From assembly GCF_000150275.1 (NCBI RefSeq), contig NW_002060944.1, positions 189,614 to 253,613 of the forward strand: a stretch of DNA of 64,000 nucleotides. The letters are read 5' to 3'. The notes below the pieces were generated by a model. That model ran no database searches, was not told the DNA's origin, and saw nothing but the letters and a program-made list of their open reading frames with translations. Below are positions 1 through 64,000 of this stretch, piece by piece. The stretch comes from Trichoplax adhaerens. Lineage: Eukaryota; Animalia; Placozoa. Position numbers and translations under genes: made by a program. Numbering within the stretch: position 1 is the stretch's first letter; every line of letters starts with the position of its first letter.

Positions 1-3000
1 AGTGAACGTTCTTATCATCATCAATAAATTTGCTCTTAACAACATAGTGACCGCGTGCTATCATACCCTTAGGCGCTTCGTCACTAGGGCATAAATAGGA
101 TTGTATTTCTGCTTTTGGCCCATAACTACCAACCATGTAAGATTGCTTGTCAACTAAACATAGGATAGAGCCATGATATAGGTAGGATTTAATTTTATGC
201 CATAAAATTGATGATAAAAGAATGAGTATTATTTTAGGCAATTCGACAAGCACCATGTCATAAATTCATTTTGAAATCAATTCTAGCACTATCCATGCGA
301 TAGAATAAAGTAAAGTACGGGAAAGATTAACGTTACACTTTTCACTAAAATGAAATCTCCATGACTACTTTTACAATTGATCACTCAGCATCATCGTCTT
401 AGTACTGTACCTGAGATTCCCTTACGAGACACAGCATGATGATATCTTAATCCGGATACAATTTCATGATGCACCTGTAAAAAGTCGGATGAAGCATATT
501 ATTTAAGCGAGAGTAACTAAGCAGGAGGTGAATTATACCGTTTACAACATAGAAAAATTATATTTCTGTGTAAATAGTGAATGTATCGTTCAGTAATTAT
601 CGCGCCATGGCTTTTAAGTGTATATAAAAAGGAAAGGCTATGGAACTACAATAATGCAGTAGAAATTCTCATGACTGCATGGGTAGAGAGAGTGAATCGA
701 TTTTCAGATTAACTTGTGATAAATATTTCAAGCGGCAATCATAATGTCTGTATTGATTATTCATGATTTATATATTCGCTACATTCTACTTTGATTTGGA
801 AATTGTTTTATGCTTGTAAAACTATTCTTATACCGTATATATGAACGAGAACGGATGCGAAATCGGTCATTTTGCAAACTGCCCGGGTATTTTGCAAAAT
901 GACAATACGGCAAGATATTTTGCAAACTTCTCTATATTTCGGTTTAATTTTATCGTAAGCAAGTGCAGACGTTGCTTAATAGATTGCGGCAGATACCTTG
1001 AAAAAGATTTTGATTCGATATTCGGTGCCTTCCTTAATGACTATAGTCTTTTCCTTGAGCTCAGACAAGTCACCTGTAGTATACCATCATATTGGCCGTT
1101 TAGTTCCATTAACATTGCAAGAATATGAGCAAGAGAATAGAGGTTATACAATTCAGTATATTAATATATTTCAGTAATAGCTGCTACTATTGATTTTGAT
1201 TATCTTGATAAATACTTCATTCGTAACAATTATAGGCAGATAATTGCAAATATTAATAAATCCAGCAGTAATCTTTTGAAATCGTATAATAAAAGGATCG
1301 CATTACGCAAAGATGAATGATGAACAAAATACTGAAAGTTAAGAATGTAGTATATTACTCCACTAGTAAATTTCCTGTTCAAATGACCAAGTATATATTC
1401 TATACAAAGTAATACATTAAAAGAAAATTTACAACTAGATTATCTTACTATATATACTTCCTACTGCAGGTATTTCATGCTATCAATTATATTAAGGACA
1501 AAAATGGAAAACGGTTTACCTGTGAGATCAAGTTCGATGTCATCGCGACCCTGGACAACTAACCCCATCTTTTCAACAATTACTCTCCGAGCTAAATATG
1601 CAAGCCATAAAAATAATTAGCCGGCTTAATTAAGCAAATGATTATTTCAAGAGATAACGCAGTTCCAATATTAGATTAAGATTAAGGTATAACATAGCGA
1701 AGGAAAATATACGTAATACGTTAAATTATAAGATTTTATGTAATCATTTAATATAGTGTAGATAATACATATACATCTATTGCAGCAATTTTATTGCAAT
1801 ACTTGTATTATTATGTATTAACTTGTGATAATATCCGCCTTAAGGATGTAATAGACGCGGCGTAAATATGTGATTATATGGTAGAAAACTTTATTTCCAT
1901 GGACAAACAGTATCGAAATAAGGCGAAGATTGTATGTATCTTATTTTGTGTATGAAATATTCCACACATTACATTGCTATTTGGATGGGGATTCGTCAGC
2001 GAATGCGATGGGTATATTGCTAGTTACACTAATAATTATGGTCGTATCAAGTCATAAAATATCCCGCTTTCGTTTTCATTTCCGTCGCACTATTTGTTGT
2101 CGGTTAGATACATTTAAGTCGAATCTAAAAATTGTAGATAGTAGAGTCCACGTCTGTCTTAACAGTCTTTTAGTAAAAGGTATCTTTCATTATTTGGTCA
2201 AAATTCAAAAATTTTAGTTGGAGTATCAATTCTAAGCAGATCAGCATTTAAATGCTGATTCAATTAAAATCATGCTGCACAGTTTTAACTATTTTATAAC
2301 AGGGTTAATGTCTCACTGGCGGTCTAGCCAATGGTACAATGGATACAGTGGATAATTTGATGAAGCATATAATATAATTGATGTTAAAACGAAAACCATT
2401 ACTCCTCTAATCCAGTTCGATTGTGTACTAATAACATCATTTTAACTATGTAATTAGGGTCAAAATAGCCGTCCTATAGTACAACAGCATGAATGAATAA
2501 GTGAAGGCTGGACGATCAATTTTGTTGCTTTTTTCCCCATCCAGATGAGTTGAATAATATATAATTTTAATTTAGAATTTAAAAATCATCAGAAAATGGT
2601 TACAATCGAGGGCATAAATATCCAAATTGATGCAATAAATAAAATTGCTTTCAAATTTTTTTTAGGTAATATTAACAAATTCGCGTCATTTTATTAATCG
2701 TATAGTCCAAATCAATGTATTACCAGTACGCACCTAATTCTAGCTAATAACCCAAGCTTAATGACATAGTAGTATAGTATTTACCTAGCCACTCTGATTC
2801 CAGCGAATTATTTGACTATTTAGAACCCTCCATGATGACATCATCTGACACTTCCAGCATTTAATTTTATTATTATAGTATCTACGGAATACAACAGCCG
2901 AAAGTACAATAATCCATTTTACATTCAATTATTAGACAATAGCTGTTTCTATCGGTTTCTTTCCGTCAACATAATTGGAATAAATTATCTTCATTTTTTC

Positions 3001-4157
3001 TTTACGGTAAAGTAGAAGTTAGCCAACTGTTGGCAATAGACTGATAGACAACATATACTGTAGCACGATATGTGTCAGTATGGCTACTGGTATAGTTAAA
3101 ATTATAGTCTTAGCGGGTAGGGTCTCATCAAAAGCCAAAAAATTACTTCATTAAATAATCGAATAAAATGGTTAACGATAGAAAACATATTAAAAAGGGA
3201 ATAAGAACGTTTTATGACTGTAAAGTCGAGGAAAGAAGTACCGTAAAATACTTTTCTATCCAAGAAGTTCTCGAAAAAGAATAGGTCTCAAACCATGGAA
3301 TGGGCGTTTATTATGAAATAATAAAAGATACCTTAGTCAAAATGTCTGTATTTCGAATCGATGCATCTCTTTTTAATGATAGACTAGATTAAAATGTTAA
3401 TTAGTATTAGTTATTACGTACTTTTCCGGTAAAAAGGCAATCGAAGATGAAGGTATAAGAGTTAACTGATTGTCATATGGCACTAGTAAACGTATTATAC
3501 GTGTATAGTAGAAGGGTGTTTATTCCGTTTTACCACTATTGGAACAATTTTGACGGTAGTGGAAATTTCATATAGTTTTATCATTATCATTGGAATAGGG
3601 AATAATTGTAGGATACATATAGTTGGAAAAGGATAAAGATGGTTAAGAATATCCTCAACAATATTAAATGGTAAGTGCAACCCTTTCCTACATTATAACC
3701 TTTCGTATAATTCCAATACCAAACTATTCATTCCACCGGTTGGCGAAATAAATTGAAAATGAATTAATTACCACACCATACTTCTCTGTTCATCGATTTG
3801 CACGAGTAGATTATATCTGGCGAATTTATAGCATCGCTGTACATAAACGATACAGCGTTGCACTTGTATTGACATTATGCTGCTAGGTCAACTTCAAGAC
3901 GAATATATTGACTATTTGCAATATGTATAAAATTTCTGTTAGACTAGTGAATAGGATAAAACATTTTTCTTACGATCATCTTTTGGTGCGGCTGTCAAAT
4001 CTACTCCGGCGAGTAGCGATTGCTTGTATTTTACTAAACTTTCATCATCCGCGTCTAGATTTTTAATTTCATCTAAGGACTTTTGTGCTGGTGCCTTATA
4101 TCCCGGGGTTTCTTCTGGTTCTTCGTTCAATGGTTTAATATTAGATTCTTCGGCCAT
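1..4157 (-). CDS. ARHGDI: Rho GDP-dissociation inhibitor (5 coding exons, 3' end runs off the window)
   Basis: Exons 4157-3974, 1591-1520, 1073-997, 474-411 and 153-1 join in frame via GT-AG: [133 protein letters not shown]. These are canonical RhoGDI motifs. Confidence 0.97.
866..903. repeat. 13-bp perfect inverted repeat in a RhoGDI intron
   Basis: gtcattttgcaaa (866-878) and tttgcaaaatgac (891-903) with a 12-nt spacer; a third attttgcaaa follows at about 916-926. Confidence 0.8.
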
Positions 4158-7100
4158 GACACTTTGATATCAAGATGCGATCTATCAGAAATATCCTACA
4201 ATTATGTGATGGTCCGTCAAGCAATATTGGACAATAAACTGTATCGCAACTATAGCAATCGGTGGCTATATAATCACTTCCCGGTGATTTTATAATCCGT
4301 TGAGATGGTAGTAAAGATTATCGCTACAAAATCTCGTCCATTTGTGTAGTAACAAAGCCATTGCATTGCATTAAAGGTATTTTTATCATTGTTTCATGGC
4401 ATTAGTATGACAATAATATATAAAAGTCCCTAAGGTCTAATGAAAAAAGAACAAGTAGTTACGCGCAGTTCTTGAATTGTAAAGACAAGCTTTTATATTC
4501 TATTACAATGGTCGTCAGATCAATTTTTCACGGTGTTTGTCACTTAATACCGTTAAGATGCCATAGTAACTATAACGTTAATCAACCTCGAAATCTTAGC
4601 TTGATAATTTTATTAAAGGTCAGCATGATCGACTTTAAAGCTGAAAGTAATATAAACACAGTACCTCAAGTTGATTTTGATTTACTAGTCGACACCTTCT
4701 TTAATGATAAAAGTCGTGTTTGTATGTTTAGGTATGCCACCTATAGTAATTAACAAATATTATCAGCGTTTCAGTCAGCTGAGTCATTGAGTAATGTAAG
4801 AAGCAAAGCAAAGGAAGAACTGAAATGCTTTAGCGTAATGATTCCTTATGGTCATGGCTACTTCTTAATATTTTTTAAATAACTGTCTTGATGAAATTTT
4901 TAGTAACAACTGTACACTGTTGATTATAAGTACTAGAGGCTTTGAAGAATATGTCTCAAAATTGTACGATGCAATGATAAAACCTACTGCATTGTATGAA
5001 TGAAAGTATTGGCACTGACAAGCTGCTACAAGTTAAGAATGCTAAGGAGCATCCTTCTTTAAAATTATTGTTGCAACATTATCACCTATGAGTAGTGATT
5101 TATTTGTAAGATTAAACGTGGTATAATGATATTTTTGAAAGCTATCAACATTTTCAATGATTCTAATTGAAGCCAAATATGCTAGGCATAATAATTTACT
5201 AGTCATGTCAAGAAAGCTTATTTTGTGACCATACAAGCTAATTTATGAATCATTTATGCGGCATGTTTTAGAATTAATACTAATTTAATAGTAAAGTTGA
5301 CAGCAAGGTTGCATAAAAATCATATTTAATTCTACAATCTTACCTTCTGTATACCGTATATTTTATTTATAAAGCTGCTGTAGTGATTTCAGTAAGTTGC
5401 AGTCTTACATTATATGGCTAATAGTAATAGCTGGAGACTATTACTCGGTCATTGCAGCTGCAAATACGGCTAATTTCTGCCTAATATTTTAATATTTATA
5501 ATAGAGCTAGTAGGATACCTTACTATGGAGAGTAAAATAAATTATTGATCGATATAAGGAGTTGCTAAGCCATCAATTTTATGTAATAAAATGTTAGCTA
5601 TTACTTCTAGAAGTGATGCTACTATCGACAGGAGTAGTAGCGGAAAATAGAGATTTATTACCAGCATTAAGCCACGGATATGAACGTAGATTTATAAAAC
5701 CGAGATTGTCGAATCTTGATTACCAGAATATAAATTTCTTTTTTTTGTATCTGATTTCTTTAATAAGAAGTATTCCTTCTCTATTTTCTTCTGTATTGTG
5801 GAAGCAATCAGTAACCAACAACAATTTTCTTAGTTCAAAACGATTTCCGTTTCATCGGTGACTATCGTGATTATTTCTGTCTTTGCTTAGTTGAATGTCG
5901 ATGGTCTTTCCATAGATTCCTAAATAATTACTATATGGTACGATAGCAACCCTATGCAGTGAATAATGGAATATAGTAAGCGAGAGTATTCATCGTATGT
6001 CGATATCGACACATAAACCATAACGATAATACTTCACAGACGGAGTAACTTAGGTTATATAGCTGCCAAGTTTCTTTTTTTCCCATGCCATTCAGTACAA
6101 ATAATGTCTTCAATTACCTTAATTGATCCTCTTAATAGTCTAGTATAAACTATACAACTCAAAATTGAGAATTAGTAATTTTAAGACTGTAATTAGTAGC
6201 ATGCTTGAACTAGATAATATTAGTAATACGATAATAAATAATAATATTTAACAATTAGTAATAGAGTAATATATACTGTAGTAAGTGCCGTAATAAATAG
6301 TAATAAAATTACATATTACCAATACGAATATATTTGATTAGTTTGATTAGTATAATGAATTATATGTTGGATCATTTTTATCGATTCGATTTTTATAATC
6401 TGTTATGAACAATTGATAATATACCAATATAGATTAAGCACCAATTCAATTAAATATAATTTAAGCCTAAATCCCCGCCCAAAAACAAGAAGCAATTCAA
6501 ACGAATACGTTTGCAGTAGGTTGATTCGGTTGCTGTTTTAATCTATACACCTCAAGATAGGATTGCAAGATATTTATTATATTATAGTACATTATCTGAT
6601 ATCATAAGAGATGGTAGCGAGCTGCTTTAATAGATGAAAATGATAACCTAACAAATACTAGAGTTCTAATATCATTAGCTAAAGTAGAGTTAACCATATT
6701 TTTTATCTACTGGTACAGCCATGCTTTGATTAATGGTATCTTAAATAATTATCATCAATTCTTTGGATATAACCTCATTATATTATGGCTAAATTGGAGA
6801 AAATACCTTCGCACTAATAATCAGATATCTATCCTTAAGTTGATTACTCATCTTTCTCAGCATCAAAGCATAAGGTAATACAAGCTACTTTGCCGCTTTC
6901 GGAAGTCTTTATCAAAAATTAATGCTTGATCACAAATACTAACGATTGAAAACACGAAAGACGATCCCATCATGTGAATATTCACATAGATTTTCTAATA
7001 GATTGTATAATTTATGAGTACCATGGTCATCATAATCAGTATCAAATTGTTTTAGTTTAGATAGACTTAAAATAAATAGGTGCAGGTCATTACATGGAAA

Positions 7101-7292
7101 TTTGATTAAAGCACTCCATAGAAATATTGCAAGTTGTTTATGTGCGATAGCAAACATGTGGCGATCCAGTTTTTCTTATCAGTTTATCATCCATTAGCAT
7201 TAATATTAACATTAGGAGCATATTAAAAAGAACAACAAAAAAATATTTGCTACCAGGCTAAGGAATAGAAACTAGGCAAATTATAATTTGAT

Positions 7293-10200
7293 CTATCGGA
7301 GACTTGATTTTCTTGGTATTTGGCTTGATCGTGGAGTTGCTGCCTTGATGCTGGGTTTGCTTCCCGGAGAGCTTAAATCTTGATTTGAAACGGCATTCCC
7401 TTTAAGACTTGGTAGTTCCAGCCCCGGTAAAAAATTTTGTTTTATAGCTTGAGAATCATTTATAGACTCTGATGAGACTAAAAAGGAATATTATACGAAA
7501 ATCATGAATAAAGCGGTTATGTAATCACTTTGATCTAATTATACCGTAGATTTTTACAATTCAAGAAATAACTTTCACATAAAGTCTTAGATCGCTATAT
7601 GTTTATAAAATGCTTGTATAAGCAATGTCTAACATGGTTAAACTCATAACAAGAATAGAAACAATTAGATTTCAAGAATTACTTTAAAAGTTAGATCGAT
7701 ATTACCTTCCAGGTCATTAAAGGATCTTGATTTAGATATAGTTCCAATCGTGAATAAGTCCGAATTTCGATTAGGAGTAGGTTGAAAGATTTCACTTGCA
7801 CCTGCATGCTTTTGTCCATTTCTGGAGTGCTTCTCTAATACTGTAAATGGTCCTGTGGATGAGCTGGTCCTTCTTCTCATCAATCTTTCATTATCGTTCG
7901 TAACATGGCCTTTAGGTATATCCCTAATTGGCTTATACTTCAAGGTCAATCTGCTAAGGAAAAATTATCTGTTAATATATCTATGTCACAATTGAATTGA
8001 AGCTGATTTATTTATCGAAAAGCAGCATATCCTATTAACCCACTTTACATTGCCTAATTCTGTGATATTTTAGTATGTTACTTTAGATTTGTAAAGTACA
8101 CTACTGGGAGATTTATTACCGTACTTTAAATAGCAGCCGGTTATAAGCTTGCTATTAGCAGTAAATTACTCAGGAAGAAAAACCGATTAATTAAGTAGTA
8201 AGAGACTATTTAAGATTCGGCCTTGAGTATTCTTCAAAAATAAAAAAATTGGCTATTACCACTCTTCCGGAATAATCACTGCTTGTATCAGGTAGAGTTG
8301 GAATAGATTTAAATTATAATAGATTAAAAAATCATACTTTTTCCGAGGTCGAACTTCAATTGCACTTTCTAAAATCGATTGATATTCTTCAGATTCTATG
8401 AAGCGCCGGTAACTATTCCTCTCCATGAGGTAATAAATTTTTTTCTGTATATCAATCAATATCCACTTGTTTGGATCATAGAGTGATTTATCAATATTTC
8501 TAATATAGCTAGCATCAATATTAATTTGCTGTGGAGATGATGGAGTTAAATATCGCCTTTGCAATAAAATGTAATAGAATCATCATTATTAATTTAAAGT
8601 GGATTCACTACCAAGCATTCATTTTTTTTATTAAACCTCAAGGAATGTAGCAGCAACTATCTACCAGTACTTAATACGTCAATATAATCATATTAAACAA
8701 ATAAGCCGAAATATGAAGTAACGAACCCGTAAATATCATGAACAACACTAGGCACTAGTGCCATTGGCGTATGGTGTATTAAATTTTCACAATCTAGCCA
8801 GAAGCTGTTTAAGAAAAATGCAGAAAGAGTTAGTTGTTACTTGTTATAGTTTGCCGTATAATATCATTCTTTAAGCCTGCAAAATCATAAAATTTACAGA
8901 GAATATTACATAGCCATTCACAAAGAGTCAAATGAATTCAGACTTGACATTTAAGTTGACATGATGCTTAACTAAACACGATACATCTATGTATAAAATG
9001 TGATGGTTATAACAATAAAAATATTAAGGTTTCAGACCAATACTATCTGAGCGTATCGAGAGGGGTAGCTCCTAGTTACTATAAAAAATCTTATCAAGAA
9101 CACTACAACGATCAACGTTATATCAGAGACCTGTTAAGTTATATATTCTACCTATCAGTTCAATTATTAAAAAGGAAAATTTTATACAGCAAACTCATAG
9201 TCAGTAATTTATTTATAATGACTAATATTATATGTCTTACTTTATATTTTCTTCGCTGTGTTCATTGCTAGCAAATTCAATAAAATTGGTCACTCCAATG
9301 TCATCTCGTAGCAAATCTGCTAATGATACTGCCCATAATAAAACTCGACGTTTATGCAAAACTGTGGCACTATCAATAAATTGTATAGGAAAAAAAATTT
9401 ATTACCTAATGATGATAGCTCATAAATCATGCTAAATTTAGAATGAGGTGTTAACATAATCACTAAAGTGATTTAGTTTACTTGCAGTTATGGATTCGAT
9501 AGCATGTAACAATATCATCAATTTCCTATTTTAATTTTATGTAGGTAAAATACTACAGCATATATTTTATATTAAATTGAATTACTTGACTGAATTTAGG
9601 TTCCATTCTGTAATTTTATCAGTAATCCAAGGATTACTAGTTCTAGTAGTCGGTAGGAATGGATCGTAGTCTTTATATTTTTCACAATTGTTGATAACGC
9701 TATCGATAAAGGGAAATACAAAAAGTTACAATCTAGATCTATTTACTTCAAATGGGAGACATATAATAAATACGCAGACTTATTCGTAAATTGAGATAAT
9801 AATATCTCTTAAGTCCGTATGTAAGGCGTTACTTGGTATCTAATCAGAATTGTGGTATTATGATATATTATATATCTGATTATAATACGACTAGCAGCAT
9901 AGAATCTGTCACTAATTAAGTATAAAATATTTTACATTCTTACTGCATCTCTCGAGCGGTAAGTATAGTCATTAATATAGATAATGCAGGCTGTAATAAG
10001 ATAAACTACTGTAAAAGAAATAATAACACACCATGACTGCTACAATGAATGCTAAAATGAATTACCTAAAGTAATTTTATTATGAGGTAATAAGTAAAAA
10101 AATTGTTTACCTTTCTACACCTTTTGAAACTTTCATAGCACAACCTTCAATCATTTTTCGCAAGGCTTCCGCCTGTTTACAAAATATCAATTATAATTAG

Positions 10201-13200
10201 AGGCTATGATGATGGTTTTAAGTACTGTTGAAACGTATTATGTAATCGTAATAGCAATCAATTTAGTGCAGGAATAAGTACAATGCTGCGATAGGCTTCA
10301 GAACGAGCATTGTACGATAAGAAAGTACTGGAATAGTGAGAGTTAATGTTAATAAAGCAAAGAGTGTTTACCTCACTGATTAAGGTCCGTTTAGAGTCTT
10401 TTGGCTGTAACCGCAAGAGAAGAATTGGCGATAGGGACAACATCACTTCCAATTTATTCATTTTGCTAACTTAATAAAGATTGCTGTTATTATTTTTTAC
10501 CAACCGTGGAATTTAATCTTCTAAAACCGGCTTCTGACATATTCGCATCATAAGACTACAACATGTAAGGGGAAAAAAGCAATAAATAATTACTTATCCT
10601 TCGATAGCTGTATCGACTAGAAATTAGCTTATGTAACGATAATTATATAATGATTAGGAACGGTTTAGCTTAGCCAACAGATTACCGGAGGCTGACGAAC
10701 TCTCCAAAAACATCTTTGCTCGCTATAACTTAAAGACCTTTCAGCTTTATTGCGCAATTTGTCCTTTCTATTTGTAACCATGAGAGAATTAGAGTAAACT
10801 CAAGGAATGTAACAGATACAAACATGATAACTAAAAAACAGCTGCATTAATTTAACAAACCTTTCTTCTTCTTTTGCCTTTGAAATAACAGAATTCCAAT
10901 TATATTCTAGTTGACTTTGTAGTTTTACCAATGCAGCCTTGAGTGAGTAGTTTAAAGTGATTGGAATAGTAACAAAGATTAAAAATAGATTATACCCTAT
11001 TTAGAAAAGTAGCTTAATTTTAAACAAAGATGTTGAATTGCTAAATTGTATCTTTGCCAAGGCGAAGGTTGAGTCAGAGAGATTGTACCATTGAGTAACT
11101 TTTGTACAATAGCCGTAACATGATTTTATATATAACTTATCTAGAAATTCACTGATGATGGTGTCTTTGATATTTTACATAATATTAGTAGGTAAATTCA
11201 TACATTTATAATATTATTTAAATATTAATAACTAATATTTACATAGCAATAAAACATAAAATTAGTAGACTTGAATTAAAAGCTTTAGTTCAGCTTTGCA
11301 GAAGAGATGCACTCAGATATTCTGTTGTAAACTTGTGATAACTGAAAGTCGTGAATATTTAGAATCATACCGTAGGTAGATGTCAAGAAAGACTAAACGG
11401 ACGGCAAGCTCATAAAATTTAATTCACTAGCTGTACTTTGATTTCTTCTCGACAAATTTTAACTTGCAACAGATGGGCTAAAGATTTTGAATTATACCGT
11501 TGTAGTAACTTATTCCTAATTATATAAATCATAGTTCACCGATTCATGATTGGATATCCGTTCATGCTTCTGTTTCTTAAGCAGATAAATAGCTAGAAAT
11601 TAAATCCACAAGCCAACGGACTAAATTTTAGTATTAACATTTAATTCAAACTATAACTCATAACAGCTATCAAAAGTCAAGGAATGGCGGTTATTAACAG
11701 TTCATGGCCAAAATAATAAACCAAATATTAGTTAAGAGTACCCTACTATACAATATCTTACCGTAATCAGACAGGTCAATTGTAGGAGTTCTGGTAAACC
11801 ACAAATTAGATGCCTGTTGAATATAATCTAAGTTTAATCAATACAATATAAAGATATGCCGGTATTTACAATAGGTAATTACTACAATTTTCCTCTATTA
11901 AAAAATTTCGTTTAGTTTACGGTATCAAATATCAGTCAAGAATTGCAAATGTCAATCCTATCAAATACTGTTTAGGCTGTTACCACGATGATTTTGTAAA
12001 TTAGGTTAAGTTTGCTTAAAGGATATCATATACCTGAAATCGATAGAACGTATTATCATACTTGATTGCAAATGGTTGTCTGGTTTCATGAGCTGGGTAT
12101 ATGTACCCGTAGCGAGCAAACATGCTAGCGAGATGAACAGCTTCTACTGAAATGGATCAATAATATAAAGATGCAACAGAAATTGAATATTCATCGAAAT
12201 ATAATAAGTCTAATGGATGCAGTATCTCGTAGTGATTAAAATCTTATTAACGTAATTAATAAAATTGTATTATTGATTTAATTCTGAAATTTATGAATTT
12301 TAAATAGCTTAAAGCTAAGAAAGTTTCATTACTGGTTTTCATCCGTACAAGTCTGACTACATACTTGCGGAAACTTATACTTCCTTTAAAAAAGGTTATC
12401 TACGATTACTTGTGTTAAAAATTACTGGCTTCATAAATATAGCAGATGAAAATCTGTACGGAGATATTGCAATCAGGTAAAATGTTTCAAAACGTACAGG
12501 ATAACTAAAAGTATGATCAATAATGTAATTTATCTCGGCCTCTTGTAGCATTAATACGTATTTGATTATTAAAAATGTTGAGTTCAAAAATTTGCAAATT
12601 ATTTCGATTCTTAATCAATGATAAATACATCAGTCTAAATTTTCATCATAACATAATTTGCAAACAGGCCGTAATACTATACGCTTACAATATCCAACTA
12701 CTAGATAAGACGAAAAAGTAGAAGATTCTAGGAATGATGGATGATATACGTACTTTTATATTTCGTATAAAGTAATATTGAAGAAAAACAATGTATAAAG
12801 TATGGTCAACTGGGATATATGAACACTATGCTATCATTCTTAATAATTAGCTAGTATACAACTCAGCGTGGATTTTCATTGCTGACGTATCACTTATCGA
12901 TAGACAGTTAATATTTTGCAATAAAAAAGCCAGTTCCTATTAATTAATTATCAGATATCTAAAATAGACCTGTTTCCTTGAGATCAAGTCGTTTGATTAG
13001 CCAATTGATTAGTTCAGTACCTATTTATATAAATATTACTGTTATTAGAAGATGGACCAGTTATAATCGACTTGGTATTAATGACTTCATTTATTCCGTG
13101 CGTATCACAATCGATATTTTTGGGTTTCTAAATGATTACTTGTACCGAATTCGGTATACCTGTAAAGACACTTGGTATACTGGCAAGGAATAGTTTACGT

Positions 13201-14417
13201 GTTTTGACGGCTAGACCAGTCACCGGATTTTGCATATCCTGAATTAATTTTTCTATCTATCTCCGTCAAGGAAAATAAATCGACCATTTCGAAAGATTAA
13301 AATACTAGCTCCTCAAAATTTGCTAATCATCAATAATTTGCCGATACATTTATATTATGAACTGTGAAAAGTCATAATGTAAGGCTCCTATAACCTAGGC
13401 ATAGCATACGACAACACCTCTTAAAATTGCTAAACGTGTATTTGAGGACAAATATATAATGTCTTAGTTATATTGAAATAATTCGCTTCCATACGAGTTG
13501 AATAGTTTTACGAGTAAACCTTTTGAATTAGCAACAATATAAAGGCTGAAACAGTAGGTAGTAGTTCCAACGTGCACCTTTAACAAATCAATTTCAGATG
13601 GTACCAAAAATTAATCATATCTGTCAAACTAATTTCTCTCGCATGATAAATTAATAGACAATATCTTTACTGTATAGTAATTTACAGCTGCATGTAAGGG
13701 ATTAGTAATGATGTAAGCGGCAATTATAAGATATGATTATTTCTATACATACCTTTACTAAAATTAATTTAAAGTCATAGGTCGGCTGTAATGATACTTA
13801 AAATACTTTCAGTGAATTCAACTCGTTCAAGAATATTTTCTTTAAAATTTTGTATTGAGAAGTTTCAACAATATGATGGCTTTCCATATACAGTAAGCAG
13901 TATGTCTTGAAAGGTGTAACTTTAAAATACCCATGAGCTAATATGGCAGAGTTATTATGACTTGAATACGAAAGATATTGAGGAATAGATTTTATGTGAA
14001 CTAAATAATCCGGTAATACATTATTCATTGACTTAAATATTAACCAAGATAATATCTAGTAGAGATTTTGAATTTTTTCGGTGATATTAGAAGGAATACT
14101 AATTGAAGAGTAACACAGTCAAACATTGAAAAAACTTGCTGAAGTTAAAACTTCATATCGTCAAACCTTTTTCCTAAAAACTTGAAATTTTATGCTTATC
14201 TATTAATATTCTTAATCATATTTTATTAGGATCAGCTTCGTAAAGCTGATAGAAAGGAAATAAATTAATATCAATAATTTTCTAATCAATATCGGTGGGA
14301 TTTCGGGATATAAATATGATGCAGTGCCTATTCTTACGAGCTAAAATAAAAAGCTTTTACTGGACTCAAACTAACCTTTCCACATAGAATTTCTTGCCTT
14401 GAAATATCGGTATCCAT
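7293..14417 (-). CDS. R7-family regulator of G-protein signalling (DEP-DHEX-GGL-RGS; RGS6/7/9/11-like), about 16 exons
   Basis: Exon 1 14417-14376 MDTDISRQEILCGK. DEP exons IEKLIQDMQNPVTGLAVKTRKLFLASIPSVFT (~13256-13160), TELINWLIKRLDL (~13020), EAVHLASMFARYGYIYP..DNTFYRFQ (~12147-12034). DHEX EQRCFWRVRQPP (~10690). GGL MKVSKGVE / YDPFLP..SNPWITD (~10130, ~9640). RGS WAVSLADLLRDDIG..HSEENIK/FWLDCE..QINID..MERNSYRRF (9370-8340). Two tail exons (~7950-7707, 7477-7293) end in KSSLR*. Confidence 0.93.
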
Positions 14418-17048
14418 GGCTGATTGAATTGTAATCTATCTACTGAAAGTTTCACTTCTTACAAATAATAGTGATATCGAGAAATAGTATCTTAGACTTT
14501 CATGGAACTCAAGATAATAATTTATTTTTTACAGCATCTGTGAAACGTTAACATGGGTCCTACATACAAAATATTAAGCAAGATTAATAAACGTAAATTT
14601 AAACAATGATATGGAAAACTATGTACACAATTTACTGGAAATACTAACCCTTAATTATAAATTAGGCAGCCATCTTTGAATTTATTAAAAATCTGATTTC
14701 AAACCTTAAATTGATCGAGGATTCCATAAGAACGTTTCAATTAGAATTTAAATGGAAATGGTATCGGACTGATATCCGTTCATGCTAAGAATATCGATAG
14801 GTAGCTAGATGAATTAGAGTTTTCCTACTTTCGACGATCAAATATTACGGAATTCTATATAATCTTGGAAATTGGTTCACATTTAAACAGATATAGAATT
14901 ATAATATGGATTGAATCGATCTTTTGAAGCCTAGCTATCACTTAAATATAGAAATATAAAATATTCTGTACAAAGTAAGAACGTCAATACGAATAGTCAA
15001 ATTTTTTGTTGGAGTTGCTTTCATATCTATATCCATCTGTTATTAATTATCCAGATGGTGGTTGGTTATAGTTTTTCTCTTCTAATCCATAATTATAGCT
15101 CAGTGATAGACTTGCAATTTAGCTTAGCCCTATCAAAATTCATATTCTGATGACGATAATCTATTCTTCAATGCCATATTTACTCTTCTTTTCTTCTGTA
15201 CATTGACGTCAATTGTCAGAGTGCAATATGTTGATGATTATTTACCATTTACAATTATATCAATACCTTATTAGAACTTTTTGATTTCGAGCCAATCACT
15301 CGTAACGCAATTAAAATTAAAAGCTGCTATTGGAACAACAGTTATTAAATAGTCGCAAACAATTAGCGCTTTGATGTTGAATAAGACTTGAACCATGCCT
15401 ATTCCTATCTCACCTTCTGCATCAATTACGAGTAAGAATACTGGTCTTTTTTCTCTAAATGTAGCTTCTCGTTGTTAGCCTACAGCCATTTTAAACTAGC
15501 CGGATTGAAATTCTAACACCTATTTAAATATAATTATATGCATTGGTAATATAGCGTCCTATTCTAGACCAATGTAATGAAAAGAAATTAAAACATGTTA
15601 AAATCACATGTAAATAAGAACAAATCATTTGAGCAGAGAGAAGATGAAAAGATTTATTGTATGATCAGATAAAATAGACAATTAACTATCAGAATGATCG
15701 AAATATTTATGTATTACTTTTGTTTTTGCTTGGATATCACTGTCTATACAACAGTAGTTGCTATAACGTTAGCTATAAATTTTAAACTGAGAGTTACAGT
15801 ATCTAGAAACGTTAATAAAAGTAGGAATGGATATGCTGTAGGATAATAATATAAGCAAATCCGTTATAAATAAACGATCAAAAATTGACAAAAAATGATA
15901 CTGATAATGATTCAGCAGACAGCTTTAGATAAATGTAATTCTAATTCTTTACTACGGACTCATACTAGTAGTCGGGCTATCACGAGTTCAATTCATAAAT
16001 ATTTTTATTGTACCGAATCTACTTGACATATAAAGTACTTGCATAAATTACAAGAAATAAAAGCATTTTATTTCTAGCTTTCCATAATTCATACGATGAC
16101 GGTCGGAAGTTTTCCACGATGAGCTGATAAAGATGAATTGAGCTACATGGGAAGAAGTGTGATATAAGTATAGCAAGGTAGAGCTGTCATTCATCGTTAG
16201 CTGACTAACAGTGTCGTGATATGGTCATAAAATAATTTATAATTGTAGAGTATAAAATTATTATAACAAAGGCTCCATAATTATAATCATAAAAGTTATG
16301 ATTCAGGATTGTATTCATTGATCATTAAATTAGTACCTTCTCTAGAAATTTGGATTCGGTATAATCTAATTCAGAAGCCTGTTTAACACTTCTAATTCTA
16401 CAAGAGATATTAGCGCTTTTAATTGTTTAGAATGTACTTTTTGCCTTGTCTACATTAGGAGATCGCGCGACTACGAATATTCTAGAAGATTTAAATTACA
16501 AATTAATACACGATGAAATTATATTAAAAACGGTTACTCGGACTGCAGCATTATTCTTTCAAGGTTTAGATTCGATTTAGAGAGACTAGGAGACCTGTCT
16601 CAAGTTCTTCTACTTTAGTAGAAGACAATTACATGATTACTACAATTTTTATAGTTGTCACAGTATGGTCAAATTTAGCGAATTCAGCATTTATACTGGT
16701 ATAAGCTGATCACAATTAATTACTTACAGTAGGAATTATCGTAATTATAATTTATTACAGTAACTATAAGGTGCACTGCAATAAATAATTATTCTCATAT
16801 ATAATTGAAATTAATTGATCCTAGTAATGCTTTTTGTGATTTTAATCCTGATGATAGCGCATAGAATTACTCAATAGATATCTATGAGTATCAGTATTTC
16901 TATAATAATTTGGCCATAAAGTAAGACTAAACTATTAGAATCTTAAGATAATTCAGCAATATTAGTAGCTGTCTAAGAGTATATAAGCTCAGAAAATTAC
17001 CCAATAAAATCAGTTCTCTAGTTTACCTATCATAAAAGTTATAAGCGA

Positions 17049-17145
17049 ACAAATTACTGTAAATTTGTAGAAATGGACTTTTTATGTTATATTGTCGTAA
17101 AGCTTAGCAAGGGCTTAAGTGTACAAATTACTGTAAATTTGTAGA
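17049..17145. repeat. Pair of 23-bp direct repeats
   Basis: acaaattactgtaaatttgtaga at about 17049 and 17123. Confidence 0.75.
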
Positions 17146-17507
17146 TGTTAAGCTTATTATTATGTAATTTTGTCACATAGCTAGTTTGTGACAATAACGT
17201 ATTACAACTACCATCAATCATTGACAATACATATCAACTATGGCCCAACTATAGACTACAGTACGTGAAATATTCAGAAGTTTGTTAAGTATACCAAATC
17301 ACATTTGCTCTTGCCCTTTACTATCACCACATAACCTGTAACGATTGCCTGGAATATTAGAAAGGCGTTGCTGATCCATGTGTGCCTACTCGTCTATATA
17401 AATAAGCAACATTGCCAGTCTCTGCCCACACTATCATCGTTAACATTAGAGAAGATTCATATAGTACTTCAAAGTTTACCAATAAATCTTAGTTAAGCGA
17501 CAACAAA

Positions 17508-18074
17508 ATGGTTAAATAATACGTAACACTTGTTGGCGTGCCAATCAAAGAATTAGAGAAAGGGAATCATCCACATGTATACATATACCTTAAAGTTGAA
17601 GGATCAGAGTGTTATAAGGCGGCACTTAATGTGAAAGACTATAGTGGCAAAAATATTATGTACGTTTGGAAGGAAGATTTACAGGCTAAATTTTTGAATC
17701 ATTTAAAATCATTGTCTATAGGTGTAGATAATTTCAGCTGTGCTGCAAAGTCTGCCGCTATTGACTATGTTCAAGAAGGATTTATTATTCAAGAGTAATT
17801 TAGCGAAAAAACTGCTGAAGAATTGACACACATTTTAAGTACAACTGTAGATGATATGGTACGCGTATGTGCCCGAAATTCTGAGTCTAAGAATTTTTGT
17901 GTGGGATCAATGTTTAATCAAGGAATACACGATATCTATATGAATCAAGGGGAAAGAAAGTACGAATGCATACGAGGATGTGGCCTTAATTTTCTATGAT
18001 GGCATTGAAGACCAACATAGTGGTGCATTCTTTTCTTTCAAGAAGAATCTTCAGCCTGTGACACTCAAGAATAG
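17508..18074 (+). pseudogene. YukJ/DUF2278-like pseudogene, copy 1 (intronless)
   Basis: MVK*YVTLVGVPIKELEKGNHPHVYIY..YKAALNVKDYSGK..AIDYVQEG..E*F..GSMFNQGIHDIYMNQGE. In-frame TAA at 17517 and 17796 plus a frameshift near 17965. Colinear with the intact copy at 23166. TATA-like tatataaata at about 17396. Confidence 0.9.
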
Positions 18075-19295
18075 CTTGTGGTGATAAATGGGCGATCTCA
18101 ATAACGTTCCCAATTACTACCTCTTAGAGATGAAGCATTTAGAGAAGATTTTCTAGAAATCGATACTTTGCAGAGAAGTATAGTAATAGTTTAAGCAATT
18201 TTAGCTACTCAAACTACTAAATACTGTGTAGGAAGTCGTTATTCCATAGTAAAAAGTTTCAATTAAGTGGTTCCAAAATTGAGTTTGTAACATAAAATTA
18301 ATTAATCAGGCTAGGTGCTATATTCTACAAAAGTCAGTTAATACTCGTTACCAACACCATTGTTTCAAATGGATAAAAGTATTAATTAAAAAGGCACTTT
18401 TAGATAGATAAACCATTGCTAGTGATCATATAACAATGTGTTTTTCAAAAAATTAATTAGAATTTATAAGGTTAGCTTATGAAGAATTTTAGCTTTGCTA
18501 AGTTGCCTTGCTATCACGCTTTGTGATTCAATAAGTTTGATAGCGACGTAATAGTAATTTTTTAGCCATTCCTGACATGGAAAGAAGAAACAGAACCAAT
18601 GCAATCAGAAAACTATAGACACAATAGATAGACCATTAATGATATTGTTGATACAGAAATGATGCATCATTGAAGGTGACGATGGTAATCATTTCGCTAA
18701 GTAAACGATGCAATCGATTAATTCTATGAATTTCGTATAGAATATTTTAAAACTGACGGTCAATATAGCAAAAGGATTCAATAGATTCATATCTCTATAT
18801 GGCTATTTCTTTACGACAGTGTTCGCATAACAATGGAAATATCGATCAATAATTATAGTGACTACTTTCGAATTGGTTATTGAATTTCTACGTTGTTTTC
18901 GAAAAATTAAATCACGAAGATACACCTTTCACTTTTTACTTCAGCGTATATCATGTTTATAGAATTCAAGTCATAACGTAGATATTAAGCTACTCGAAGA
19001 GCATTCAAAAATCATTCATACGATGAAAGAAAAGGGAGTTTTAGATATGACGGCTATAGAATCAAAGCCAAAAGGATATAACTACAAAGAAATTACTTTA
19101 AGTAATGGTATAAGATAGAATAAACGACATGACGATATTGTAACGTAACTTTTTATTATTTTTTAGCTGGGCAACGTCGCGTAGTTATTGCTAATTGATT
19201 AGTAAAAGTATCATCTTGAATTAGATGAATTTTTTTAGCTACTAATAGCCAAATCTGTATTATGGATGACTACCAATAGAAAATTGCTATTCATA

Positions 19296-21264
19296 TTACA
19301 CTTCTAATTCCATCGATTTCCCCATCAATTGTTTCATATTCATAGCAACTGCTTTACAAATAGTTCTTTTATCACCTGTAGTATCAAACGAGGTACGGGA
19401 AAAAAATACAGCTATAGCTAAAGAAACATATGGCATTAATATGCCGACTACAATATTACCGAGTGAAGTAGCCAAATCATGGTAGATTAGAATTATAGTT
19501 ACGGTGTAACCAATTTCAAGAAGTAGCACCAGAAGACAGTTATAAAGCAGTTGTTCTACACCTGGAAGATGTAATAGTTGAGCTGCTGAGTCGTAAATGG
19601 AAAGTCTTATCCATTTCCGGCCGTTCAAACTTTCAACAATGTTGAAATTTGATTGTACATCCTTCCACTCAATTATATTAGCTAATTTACTAATTGTTTT
19701 ATCGGAATTTTTTTCGTTAAATATAAAATAGTGTTTGGACACAGGTTTTGTGGAATGTTTCCTGTTGGAAAAAGTCTTGGATTTGGTGAATAAATTGATT
19801 AGCATCAGGGGAAACTTCGACCAAAATTTGGTTATCGCTTCGATAAGTCTCAATGCATACAGGAATATCTTTTGCATTCAATTCATTAAATAATCCTAGT
19901 ATATATTGCTTTCGATTAAAGTGTCTTTGGATTAAAGCAATCAAAGTAACTACAAAGGGTAATTGAGTTGCAAGGAGAGGCAGCATTCCGCTTGGATGAA
20001 CAACGCCAATAATAATATTAGCCAGAATACTACTGCATAAATTGGTCAATTCGTAACAGAGTAAACCTAAAGACATCGTAAAATAGATTATTAAAAAGTA
20101 ACGATACCATCGACTGGATTTGATGTTAAATTCATTGGCTTTGAAAGTAATCACAAAAATAAATATGTGCAACTGGAACCAATGTACGATTTTGTAAAAG
20201 AATCCTTGATCAACAAAAGTTGCAAACCAATCATTAGATGCTTTGACGTAATTGACACAACCTCGTGCAATCTTGTTTCTTGTTAAAGTGATAGCTACGA
20301 CAGTAACGATCATGCCTAGTAACAGGTTAATGATGAGAAATATGACAAGGCTAGGCAACCAATATAACAAAATCATCAACAAAGTGCTTAGATCTAAATG
20401 TGTATATATGTATCGAAACTTTTGAATATTGAAAATTGAACAGAGAAATGGAATCATGCCACCCAAAAGTAATATGAAATGAAGGAGAAGTATTTGATAG
20501 CACTTCTTTTTCGGAATACAACGATAAATAAATAGTTTTACGGCGTCTGCAGTATCGAATACTTGATATAAACAAATCACTTGCTGGCCTTCGATAGTGG
20601 TCACATCGGTTAAAGTCGACCTTGAAGGAGGTCTGAGAATCAACAGAAATAACTTGAAAACTATTGCTGCAGCAACGATATAAAAAATGATTTCTACATA
20701 AATTAAAGCCAAATCATTTCGTGGTGGGACTACTATAATTTTATCCAACACATTTTTAGAGCATTGCCCTGAGTAAAAAGAACAAGCATAGAATTCTTTT
20801 TTATTATTAATATTTTGTATATTCAAAAGGCGTGCTAGTAAATATTCAGTGACGTTTCGGGTTATATCTGGTGGTTGTAACCTTTCATCTTTAACCGAAC
20901 AATTAAACACTGATGCAATATGTACGGGAGTTTGACCAGCGGTCAATAGATACTGTGGCAAAGCACATAATAGACTAGCGAAATCGTCTGATGTGTGGAA
21001 TAAAAAGTATCCCTCTTCCTTGCATACCATATAATTACGCTAATAATAATAGTAGAACCGAGGTGTGTAATTATTAGCCTTTAAATCGATATTTACCCAA
21101 TAACACGGACGATTTCGTTGTAGCATTTTCCGCACGAGTTCGTCATTTGTGTATGCTAACGTTTTGCTATCTTTGATTTGGCAAAGGGAGTAAGCTTTGA
21201 GTATCTGTGATATGACTAACAAAAGTATTGGGAAAGGCAATGAAATCGATTTAACTGCCTTCAT
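19296..21264 (-). pseudogene. Intronless ~655-aa multipass membrane protein gene of unknown family, broken by one nonsense codon and one +1 frameshift (pseudogene or assembly error)
   Basis: ORF 21264-21040 (signal peptide MKAVKSISLPFPILLLVISQILKAYS) is in frame with ORF 21030-19717 across a TAG at 21042-21040. ORF 19877-19296 takes over near 19717 (..TLFYI to NEKNSDK). The span is 1969 nt = 656 codons + 1. Cys-containing ectodomain followed by about 8-9 hydrophobic segments. Confidence 0.75.
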
Positions 21265-23029
21265 ATTAGTCGCTAATCTTCCAATGTGCAGAGCTATCCA
21301 ACCTTTTTTCCAAGTGATGTAAAATTACTAGCTTAATTAACGTCTAATTGTTTGGTTGACAAATGCTATAGACACTTGAATGATATTCAATGTAATGGAA
21401 TTATTCTTATTTGCCAGCCCTCCCAGACACTTCGCCTTAAAGTGTTATATCTCGATTGTACATTATACTATTCAGTAGAGTGATATACAGTTGTTTGTCA
21501 AAACTTTGTCTATGCCAACTATAAATAACAGGTTCTCGGGTGTGGCAAGCTTGTACGGTACTGCGATAGTTTATGTACAATGCGATCGGTTTTCTTCAAT
21601 ATGTTTGAATAATAAAAACTATAAGTAAAACGCCTCCAAAAGACCAATCGTTATGAACCTTCCTATACACATAGGTCTCTTATTACTGAAAGTTACTGAC
21701 TAATAGTTATAGCGCTAAATTTGCTGCTTAAATATAAAACTTAATTACGGATGTAGAATCTCGAAATCAAGAGCTATCCGTACATATTAAAACCATGCAT
21801 TGGCGATCAATTTTGTACAAATTGATGCAAAAATTGTAATGTCAAATCGATGGAATCATGTCGTAAGCTGTGGACGAGTTGGGTATGGACGTTAAATCAT
21901 GAATTGATAACGCGATAGTAAATTTAGATATGATTTTGTAACTTAATTGGTAAGATATAACTGTATTTGAATGAAAATCATTGTATGACGAATTGCATAT
22001 AAATCGTGAATATTGCTGCAATAATTCAGATAGTCCAGAGATAGTCAAATAGTCCTTGGTAGAGGTTAGACCAACCTAACTTATGTAATAAAGTAAAATT
22101 TACAAGGAACAGTAGTTCTCGATTTATTGTTGAAGATCATTTTAACACAAGTGTATTGTATCCTTATCGTTCCCTTGCCTTTGAAATAACTTTCGCATTT
22201 CCGGCATCCTCCAATATATATCGTACATTATAACCGGAGTACAGACTGGACTAGTCAAGACTAGCTTTGGGTATACTTTGGAGGGAGTACTGTCTACTTT
22301 GGCCTGTTACACCGGTATCGACTATAGTCTAGCCATAAACTACAAGAAAAATTCTATATTTTTGTGATAAAGTATCTTCTCCAAAATGTAACGAGAGCTA
22401 CAGTTTCTTATAAACTTCATTTTATTAACTGTCAATAAGATAAGGTTCGTCTTACCACTGCCAATGACTATCTAACTACAATTAGATAATCTCTGGACTG
22501 TCTAAATTATTACAGCAATATTCACGATTTATATAAAATTAGTTACACTCTGATTTTCCATCAATTACAATCATATCTAAATTGATTATCGCGCTATCAG
22601 TTTATAATTCGCGCTTCTAATTAAAGCATCGCAATAAAAGTCTCCCAGTGCTAACATACTTGGTACAGTCTATTAATTATTATCTCAGATATCTTAATGT
22701 AAACATCTTCCACCTTTAAATACTTAGGCAATCTTACAATCTTGCGTACAATTTATCTGTTTTCATACAATTTTATAATCTTAGCCTTCAGCTTATTTGG
22801 GACTACAATTTTCATGATGGAAGAAATCGTATTTGGTCTTTAAGTGTGCCTTCCTGTATTCATTATCACTGCAATCTACAATAAATGCCGATAATAAAGC
22901 ACTAACATGCAAAGACCACATTATCCAGCATTTTACTATACCGCCCGAGGGGATAGAATTCCATAGCGGATGGAAATCTCCGTGACACCGGAAGTGATTA
23001 TACAGTAAAAAACTGCCAATCCGGTCCCA

Positions 23030-23050
23030 GCTCGTACAGTATATAAGCGT
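23030..23050 (+). promoter_or_regulatory. Putative TATA box of the intact DUF2278 gene
   Basis: gtatataagc about 120 bp before the ATG; equivalent elements precede all four copies (about 17396, 25068, 27487). Confidence 0.5.
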
Positions 23051-23165
23051 TAGATAGAACTGGTTTATCTCATACGGGTCTCTGAAGTATCATTGACGAA
23101 GATTTTCTATCTCAAGGTTTGCCTAGAAATCACTATACTGTATTCGCCATATTAGTGTGTGAGTG

Positions 23166-23786
23166 ATGAATTACTACCGGAAACACGAAACGTCTATAAA
23201 ATATGGTGCGCTTGTTGGAGTGCCGATAAGAGAATTCGAGAAAGGAAATCATCCACATGTGTACATATATGTTAATGTTAGAAAAGGCAACTATAGATCA
23301 TATGTTAGCAAAGAGGATTGCTATAAAGTAGCTGTCAATGTGCAGGACTATAGTGGCAAAAATGTTTTCTTCGCTTATAAGAAAAACTTGCATGCCGCAT
23401 TTTTGCAACGCTTACAATTCTTCTCTGCAGGTGAACATGTTTTGGAGCCTACAGCAAACTCTGGTGCTATTGACTATGTAAGAGGAGGATTTATTAAGAA
23501 AGAAGACTTTCGAGAGGAAACAGAAAGAGTACTATCACAACGTCTTCATGACATTGTATATGGTATGATAGCGGCATGTGAAAAACATCCTGACTCAAAA
23601 ATTTTCTGTTTCGGATCAATGTTTCCTGGTGGAATACACGATATCCATATGAATCAAGGGGAATCACGATACAGGAATAAGCAATATCAAGATGGCGCTT
23701 TAATTTTCTTCGATGCCAATAAAATGCAATATAATGGTGCATTCTTTTACTTTCAAGAAGAATCTTCTGCTTGGTATAGACCGTAA
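23166..23786 (+). CDS. YukJ/DUF2278-family protein, intact, intronless, 206 aa
   Basis: ATG 23166. Motifs YGALVG, HPHVYI, YKVAVNVQD, GAIDYVRGG, FGSMFPGGIHDIHMNQGE and YQDGALIF match the order and content of the DUF2278 (B. subtilis YukJ) signature YGVLKG..PH..AVNV..LDYIR..GIHDIHMNQG..QDG as I recall it. Confidence 0.88.
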   Translation: MNYYRKHETSIKYGALVGVPIREFEKGNHPHVYIYVNVRKGNYRSYVSKEDCYKVAVNVQDYSGKNVFFAYKKNLHAAFLQRLQFFSAGEHVLEPTANSGAIDYVRGGFIKKEDFREETERVLSQRLHDIVYGMIAACEKHPDSKIFCFGSMFPGGIHDIHMNQGESRYRNKQYQDGALIFFDANKMQYNGAFFYFQEESSAWYRP

Positions 23787-25184
23787 CTTGTGCAATTATG
23801 ATGAATGATTTCAGTCCTACTTTTATATAACTATATCTTAGTAACAAAGTATTTGGAAGAGATGCCTTACTGTAGTCGCTAAATTAATACGAATATATCA
23901 AAGTCACAGTTTGATTAACTTTAGCGTTGCGAATAAGCAAACATCGATGTAGAAAATCATTCATCCACAGTGGTAAATATCATGCCAGCTATTCTTGATT
24001 AGTGTCATAAAAATAAGTAATGAAGGTTTCGTATTTAGCATGAATCATTTTACACCCATGACTAACACTATTGTTTTTAATGGATAAAAGAATTAGTTAA
24101 AAATTACTTATGGTAGAATAGTTATCGTTAGAGATCAAATAATAGCCTAATCATGGATTACAGTAGTTGTTATAGTCTTCTCTTCGTGAAATTAAGTATT
24201 TTTAATCCTTAATAGCAGGTTATCTTTTAGGCTTTATAATTTTTTAAAAGGCTTGATTTGTAACAGACAATAAAAACTAACATTGATCACAACATCTGTG
24301 GAATCTATTAGCGCTTGTTATTAAAATAGACGAGATTGTAAACTCAATATGCGGGAAAATAGAGTTTCGTTCGCTTATTTTTATTGAGTATGAAAGCAAA
24401 ATGTTCCGATTGCCCCTAGATTTATAGGTCAAAGAGAATAGTACGATCGTCTTCCAAAATTTTTCTTAACTTAGATCTTTATTTCTATCTTGCTCTTGCT
24501 GGAAAGTAAATTTGTAACAATAATTTATTAGAACAGTGTTAAGGTCTCCGATATAAACAGACTCAGATATTACAATAAAATAAGGTTTGGATAATAGAAG
24601 TTGTCTACATGAATTAGGCTTCATATTTGCTAAGACGATCCTGTTCCGCTTTCACTAAAAGTCAATCAAACAATCTCTTATAATTCTTTAATTATAATTT
24701 AATACCGTATTTACCAAATGTTTATTCCGTATCATATATCATGCAATGGTCTGATGTATACTAGCAGAAACTTTGCTGATAGGAAAGTGTCTGCCATATT
24801 GTTAGCAATGTCGATTAATTGAATTCTGATTATCTTTCCGCTTCGCATCCTTAATTTAAATTGCAGTAAGCATCAATACCAATGGAAAAGGATTAATAGC
24901 TTTAAAATTGGATCAAAAATTATAAATTTTCTCTGGATTGCTTTAACTGAAAATTGTTAATCATTACATTCAGCTTTAACATAAATTAGATTGCTGTATT
25001 TTAATATCACCACAACCTCTAATGATCGCTTGGAATGCTTGTAAAAGCTGCTAATCCAATATCTACTCGTACATAAGCATGAGACATAACTAGTCTATAC
25101 CAATGACATAATTTCATACAAGCTCACTAACTAATATTAGAGAAGATTTTCTATCCCAACGTTTGCCAATAATTCTAGTTAAGG

Positions 25185-25503
25185 GAAAATGAAATGTCTA
25201 TAGTAACATATACATTATAGTGCACATGGAGTAGTTGTCAATGTGCAGGACTATAGCGGCAGAAATATTTTCTTCACTTACAAGGAACATTTGAGGCCAA
25301 TTTTTGCAAGAATTAAAATCTTCTCCGCAGTTAAGCATAAACTGAAGCTTAAAGTAAACACTGACGCTAAAGAAAATGTAAGATGAGAATTTAATAAGAA
25401 AGAAGATTCTGACGGGAAGACAGAAGAAGATATGAGTAAAAAGCAATATAATGGAGCGTTCTTGTACTTTAAACTAGAATCCTCTGCTTGAAATAGACAT
25501 TAA
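25185..25503 (+). pseudogene. YukJ/DUF2278-like pseudogene, copy 3 (internally deleted)
   Basis: VVVNVQDYSGRNIFFTYKEH.., frameshifts, deletion of the GIHDIHMNQG region, then QYNGAFLYFKLESSA*. Flanks match copy 2. Confidence 0.85.
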
Positions 25504-27613
25504 CTTGTGTGGAGATGACGAGTGATTTCAATCCCGTTTATATACCCATCTCTTAGGAAATAAGCATTTGAAGGAGATAGCCTAGTACATAAATTAATAC
25601 GACTGTAGCGAGGGTATAATCTAAGTAACTATAGCATTGCGAAGAAGCAAATATCGAAGTAGAAAAACCATTAAGTGACAGTAGAAAAGTATTATTCTAG
25701 CTATTCTTAATTATTTTCATAATTAGTACCGGTGAGAAAAGTGTCGTATTCACAATAGTCCATTAACACTCGTTACTAACAGTATTGTTTTAATGGATAA
25801 AAGAAAAAGTCTAAAGAGGCATTAGATAGAAAGATCAAAATGGTTGGTGGTCTAATAATTAACAACCTATAGTTCAAAAAATTATTTAGAATTTATAATT
25901 AAGCAAAGTTATTAAGAGTCTTTAGCTTAACTAACTTATACTATGGCTACGTTTTATGATATATTAGATCGCATTGGCTAACTCGCATAAAATTTATGAA
26001 AATCAAATTAAATTTTTATAAGTTCAATTAACAGCTTGCTGGTAAAATAAAGACTCATTTTAGGATTCAGCTTCAGTAATAGTTAGTATTTACGTAATAC
26101 AAACTAAGAACCAGTTATAGCAGAGGTTGTAGATAGTTTTAGGATGGTAGTAATGAGAGTTACGAGAATAACAAGTTTTATTTATGGATTGTAATAGAAT
26201 TTGACTTTTTCAACATAAAATTTAACGTAATCCAAGTATGTAGTAGAAGATATTCGATATCTTATTGATCATGTTAGCAATAAAAAGAATTAGATGATAA
26301 ATATCAACACGAAAGTAGCACTTGTGGTGTCTAGTATTAAGTGTCGTTAATACAGATGAGATTGTAAACATGACATGTCGCAAAAATGAAGTCGGTTCTC
26401 TTACTTTTTATTGAAAGCGAAGCAAAGGCTTCAATTACTCCCAGATTTATAAGTCAAAGAGATTAGTACAGCTTTCCTCCAAGATTTTGTCACTTTTGAC
26501 ATTTATTTCGATGTTGCTCTTGCTATAAAGAGGGTTAGTAACAATTGGGTTATAATAGCAACAGGATGCATAGCTCCATTTAGGAACAAACTATCAGACA
26601 TTGAAATAAATGAGGTTTTAACGTAGAAATTGTATATGTTGAACAGGCGTTATATCTATAAAAGCGATCCTGCAAGGTCACAGGGTGCAACTTGTGAGCG
26701 CTGGCCCTTTCTAATAAAATCTAATGAAATTCCTCCTCCTAATTCTTTAATTACTGTATAATCTACTGTACTATTTATTAAGTGTTTATTCTATATAATA
26801 CTGTATGTGTGCTAATAGAAATTTACCGATAGAAAAATGCCAGCTATGCTGTTAGCGTTATCAATTAATTATATCTACTCGGCAAAAAAGTCGAACAGAA
26901 AGAAATTTCTTTCTGTCTTTATCACTAAGCTTCCAATATAGTACACCAAATAAAACAATAAGTGAGATATTTTAAGTCATTATAACTAGTAAAGTGTCAG
27001 CTGAACCATTTATGGATGTGATTTATATCTAGGGAATAGGCTTAGGTACTTTTCGTAATACTCAAAGGATAAGAAGAAAGATGGCATATTCTAAGAAACT
27101 GTAGATGCGAAGAAGTATACGCCAATGTAGAAAATTATTAATTGATAGTAGAAAAGTATCATACTAACTATTCTTAATTATTGTCGTAAAAACAAGTTAG
27201 CAAAGCGTCGTATTCTACAATAGGCTATTAATCCTTTTTATAATAAAATTGTTTTAATGGATGAAAGGATGAGTCAAAAGTGAGCCTTGCTGTATTTTAC
27301 TATCACTGCAATCCGCAATAAATGCCGATGGTCTACTAATATGATTTGTTAAAGTCAGTAGTATGGCACCAACATACTGCAGACTTCAATGTCAACCACT
27401 ATACTAGGGGATAGATTTCCTTGGCAGATAGAAATCTCTGTCATACTGTAAGTAATTGCAAAGGGCTGATGATCCCGCCCCTACTCATATATAAGCATAC
27501 GATAACATTAGTCTATCCCATACGAGTCCATAAACTTACGTTAAAGAGGATTTTGTATCTCAAGGTTAGCTAAGAAATCGCTATACCGTATTTGAGATAT
27601 TTGTGTGTAAGTG

Positions 27614-28194
27614 ATGAATTCCTTCCGGAAAAATGAAACATCTATAAATTATGGTGTACTCGTGGGAGTGCCAATAAGAGAATTCGAGAGAGGATTTCAT
27701 CCACATGTTTAGATATATCTTAATACTGGAAAAGGCAAGTGCAACCCAAATATTGACAAAGAGGATTGTTATAAAGTAGCCGTCAATGTGCAGGGCTATA
27801 ATAGCAAAAATGTTTTCTTCGCTTATAAGGAAAACTTTCAAGCCTCATTTTTGCAACAATTAAAATACTTCTCGGCAGTTCAATATGAACAGGAGCCTAG
27901 AGCAAACTCTGCTGCTATTGACTATGTAAGGGAGGATTTAAGAAGAAAGCAGACTTTAAAATGAAAACAGAAAAGAACTATCAGACCATCTTCATGGCAT
28001 TGTATATGATATGATAGCCGTATATGAAAAAATTCCTAACTTAAAAAAATTTTTGTATGGGATCACTGTTTGCTGGTGGAATACACGATATCTATTTGAA
28101 TCAAGGAGAATCACGATTTAGGAATAAGTAATATCAAAATGGCACTTTAATTTTCTATGATGCCAGTAAAATGCAATATAATGGTGCGTTCTTC
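27614..28194 (+). pseudogene. YukJ/DUF2278-like pseudogene, copy 4
   Basis: MNSFRKNETSINYGVLVGVPIREFERGFHPHV* (TAG 27710), then CYKVAVNVQGY..AIDYV, several frameshifts, GGIHDIYLNQGESR. The 3' end is deleted and fused directly to block C. Confidence 0.92.
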
Positions 28195-28499
28195 GTAAAT
28201 TTATATCTGATTATCTTCCCTGTTCGCATCCTTAACTTAAATTACAGTAAGCATCATGGAAAAGGATTAATAGCTTTAAAATTGGACTAGAAATTACAAA
28301 TTTTCTCTGAATTGCTTTTACTGAATATTTTTTATCATTACATTTAGCTTTGACATTGATTAGACGAAATCCTATCTTTAATTCTACTGATTTCTTCCGA
28401 ATTATAATATTTAGGGAAAATTAATGATATCTATTTATAAGATTTATTGTAAAATTGGCTTTGGCTACGTACAATTATTAATGAGGCATTACTTTTTCT

Positions 28500-29670
28500 C
28501 TTTCATTGATTTCGAAAATTTTAGCACTTTTAATACATCATTTACTTGCTGTTATATTTTGAGATATTTTTCAAATGCGTATAAAGTATCTCGATATTTT
28601 CCTTGATCTTCGTGAATATTGCCCATACTATTATATGAATTAGCGACATTGAGGTGATCCATTCCAAACAATTTAGAACGAATATTGACACATTTTGGTG
28701 CATTGATATGGCATTTTCCCATTTACGGTGACGATAGTGGACTACGGTAATATTGCTGTATGAAGTAGCAGCCTCTACATACTATTCGCCTAGTCGTGAC
28801 CTGATTACGATAAATGAGTCCGAGAATGCTATGCAAAGATGCGACATCGGTATTATTCGACCCCAGTGACTTTAATAAGTCCTTAAATTTCTTTGGTACA
28901 TAGAAATAGCTTCTGTAATTTTCCGCTGATAATAATATATCAATCCAATATTATAATTTATCTAGTTTAATATTGAGCGACTTTTAATATAGATAAGCCA
29001 TCTTCATATCGAGATCGGTAAGTGTAAATTAATTAATTCTGTATTTCATATCAGTAGGCCACATGTAAGTTTTTGACCCCCAGTATTTAGGATCGAGTAT
29101 ATAATGATTTACGGCCAATTACTTCAGCATTTTCAAATTGACATTGCTTTAGGTAAAGATATCCAATATCCTTATAGGACTTTGCAACATCTAAATTAGC
29201 CTCATGTTACGATTTCCAAATTTTGTAACAAGTACTAGATCTGCACTCAGCAAGGAGACCCAGTAATTAAGTTGAAGAACTAACTTTATTGTTAAAATGA
29301 AGAGTTTATATACTTTCTTTATTGTGACCTTTGATCTACTAACGTAGATCACAAGATCATCACTAACAGAAAGGTTTCCCTAGTTTAGTCATTACAAATA
29401 GACTATCATGCCAAGTATGGCAACATGAGAATACATATATAGATAAGCTTAATATAGTACCATAACTACATCTATATACGCATGACGTGATAATAACATC
29501 GTGATATTTAACCATATATAGAAAGAAGGTAACATACTAATTATGTAACTATTACAGAACGTGGCACCTCAACAAAGATGGCTTGTTGAATCTTTAAAGC
29601 TTTAATCTACGTTTGTAAAGAATCCTCATATTTGCACTGATGGCAATAAACTAGGCCAATATCATTATTT
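28500..29670 (-). pseudogene. Decayed tetratricopeptide-repeat gene (kinesin-light-chain/NPHP3-type 42-aa TPRs)
   Basis: Fragments with stops and frameshifts: NDIGLVYCHQCKYEDSLQT*IKALKIQ (~29670-29585), NLDVAKSYKDIGYLYLKQCQFENA (~29195-29125), NIGLIYYYQRKITEAISMYQ, LGSNNTDVASLHSILGLIYRNQ, LFGMDHLNVANSYNSMGNIHEDQGKY (~28675-28595). Confidence 0.75.
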
Positions 29671-29799
29671 CAAATTAAAATATTCCTCTTGTGATGTTTT
29701 TTGAGGTAATCGTATAAATGAAACAAATTTCAGGAATAAAATGATAACCATACTATGTCGAATATAATTATCATGTAATATGGCTAAACTTAATTCCCA

Positions 29800-30632
29800 A
29801 CAGAGTTGGTAAAAGCGGCTGCCATAAAGTGGTAATACATTAAGATCTTACTGTATGGGAAGAGATGGTAGTTACGATTACTGGTAAAGATATTCTGGAA
29901 AAGTCAGTTGAACAATCTGTTCTTAATTATATGTAAAAAGATCAGTTTGCATACCAAATAGTGAATGAGAAAATTAATAACTAATATTGCAGCGTATATT
30001 TACTTTTACATTTAAATGTTGCCAAGAGTCCAAAGTTACAGTTTAAAAATAGAATGAATTTCCAATTCGCTATGTGAAGTTACCAGTAGTAAGAAAAATA
30101 ATCCATGCAATCATGAACATAATTACGTCTTTGAGTGAGAGAAATGCCCATGTCAATATAGCGTTTTTCAATAATGCAGAGAAAGCCGAATAGTCTAGCG
30201 ACAGGATAGTAAGTAATCTATCATCTATGATCTGGATCGTAATCATTAGTGGTCTTGGATTACTTTGAAAAGAAGTGATTTGTGACAGTATATGCCTTTG
30301 GGAAGAGAAATAGTGATGCTCAAATTATCGAATAACGGGCTAACACCGGGATGAAAACATAAATTCACCAAAATTACAATTTAGCATAAATACGCTAAGT
30401 GCGATCATTAACATTTTAATGCAAAACTAGGTGAGAAAAAAACTGTTAAGGGTAATTGTAATGAAGCCATTCCTGTCGTGTAAAAGGATTGCAATAGTCT
30501 TGTTTTATATAATTCATTAAGGTGAAATATCCAATTTTTTGTTAGGGTTAGGGTTATAAAATGTTTTAATATTGGAATTGAGAATAAAATTGTTTTCCAA
30601 GAAATATTTAAATATTTCCCATACATTGTCAT
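29800..30632 (-). pseudogene. Possible decayed rhodopsin-class GPCR relic
   Basis: Broken-frame segments in the expected order: LFGFLCIIEKRYIDM (TM3/DRY-like, ~30195-30150), VIMFMIAWIIF (TM4-like, ~30125-30095), LPVIVTT..YSKILMY (TM5-like, ~29890-29835). No NPxxY found. Confidence 0.3.
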
Positions 30633-32096
30633 GCATTTTTAGCTTGATAGTTTGATATTAAAAGCGTAACACATTCTAGAGCATTACTATACGCTCTCGC
30701 ATATTGCAAGTGTCACTATCAGGTATTTTTATTACATTAAATTCCTCATAGAGCTTATAAATTAGCTCAGTTTACATACAGAACACAAAAGAGGAAGAGA
30801 GCAGACTGCTAGCGTATTAGTCATGTTATGTTTACACTAGTTGTATCCCTGCTGAGAAAGATTTTTGCGTCTATTTGCTGTAGATAGAATTCAACTGTGT
30901 ACGCAAATACTTTTAGTTTCTTACAAATGGAAGCGTTGAGTCATTTCAGTCAAGCACAAGGTAACTATATGTTCATAAGTACGGATACAGGAATAGATTT
31001 AATGAAGTAGATTATTTTTGAGCTTTGACATCTAGCAAATTTTTATTTATATCCGAATTCAGTACTAATGAAAATTCTTTAATGTAGTAATATATTTGGC
31101 TGAGCGATGATATTTTTCATACAGACTAATCAATCTAATGTTCACATAGTTACAAAATGCTGATGATGTATCGTACTTTCTCAATTATAATCTAATTATT
31201 TAATTACATGCAAACATAACTTCAAGAAAGTAACAAATGAGGCCTTCTGTACTTTTTAAAACTCTATGCCCTATAAAGCATAATTTCTAACGTCCAAACG
31301 GATAGTCTCTATGCAGTGAATAGCATCCGCTTATGGTACTACTTTTTCCCTAATCGATATATTAATGTTAAAAATTTGATACTACTAGTCCTTAAAGAAA
31401 TAGTTTACTTATTTTCAAATAAACAGTAACGTACTTCTAACAGTCATGCAGAAATATGTATTTCAAGTCCGATAGCATTAAGATTTATTGGGAGGTTGTA
31501 ATTGATTTATGATTGATCATGTGAGTGCGATAGCTATAACAAAATATATTCTACTAACTCTGCTCGATGTTTACACAACACAAAATATTTTATACTAACA
31601 GATTTTATTACCGATTCACGAACGATTTGAGATTCTAAGTAATTATATAACAAGAGTTCTGATTAAAAAGGAAAAATTTTTTATAGTAATCGCCTTTCAT
31701 AGAAAAGAATGACCAAGAACAAACATAACAAACAGAAAAATGCTGCGCTTAATTACGCTACCTAACTTATTTACAACATAATAATTGTGAAATAGATCCT
31801 TTAAACTCACAGAATTTTTAGTGTGCAAACCAAACTCTATGATTAGGATTACTCTCTATGAAGCTGAAGTCAGCATACTTGCATTATCATGAAGCGTTAC
31901 TTCTATGTAAAATACCTAATATTATCAATAGCGATTGACAAGATAGTCTTTCATTCGATATTATTTTTTTAAGTTCTTTTTGATTTGTTTCTATATAATA
32001 TGTTGACAGCAATAAGTTATGTAACAGCTTCATCACAGTAATAATGGAGGGAAAGTAGTACTTCCTATAAAACCGAACCTAATTGAGGGGAAAATT

Positions 32097-32164
32097 TCCA
32101 CTTTTTTAAGTTTCGTCACAATCTGACTGATCCACTTTTTTAAGTTTCATCACAATCTGACTGA
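32097..32164. repeat. 34-bp tandem duplication
   Basis: tccacttttttaagtttc(g/a)tcacaatctgactga twice, one mismatch. Confidence 0.9.
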
Positions 32165-35100
32165 AGTAATGAAGAGAAATAGAAAAGTGTAAATCAAACT
32201 GTCATAGCCAACCAAACTTCAAAAGAGTGTCGATAAGACTACTCTCATTGGAAGCTTCTTATTATAACCTTTTACTTGCTTAACATCATGACTACTAATC
32301 TAACAAACTGCATCATCTATTGTATGCTATACAGAACAGTCGGTAGCATCAAAACTACAGTATTCTAAATTCAACTAAAAATTAAGGACACATGTGTATT
32401 TTAGAAAGATTTTACCCTAGATTCCCAGACCATTGCTAAATTAATAGAATAATCATAACTTAGCTATAAACAAGTATGATATTATTAGTATTACAGCATA
32501 TAATAAAAACTAAAACAGAACTGATATAATTAGATAGCCATACGGTGTAACTATCAATAACTATGATAACATCAGTTTTACAGTGTATAATGAAAAGCTA
32601 AGACAGAATCGCGTTGATTCGATAATCATAAAGTAACTATAAATAAGTACGTTAATATCAGCAATACAGCTTATACTAAAAAATAAGACAAAATAAAATT
32701 GATAAGATATCATAATTTAAACATAAATAAGTACACCATCATCAGTAATGCAGCGTATAAAAAAAAGGCGGAACAGTATTCACGAATTAAAGTTTAACTA
32801 AAACAATTTGATTCACGTTATACTGTATGAAAAAATAACATAATCTATTAAGCCAGTTCCGGTACAGTAATTTAAAGAGAATTATAAACATATAAATTTA
32901 AACTTTGCCTAGGAAGTTATGAAGGAATACTTAAAAATTATCTAGAAACTTCTAATCATCATTTTGAAAAGCAGCACTTAATGGATTACATCATGACAGC
33001 TTAAATGCTATGTTTTGCGTTGAAAGAAAGATTTTTAAATAAGCAACTTCTAGCTAAGTTATTGGCTTGTCCTAAATGATACTTCGGTAGTTATAGCTTA
33101 AAACAATAAACTGTCATCATTGGATCAGAGCTAATTATAGACATAAAATTATTAAAATATCTAACTTTGAATTTCAACTCAAGTTAAGTTTACGTGTAAG
33201 CAGGAGTTGATTATAACTCTTAACATCAACGTTACAAAAATCTCTTAAAAGAATTACAGAATAGAATGAAGGGTAGAACTATTACTTTAAAGAACAAAAA
33301 TATCTAAAAAAGAGATTACTCGCGATTTTAGGAGTATCCTATTTATTACCTTCTGATTTCGTTAACCTGTACCATGTAATTACTGAACAAGAGCACCTTT
33401 TATATGCTAACTTAAACAGTTTGTGATATCAGATTATCAATTTATCACCCTAAAGCATTCTAAATTAAACGCGCTATTAATGGCAAATGATATGATAAAT
33501 TCTACCTTAGATTCTCGATATTGCTAATTTAATAATAATCATAGTTTAGCAATAAACTATATCCCTCTACAGTAATGGAATAGAACTAAAAAAACTACTT
33601 AGATACACTAGCAAGCTTAAATTAGAACCTAGGCTAAAACGTATGGGTTTACTCTATGCTCAAGAGCACGATAACATTACTTCTACAGTATTTTATGATC
33701 AAGATTAGCTATCAGTTTAGCATAAACGTATAATAATAAGTTCTTAAAGAGATCTAGTAAACCATGTGATCCAGCATCGGATAGATTAGCATATCATGAT
33801 AATTGTTATTTTAATGATAGTGATGATTATTGTTATTAATTAAGCTTGAATTGTTATTTATTTTAATGTTTATCTTCCGGCCCTCTCTATTCCTTTACCT
33901 ATTCTTTCCATCTTGCAATCGATGAGTTCGCGTCGCTAACCTCCGTTACTATAGTAATCATTCAAGATGCTGACCCTTGTAGCTTATGCCAGCCACTGTT
34001 TTCAACCTCATCTACTTTAGTAAGCTAACGACACTGCTCTGCTTATAACATTAAGTGGATGAAAATGAAGGCTATGAGATAGAAGCTAAGAAAAGCGGTT
34101 AGAGAGTATCTAGTTGGTGACATTGCCGTTCGATTGCCTTATTTAGTATTGACATTTAACAAACAAAGAATCTAACACTAATTACTATACATTAGATTAA
34201 TTTAATTCTTCTTCTCGATAAGCCATTAGAATATTCTACTCGTTAAGTTAACAGCGAATTAAATTTCAACTTCAATTTTAATTGGCCAAGGGCGAAAAAT
34301 TAATATTTCCCGTAAGTTAAGAGCTCATTCTTGTTGTGATTCAAAAGTAAGTGATGGTAAATTTAAACTAGAAATGCATCAACGATCTATTTATAATCTT
34401 CACCATGCTGCATGATAGTTTGCTGTTATCGAACTATACCAGCTATTAACGTTCTCCCTACAATTTATTCATAGACTGCGACTACAATAATTGCTAAATA
34501 TCCAGTTTATTACTATGTTGCAGTTTGATAAGATGGGGAAACTAAAAATAGCCTGACATATTGGTCGATCTATTGTTACTAAAACTACCATTAGATTGAG
34601 GACGAATTGTAATATTGTTTTAAATTCTTGTCCCTATAAACACTTGTCGTTAAATTTAATTCTTCGACTATAGGCTACGTAAAGTTTATGCGCCTGCATT
34701 TATGATCAAGATAATCCTTTCTGAATCATCTCTGCCAATAGTCCATCTTCAATATTAAGCATGTCCATTCAATTTAAATCCTCATTCTATTGTCCTTGTT
34801 AATGTCTCTAATCGCTACCTTTTCATATTCTCAGCTGGAAAAATTGTAATACTATTACTTCCATTTCTTCTTCTACCAGAATGATTTTTATTATTCATTC
34901 TTCTTTTAATTTTTTTAGTGCATAATTGCTATTGAAACTATCCATAACTTTTAATTGGAAGTAATTGATTCCTAGAAATGCTTCTATGCTTCAGATTTAA
35001 TTGTACTACATGTATATATTCACGATCACTTCAGATCTTGAAAATCAAGAAATACTCCCTCCTTCTCCCGTCTCCTGTAGTTCTATTTTAAATGGCCAAA

Positions 35101-35579
35101 TTTGAATAAAACAAATTGCATAGTGTAAAAGTTATAGCGTTAGCAGAAATCATGATTGAACAAACATAACTGAAATTTCATTAAAGCATCAATCTATAAA
35201 CCACGACTATTTCTAGACAATAACAAGCATTAGCTAGTTTGTCAATTTATTGATAGTGATTCCGATTTCCTTGATAAAATGAATCCTACATAGCATTATG
35301 GATAATTAGCGTTAAAAAATGCTTTATAGCGATGAAAATAGCCCAATCCGACTCTAATAATAAACGATAGGCATGATTCGAGGAATAAACAATTTAAACA
35401 ACAAGATTAAGCTCTTGATACGATCCTAACTAATGTGCAGTAAACCGTTATGAACTGTAATATAGACTTGTGGTATCTGATTTGAAATAACATCAAAGCT
35501 TTAGGTTATCCTTTACATGATGTTAAATAGCTCATCTTTTAATTGAAAATAGAGTACTGCAGCCTATCCACAGTGGAGC

Positions 35580-38500
35580 ATGTCGCTAAATAATACACTA
35601 ATCGAGCCAGGATCATACACTAGTGATGATGAATTAACAACGGCAGAAGAAAGGGCTAGGTTAAAAGCCGTCTTGGAAGAAGTCAGTGTTGTTCATGCAG
35701 GTTTTCTTGATGTTCGCGAGTTAAAAACAGTTTGCGAGCATATCGGAATTGAAAATCTAAGTGAAGAGGTATTTCTACTTATTTCGTTATTTTATATGAA
35801 TCATTTCTATTCATCGCTGCTAGAATCTCTATCTTCTATTAAATCGTTAAAGATTATAGGAGATAATCCGAGATTGCATTGTAAAGTTGACTTGCTATTT
35901 ATTAATTCCAATATTTTCAAATACTTCTCAACTCCTAGGAGTTATCCTTTCTGTTCGAAGAACTAGATGTAAATAAAGATGGCAAACTTAGTTTTGACGA
36001 ATTTTTAAATGGTTTATCCAAAATGAAAGAGTTTAGCGCCTCTGCTGCTAATACGCCTCCGAGATCTTTACCCGGAACTCCGCCACAATCACTACGTCTA
36101 TCGGCATCGTTCAAGGTCTCTTCTTTTTAGATTAGTGTTCTCCATTTTAAGACATCGACTACACTAAAAGTGCAAAATTTAATAGAAGAAAACTATATAT
36201 TTAGCAATTATTCACTACGATTTTGTAATAAACAATTTTTGCAGAGAAGTACTTCAAATAATCGTAGTGGATATGAGGTTACTTCACCAACCAGCAGAAT
36301 ACGAACTCCTTCTTCAGTTAATCAAAACGCTAATCTATTCACTTCGTTAGATCCTAATCACAGTGGGTTAGTCTATGCTTGTATTATAAAATTAAACGTA
36401 AAATTGCAATCATAACTAAAAAGGTGTATTCTTTTAGTTTCAATTTATGATCATCAACATAAAATATATGTTGTAGTTTTGTTGCAGCTGAAGCTATTAG
36501 TGAACTCTTGTCGCTGCAAGGATTAGCTCATGTACAAGATATTATTCAGGTTTAAGACATTTAAATGAATCTTTATGATCTCTTTAAGCGAAAAAATTTA
36601 ATTGTCTTTTAAAAATTATGAATATTAGAGTCTACAAAATGATACCAATAATAAAATTAGTATCCGGCAACTATCCGAAACGTTAGAACATATTATTCTT
36701 GAAATAAGTCAAGACCCACGTTAGTTTTAACCAACATGTGCCTTCATATCGATCTATTTTATTTATCTTATGTATTTGTTACGTAAAGAAGTAAATTGAT
36801 AAGACAGTAATAAGAATTCAGCTATTAACTATGAAATAATTTTAATCTTTCTTTTTTCTATAGCTGTTACACAAGCTATTTTAAGTGTGTATAAAAATGA
36901 AGTTGGATTCCTGAGGTTGGCTAAAGGCTCAATTTAATGATAACATAAGATGGACTAGTGACATATAATCATTTGCATATCATTCCGGGCTATATTTTGA
37001 TCGAAATAGATTTTTATATTTTGATATTATAAAGTCACTAAAGAAATTTAGAGGCAGCTTATAATTGTCTTGATCAAATATTCCTAGATCTGCCATTGAA
37101 CAACACAAAACCGAAAAAGAACGACTCAAGAGTGATTTAGCCAGGACTACTAAAGAACAGACTCTGTCTATTCGTCAATCAGAAGAAAGGAACGTTGATC
37201 AAGATCGAACCTATCACAATTTAAAGTCCGTCGTATAGTTGATATACTTATTACAAAATTTTCATCTGATAAATAATTGCCAGTCCAATCTTTATAAAAA
37301 TTAAAATTAATTTTCAACCTTTTAATTAATAGAAATTCCGAAAGGGACCAACGGACCACCAAACAGATCCCAAAAATGGAATATTCTAATGGCCAACAGA
37401 AATATGAAGAACAAAAATTGAAAGATGAATTAGCTAACTCGGAAGAGGTAAAGAACCGAATATTTTAATCCTAGTTACAATCTCGAAATATTAAAAATGA
37501 TAAAGATTCCATCCTCAACAAATCAAATAATTCAATCTTTTAGTCTTATGCTTAGATGAATAAATAATAGCGTCTAATTACCTCTCTCTTAGTATTTCTT
37601 TTGTAAGATTATTAATAGCTAGACTAGGCGCTTGAAAATCAATAAACCAGCACGGTATAACATCTAGTCTTGAGTTTGAATAAAAACGAGTGACTAGTAT
37701 CAAAATATTAATTTTTTTCTACTAGATACTAGTAATTTGATCAGATCATTTCATTTCATAATCGAGAGGAATAATGATATATCATTTTAGTCATGAGTTA
37801 ATCCAGTAAGCAGGATTATTAAATTACCCTCTCTCTTCTTCTAAGCAGTCGCTGAAAGTTTAGTTAGATGTTTCAAAATTGATAAACGAGCATAACAGCC
37901 TTCAACCTTGAATTAAATGATTGTGTAAAATTAAATCATACCTCTCTTCTTTCTAAATAATTGCCTAACTGAACAAATTCTATCGCGAAAGAAACATATT
38001 AATTCTTATTTTTGTGATAACCTAGTTGGTAAAATTAAATCATTTTTTTCTCATTTTTAAAGGAAACTATTTAATTAGAATGTTCTGTCGATAAAAGGCA
38101 ATAAATAATTTTTAGTCTAGAATTAAACAAGTCAGAAATATCAGATTACCCTTCCTTTTATACACGTAAACTTGGTGCCTTGATAAGAATACCGATAGTT
38201 TAATTAGACGATTTATGCCCTCGCCATACACAATTTTTTGTTGGAGGATAATTGTAACTACTTCTCAATCCTAATTCAAGTCTAACTTTTATATAAAATA
38301 GTATTTCCTTTCATCCTATCTATTATAGGAAAAGAATCATTTAAGTGCTGAATTAGCATCAACGCATAGGAGATTAGTCGATGCTCAGCGTAATGTCGTC
38401 CGATTAACCAAGGAATTAAATTCAGCGTCGGAATTATCCCTTCAGGTATGTTAAGGAGAATAATGACAAGACAAAATATCGCCGTGCTCATGTTCTCCAT

Positions 38501-38772
38501 CACCTATATACTTGCATCATCAATAAGTTTTATTAGTTTTAACGCCATTACTTTATCGCTAATTTACTTCTATATTATTTCCTTTCCTCGTCTTTTAGCT
38601 GACCAAATCTAATGGGCAACATCAAGATTTTAATAAACAACAGAGTACCAAGAAAGAATTACAAGAATTAAAGTACGAAAATCGTGAATTACGTGATCAA
38701 GTCCAAAAATTAACTACACGCTGCAATAAGTATCAGGATGAAATTGCTCAGTTAATTGAATTAGTTAGCTAG
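35580..38772 (+). CDS. Ninein / ninein-like EF-hand plus coiled-coil protein, short form (9 exons, 376 aa as modelled)
   Basis: Exons 35580-35768, 35939-36115, 36245-36366, 36477-36549, 36629-36719, 36864-36915, 37088-37225, 37333-37447 and 38599-38772 join in frame. EF-hand DVNKDGKLSFDEF. LFTSLDPNHSGFV..QGLAHVQDIIQSL..KISIRQLSETLE..QAILSVYKNEVGFLRSAIEQ..EKERLKSDLAR matches the NIN/NINL region preceding the coiled coil. Confidence 0.72.
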
Positions 38773-38877
38773 TTAAAACTGAGATTGCGACACAAGAAGA
38801 TAGTATAAAATAGGTAATCTTTTCCTCATTCATTGTTTCTGTGCTGATATAATCGGTACTAGTCTACTTTTTATCCT

Positions 38878-39445
38878 ACAGACAATTTTTTGATCAACAT
38901 GAATAATCTACCTAAACAGTTAGCTATCTTAGCTCGCTACTGCTCATCTAGCTGATCACTGGTTTACTTTTTACGTTACAGACAACTTTATGACCAACGC
39001 ATATAATTAATCTACCTAAACAGTTAGCTATCTTAGCTCAATTCACTACCACTCATCTAATCAATCATTTGGCTGCTTTTTACATGTGTATAATCCTTTC
39101 TATAGAGATTGCTTTCAATCAGTTGATGAATAAATTAGTTAACATTTTCAATAATAACAATATCTCAGTACCTTTTGTGGAAAATCCATTAATAAACATA
39201 GCAATTGTATATTAATGTTCCATAAACAGTCGTAATAGTCATTAAATAAACTTAATTGTACATCTTAGCCTATGTACCTTCTAAAGCTGTTACTATTAGT
39301 ACATTTTACTGCTTTATACTTTTTTAACACTCTATATTGGGAATAACCACTTTAATAGAAATATTCTCAATCATTTGATGAATAAACTAGTCACCACTTT
39401 CAATAACAGCAACATGTCAATAATACCTGTGGAAAAGCTGTTAAT
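38878..39445. repeat. Two local duplications downstream of the NINL-like gene
   Basis: About 100-bp tandem pair sharing taatctacctaaacagttagctatcttagctc (38878-39085); about 80-bp pair caatca.ttgatgaataaa.tagt..tgtggaaaa (near 39115 and 39367). Confidence 0.8.
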
Positions 39446-41436
39446 ATCTGTTCTTATCTGTTAATGTATTTCCTCAGCTTGATTTTTCCATACAGGTCGC
39501 CTTTAATTTAAAATTTACAACCACAGCAAGCATTATTTCACATCAATCAATACGTGCGGTTAATATCAAATTAAATTCACAGATTAAACAAACACAGTTT
39601 GTATTGTATTGGACTTCATCATCCTTTTTTAGTAATAAATTTTTTCCAACGTCTTCTGTTATATTATTTATCGCTCAAATTCGAAATCGATTTCAATTCA
39701 AATCAGTTATTCAATGAAAGGATAGTAAACAATCTGTTAACGAAGATAACTAATATACTTAGATACATGAAGCATGATGTCGAAAAACAATTCTATAATT
39801 TCCGTAGTCCGATACTTTCAGGCCATTTTTATTCAAGGATTGCAATCATACCATAGCACAATTGCACAGTACATCAAATGATGCAATGTATGAGACCTGA
39901 TTAAGAATGATAATCGAAAACCTTTTCATACAGGCACATTTATGCCAAATGACATTAAATAATTTTGCAACAAGCAATGGAGCATTTGCGGTTCTGTCTA
40001 CGGTATCAGATCAAGATCATATCTAACAAAATTGATAGTACTACTGTCAAACCATAAGCTACTTGTTAAAGATTAGCTAGGGATCTTATTCAAATGGATG
40101 ATTGAGGTACTAATATAAAATAGTGTAAAAGATAAATGGGGTAACTAGGTAAACATAGTCTCTTGATGATCGCATACGGCAGATCATACTAATGCTAGGT
40201 GAAAATGACTGAATCATTTTAGAATTGGCACGATATCAAAGAAAATTAATACAACACGAAATATTATGATATTCAATATTGCATGACAGCTTCATTTTCT
40301 TACCATTAATTATTAAAATGATACGTATGATAGACTAATAACCTACAACCTAAAGATTATCACTACCTTAACGCACTCTTGTAATAATAATTGAATGTAT
40401 CATTTTCTCAAGATCAAGTCTTGGAGAAAGCGGATACCATTAATTAGTACGACGTTGTAAGTAACGGGACGTGCTACATATCTGGTACGTCTTGGCTACG
40501 ATTAGTTATTAGTATGATATGAAGAGATTCCTCTTGCGTAACCTACGGCATATTAATAACTAGTCTGACCAGTCAGTACGCTATAATCTGTTTAAAGGTT
40601 GGTAAGTTAGGCAGCCGCTGTATCTTGAAGCATATTTATAAACTGATGTCGTAAAACTACTATGCGTATTACTTGCTCATCAAATTTACACTATGTATTT
40701 CAACACATAAGAGGAGGATATGATTATTTGTACTTGCTAAAGGTCTTCTTTCCCTAACTATTAAACGTCGAATAGTTTAACATACTCGTATGCTGTAACA
40801 AGAAAATCAACTATTTCTCTGCAATCGAGAGTAATATTATCAGCGGCAATTGTATATTATGTACTGTACATTGGTAGACATCATATACAATACTTGAAGT
40901 TATCGATCATACGCTAAATAGTATCAGATGCGAAGGCCTACACCGATCATTCTTGAAAATTTCATATAATATTATTTACTGTATTACCTGAAATTAAAGT
41001 ATGTGCATTACCTGATTTCGCAGATGATATACCATTAATGCTCGTATAACCTAAAGTAATACCATAACACAAGACTCCAAGAATAATACAATTAATTTCA
41101 TTCCATAGGTTGAAGTATCAAGTATTTAATAGGAGAGCAAACAACACTTTTCTGCATATTATAAGATTGACTAATGCAACGTATTCCTATACACGTAGTT
41201 AAGCAATTTCTACACTATTATAACTTTCAAAATGTCCCATATTTTTGTTTATTGTCAGGCAATAATGAAAATTTCTTTTATTAAAGTTTCAAGTATTAAA
41301 ATCAACCAACATCAAATTTATGAATATTGGTAAATCAGTGCCTTTTATCTACAATTTGTTCATCACATACAAAAATATATTTTAAAAGACGCATCTACTA
41401 GTTAATATTTGCATATACATATCGCTGAAAATTTCA

Positions 41437-44400
41437 TTATACTATGGCTAATTTCTCCATAATAACCTTGCCACCAGCTTGTGAATGCCGATATCGCGCC
41501 AAATCAACACGTGTGATAATTCCTATTACCTAATCGATATAATTAGCCTCGTAAGTCAGAGATTAATTTAATCTACGCATTAATGCGCATACATATGCCT
41601 TGAAAGTATCTGCACTACAGTATTACGATAGAACATAAAATTTGTTTACTTGATTTTTGCTGTTGATCACGACTATATGACGAAGACCCAAACCACGGAA
41701 TAGCCTATACAATCGTGGGAAGGACATGTTCTAAAGGAAATAAAATTTCAGGATACTTATGCATTTATATCTTGATCGATGTAGAAAGATACGAACATTA
41801 AGATAGCGTTAAAGCAAAGTTCAATTTTGCAAATCACCTCGTATACTGTATACGGGGACGGGTTCATAAACTTGGTTAAGTCAATAGTCTTATTCATATC
41901 TTCAGGTGGGATTTCACACTGTAAGGTAGAATTTATAAAGTATTTGTACAGCAGTACTTATTTCGAATAGTCAACAGTAGCAATGCTACATCTCTAGTTA
42001 CCTAATAGAGACATTAGCTATTTCTTTTATAAAATTAAAGTAACTGTGTCAGATAGTATCCTTGTAAATAAAATGAGTAAACTGTTACAAACCAAATAAT
42101 ACTCTATTTTTCATTACTTACTGAACACACTCTGTGAAAGTTAATTGTTCATTGATAACTGATGACTATATATTAGTCTTACCGAAAAATCATCGTGCTT
42201 GCTGTAAAAATGTTTAAAGGTATCGAAATCCTTCCCATTCAATCGGTAGTCTTTTAAGGGATGGTTGCTTTTATACAGCTAATGAAATAAGGGAATTATA
42301 ATAATTTAGTAATGGTGATAATTGATGAATATCAATACATTATATGTCCAAGTGGGAAAAATTGAAGTATTCAACAGTTACTTGGTTGATATTTGCATCA
42401 TTTCAAACCTGTAATTCTAAAATGGTCTTGAGTTCAGAAAGTAAGATTAAACCAATAAGTCTTCCTTTAACATTAGTATTATTCGCGGTAGCCGCAGTTC
42501 CCTCAACAGTCTTATTAAAGTAGGATAGAAAAATTTAAATTTAAAACAATTTTAAAAGAAAACTGCGCTGAAACACAATTATGAAGGTATGTGCACTAAC
42601 CAAGTTATCAACTACATCGTCATCAACAACTGGGTAGCCATTATGCCTCAAATCAGCATCTTTAATAACAGTGTAGATATCGGCCACCTTTTGTGAGTTT
42701 TAAGCAAATTTATTAGCTTGGACAGCCACAGTGTAATTACTAAAGTTATACATCATATCCAAGAATCATCATATTTACTCTTTCCGTTTTGCGTAAGGTA
42801 ATTACAGATTCGCAAGTTAAATCTCTGTAAGTTTTAAAAAAATTCACGACGTCAGAAGTGAAGAGCATACAGCCCTACTCTGTATACACTCCAACAATAC
42901 TAACTTTACGGTCAAACTACCAGATAAATCTGGCGGTTCCCAAGGCAGCAAAGGCACTTTCATTAATTGTACGTGAATGTCATATAATCCCTATAAAATT
43001 TCACATAAATAATTACAGATGGAAAATAAGTGTGTAAGAGTACCAATAGTAACAGTGGTTTTCACATGTATGGTCACAACATATTACCTCGTTAAAATAA
43101 TCACCAACTAATTTCGAAATTAAAATAACCACCATCAAAGGTAATCCAAACGCAATATCGCCAATAGCTTCGACAAGAATTACAGTAATGCTAATCGTCA
43201 TTCTAACAACGCCAGCTAAAAATACATAAAAATCAAGACTGTATCAGTAAAGCTTTCAATTAAGACTTCGGTTCTGGATATTTGTATCAAAATTATTATT
43301 TCCTAATACGTTTACCTAACATAGCCGCTGCTCCCATGAGAGCATATCTTCCCGGACTTGACCATTCCTGCAATACATGATAGGATTATAAAAAACACTT
43401 AATGTGATAAGCACTTTAATTGCATGGCTTACTTGTCCTGGAATTAAGTTAATAAGTTCTCCCAAAATCCTTCCCCACGCTGCACCAGTTAGGATACAAG
43501 GCACGAATAATCCGCTGGGTACATTAACTCCATAGGTCCAACAAGCGGTGAAGAAGAATATTACTGTAAACCAAATTAATGTCGGTATAGTGTATAGACC
43601 TATAATTGATTTGAAATATGCAACAATTCATTATAATGTAACCTGCCGTCTTGGTAGATGTACAGTGCTTGTACAATTTTATCACTATTACGAAATTATT
43701 CTTTTGCAAACCTTGTGGTGTGTGAAACATATTTTTAATCGCTTTCTCTGGCGTATTTAAAAACAATGTCGCCATTGTATTATAGTCGCCATTACCGCAC
43801 TTAAACTAAGTAAATGGTGTTAATAATGTTAAATGGTTGTAATTTTTCTTAATTACTCACTTAATACAACAGTCATTTAATTACCGATGTAAAATTAAAA
43901 GTTTCCAGTTCTGATTGTATGGCTTCATACTTTGGCTGACAGCCTTGATTTAACGATACAGCCAGGAATGCAGCAGCTGTGCAAACAATGATAACAACGA
44001 TCGCCTCCAATAATTTTAAATAGCTCTTTCGAATATTCCTACAAACAACGCAAATATCGGTTAGTGAATTGCTTATCGATTCATGGGCTAGAAATAAAAA
44101 AATTAGGAGCTATCCATTCACTTACCTCATTCTATGCAAGGATAATTTATAGTTTATGTAATTAAATAATGCGCCAAGTAATCCTCCTAAAAATATAGTA
44201 GATCAAATCAAGCTAAGGCGAAGAAAAAGAATAATTAGAAGCAATAGTATATTTTCTATTCTTGTTATTTACCAACAATGCCCATTAAGAAGAAAATAGG
44301 TAGCTCATAACCGTAGTAAGTGACACCCTGAAATGTTTGAATTTGGTTCGAAAATAAATAAAAAATTAAACTGAACAAATTATTTTAATGTTTTTATTTG

Positions 44401-47385
44401 CTAATACCTTTTTAAAGTCACCGAAATCTAGTAAACCAGGGAAAGATAAATTAAATGGCATACCATGGATGAAGGATCGTATCACGTTTAAAGTGAACGT
44501 TGATGTCATTGACGCAAAAAACTAAAAATAATGGAGCCTTATTAATTGTGGCTACTTGCATCGAAATTTACAAGAAATCCCGCCAAGTAATATATCAATC
44601 AAATGGACATCAATAATATAATTCTTATATTTCAATACGGGATTATAGCTTCAAATAACAGATGTGCTATATAATTAACTTGTGCAAATTGAAATTAATT
44701 TTACTTAATCTCAACATACAATTCTCCACGTAATTGATTGATACCAGAAGCTGGCACCTTCTTCTAAGCTAAATAATACACCACCTGTAAATGCAATGGG
44801 TCAGGTACATTATTTATTTTAGCAATAGAGAGTTGCATAAATATCGTTAATAGATATTATTATTTCATAAACTTGTGGTCTGTAATCTGTTAAAATTGTA
44901 GTGCACTGCTCAACTAGTAGGTTATCCTAGGCGATACTAAATTATCATGTGCGAATAAGCTTCGATTAAGATCGGATGGAGTTCTTACCTACAGGTGAAC
45001 CAAAAGCAGCAGAAACACCCGCAGCTGCACCTGCAGATACAAAATCACGTTTTTCCACAGGCGAACGAAAGTAATGAAAAATCTACAAATACATAGCGAC
45101 AGAAATTGGTGATTAATGGTAATGGTTGCCTGCTATCGAAATCAAGGCGGTAATTCACAATGCTTACATTGAAAGAACATTTTCCTATGGTCACCTTGCC
45201 ATTAGAAATGGCAGCGGCCAGTGCAGCTCCAGAATGTATCATAGGGCCTTCCTATATCATGTAATATTTAAAAAGTCGGTCAGTTGTATGTATGCTTAAG
45301 AGTATTCAGTTTTGTAGTAATGTAAAATTAAGCAGTTTAGTAACGATACCTTCCCAACAGGGAGACCTCCAGCTACAGAAAACAAAACGCCAACAGCTTT
45401 TGCGACCAAAGTCTGTGTAAAATAATCCCGGTAATACCACGTTTAGCAAGAAAGCATCACATTTGTTTCATAAGAAATATCTTAAACATTAAAAGTAGTC
45501 GTGCAATGTCACTTTAGAACCCGTTAGACTGAATGATCAGGCCTACCTTCAAGCGGACACATCGCTGAATATTCACACCGTTAAGGAAGCATTTAATTTG
45601 AGGTATACCACTTCCAATTGCCACTGGCTACATAAATGGTACGGAAGGGTGAATATTTACAGCATACTACCATAATCATTTTGATATCAGTATTTAACTG
45701 TTGCCAGTAACTTGAAAATTATTAAAGTAAAATTAGCGGCATCGCTGTTACTTTGCTAATTTTACCTCTAAATATACAACCAAAGCAGCCGCTATAAAAA
45801 CCAAGCTAATGCTAAGGGCCAACCATATTAGATACGGTTGAGCTAGGCAATCTTGGAAATAACACCTGGTAAATGCTAAGATGGATGAAGCACGCATGTT
45901 ATTCTTATAAACGCTGTACCATTTTAATTTCATCATTTCTCAAAGATCATAGCAAGTAAAGACTGTATACCTGTTGTTATCCACAAATATTTTACACTGG
46001 ATATCGCATTGATGCCTACGTCAATTAGGGCTGCAACGCAAGCTGTGCTAACGCCAATTAGAAACATGATGATCCATCTTTGAATGTTTACAAATGATAA
46101 TATCTACGTTGTAATAATAATAATTCAAGATTTATAAAAGTTTCTGATTTAATTTATCAAGCACAAAATTCTTTTATTGTAAATATTGTACTCCGAAATA
46201 ATCGATAAACTAAAGCAATTCAACTCGGTGTTAAGGATATAGACGCAATATATGAATGGTAAGTTATCACAAATGTGAGTATGTTCTAGTACAAGACCAG
46301 AAATTGAATCCAATATCACATTAATGGTATAGATACGAGTATAATTAATTGCTGCAACTAAATCTATCCTAATGCTATACGGTCGATGTAATGTATTTAT
46401 CGTAAAATACGTGGAAAACAATTTTAAATTGCAAGACTATTTTATTGTATCTACGCGTACGAGTATATTCCCATACAATCCAAAACTAGACCTATCTAAT
46501 CCGATGTAAACAGTATCGATGTAATATAGCTATAGTAGGTTACAGCCGTAAATTTCAGTTATAGGTGCTGTTTCTTACAGATGCTTCCTTTGGAGGAATC
46601 TGAAAAACTCTTTCCCAGTTTTCAATATTATCCGATCTATCATAATCGAAACTCTATAGTATTGACAAAAAGGTAATTTCATTAGGCATGATAGTTCTAA
46701 TATGCAGTGAATATGTTGAATATACAACGTGAATTTTTAAATTCTAAAAAGTAATGTCCTTATACAATAATATCCGTTATTCTGAGCAGCTGAAATTGGA
46801 TAAAATTTCACTCATCACTTTTCCATTATAATTTAACTTTTGATCAAGCTGTTACCTACCATGACAATATACATTACCTCATATTGCTTGGATATTTCAT
46901 CTAAGCCTTGATGGTGGGCATGACTAGCGTGCTAATAATTATACAGTATAGATATTAGTTGAAGTTCGTCAATGTATTGTTGCATGTTATCGATCGTTTC
47001 CTAGTACTGTAAATTGAAAGTGTGCCTTGACTTTATCGTAACGTATTTATTTCATTAGCTCACGGCTTCTATATTAACTATTCCAATGCAATTCATTACA
47101 CTTACGTTTATTGAATAGTTGTTAACAACCGGCTTTATTTCGGTGCTTGTATCGTCGATAGATGAGTACTGTAGGTATTCAAAATAAGTAATTGTAAGTA
47201 GTGAATTGCGTAGCAAAAGTACCGAGAATGTTATTATAATAGCAACATGTTTTATATTTGCATTTGAATTTTTGATTGATGTTTATGGATGTATTTTGAA
47301 TTTCATCAATACTGTATCAATAAGTGGATTGATATAAGGATGTGGTGTCTACCATGCCGAGGCAGAAAGGAGAAGAAGCTGTCAT
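41437..47385 (-). CDS. CLCN7: Lysosomal H+/Cl- exchanger ClC-7 (more than 20 exons; start codon uncertain, 47385 or 47355)
   Basis: Spliced exons give [45 protein letters not shown] (gating Glu), [31 protein letters not shown] (proton Glu), [44 protein letters not shown] domains HNGYPVV and LFRGLGLRH, ending [15 protein letters not shown]. No long CBS insert of the CLCN6 type. Confidence 0.93.
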
Positions 47386-47519
47386 GCTTCATCGTCACTT
47401 AATGAAATACGATAAATTTGTGGTCATTCAATATGATGATGAGTATGGATTAATATTGTGTATTTGTTATCATTATACCTAGTACAATAATTAATTTATA
47501 CATTATAATAAATACTAGT

Positions 47520-49830
47520 AGAACCCGCGTTTGTTCTACTTTGCTTACTGTATGCACTTGTACTTTTTATTATACAATTGTCAGAATAGGAGCCATTTTT
47601 CCAATCACAACTTGAGCAACTCTGAGAAATCATATAAAGCTTGTCGGATTTTTCTAGAGTGGGGGTACAGGCTGTACAGTAATTGTAATGCAATATTTCT
47701 CAGCAGTGATACTAATGGTGTCTCCTCAGGTAGTGATGATGTTACATATATAATTAATCCTATTAAGATTTAAAGAGGTTCAAGTTCCTTCTCGAAATTT
47801 GCAAAATCTTGATACATTAAAATGGATATTTTACGTTTTATTCAATGGATGGGAAAGATTTGTCCTGTATGGAACGTGATGCAGTTGCGTTAGTATTGGA
47901 TGCTTTTAATGAATTTTATCAATGGTCCAGTTCTTCTTTATTTTCCATTCCATAAGAATCAAGTGTATTCATGCTGAGGAGTACATCTGCGTATAAGTGT
48001 ATGCGTTGATCGATCTCTTAAGTTTAGAAAACCAATTAAAAGCGCACAAGTGTTTTACTAGAAGTCCATCTTGTATAAGATATAACGACATTGCTTTACT
48101 CGAAGTAAATGATTCAAGTTGAACATAGAAATGTGTTTGCCTTATTCACTCCAATTATGGGAAATAAGATACTAATATAGATCAAAGTAGCTCATACCTA
48201 TGGCATGCTGTCAAAGAAGAGATGATGGCAATCACTTGACTCACAGTCAATACCATAAAGTTTAGAAGCGTTTATTATCTCTGAATGTTTCTATCGATAA
48301 ATGAATTAGATGCGTATGTACGCTCGTATATTCAAGAGTTTATTTTCCATGACATTGATTGGACTGATGAAGGACATCAACCTGATGTTCTTTTCGCTAT
48401 CATTTGAAATTTATAGTCGTTGATTCTACGGTCCATCAAGAAGTTTATTATTCGATCAGACATGTGCGCTCAAGAGTTTTTATTCCATTCTACACTGTTG
48501 CGGTATGAATCGTTGGCCATGTCCTATTTGGCGTAATCATTTCAACTTCATTTTCAGATTTAGTATACTATCGATGAAAGGAAAGAATTATGAAGGACCA
48601 GTACAAGTTATCGTTGTAATCAGGTCTACGCTCGTATATCCATGGTGGAATAGGATAGACAAAAATAATGTTCAAGCGATACTGGTCTTACCGACTAATT
48701 CACAGATTGAATCTAGGTACGATCCATAGCACCATCGTTCAATAACGATGCTATGATCATTATAATCAAGTGTTTACGTTGATTTTTTAATTTTTATTTC
48801 ATAGCATGGTTACTTGCGACTGGTAGAAAATAGCAAACTACTGTACCGTGGTGGATAAAAAAGTATGTTGGCAAGAGAAAATTTTGTTTTCAAGTGGTCG
48901 ATAGACAGAATCTGCAAGTGTATTTTCGATTTAATAGAAACAAAGTATTGGCAATGTTGAACAAGATGATTCTCCTCTTCTCGTCCAGGATGCATGACCA
49001 AGTTGACTATTGCCTTGTCGATCGATCGATCGTATTGGTTCTTTATCGTAGATACACCAACAACAATAAACTATCCTCTATTGGTTTCATGTCAATGATA
49101 TACAATCCTCTTGGATGTCTTAGATGCTCATTCGCCCCATCCATGCTTACTCCTACCTAGCATAAAGATGGGATCCTACTGAAAAGACTCCAATTGCCTA
49201 TCGACTGAATGGATCGTCATGGTAATGTTGTGATTGAAGTTGGACCCAACCAACCTTGCACTTGAAGTAAACTAGCTACGTCTCCTAGCGAGAGAAGATA
49301 GCAAATCACTTACGTTTTGAAGGTGAGAGTGCATTAAAGGAGATTGCTCGCCTCGTTTCACATTCAATTTGACCATCTTGCTTGCTCTCTCTTAATGCTT
49401 GTCAACAATCATGGAGAAAATGGCTTTCCAAGGCTTCCGACATAGCTTGGCAAATGGATGGAAAGATTGAAGGGGGGGGGCAGTCGTTCCTACGTCCTAT
49501 GACGTCAACGATAGCGGGTCTGTGTCTCCAGTAGCACGTACGCGCTCGCGGTACGTGCTCACTGAGGGACGACAGTGCAGTAGAGTCAGAGCTGATCGAG
49601 TCAGACGCAGTACTGGTTTGCTGCTGCTTGCGCGTCAGTGTCTGCGAGGTGGAAATCACGTGGTCTACGCGAGATTGAAGTGGAGTTCCCTACAGTACTG
49701 TGCGTACAGTACATTAGTGTTACACTATTGTACTGTACAGTACTGTAGAAGAAGGTCTTCCTTGGTCTTCTTGTCTGGTCTTTTTCTACTCTAGTAGTCG
49801 ATGATACAAGGGATAACTTGACGAAGCACA
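47520..49830 (-). pseudogene. Unidentified decayed spliced gene
   Basis: Protein-like frames with scattered stops: KRKISILMYQDFANFEKELEPL*ILIGLIIYVTSSLPEETPLVSLLRNIALQLLYSLYPHSRKIRQALYDFSELLKL*LEKWLLF (~47840-47580) and DVASLLQVQGWLG..HLRHPRGLYIIDMKP..DSVYRPLENKIF (~49284-48813, bounded by AG and GT). Donor gtaag at about 49313. Confidence 0.4.
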
Positions 49831-49994
49831 ATCTGTCCAGTTGTAAAAAAGAATTTCTACACTGTACAGGGTGTACGGAATGTGTTGCTACGAAAAAATG
49901 CTAAATTTCGTGTAAAACTAGGTACCCTGTACACTTATTTTGAAGGGTCTCAACTGTACAGTAGACTACACCAATACCGGTGTAACTTGGCAGA

Positions 49995-50450
49995 CAGTAG
50001 TGTACAGTCTATTTGATACAGTATCAACTTCAAACACTGTAGCAAAACCTGAACAGTACGTACAGTACAGTAATACTGTACAGTATAGTGTACAGTGTAC
50101 AGTCCGCCATTTTGGGTCCTGTATTCTACTGTACAGTACAGTGTACAGTCTACAGTATTTGGTACAGTATTAGCTTCAAACACTGTAGCAAAACCTACAG
50201 TATACTGTACAGTACAGTACAGTACTACAGTATACAGTAGTGTACAGTGTACAGTCCGCCATTTTGGGTCCTGTATTCTACAGTGTACAGTCTATGTGGT
50301 ACAGTATCAACTTCAAACACTGTAGCAAAACCTGTACTGTACTACAGTGTACAGTATATAGTGTACAGTACTGTGTATCGACGTACAGTACTGTAGAGTT
50401 CGCCATTTTGGGCCCTGTACTCTACAGTGTACAGTGTACACTGTACAGTA
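49995..50450. repeat. Three-copy ~145-bp tandem repeat filled with CAGTA/CTGTA 5-mers
   Basis: Box A cttcaaacactgtagcaaaacct at 50028, 50174, 50311; box B cgccattttggg.cctgta.tctac at 50105, 50257, 50401. Spacers are built largely of TACAG/TACTG units. Confidence 0.92.
50104..50410. promoter_or_regulatory. Three YY1-type motifs upstream of MRPL12
   Basis: CCGCCATTTTG at 50104 and 50256, TCGCCATTTTG at 50400; YY1 consensus is CCGCCATNTT. They lie 290-600 bp upstream of the MRPL12 ATG. Confidence 0.5.
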
Positions 50451-50697
50451 CCAAGAGAGAGTACGGAAGAACGACAGCTCCATGTGCTATACTGCTGGCA
50501 CGACACTGGTCAGTACAGCTTACGCATACTGTACTGGAAAGTGCAGTCTGCAGCAAACGTCCAACCGGTCCACCCTACAGTACCCCATGTTGCATACTAC
50601 AGTACACAGTAGACTGGACTGGACTGGAATGGACTGTAGGAGGAAAGGCCAGTCCAAAAGCAATCACGTTGTGCAAGGACAGAAGGCTTCAAACAAA

Positions 50698-52337
50698 ATG
50701 GTAGCCATGACCTCGTTGAGAAGAATTGCTCATTTTCTACCACAATCCTCATCGATGTACAGGTTTGCTCAATCATATCATGAAACCATGCAATAACGTA
50801 TTAATACTACTATTGCCAATCACCAATACGCTAATCATGATAACTTGATCGCATACTACTTCAAGTCCAGCTAAAAGTCGTTTAATCGAGCACATTGCTG
50901 CTTTCAACGCCACCAACAATAACTCACCAGCGATCGACGTAAACCATAACTTATTCCATTCGATCATGCTAGTGGAGACTGCAATGATGAGTGCAATAGT
51001 TCACCACTACAACATAAGTGTACTGGTTATTACACAGTACTGTACAGACAGTAATGTAATCTCTTTCGATCCACGAGCTACGCTCAAGTCATAGCACACG
51101 CAATAGCTGCTTCGACCTACGCAATCCACACCAATTGACGGAATTCAAATTGGTCTCGATCATATTTGACCACGACTGTCGGAAACGATGATAGCGGACT
51201 AATTGGATTCAATTCTACTAGTTATGACAGTGATTTCAGGATCATGGTGTCAGCGCCAATACTATTACAGTAGACAGTACAACGAGATCGACACATAATG
51301 TCTTCTTTTTGTTATCAACTTCCTTGCAATCATCCTATACAATACTGGACTGGAACGTCATGACTGCTATGGCTAGTTTTATTCAATCAAAGTGAAATTG
51401 ATCCGCCTTGAAGCTAACGTAGGAATCATTTCTATTCATTTAGGGTACTTGCACAAAGAGCACCCAATGCTTGTATTATAGTAGCCTCGAGGAATTGCCA
51501 AACGATGCCTAAACCATCGGCGGATGATCAGCCAAAAGAATATCCAGAAAAGATTGTTAATATAGTCGATAATATCTCGCAATTGACGATATTAGAAGTG
51601 GCCGATCTCAACGAATTATTAAAGGTACATGGTTAAATAAGTAAAAAACGTGTAGTAAAGACCCTAAACCATAACTCTATCCGTGAACGTAATCATCGCT
51701 GAGTAAAATGTTATTTTATCAAAACTCCATAGGCCCGCCTGAATATCAGCGATGCACCGATGGCAATGGCTGCTATGCCACAAGCTGCACCAGCTGCTTC
51801 GGTATGTTCTATCTCGACTTGACGTCGATGCTTAGTATAACTTTAATGTATCACATCATGACTTCCCAAGGGATATGTATATACATACACGTATACTCGT
51901 ATATTACATCAAAATCAGTAATATTCCTTTCAATCATTTCTACAGCAAGAACCTGCTGAAGAGGAGGAAGTACAGACTGAATTTACTGTCAAATTAATGA
52001 AATTTGATGATGCCTCAAAAGTTAAACTAATTAAGGAAATTAAAGCTCTAGTCGATGGAATGAATTTAGTCCAGGTATGACATACTCTTCCTTAGTATTA
52101 TTAAATAGCCCTCGAAGGTATATGTGTTCTATCTTACGCAGTACACGGTCATTATATAATCATAGCATTCCCTTTTATACAATCCTGCTGACCTACCATT
52201 CGCATTGTATTCATTGTTAGGCCAAAAAATTTGTCGAAAGCACACCTCAAGTAATCAAGAAAAACATTTCCAAGGAAGAAGCAGAGCAGCTGAAAAAGAC
52301 TTTAGAAACTGCTGGTGGAAGCATTGTCATCGAATAA
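50698..52337 (+). CDS. MRPL12: Mitochondrial ribosomal protein bL12m (5 exons)
   Basis: Exons 50698-50762, 51444-51624, 51733-51801, 51946-52074, 52221-52337. Transit-peptide-like MVAMTSLRRIAHFL.., then KEYPEKIVNIVDNISQLTILEVADLNELLK, an Ala-rich hinge, and FTVKLMKFDDASKVKLIKEIKALVDGMNLVQAKKFVESTPQVIKKNISKEEAEQLKKTLETAGGSIVIE*. Confidence 0.96.
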
Positions 52338-53278
52338 TGTCATACACACTACGCGTTCATAGATAGGCTTAGTGTGATATACTAGCAGATATAAACTGTT
52401 ATCTTGTATTTATCGAAATTTATTATGCTAAATCAATTTTATAAACTGACTAGATTTTCATCCATAACTGTACTGCTCTAATTTTTAACATCAAATGGCT
52501 ACATACATTTGCTGCACAAATTTCTTATGGAGGCTGAAATGCGTTCATTACTATGGATTATATACAGAGGGATATGTTGCTGCATAGTGAGACTGTATCA
52601 TGCATGCAATTTTTCTACATCATCACTTCATGCTTTACTTTTTTTTCCATTTTCAACTATCCATAAATACGCCGTTGTATGATGTGTCGATTGCTGATTG
52701 TCAATCCATCGGATATGCAATAAATATCCAAACCAACCATTTGGTTATTGCATCGAGTGCTTGCATAAAAATATTTTAATAACGATCCAACACAACATCA
52801 TTGCAAAGGTATTATAATCTTTCAGTTTTTACTACACTTCACTTTAGTAAAAAATTGACATGCATTGATTTACGTTCAGTACGTACAGTACATTCATCAT
52901 CCTGAAGTTTGTCGACAGTCAATAAATTAGCTGATTTACTAGAAAATCACTCAAGTTATACAAAAAAATTTTCAAAAACATCTGGAAATTGCATTTACAA
53001 TATAGACGATGTCAATCTATGAGTCTATGACTGCTTCAGTCATTTAGGAGTCCAACACAGCTACAATGTATTGTCGAGCATCTTTAAATATAAAACATTA
53101 CTTAAATTCAAGTCACAGTCCTGCTTTCAACCTAATGCACTACCCGTATAATAGCATATTTAACCCATCAATCATTGAAGCAAGCCGGGGACAAAAATGA
53201 CGTAAATTGTCCGTTTAGCTATACCTATGCGACAGCGACATTCATCGTCCAATCAGACAAGCCATCAAATTGGTAATA

Positions 53279-56200
53279 TTAATGTTGTAGTGGATTAAGG
53301 AACCACATACTGCCTTTATTAGCACAGACGTCCTACAGAATATTATAGATGAAATCGTAACATGATTAACATTAATTCAATAGTCTATTAATAAGCATAA
53401 GTTCTGCTAATTCCATACTAAAAAAATGACATACCTTCACAATCTTTAGATATTGCTTATCATTTGGTGCTTCGCCAGTTTTTTCAACCATAGCTAAGAC
53501 AATCTCCCTGCGGCGTAGTTTAGCCTTGTCTTTAAATAGATCTAGCAACACTTCTCTATACTAGAGGCATTTAGAAAGATTTCATATTCATTTAAACTAC
53601 CGTGATTTAATTATTAACCAACAATACCCGTCTCATTGAATGTTATAATTGAAGGATGTTTAAAAGTAAAACGCTGAATTATAAATACACAATAGTACAA
53701 GTATACAAACGTGATAATCTAAAGTCATTCATTTACCTTATCATTAGTTTCATTTAATTTCCGTTTAACATATAACTTTGAGGGTGTTTCATTTGGTGAT
53801 AAAGGCTAATATGCGATATTGATAGTAAGTACGACGATAATTAGTGATAATGGTGTATGACATGAAATTTATCATATAATCTACGTAGGAAAGTAAGAAG
53901 ATCATTATATTCTACCTGATGTTCTAGTTCTGTCACTCCAATTTCTTTTAAACATCTCTTTAACGTATTGTCGGAAACTCCTTTTGCCATAATATGATCC
54001 TCCTTTAAAGCTGTATTCAACATCATTCAAAATGAATCTTACTGGACGTGTCTTGTGTAAGATTTCGGCTTATCTTAGACAGGATTATCGACAAAAAATG
54101 ATTCATACTAACTTCCTTGGTAAAGTAATAACCGTCTTTTTAGTGTTTCTAAGCTATAAATTGAACGATCAAAGATTTCGCATAACCAGTTCTTTACAAC
54201 AACGATTAATTCATCTGGTACAGCTGAAGTATTGTTATTGTCATCATTTTCCGCCTGCTTAAGCTCGTTCATACGATCAGTTGTCTCTGCTACAGATTCG
54301 TCCACATCCATTGGCTCATCCTTAATTTTGATATCATCGCTACTGTTAAAATTACTTTGCTGAGCTATTGCCCCATCGGGAACGTTAATTTTAATCTTGC
54401 TGTTACTTGGGCCGTCAACAGAACTAGAGTTTGCATTTACATGTTTCGCAGCAAGTTTTTTAGCCATTTTAATACGTTCTTGGCCAGATATGATTGCCTT
54501 ATCTTTACCCATCACCGGTTTTTTATCTTGTACTGTCTCTGACTGGACCCCAGTCGGTTGAGTAGGTAATTTTAACCTTAATTTTAGTCTGTTAAACATA
54601 AAATAGAACATAATAAATGGGAAGTTACTAGCGTTATACACAAAATATAATATATGAAATTTATTACGCCAATTGTCTACAGCTTACTGCTGGTATTTCT
54701 TTTCCCAGTATTGTACCTGTCGCTGAGCTACATCAGGATACCTATTAAATTACATTGTAAAAATTACATATGGATTACAGTAAGGCTAGCGATAAGTTAT
54801 CAATAGTGCCTCATGCGTTACCTTTCAATAAATTGATAATCGTACGGCAGGCAAAATTCCCAACCTTTTGTGACACGAAGAAGGGCTACTTGCGTCATGA
54901 TTTCTTTCAAATCCTCGCTAGGTAGCTGACGAGCATATTACACGGAAGTTTTACTTTCAAGCACTAAACTTCTTTGACTTTGTTATGCGAATATATTACT
55001 ATGACTATGCATACAATACTGTACAATCTAGTAATGTATCACGCAGACTGTGTACCTTAACTACCATAGATATTTCTTTCCTGCTGGTTATACGAGTTTG
55101 TGTAAACTTCCATAACTGCCACAAGATACATTGCGATATTAGTAAACAACTATACTCGAGTACGTAAGAGCATAATAACACAATTTGTGAGGCATTTCAT
55201 TGAATTTACATCAACGAAATAAATCTCAACATAAAATCAGAGGAATACAATACATACCAGATAATCTCGAGCCAAGCACAACATATCAGACGGGATACCA
55301 GTAATTGGGCTAGTAGTTCCTTTTGGATAGAGCAGTTCACTAATTCGTTTAAATTTTTAAAATCATATTTAGTCATTTCATTTATCACATCAATTAGAGT
55401 GCTAAATCGTAAATAGCCATATTAATTCTATAAATCAAGACTGAACCTTTTAACTATCCAACACCCTTGTACCAGAACTGCAACTTGTTGCAAATATTGA
55501 ATAATGGCCGTATCATCGATATCAGAAGGCTTTGAAAGGATAGTGCCAAGCTGGCTGAACTGCATTGCTTTCGCTTTTATATTAGTGCATGAAATTTAGA
55601 AAGGAAAGTTTAAAAATTTTTGCTGAGCAAATAAATACCATATTGCAGTCTTTAACATACCACTGAGAAGAATCGATTTAATCTGTTCTGGTAAGCTCAT
55701 TGTTTTCAATTGTGTAATGGACAAGATATTTTCGGGATTAACCGAGACACTATGACGAAATAACATAGCAAAAATATTGCAGGACATTTTGAGAAATATG
55801 ATTGCATGATTATAAGAGTGCCAATATTAGATTGCTATTTTTACCTAACTTCCGCTGGAGGAGGCGGCATTAACGCATCCAAATAGCCTCTACGATGAAA
55901 CATTGTGCATACAAATCTTTACATTTATACATCACTAACCAAGATTTTAAAAGAAAAGATAATCATGTACCTATACGCAATAATGCAAAACTTACTTGGC
56001 AGATATACCGTAATCACATGTAATCTCATCCATATTTCCATTAGTTAATAACTCTCTTTCCACAGTGGCCCTGGTATCATCTCGACCCACAAACTCTGCT
56101 TCAATCCATTGTTCTTCAGCATTCTTCTTTTCAAGATATGCGTGAGAGCTAATTCGATAGGCCTTGGCTTGATCAGACTCAGGGACAGCATATCGAACCT

Positions 56201-58749
56201 AAGAATTGGCGAATAATGCAAATATGAAATATAATGATTGCTAAATGCTCTTAGGTAATCAAATAGTATGATTTAAAAATGAACATACAGTAACCGGTTT
56301 AATGTCTTCCTCTTCTTCGGAATCTGATTTTACAATGCCGCTATTGCTATTATCTAATTTTCCTGTACCGTTCGCACTTTCTGCCATATTAATATAATCA
56401 AAACTAGGCCGTAACTGAAGCATAGCTTGCACAGGAGTTACATGTAAAGCATCTAAGTATTAAAAAAATAGAAAAGTCTTACTTGTTGATTTAAATCTTG
56501 ATGCAAGGTACAACATAATCGGCCTTTTGATGTTATTACAAACAACTTTAAGTAATCTATGCAACGAAATAAACACTTACTATTTTTCATAATCCCTACA
56601 GCATAACGATCATTATTTTCTGCCTTCATAGAAGCTAGCACCTGCTTATCCATGACAGAACTGTAAAATAAAGTTAACCTATTACAATAGATCAACATGA
56701 CAATGCCGCGCTAGCTACCGTAGGACCTGTCTTAATCTACATCACGCAATTACTATTATCTAAGGACAAATTAATTGTACGAAATGAATTAATTTTAGAC
56801 CAATAGACAATCATACTCATCCTAAATACCAATGCTATACTTGTGTTAATCGAATAGTAAATATGCAATAACAAGATACTTATTTAACTAAAAAGGTTAC
56901 AACCTATTATAAAAAGTCTGATTGTTTCCTTTTAGAGAGTTGGATTCATTGACCGCTCGAGCCATATCTTCACCTTTATTTGTACAGTAATTTTTTTCAG
57001 TATCGACCGCTACTTCTAGTTCAACCTATAACAAGTTTCATTAACGAGACAATGAGTTAAGCTTTGGATATTAGAATCGTGGTCAAGGCCAAAGCCTACT
57101 TACCTTTTGCTGTTTTGGCTTGATACGAGCTTTCATGCATGATGTGTCAGCGTAAGGCATCCGAGTGGACCTTACCGGATACTAGAATGGATAATATTCA
57201 ATTACAACGAATAATTTTCAGTTGAGTTCCTAAAAACCTGTTCTAATAAACTATCATAGCAAAACGTAAATTGGTGGTTTCACGTCGATTCTAATTACCA
57301 TAGTAGAGTATCATGGATTAGTAAGTAGTGCAGAAAGGCATGCATTGCTCTACATCGTACAGTATTATGTTTACAAAAAATGATTTGTGAATACTTTAAG
57401 ACGATCATTCGAGTCGAAATTTTAATTCATTGTGCTGGTGATCAGCAAATATTTTGCTGATTTCGCCAACAAGTAAATTGATTATAAGCAAGATGGAGTT
57501 TTATCTAACAGAGCCTTAAATGACTGTTAAAAGCGATCGTAAAGGACGATAACTTATTATGTGAAACAGATTATAAGAATTTCATCTATACTTAAATGAC
57601 TGGTGCTCTATTTTGTTGTAAGCCAAGCAAGTCGTTGCATTAGCTAACACGTTGTACTGCAACCACGATTACGAGCAACTCCCAAATTTACAAACGGCTA
57701 CCATATTCACAGCCACAAAGGATAGGATAGAATGTATTTCACGTTCTGTATCGTTCAAAATTGATAGTCAACGAGTATACTTTACTGCGATCGTCATTAA
57801 AATAATGCATAACATAAAATTAATCGGGCTGGCCAAGTATCATTTCAGTTCAAAGTTCTACAATAATTATGAATGCATCGCGGCCTATTTTTAATATTGT
57901 GCAGGTTTAACAAGTATTAACTTGCACGATAATGGAATATTTCACTTTGTCGTCAAATCGTGTAGAAAGATATACATATTAAGAAAATACTAGCTTTGCT
58001 ACAAGTATGAATTCATCATTGGTATCCACTTATCATATAGAATATTGCAATACCTCAATGGACATGATTTCTAGTGGAAATATTGTCAAACAGGTGAATG
58101 CTATACCGTATTCGAGTCTCTAGGCTTGTCAATCCGGCATTGACTGGAGTAATGATGGAGATTACTCTTCAATACAAGTCGACAACTAAATTTCATTAAT
58201 ATGTTGCCCGTGTGGACAGAAATCTGATTAGCCTATCATCCCTCCATGGTTGGTGTACTACTTTTCCAGGCTCTTGTTAATGCTACAGTAGAAGATTATT
58301 AACTCAAGTCTGCAATGACAAGGAATGAAGACTCCACAACGTCAGGAATGAATTGAACGGGATAACTCATCATCCTTCCATTGTAGTATTCTATTCATTA
58401 ATAATCATGCTAGCAGACTTTATCGATACTAATCAAGATCTGTCTTCATGATATTATTAACAGGCTCATTTCATTACAGCTATCAGCTTACCATCATCAG
58501 GTATAAATTATCCTTTAAATGATGAGACAAGTAGACGTCGATCTATGAAGAAAAGCACAACATGAACTTTATTCTTATTCATGTTCACAATTAATAAGCT
58601 TTCATTGCCTTTCAAGAACTTTTCCATGATAGTAGTATCTAGATTAACTAGTAGGATGATGGAAAAAGTCAATTTTATACCTCTTTAACAACAGGATCGT
58701 CTTCATCGCTGCTCTCACTCGAGTTATGGCCACTTTCTTGCTCAGCCAT
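53279..58749 (-). CDS. POLR3E: RNA polymerase III subunit RPC5 (about 18 exons)
   Basis: DEDDPVVKE/IDVYLSHHLKDNLYLMM/YPVRS..KARIKPKQQK/VELEVAVDT..NYCTNKGE, ALHVTPVQAMLQLRPSFDY, VAVLVQGCWIVKS, ARDYL/LWKFTQ, GWEFCLPYD, C-terminal winged-helix region ending DVCANKGSMWFLNPLQH*. Confidence 0.95.
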
Positions 58750-58965
58750 TTTGGATTCGTTTACTGTTACGCATGCGTTAAATGTCTGTGCTAGTTTTAC
58801 CACTTGCAAATATATAACTGAATGAACCAATACTTGCAGCTGTATAGGGTATCGTACAGTTGTAACGTGAGTCCAAATTGTTTAACGCTATATTACAATG
58901 GGGTTCCACCCGGAGAAGGTTATGGTTTGGGTAGCGATAGTTCAGCTTCTACATAGGCAAACCTA

Positions 58966-60450
58966 AATGGCTGCTGAAAAGATTCGAGTAATTGATAAAT
59001 GAGAATATTATAAGCTGAAAAGTCAGACTTTTGAGATCAGGTAGGTAATCCTAGTTTGCAGTTAGCTGAAGATCAGCTGCTATTGGACAGATACTATGAT
59101 ATTTTACATCAATATTGGATGAAAAACTTAAAAAAATGAGGATTTAAGGGTCTGGTATTTTTGCCTGCATCTTATAGTTGGAATATGGCTATAGATTAAC
59201 GATATGGAGACAATATGGATTTGCACAGGATACGTAGAGTATATCAATATATATCTAAGGTTCAACTAAATAGCTGCTGCTGGATTTGAGAAATTGATAA
59301 AACCTGAAAGTTAGACTTTTAAGACCAGGTAGACGATCTTAGTTTTGCAATTAGCTGAAAATCAGCTACTATTGGACAAATACTAGGATATTTTATATCA
59401 AAATTGGAGGAAAATTTTTTAAAATGAGGATTTAGAGGTCTGGCATTGTGCCTGCATGCTATCCTAGTTTGAAGGCAGCTATAGATTAATTATACGGAGA
59501 CAATGTGCATTTGCACAGGTGATGGCATAGAGTATATCGATATTTGAGGTCAAACCAAATAGCTGCTACCAGATTTAAGAAATTGATAAATGAGAATGTT
59601 ATAACTTGGAAAGTCATACTTTGGGGACCAGATAGACGATCCAAGTTTGCAATTAGCTGAAGATCAACTAGTATTGCACAGATACTATGATATTTTATGC
59701 CAATATTGGATGAAAAACTTAAAAAAAATGAGGATTTCGAGGTCTGATATTTTGCCTGCCTCCTTCCTATTCTAGTTATAAGATGGCTATAGATTAACTA
59801 TATGGAGACAACGTGTATTTGCACTTATCAATACTTGAGGTAAAACTAAATAGCAGCTGCCAGATTTGAGAAATTGATAAATGAGAATATTTAACCTGAA
59901 AAGTTGGACTTTTGAGACCAGGTAGACGATTTTAGATTTGCAATTAGCTATAAAGATCAACTGGTATCGGACAGATGCTATAATATTTTATGTCAATATT
60001 GGATACAACAACTTGAAAAATGAGGACTTGAAAGTCTGATATTTTGCCCGCATCCTGCCCTAGCTTGAACATAGCTATAGATTAACTACATGGAGACAAT
60101 GTGCATTTGCACAGGTGATGAGATAGAGTATATCGATATTTGAGGTAAAACTAAATAGCTGCGGCCAGATTTGAGCAATTGATAATGAGAATGTTACAAC
60201 CTGAAAAGCCGGACTTTTAAGACCAGGTAGACGATCTTAATTTGTAATTAGCTGAAGATTAGCTACTAGACAGACACTCTGATATTTTACGTCAATATTG
60301 GAAGAAAACTTCAAGATCAAGGATTTGGAAGTCTGTTATTTTGCCTGCATCCTGTTCCAGCTTGATGCTAGCTATAGATTAACTACAGGAAGACATGGGT
60401 ATTTATAAAGGTGATGATAACACAGAGCATATCAATAGTTGAATCTAGAC
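58966..60450. repeat. About 295-bp tandem repeat, five diverged copies (plus a relic to about 60610)
   Basis: Anchor aattgataa at 58990, 59292, 59581, 59872, 60177. Shared blocks include gaccaggtagacgat, ttagctgaagat, atgaggattt, gctatagattaac.a.a.ggagaca and tttgcacagg. Indels are not multiples of three. Confidence 0.95.
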
Positions 60451-61776
60451 CAAACTCAATTTACTAATACTAATAATATTGTAGGCTGAAAGATGAGAGC
60501 TTGAGGTCATGTATTGAGTCCGAACTTGCAGATATAGCCGTAGGTTAACTGCTTGGGGACACACTCTGATTTAATGGAATTGTAGAGTACTGTACAGTAT
60601 AGTATATCGGTAGGGGAATATAAATGACTGGCAACTATCTATGTTAAATAACCCTATGTATGAATATTTTGAGCTCTATTTTTCATGGCGTAAAATCGTC
60701 CAATATTCAGTATAATAATTAAATGCACCAATTGATGCTTCACTGCATACATAAAATAAAGAAGTGTGATAAAATATTGTACATATTCCGTGATAATACC
60801 ACCCATCCTTCCTTGAAACGAGCAGTGCGGGGGTCATTTATAGTACTGTTAGATGACTCTGATTATGTAGAAGATTCTTACAGTACTTTTTACCTCAAGA
60901 TTTCTTCATGTAAAACGAATAGCTCTAAGGTAGTCATTTCTGCAGAGTACTGATTATTGAAATAGTATTCGTTACATCGTTAAGGGTGGCCACTGGGCCT
61001 TTAAATTTTGATTTCAATTAATATTCTGATGAAAATTGATATAGAATTGATCACAGTACTAAGGACATTGTACCGCACTGTCGATATCTTACAGTACCTG
61101 CTAATCTTAACTTGGTATGTCCATCACCGTACATTAATTATCATCATGTGCTTTGGACCATTAACTAATCTTAATATAGCATTTCATCCGTGAATGCATT
61201 ATTAAAAAGTAGTATTCTAGAAGCATAGCTGTGAATATAGTAGTGCCTGGCTATTACCGGGATATAAATAATGTCGAATGGCAATACTATCTGTTAATTA
61301 TTAAAAAATAAGTACATTATCGTAAACCGTCAGCAAAGCGACGTGAATTTGTACTAGTTTATAACTAAATATAGTACATCATCCTTACCATAAATCGAAG
61401 AAGTGTGATAAATAATGCACATTCCGACAAATTGATGCCTGAATCAACCATCATACCTGTACATCATTCTAGCTATAAATCATATACAGTATTAGTAGTT
61501 GATAAGGTATGATTGAGTCTTCATCTTGAAAGCTCTCACTAGGAATTGAGTATAGCCGAGCCAATGCTCTATTGCATGGTGCAAAGATTTAGCATTTTAA
61601 TTAATTATTCCAGATTTAACACCTTTGGAATCTTTCCCATACGGACAGTCAACGAACAATTGTTGTGTGGATACCCTCTTATAAGTTAGCTAATAATATC
61701 GTCTAGTTGTCTACTGTCTTATGATAGCAACACCATAATTGAAATCAATTTTGTAGAACAGTCTTGCTATCTAGAA

Positions 61777-64000
61777 ATGGCTACGCATAAAAATATCCGC
61801 TCTACCATTCAATATTTTCATGACAATGATGCATTTTGTAAAATTATTCCTATCGAACATTTATTATCACGTCTTGTAATGAATAAAATTATCTTGAAAA
61901 AACATGCGGCAAGAATAAAGCGTAAAAACTGCAGACAGGAAAAGAATCAATTATTCTGTCAGATTTTACGAAAAGAAAGAAATGAAACTAATTTTATGAC
62001 ATTTTGCGATTTATTGTGCTGCGAATACGATCGAAATGTGGCAGAGATTGGACGCACTTTGCATGATATGGCCAGCTCACCAGGTATATCCAATGTAATA
62101 AACATGTGATTATAAATATTGAAATGAAGGTGTAAAGTAACAATAATTAAAATACTAATTGCATTCAAGAGGTATTGGCAATAATGTCTTTCCATCGACT
62201 TTCTGGAGCTACTGTAAAACTTAAAGTATTTTCGATAGTACACTGCACTCATTTATTGCTATCTTATCATCGTGCCAATACAATACTGGTATTATTATGA
62301 GAGATATTAACAAAATACTAATAAATTCACCTATGCATTTGTCTACTTTTTCTTCAATTATAGCATGTTGGAAAGAAGACAGCTATCAAAATTTCTCGCT
62401 TGACAGCTGTATCAAACCCCTAGCTGACCTTAATTTAACTTCTTTCAATTCTCCACAATATCATGCACTAAAAATGCAGCATGATTCCAGTGGTGCTCGA
62501 CTACCAATTGGATATGTAGCGAACATCAAAGTAGAAGAACTAATTGCAATACAAAATCGGGAAGTCAAGAATCGAATCCAGTCATTGGATTTATTTTATC
62601 AAAATCCCTTCATTAAGTTAGGAGTTTTTTTAAGGGCAACTGGTATTCCGGTAACATTAATTATGGTATTGTGGCAGCAAGATTTCATTTTTTCGATGGA
62701 TATACTACAATATTTAGCCAAAGTAGGCTTACTAACCTTGTCCAAGAAAAACGAAAGGTAAAAAATCGAATATCCTTTTAGTTCTAAGAATAGGAATGGC
62801 CCATGATCGGTCTCATCCCAATATAGCTAGGTCCAATATTTGATCATTCAGTATAAGTACGATTATTTAATTCATACAGCAGCATTGACTAAAATATGAC
62901 GTCGATTTATAACATAACAGTAATGAAATTTCTCCCCGTAAATAATCCTATTTTATTGCTAGCCAATGACTGAAATTCAAGCTGTGTATAAATAAGCCCT
63001 GCAAACACTATATGCTGTTATTTGCAACTACAAAAATTTGTTTCACAGAAAATACCTAAAGTAGAAGGGTTAAATTTTTGGATATTTTTTCTAAATTCAT
63101 CCATTTGTTACCGTGATTACTAGCATCTTATGATATTAAAATCATGTTTTACTATATAGTAATAACAGCTGTAATATTTCCAGCAACGCCACCGTTAAAG
63201 TAACTTATTTTCAATCAATTGTCTAGATGATCCCAATAATACCATTCTTAATATGTACCAGTTAAGTTATTTTCTTAGTATATATGCTCTATTTACGATT
63301 AAACTTGAGGTCAACCAGTGAGAAAAGTGATATTAGTAAAATTAGATCCTATTTATAAGCATATATGTCACTTATAGAATGGAAGTTTTCAGTAAAGCTA
63401 TGGAAAAGCAGGCTAGGTTTAGTTTAAATGCGAATGATAATTAATAAATTTGTCCGTAAGGCGGTTTAAAAATATCAATTTTAATCTAAAGGCCCGGCAG
63501 TTTGCATTTCCTGAGTTGAAAATTTTACGTAGCTATCGTGACCATAAAATACCGCTAAACTAGGCAGGATTGGACAGAAGTTAAAGCCATATTTGTTTTG
63601 ACAGTTAAATTTTACTTTCTGAACACGCACCGCAGAATGTTCATTTTTGGGATTATTATACTTCCTGGATAACGAACAGTACAACTTATAATTACTAACT
63701 TGGTTTATAAATTTATGCCATAAAGATAAATGATTAATTCACATGGATATATCTTTATTTTAGGAATTGCTGCAATATCGACGAAGACGCGTTTAAATAC
63801 GTTCAAAATATCCAGTCTTATAAGCCCGATTGTCATTCTTTGCTTTTAGATGAGCTAGAATTACAATGTCATGGAAACTGGCACGAATTGCCAAATGATG
63901 GCTATATCTATCATTATCTTGTAAATCATGAGATAGCAGCAAACAAATTTAAATCAGTAAAATCGCTTATAACTAATTTGCGATGGCTTGATTGTAAAGT
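61777..64000 (+). CDS. Apaf-1-like protein: CARD-like death fold + winged helix + HD2, no NB-ARC ATPase (3' end runs off the window)
   Basis: Exons 61777-62083, 62364-62757 and 63764-64000 join in frame (phases 1 and 2). Exon 1 is CARD-like (IPIEHLLSRLVMNKII..RIKRKNCRQEKNQLFCQILRKE..NFMTFCDLL). Exon 2 FIKLGVFLRATGIPVTLIMVLWQQD..DILQYLAKVGLL resembles the Apaf-1 WHD. Exon 3 CHGNWHELPNDGYIYHYLVNH..KSLITNLRWLDCK resembles Apaf-1 HD2 (APAF1_C). Confidence 0.8.

Follow-up and report, generated by a model that had tools for sequence, protein, structure and literature searches.

A DUF2278 (YukJ) gene of probable marine bacterial origin persists as one intact and three decayed copies in the chromosome of Trichoplax adhaerens

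In the 64-kb window (the whole stretch of Trichoplax adhaerens DNA that was analysed) a tblastn search with the intact open reading frame (ORF) as query returned four copies of a DUF2278 (YukJ) gene, all intronless and all on the plus strand; one of them (c2) is intact, while c1, c3, and c4 are pseudogenes (Table 1). The array is flanked by host exons, an RGS exon at 8256-8564 and a TPR exon at 28552-28722, and the ORF between c1 and c2 is TRIADDRAFT_52867. The sequence-only reading had described four same-strand intronless paralogs within a host genome, one of them intact with the signature GIHDIHMNQG..QDG, and this description holds, the signature being present in c2. No further DUF2278 copies were found when the whole 105.6 Mb genome was searched with the c2 protein; two weak Pfam matches on contig C1396 (L004, L005) were rejected as tandem-repeat artefacts with neither tblastn nor DNA similarity to the array.

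Table 1. Features of the DUF2278 array (positions in the 64-kb window)
Feature	Position	Strand	Remarks
TATATAA upstream of c1	17395-17401	+	position homologous to the c2 TATA box (three-way alignment; pattern search)
c1, oldest pseudogene	17520-18058 (tblastn match 17520-18056)	+	46% amino acid and 70% nucleotide identity to c2 (tblastn/blastn)
c1 3' UTR remnant	18279-18392	+	71% identical to 23995-24103 (blastn)
Upstream promoter region of c2	22842-23039	+	common to c4, c1, and c3
TATA box (TATATAA) of c2	23040-23046	+	mapped transcript starts lie 29-33 nt downstream
c2 transcribed unit	23075-24268	+	unspliced mRNA of about 1.2 kb; RNA contigs
c2 intact CDS	23166-23786 (ORF 23163-23786, ATG 23166)	+	206 aa, DUF2278/YukJ domain
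c3, truncated pseudogene	25142-25815 (tblastn match 25231-25488)	+	lacks codons 1-55
c3 unit, distal 3'-flank remnant	26347-26545	+	72% identical to 24321-24521 (blastn)
Isolated 3' UTR-like remnant	27106-27279	+	71% identical to 23928-24102; abuts the start of the c4 unit (blastn)
c4 unit, pseudogene	27278-28364	+	coding remnant 27614-28194 (tblastn match 27611-28194); 57-60% amino acid identity to c2
TATATAA upstream of c4	27488-27494	+	aligned with the c2 TATA box

The family assignment made earlier was confirmed by the Pfam profile PF10042 (DUF2278), which c2 matches over positions 5-198 of the 206 in the profile with a score of 100.2 bits (cut-off 25; E 1.9e-28), and the same match was returned by a PF10042 family search of the whole genome. 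Family-invariant residues were derived from 142 sequences, and c2, whose numbering is used here, retains 8 of 8 (D103, G150, G156, H158, H161, N163, D176, and G177). H31 and N58 are almost invariant in the family, and in the H-x2-H-M-N motif the Met that stands beside two invariant His is 99% conserved. Among 36 highly conserved columns 30 are kept in c2, 21 in c4, and 17 in c1. In the intact protein residue 40 is followed by an insertion of 9 residues, and on direct reading its N-terminus (MNYYRKHETSIKYG...) contains no hydrophobic stretch, so that no signal peptide is evident, as had been stated before.

The three pseudogenes are damaged in different ways. The c1 copy has in-frame stops, a broken C-terminus, and the substitution H161Y, and lacks both the D176-G177 region and the 9-codon insertion found in c2 and c4; its two ORF pieces match PF10042 (E 2.4e-9 and 5.8e-5). 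The c3 copy is made up of a 5' UTR remnant (25142-25175), codons of about 56-127 and 184-203, and a 3' UTR remnant, its coding part being interrupted by an internal deletion and a stop. In c4, pieces of which also match PF10042, there are at least 5 stops, a frameshift near 27930-27980, and the substitutions H161Y and D176N; the last part of the CDS has been lost by deletion together with most of the 3' UTR, and similarity resumes at 28198-28364, which matches 24817-24990. The synonymous divergence (dS) from c2 is 0.38 for c4 and 0.68 for c1, values which place the local duplication of the DUF2278 gene before the H1/H2 split, and the dN/dS of c2 versus the pseudogenes is 0.50-0.57. By blastn the DNA of c2 and c4 is 80% identical over 800 bp, 215 bp of upstream DNA included, and the 3' UTR of c2 is 71-74% identical to the DNA downstream of c3 and c1. 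Both the shared non-coding flanks of the degenerate paralogs and the birth-and-death evolution, proposed at the outset, were thus recovered, the latter as one live copy against three dead ones.

The promoter region upstream of c2 is common to all four copies, and therefore the duplication followed the gain of a eukaryotic promoter. A TATA-like element, previously claimed to precede each copy, is found at c1, c2, and c4, whereas the homologous site of c3, about 60 bp upstream of 25142, is degraded to CATAAG. Because the motif itself is not rare in the AT-rich window (80 matches observed versus 109 expected), the evidence for the TATA box consists in positional homology and the mapped transcript start. 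The coding region of c2 had been suggested for an RNA-seq check, and it is transcribed: RNA contigs from four runs of four studies are confined to the c2 unit, with starts at 23075 and 23079, and in one run (X7) library adapters adjoin 23079 and 24256. In the same four runs the contigs had zero depth over 22800-22999 and 24400-28399 (flanks, c3, and c4), and no splice joints were seen in the c2 contigs. The transcript is composed of a 5' UTR at 23075-23165, the CDS, and a 3' UTR which extends to about 24256-24268. Runs of only 27-213 million letters contain 80-87% of the c2 31-mers, which is a signal of transcription because genomic DNA at less than 2x coverage cannot give such a proportion. 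The c2 gene is strongly transcribed in several independent studies, from its own TATA promoter.

Symbiont DNA was present in the original Trichoplax sequencing project (PMC3641634), which is the ground for regarding the array as bacterial contamination or an assembly artefact. This explanation is, however, refuted: the pseudogene paralogs have eukaryotic promoter and UTR DNA in common, host genes surround the array on a contig recorded at up to 9.74 Mb, the transcript is driven by a TATA promoter of its own and bears long UTRs, and the same genes occur in the independent assembly of Trichoplax sp. H2, where they are modelled as TrispH2_004185 (c1) and TrispH2_004187 (c2 and c4). The DUF2278 array is physically integrated in the animal chromosome, between host genes, and the earlier rejection of bacterial contamination stands. 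The AT richness which had been cited beside it does match the host (c2 CDS GC 0.37 and GC3 0.30); however, bacterial relatives are as AT-rich as the Trichoplax gene (GC 0.35-0.36), and because of this the composition decides nothing and was rejected as evidence of amelioration.

The three testable copies (c1, c2, and c4) are monophyletic in the phylogenetic tree with support 97/98; in the sequences used for it XXX bridges the two reading frames of c4 and every stop is given as X, so that no real letters stand at the breaks. The Trichoplax copies are nested (100/100) in an 18-row clade of marine proteins of about 185 aa, the named members of which are all bacterial: the thioautotrophic symbionts of Bathymodiolus azoricus, B. 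thermophilus, and B. septemdierum, uncultured Gammaproteobacteria, and Akkermansiaceae metagenome-assembled genomes (MAGs). This nesting bears out the horizontal acquisition proposed from the sequence. The short marine clade is rare and 25-34% identical to mainstream DUF2278 members. In a scan that took a single genome per species, over 185,579 species of bacteria and archaea, a relative is encoded in at least 488 stretches.

The closest described proteins, those of the Bathymodiolus thioautotrophic (SUP05-type) gill symbionts and of an Akkermansiaceae MAG, are 40-46% identical to the Trichoplax protein over the full length and are likewise of similar size, standalone, and encoded by AT-rich genes; they form a sister subclade to the Trichoplax copies, not the nearest one. 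In the Bathymodiolus symbionts the DUF2278 gene follows uvrD on the same strand, whereas in Trichoplax it stands as a monocistronic gene under eukaryotic signals. With mainstream DUF2278/YukJ proteins (PF10042; Bacillus subtilis YukJ) it shares the full-length domain match, the G-x-H-D-I-H-M-N-Q-G loop, and the D-G pair; it differs from them as a nuclear animal gene with a TATA promoter and long UTRs, whose short-clade product has the 9-residue insertion and no LTD, nuclease, or NTPase partner.

Two other histories of the gene should be weighed. DUF2278 might be an old eukaryotic gene, vertically inherited, retained in placozoans and lost in other animals, but this is very improbable, since three large searches, of collections of 5.8 billion and 1.84 billion proteins in which other placozoan genera and many protists are sparsely represented, gave no other eukaryote among their matches, the Trichoplax gene has no intron, and its clade sits deep inside the bacterial radiation behind a long stem. 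The second is an indirect transfer through a giant virus or another eukaryote that had taken the gene from bacteria. The four nearest sisters (P0120, P0121, P0248, and P0251) are metagenome or Logan proteins, and none of them was recovered from the genomes that represent bacterial and archaeal species or from the JGI metagenomes, where the scan yielded no more than two close relatives, each of symbiont type, and nothing from the sister subclade; moreover, next to patatin, ResIII helicase, and TFIIB genes a gene for a DUF2278-like protein lies on a giant-virus MAG contig (L166). Yet this viral protein shares only 26% identity with that of Trichoplax and aligns to no more than the C-terminal third of the profile, and all named members of the clade are bacterial, so that the indirect route is considered unlikely.

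The preferred reading, to which a probability of roughly 0.8 is given, is a horizontal transfer of DUF2278 from marine bacteria followed by birth-and-death evolution. According to it, a small standalone DUF2278 gene would have passed from a marine bacterium, or via an intermediate, into the placozoan germ line, where it would have gained a TATA promoter along with UTRs of eukaryotic type; it would then have been duplicated locally at least three times, and all copies but c2 would have decayed, the survivor being kept intact and giving an unspliced mRNA of about 1.2 kb and a presumably cytosolic protein of 206 aa. The transfer is apparently unreported and of a familiar kind. In the literature searched DUF2278 was met only at an Enterococcus locus and YukJ as a protein of "unknown function", neither being linked to placozoans. 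Bacterial genes of the Trichoplax genome, including dapF, murA, GNATs, photolyases, and others, were described by Driscoll et al. in 2013 (PMC3641634); these are likewise intronless, lie on large eukaryotic scaffolds, and are in some cases present in tandem copies. DUF2278 is not among the 12 genes of that Rickettsiales-targeted screen, and it differs from them in that its kin are gammaproteobacterial and verrucomicrobial, not rickettsial, and in that three of its four copies are dead.

The same three dead copies, together with the variation of c2 in the RNA data sets, where all six coding variants are nonsynonymous and none is synonymous, are in line with another explanation, namely that c2 is a transcribed functionless relic which is not yet disabled and that the whole array is dying. 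One of the variants, K26E, hits an almost invariant position of the short clade. Positive selection on the basis of the 6:0 ratio was rejected as not significant (P 0.26), and the variant test reaches P 0.046 only against synonymous and UTR sites pooled. Recent constraint on c2 looks weak. Nevertheless, the relic explanation is judged improbable: c2 has kept a frame of 206 codons in DNA of 33% GC while c4 and c1 gained many stops, it retains all the invariants, some of which were lost by c4 (dS 0.38) and c1 (dS 0.68), and it is strongly expressed in several independent studies.

The AlphaFold model of c2 has a pLDDT of 90.6, and in the VIA-align comparison the best 50 matches are all OB folds with Z from 7.2 to 4.8, including LEF-3, SSBs, PriB, the RecG wedge, MCM N-terminal domains, and AB5 B subunits; the top match is LEF-3 (Z 7.2, 101 residues, rmsd 3.1), which is below Z 8. 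The Foldseek comparison that had been recommended for a structure model gave no match with E under 0.07 against PDB (both models) and BFVD. The OB assignment is not secure because Z is below 8 and Foldseek returned no match. A PDB sequence search with c2 had no match at E up to 10, ESM Atlas had no usable match, and NCBIfam had none to the Trichoplax protein. The predicted core superposes on bacterial SSB, PriB, and baculovirus LEF-3 over 80-100 residues with Z 5-7, at a sequence identity of 5-19%. In the predicted layout H158, H161, and N163 lie in a loop after strand 4, D176 starts strand 5, and D103 is placed in an insertion of about 85 residues which contains a long helix between strands 3 and 4; SSBs do not possess such an invariant His/Asn/Asp loop. 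The OB fold mostly binds rather than catalyses, and the earlier notion of an enzyme was not upheld by the predicted OB-like barrel. The invariant residues may form a metal or ligand site, which is putative because it is derived from the OB-fold topology, not from model coordinates.

In bacteria DUF2278 is fused to Endonuclease_NS, Metallophos, KAP NTPase, and LTD domains, and in 12 of 160 loci it is tightly and co-directionally paired with a PLD-like, nuclease-type gene with two HKD motifs (eight loci from named genomes spanning 4 phyla and four metagenome contigs), the LTD domain being found on either partner of the pair. This nuclease/phosphodiesterase context belongs to the long-form bacterial subfamilies, not to the short clade that includes Trichoplax, and one query did not find a bacterial-type PLD partner in the Trichoplax genome. 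The largest cluster of neighbours, a dihydropteroate synthase gene, was rejected as lineage synteny and not a functional link, this neighbour being convergent and restricted to Acidobacteriaceae (9 named genomes) and unlabelled metagenome contigs. PADLOC contains no DUF2278 model, and neither the Trichoplax protein nor the bacterial DUF2278 domains matched anything in it, its weak matches being confined to the KAP NTPase part of one protein (P0202) and to the PLD neighbours.

No experiment defining the activity of any DUF2278 member was found in the literature searched. From the model it can tentatively be proposed that the OB-like barrel engages nucleic acid or a phosphodiester ligand, which is a possible reading rather than the expected one, and that it does so alone in Trichoplax, where the protein would plausibly act on foreign or ingested nucleic acid. 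A metal chaperone or buffer of the CusF or SilF-like type, or a glycan binder similar to the B subunits of AB5 toxins, is a rather doubtful alternative. It is suggested by the H-x2-H-M-N motif, with its conserved Met beside two invariant His, and by structural matches to SilF and to the B subunits of pertussis, Shiga, and typhoid toxins; these matches, however, score no better than ssDNA-binding OB folds, and fusions and operons in bacteria link the domain to nucleases, phosphoesterases, and an NTPase rather than to metal transporters or glycan enzymes. For the Trichoplax protein a role in defence or digestion may be considered. It is improbable, although conceivable, that an OB-fold module which in bacteria is a partner of nucleases and phosphodiesterases serves by itself in Trichoplax, as a cytosolic protein made in abundance that senses or attacks foreign nucleic acid (bacterial, viral, or ingested), and that c2 evolves under diversifying selection, which would account for the exclusively nonsynonymous variants as well as for the birth and death of copies in the array. 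If this were true, an animal immune or digestive factor would have come from a family with neither a known function nor a solved structure.

In summary, the DUF2278 array is a clean addition to the few bacterial genes that have been integrated, provided with eukaryotic signals, and kept by an early-branching animal, and all stages can be seen in it side by side, in one gene that is alive and three fossils that differ in age. For the widespread DUF2278/YukJ family two handles are obtained: a confident OB-like model with a His/Asn/Asp loop, and a recurrent nuclease/phosphodiesterase link shown by fusions and by a cross-phylum operon with the PLD-like gene. Because a eukaryote expresses the DUF2278 domain strongly and alone, the finding suggests that this domain has a self-sufficient activity worth assaying.

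A tblastn search of the window with the intact open reading frame (ORF) recovered four copies of the DUF2278 (YukJ, Pfam PF10042) gene, designated c1–c4, all on the forward strand and one of them, c2, intact, just as the sequence-only reading had described. The family assignment made there was confirmed with the Pfam profile, which scored c2 at 100.2 bits against a cut-off of 25 and likewise matched pieces of c1 and c4; the annotation of c2 is hypothetical protein only. When the whole assembly (105.6 Mb, 1414 contigs) was searched with a protein query, zero further copies were found beyond those of the array. Two borderline Pfam matches on another contig (L004 and L005; G000:C1396:882559-882783 and 897155-897370) were rejected as artefacts, being tandem repeats unlike the array, in near-identical loci (~200-bp units, 89% identity).

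Features of the DUF2278 array and its surroundings, in window numbering
Feature	Position	Strand	Description and basis
RGS-domain exon	8256-8564	-	flanks array
c1	17520-18056	+	46% identity to c2, in-frame stops, C-terminus scrambled (tblastn)
TRIADDRAFT_52867 ORF, 437 aa	19717-21030	-	100% identical to Trichoplax adhaerens protein
c2	ORF 23163-23786, ATG 23166	+	206 aa, intact (tblastn)
c3	25231-25488	+	starts at codon 56, internal deletion (tblastn)
3' UTR-like scrap, isolated	27106-27279		DNA similarity among units
c4	27611-28194	+	57-60% identity, several stops, one frameshift (tblastn)
TPR exon	28552-28722	-	flanks array

The GC content over the array part of the window is 0.29–0.35. Between c1 and c2, on the strand opposite to both, lies TRIADDRAFT_52867 (region 19296-21030), a multi-pass membrane protein known as a 496-aa model and represented in the window by overlapping ORFs of 437 and 193 aa; it is Trichoplax-only, lacks any Pfam domain, and has homologs solely within its own cluster. 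In the independently assembled Trichoplax sp. H2 the protein RDD43976.1 shares a 90% cluster with the intact DUF2278 protein, and a second model, RDD43974.1, is the counterpart of c1. The former (P0118, TrispH2_004187; 393 aa) joins an intact DUF2278 copy to pieces of a c4-type pseudogene, one of them twice, which is likely an annotation artefact, and in the H2 model for c1 (P0137) the region with the HDIHMNQG motif has been spliced out.

The best non-placozoan relatives in a search of 5.8 billion proteins are 40–46% identical, about 185 aa long, and derive from an Akkermansiaceae metagenome-assembled genome (MAG), gammaproteobacterial MAGs, and Bathymodiolus thioautotrophic gill symbionts. 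Scanning 1.84 billion representatives exhaustively with HMMER added a few further metagenomic proteins and no other eukaryote, with which the profile search concurs; homologs widespread in animals, the opposing picture considered in the sequence-only reading, were not encountered in these searches. Among 185,579 bacterial and archaeal species, taken as one genome each, relatives are encoded in at least 488 stretches, of which only that of the B. azoricus symbiont is close (42%), the rest being at 34% or below. In a 117-row tree c1, c2, and c4 were grouped (SH-aLRT 96) inside a 14-row clade of short forms, rare marine proteins of ~185 aa, on a long stem. A 34-row tree gave the Trichoplax group a support of 97/98, its union with four metagenomic proteins (P0121, P0248, P0120, and P0251) 98/94, and the whole short clade, in which the copies are nested, 100/100; the other half of this short clade was entirely bacterial. 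According to these trees and searches the horizontal acquisition proposed earlier is well supported as a transfer of a bacterial gene into Trichoplax; the transfer may also have passed through an intermediate host. The host-like AT richness of the copies was correctly noted, but it is uninformative on their origin, since the bacterial relatives equal Trichoplax in this respect.

A more distant DUF2278-like ORF (188 aa, 26% identity; Pfam E 1e-12, C-terminal third only) was observed in a giant-virus MAG (L166:5848-6414, forward strand; contig IMGVR GVMAG-M-3300007072-7), where its neighbours, a patatin-like phospholipase, a ResIII helicase, and a TFIIB-like gene, are typical giant-virus genes.

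The units of the array share non-coding DNA, as had been claimed: c2 and c4 are 80% identical over 800 bp, 215 bp upstream included, and the c2 3' UTR is 71–74% identical to the DNA downstream of c3 and c1. The upstream regions of c1, c2, and c4 are alignable with each other and contain an invariant TATATAA, located 126 bp before the c2 start codon and at the corresponding position of c4, with a degraded version at the homologous place of c3. Since this AT-rich window contains many TATA-like strings (80 observed versus 109 expected in a pattern search), the evidence for the TATA element resides in positional homology and not in the motif itself. The c2 promoter also carries, at about 23001-23006 and 23034-23039, two 5-bp (T)ACAG(T) insertions beside TA, one directly abutting the TATA box, which are missing at the aligned sites of c1, c3, and c4. 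An inverted repeat (21953-22150 and 22362-22578; ~200-bp arms, 73% identity), probably a dispersed repeat transcribed elsewhere, lies ~500 bp upstream of the c2 unit; RNA contigs at 22507-22643 match with just 90–95% identity and continue into unlike sequence.

The c2 gene is present in 20 public sequencing runs from seven studies, and several runs of just 27–80 million letters contain ~80% of its 31-mers, a fraction too high to come from genomic reads of a 106 Mb genome at that depth. Contigs of four runs (four studies) were placed on 22400-28399, a span with c2, c3, and c4, and in every run they were confined to the c2 unit, from 23075, 23079, or 23108 to 24206, 24256, or 24268. Contig depth was zero over 22800-22999 and over 24400-28399, the latter holding c3 and c4, although this absence is not proof of pseudogene silence. 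In one run (X7) the contig ends at 23079 and 24256 are library adapters, and no joints were found among the contigs of the four runs on this span; thus c2 is expressed as an unspliced mRNA of ~1.2 kb. Its 5' UTR of ~90 nt lacks an upstream ATG, its 3' UTR has ~480 nt, and transcription starts ~30 nt downstream of the TATA box.

A 9-codon insertion common to c2 and c4 is missing from c1, which is therefore the oldest branch, and as H2 carries c1 as well as c2/c4, the duplications are older than the divergence of H1 and H2. Nei-Gojobori estimates were dS 0.38 and dN/dS 0.57 for c2–c4, and 0.68 and 0.50 for c2–c1. Across 141 relatives, 36 alignment columns are at least 85% conserved; of these c2 retains 30, all eight invariant ones included, c4 retains 21, and c1 17, with H161Y in both c1 and c4 and D176N in c4; mainly this contrast with the pseudogenes argues for purifying selection on c2. 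Contrary to it, all six coding differences in the RNA contigs (K26E, P95S, T96R, Y132H, H141N, and F149V, three agreeing with the H2 protein) are nonsynonymous, a hint, not a finding, of recent relaxed or diversifying selection, being not significant by itself (P 0.26) and borderline (P 0.046) only with silent and UTR sites pooled.

In bacteria DUF2278 is fused to Endonuclease_NS (P0122), a calcineurin-like phosphoesterase (P0160), a KAP-family P-loop NTPase (P0202), and very frequently a lamin-tail domain; the NTPase part of P0202 has weak PADLOC matches to PDC-S20, PifA, and QatA. Further, in 12 of 160 loci DUF2278 adjoins a co-directional gene for a nuclease-type PLD-like protein of ~550–640 aa with two HKD domains (L007, L010, L012, L021, L032, L050, L053, L082, L108, L124, L148, and L151), eight being from named genomes of Pseudomonadota, Nitrospirota, Bacteroidota, and Bacillota and four from metagenome contigs. 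Gene order varies, the gaps are mostly 10–50 bp (218 bp in L082, where the PLD protein rather than DUF2278 carries the lamin-tail domain), and the pair looks like an undescribed two-gene module. This context points to a possible phosphodiester chemistry for DUF2278, with the fusions and pairs belonging to long-form subfamilies and the short clade, including the Trichoplax type, being standalone; a bacterial-type PLD partner was not found in the Trichoplax genome with one query. The short-clade gene follows uvrD in SUP05-type symbionts, and in a marine metagenome contig (L087:795-3394, forward strand) its downstream neighbours, all of the same orientation, are an ORF of 153 aa, a eukaryote-type Ser/Thr kinase, and a Sel1-repeat protein, a set typical of host-associated bacteria.

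A search of the PDB and the literature found no established activity or solved structure for any DUF2278 member. The AlphaFold model of the c2 protein, built with 142 aligned relatives, is confident (pLDDT 90.6, pTM 0.89), yet Foldseek, the comparison suggested in the sequence-only reading, yielded nothing significant from either PDB or BFVD. In an exhaustive VIA-align search the best 50 rows were all OB folds, headed by baculovirus LEF-3 (Z 7.2, 101 residues, rmsd 3.1) and including bacterial and mitochondrial SSBs, PriB, the RecG wedge, MCM N-terminal domains, and AB5 toxin B subunits; an earlier, weaker model gave the identical list. A Z below 8 is no proof of homology, so the predicted OB core is provisional. 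In this model the invariant H158, H161, and N163 lie in the loop immediately following strand 4, D176 where strand 5 begins, and D103 within an insertion, while the nearly invariant H31 and N58 are on strands 2 and 3. Judged from topology, these residues would form a putative site on the face by which OB folds usually bind their ligands. The c2 protein may then be a metal- or ligand-binding OB-like module engaging nucleic acid, to which a probability of roughly one in three is given, the main alternative being a metal chaperone or glycan binder.

The 12 transfers listed for Trichoplax by Driscoll et al. 2013 (PMC3641634) do not include the DUF2278 gene, and a literature search found no paper tying DUF2278 or YukJ to placozoans. 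In summary, the DUF2278 array is a real, tidy, and instructive case of transfer, and an unsurprising one in the Trichoplax genome.

Follow-up and report, generated by a model that had tools for sequence, protein, structure and literature searches.

The plus-strand gene at 61777–64000, at the end of the 64-kb window (the whole stretch of 64,000 nucleotides that was analysed), is an ATPase-less derivative of Apaf-1 with an open frame. It joins a CARD, through a linker, to a winged-helix domain (WHD), HD2 and two predicted beta-propellers, and its ATPase is missing from the DNA itself, beyond the gene model. We refer to it as the NBD-less gene.

Gene structure and domain content

Predicted splicing, read from the DNA, joins the three main exons (Table 1) into 312 in-frame codons with zero stops and GT-AG borders. 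The chance of 312 stop-free codons is ~2e-12 at the intronic stop frequency of 0.083 per triplet, and the linker has a coding-like GC content, compared with 28–31% in the introns. The earlier note had described three open, phase-compatible exons, and all three were found with their splice borders intact; it had overlooked a possible 39-nt micro-exon, which is skipped by the window's own gene model and used by a second one. These two models were the only proteins retrieved among 178 candidates with exon 2 as a query, each being 100% identical across the query: P0001 (996 aa, the window's own model, on a 9.7-Mb contig) and P0002 (1100 aa, on a 590-kb contig of a second assembly). Aligned over 996 residues, the two models disagree at 8, and P0002 carries three exclusive segments, one of them the micro-exon, an insertion relative to the paralogs, whose alignment has a gap there. 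The earlier note had also pointed to possible breakage of the downstream exons and to further C-terminal domains past the window; the frame stays open through full-length P0001 and P0002, and these models complete HD2 and add the two predicted propellers. No shorter, transcript-derived protein of the gene was found among 606 candidates. Sequencing runs X1, X4, X5 and X8 cover its introns without joints and therefore behave as DNA. At 85% likeness, runs X16, X17, X18 and X21 contributed no contig, a result that bears on expression in neither direction.

Table 1. Positions of the parts of the NBD-less gene and of other features in the window
Feature	Positions	Strand	Remarks
Exon 1: ATG and CARD, residues 1–102	61777..62083	+	307 nt; ends in phase 1, GT next; CARD profile match; helical in the model
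Intron 1	62084..62363	+	280 nt; GT-AG; phase 1; 28% GC; sits where NBD-HD1 exons would be
Exon 2, whole	62364..62757	+	394 nt; ends in phase 2
Exon 2, 5' part: linker of ~70 aa	62364..62575	+	no detectable NBD/HD1 likeness; 38% GC
Exon 2, 3' part: WHD, from residue 174	62576..62757	+	profile z 12; pLDDT 82–90
Possible micro-exon, 13-aa insertion in the WHD wing	63378..63416	+	39 nt; AG/GT borders; pLDDT <50
Exon: WHD end and start of HD2/APAF1_C	63764..64000	+	HD2 from about 63828; open to the window edge
High-copy interspersed repeat	60850..61430		just 5' of the ATG; summed contig depth of run X1 ~14,000–42,000, flanks ~85
Tandem array of a 288-bp unit	59003..60385		4.7 copies, 75% matches; lies between the NBD-less gene and the start of RPC5; no recurrence elsewhere in the window
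RPC5 (RNA polymerase III subunit) gene	~54100..58749	minus	divergent; starts about 3 kb upstream of the NBD-less gene
GC-richer stretch with a low-complexity repeat	49400..51100		~40% GC; long open frames on either strand
CLC chloride channel exon	43319..43627	minus	
Related frames, at least three	17520..17795, 23163..23783, 27713..27961	+	one scanned: DUF2278, E 1.9e-28, above cut-off
440-aa open frame and adjacent 193-aa frame	19299..21039	minus	no Pfam match for the 440-aa frame; hydrophobic stretches in both
RGS-domain gene exon	8259..8579	minus	
Rho GDI exon	3942..4169	minus	

Elsewhere in the window, the DUF2278-like frames are, by their sequence relationship, a small tandem family with an uncharacterised domain.

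The domain order proposed in the earlier note, a CARD joined to WHD-HD2, was confirmed domain by domain. Pfam gave exon 1 a CARD match below the cut-off (E 0.03, 14.8 bits against 23.9), and an independent CARD profile was therefore built from 13 relatives, with the NBD-less gene left out. Exon 1 scored 53.6 bits against this profile, the best of 1000 shuffles reaching 11.7 (0/1000 as high), and a Death-domain profile found nothing in the exon; an N-terminal CARD is thus present. Exon 2 has a Pfam match to Dark_WHD below the cut-off (E 0.036), and the z score of 12 for its WHD segment against a WHD profile establishes the winged-helix domain. HD2 is present as well: the last exon matches APAF1_C above the cut-off (E 2.2e-6, 28.1 bits), and the full protein does so at 43.7 bits (cut-off 22.8), covering positions 3–134 of 135.

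Structure modelling of the spliced protein, proposed in the earlier note, returned the same architecture. AlphaFold with a 28-row alignment gave a mean pLDDT of 65 (single-sequence AlphaFold, at a mean of 30.7, was useless), with a helical CARD (pLDDT 70–92 across residues 11–80), a poorly ordered linker (residues 85–162, mostly below 50), WHD and HD2 domains predicted with confidence, and an all-beta C-terminal part (residues 410–1100), in which predicted residues 420–789 match propellers at Z about 21 and the later part has lower confidence. In a Foldseek search with the model, Apaf-1 structures took ranks 1–5 (E 6e-25 to 9e-23) and Dark the sixth. VIA-align placed model residues 163–1100 on human Apaf-1 362–1248 (Z 20.2, rmsd 5.3, 633 aligned), a match that begins at the HD1/WHD boundary. 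In the untrimmed model the low-confidence linker was placed on human Apaf-1 310 onward; this placement is not independent, because HD1 rows filled those columns in the input alignment of the model. No Apaf-1 came up in PDB sequence searches with single exons or with the whole protein, and ESM Atlas gave WHD-type leads only.

The propellers are non-canonical. The full protein has only weak Pfam propeller matches, and its propellers carry one GH motif, no WD-type motif and a net charge near zero, compared with 6–7 GH motifs in canonical relatives; they are of the same divergent type as those on ATPase-bearing divergent placozoan paralogs. Such strong divergence, together with the lost ATPase, would suit a protein that has left death signalling and serves elsewhere as a double-propeller scaffold, its CARD being a generic docking module. 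We consider this improbable, as the CARD core is well conserved and paralogs that keep the ATPase bear the same divergent propellers.

Absence of the NBD and the nature of the linker

Missed NBD exons are common in gene models of the Apaf-1 family: 143 residues of the sister model P0119, for example, are absent from P0008. The absence of the ATPase therefore had to be checked in the DNA. At the protein level, neither a Walker A pattern nor a Pfam NB-ARC match occurs in full-length P0001 or P0002. An NB-ARC profile of 483 positions was built from 52 relatives in which Walker A and xHD are both present. Its match to P0002 begins no earlier than residue 174, equivalent to profile position 272 (E 2.5e-34), and by this measure ~200 residues, comprising the NBD and HD1, are gone. 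Walker A precedes the motif by 236–358 residues in the 52 relatives; in P0002 the motif position is residue 253, and the first 100 residues are CARD.

At the DNA level, a profile search for NBD and HD1 in all six frames of the window recovered only WHD and HD2 matches, tblastn with 13 relatives found no NBD stretch in the window, and the largest open cassette that can be placed in intron 1 is 102 nt. The earlier observations that Walker A and B are lacking and that the intron is too short to hold an NB-ARC therefore stand. A collapsed or missing NBD exon, the danger that the earlier note had foreseen, was sought in the sequencing runs: a contig of run X1 spans 61331–62509, one of run X8 spans 62025–62528, and neither has an insertion in intron 1. 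The two runs are different samples, which differ from the window at several sites. Since contigs of both cross the 280-bp intron uninterrupted, loss of the NBD by assembly collapse is ruled out. NBD exons lying upstream of the CARD were likewise rejected, as the 3 kb between the gene and the divergently oriented RPC5 gene hold no match.

A linker of ~70 aa followed by the winged helix had been described before, and both lie as claimed. MAFFT aligned the linker to the HD1 position, and by eye it resembles HD1. Its HMMER and pairwise scores fall within those of shuffles, its profile z is at most 0.63 against HD1, the NBD or the pre-Walker-A segment (the HD1s of four paralogs reach 17–41 and the gene's own WHD 12), and the number of conserved HD1 columns that it matches is reached by 45 of 150 shuffles. 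The Pro of the HD1 GxP motif is absent from the corresponding position, and pLDDT stays below 50 although the alignment contained HD1 rows. An origin of the linker as a remnant of HD1, the NBD or the pre-Walker-A segment, plausible by eye, is thus unsupported by four shuffle tests. No working HD1 can be recognised; judged by its letters, the linker would be a completely eroded HD1 or else sequence with no relation to it, and the loss of NBD-HD1 looks old whichever origin it has.

Kinship, WHD surface and selection

A search of 1.84 billion representatives returned 117 proteins at E ≤0.001, with P0001 alone below 1e-30. Fifteen of the 20 matches looked up, including the four best after P0001, are named Trichoplax proteins. 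The NBD-less form was found in only two near-identical assemblies (0.8% apart) of one lineage, and no orthologue outside them appeared in searches that included the 1.84 billion representatives. The earlier inference of an Apaf-1 relative with neither NBD nor nucleotide site holds in this respect; its "early-animal" range was overstated. Paralogs of the same architecture, which it had proposed to count, amount to a single such gene: 102 of 126 proteins match across the WHD, nine of these have no NBD/HD1 match, and only P0001 and P0002 among the nine have a long N-terminus. The other seven start within six residues of the match and were set aside as fragments.

A WHD-HD2 tree was built from 26 rows, four of them outgroup, after removal of fragments, duplicates from sister strains and most rows of non-animal type. 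P0002 forms its longest branch (2.0 changes per site, ~20% identity to paralogs), lies outside the canonical animal Apaf-1 clade (95/96) and branches next to 13 divergent placozoan paralogs as their sister, at a support (87/79) that is not firm. On this tree the NBD-less gene reads as part of the Apaf-1 expansion already known in placozoans, on a long branch; the account of Trichoplax sp. H2 by Kamm 2019 (PMC6321704) gives at least 12 Apaf-1 homologs and two CARD-caspase-like genes. The NOD-like gene list in that account was chosen by NACHT/NB-ARC, so the present architecture falls outside it. Our literature search, which most subscription papers lay outside, turned up no account of a placozoan Apaf-1 without an NBD. 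One sentence in Krasovec 2023 (PMC10959488) mentions NB-ARC loss in Apaf-1 of the tapeworm Echinococcus granulosus.

The CARD of the NBD-less gene falls in a placozoan CARD clade (99/98). The nearest CARD is that of P0041 (RDD36912.1), with 35% identity over 99 columns and a BLAST E of 8.5e-17 in a set of 13 sequences; the sister relation is supported at 70/77, and a grouping with the CARDs of Apaf-1 paralogs is not rejected (p-AU 0.065). As either grouping is left standing, both deletion of the NBD-HD1 exons and shuffling of a CARD exon are possible. P0041/P0120 is a Trichoplax CARD-Death protein of 214 aa and a candidate adaptor. A complex prediction for the CARD of the NBD-less gene with that of P0041 scored 0.00, which speaks neither for nor against a pairing.

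Human Apaf-1 combines a module of NBD and HD1 with a rigid rod of WHD, HD2 and WD2, and its WHD residues D365, K421, D439, D443, L364, M368 and L440 face the NBD/HD1, with H438 of the LHD/MHD motif contacting ADP, as the structure is described in Zhou 2015 (PMC4691890). What the NBD-less gene has lost matches the human NBD-HD1 rigid body, and the WHD-HD2-propeller rod is kept. With residues numbered by alignment to PDB 1Z6T and conserved columns defined in 19 animal relatives, the gene retains 19 of 25 such columns in the WHD and 33 of 36 in HD2. The six lost WHD columns are the equivalents of S371, K421, S422, H438, L440 and D443 (D439 is kept as Glu), four of which (K421, H438, L440 and D443) face the NBD, HD1 or ADP in human Apaf-1. 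The K421 equivalent is Val (62723–62725), and the LHD-L position, reported before as degenerate, indeed reads I-D-E-D (63777–63788), without the ADP-contacting His. Of 65 relatives bearing Walker A, 59 have K/R at the K421 position, 64 have the His, 64 a hydrophobic residue at the L440 position and 51 an Asp at the D443 position. In a leave-one-out comparison P0123 loses five and P0036 four of the same 25 columns, so only the identity of the residues is unusual, not their count; the comparison comprises six residues and a MAFFT register.

Two Trichoplax Apaf-1 paralogs, P0036 and P0123, retain Walker A without the LHD His. In P0036, moreover, Walker B reads DE instead of DD and GxP lacks its Gly. 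From these motifs, the nucleotide switch of both may be altered. The earlier note took loss of the LHD as a sign of long evolution without a nucleotide site. The idea survives through the joint loss of K421, L440 and D443; the LHD by itself is a weak sign, its His being lost in P0036 and P0123 too. Erosion of the WHD with retention of HD2, as seen in the alignment, fits long selection without the ATPase.

A different reading would make the gene a relic of relaxed selection with little or no expression, its frame open through a recent loss of constraint or by chance. It would suit the longest branch in the tree, the lack of a distant orthologue and the exonic differences listed in the sequencing runs, four of six of which change a residue, with no sign of strong short-term constraint; relaxed constraint has been proposed for atypical Apaf-1-like genes by Krasovec 2023 (PMC10959488). 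About 1000–1100 open codons in two models, the intact splice sites, the conserved columns kept in HD2 and WHD, and a linker altered past recognition beside folded parts that have held, a contrast requiring long selection since the loss, make a relic distinctly unlikely. Protein divergence between the two assemblies (0.8%) resembles that of NBD-bearing paralog pairs, which is 0.5–1.3% in six of eight comparisons and 8% and 19% in the others; these variation numbers are small and too few to measure present constraint.

Proposed function and comparison with known systems

Tentatively, we favour as a real possibility that the gene is an old, fast-evolving placozoan Apaf-1 paralog, likely non-oligomerising, which serves as a nucleotide-independent CARD decoy or regulator of the death or immune signalling of the full-length paralogs. 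The ring interface of human Apaf-1 measures 2805 square Angstrom, three quarters of it between NBDs and the remainder between a WHD and the HD1 of the next protomer, as given in the structure paper (PMC4691890). By analogy, ring formation would need both kinds of contact, and because most of the interface is NBD-NBD, an NBD-less protein would be expected to form no apoptosome on its own; as ADP holds human Apaf-1 in its resting state, such a protein would also not be nucleotide-switched. Its CARD would be exposed on a loose, poorly ordered linker and could compete for CARD partners, whether CARD-caspases, a CARD-Death adaptor or the CARDs of paralogs, and the divergent propellers would set where or when this competition occurs.

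The retained WHD raises the thought that the protein caps growing apoptosomes of full-length paralogs, docking on a neighbour's HD1, as the WHD of one human protomer touches the HD1 of the next, and so ending ring growth. The same structural account (PMC4691890) puts the WHD-HD1 interface at about 763 of the 2805 square Angstrom, a supporting contact only, and entry into a ring would be weak because the NBD-NBD contact is missing; we hold such capping to be highly improbable.

Rather than a decoy or regulator, the gene could encode an ATPase-free activator or adaptor, whose propellers bind a multivalent ligand or partner, so that clustering exposes and aligns the CARDs and recruits a CARD-Death adaptor or a CARD-caspase. 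Precedents are CARD8, which forms an inflammasome without the structured N-terminal domains of NLRP1, NACHT included (PMC7483925), and the WD40 region of human Apaf-1, which alone supports NF-kB signalling (PMC11747288). The kinship of the CARD with that of P0041 would suit this role, as would propellers that, being non-canonical like those of the divergent paralogs, probably do not have cytochrome c as their ligand. CARD8 has UPA as its self-oligomerising unit; the NBD-less gene has no recognisable unit of this kind, and its linker is poorly ordered. Moreover, Trichoplax sp. H2 has no RIPK1/2 orthologue according to the survey of Kamm 2019 (PMC6321704), and activation of this sort seems to us somewhat unlikely.

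Because the propellers are of the divergent placozoan type, a ligand other than cytochrome c is probable. An extension of this thought, which we regard as unlikely, is an ATP-independent sensor, shaped by long selection on an Apaf-1 that has lost its STAND switch and has its CARD tied to the rigid WHD-HD2-propeller rod: the propellers would bind a ligand other than cytochrome c, possibly from the intracellular symbionts, and the CARD would gate caspase activation by the dozen paralogous apoptosomes. The symbionts of Trichoplax are tied to apoptosis control by conjecture only in the text of 10.1101/568287. If such a sensor existed, an animal Apaf-1 network would have a dedicated ATPase-less regulator.

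The preferred reading, a CARD decoy or regulator, suggests that the placozoan Apaf-1 expansion has regulators of its own. The weight of the case is that of one gene in one lineage. Of the two rigid bodies that make up Apaf-1, the gene has lost precisely one and shows a surface altered to match. It is thus a natural tool for studying the roles of the CARD and the WHD-HD2-propeller rod once the nucleotide switch is gone. Surveys of Apaf-1 and NLR genes select on NB-ARC/NACHT, as Kamm 2019 did, and derivatives without the ATPase are therefore missed by design.

Among known systems, vertebrate Apaf-1 (PDB 3SHF, 3SFZ, 5JUY, 3J2T) shares with the NBD-less gene the CARD, WHD, HD2 and two propellers in the same order; unlike it, the NBD-less gene has no NBD, recognisable HD1, Walker A/B or LHD, its NBD-facing WHD residues are changed and its propellers are without canonical WD40 motifs. 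Since the tests for NBD and LHD fail, it is not a member of the functional Apaf-1 family. Its best sequence matches are the divergent Trichoplax paralogs P0036 (RDD41636.1), P0004 (RDD46820.1), P0124 (RDD41632.1) and P0009 (EDV24835.1), to which it is sister in the WHD-HD2 tree without firm support and with which it shares the CARD clade and the divergent propellers, some of them also being without the LHD His; these paralogs have an NB-ARC, whereas the DNA of the NBD-less gene has no room for one. Apaf-1 of Echinococcus granulosus is likewise an animal Apaf-1 said to lack NB-ARC (possibly a gene-model artefact), but the tapeworm gene is described in the same source as very little diverged from its relatives (PMC10959488), and the NBD-less gene is highly diverged and has a compensating surface change. 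CARD8, as described in PMC7483925, is similarly a death-fold regulator without the STAND ATPase of its relatives; its body is FIIND-CARD, in contrast to the WHD-HD2-propeller body found here. P0041 bears the nearest CARD and, unlike the NBD-less gene, is a small protein of two domains, whose CARD-Death order is that of RAIDD/CRADD. The CARD-only caspase inhibitors are also death-fold regulators without a STAND ATPase, with the CARD alone as their body.
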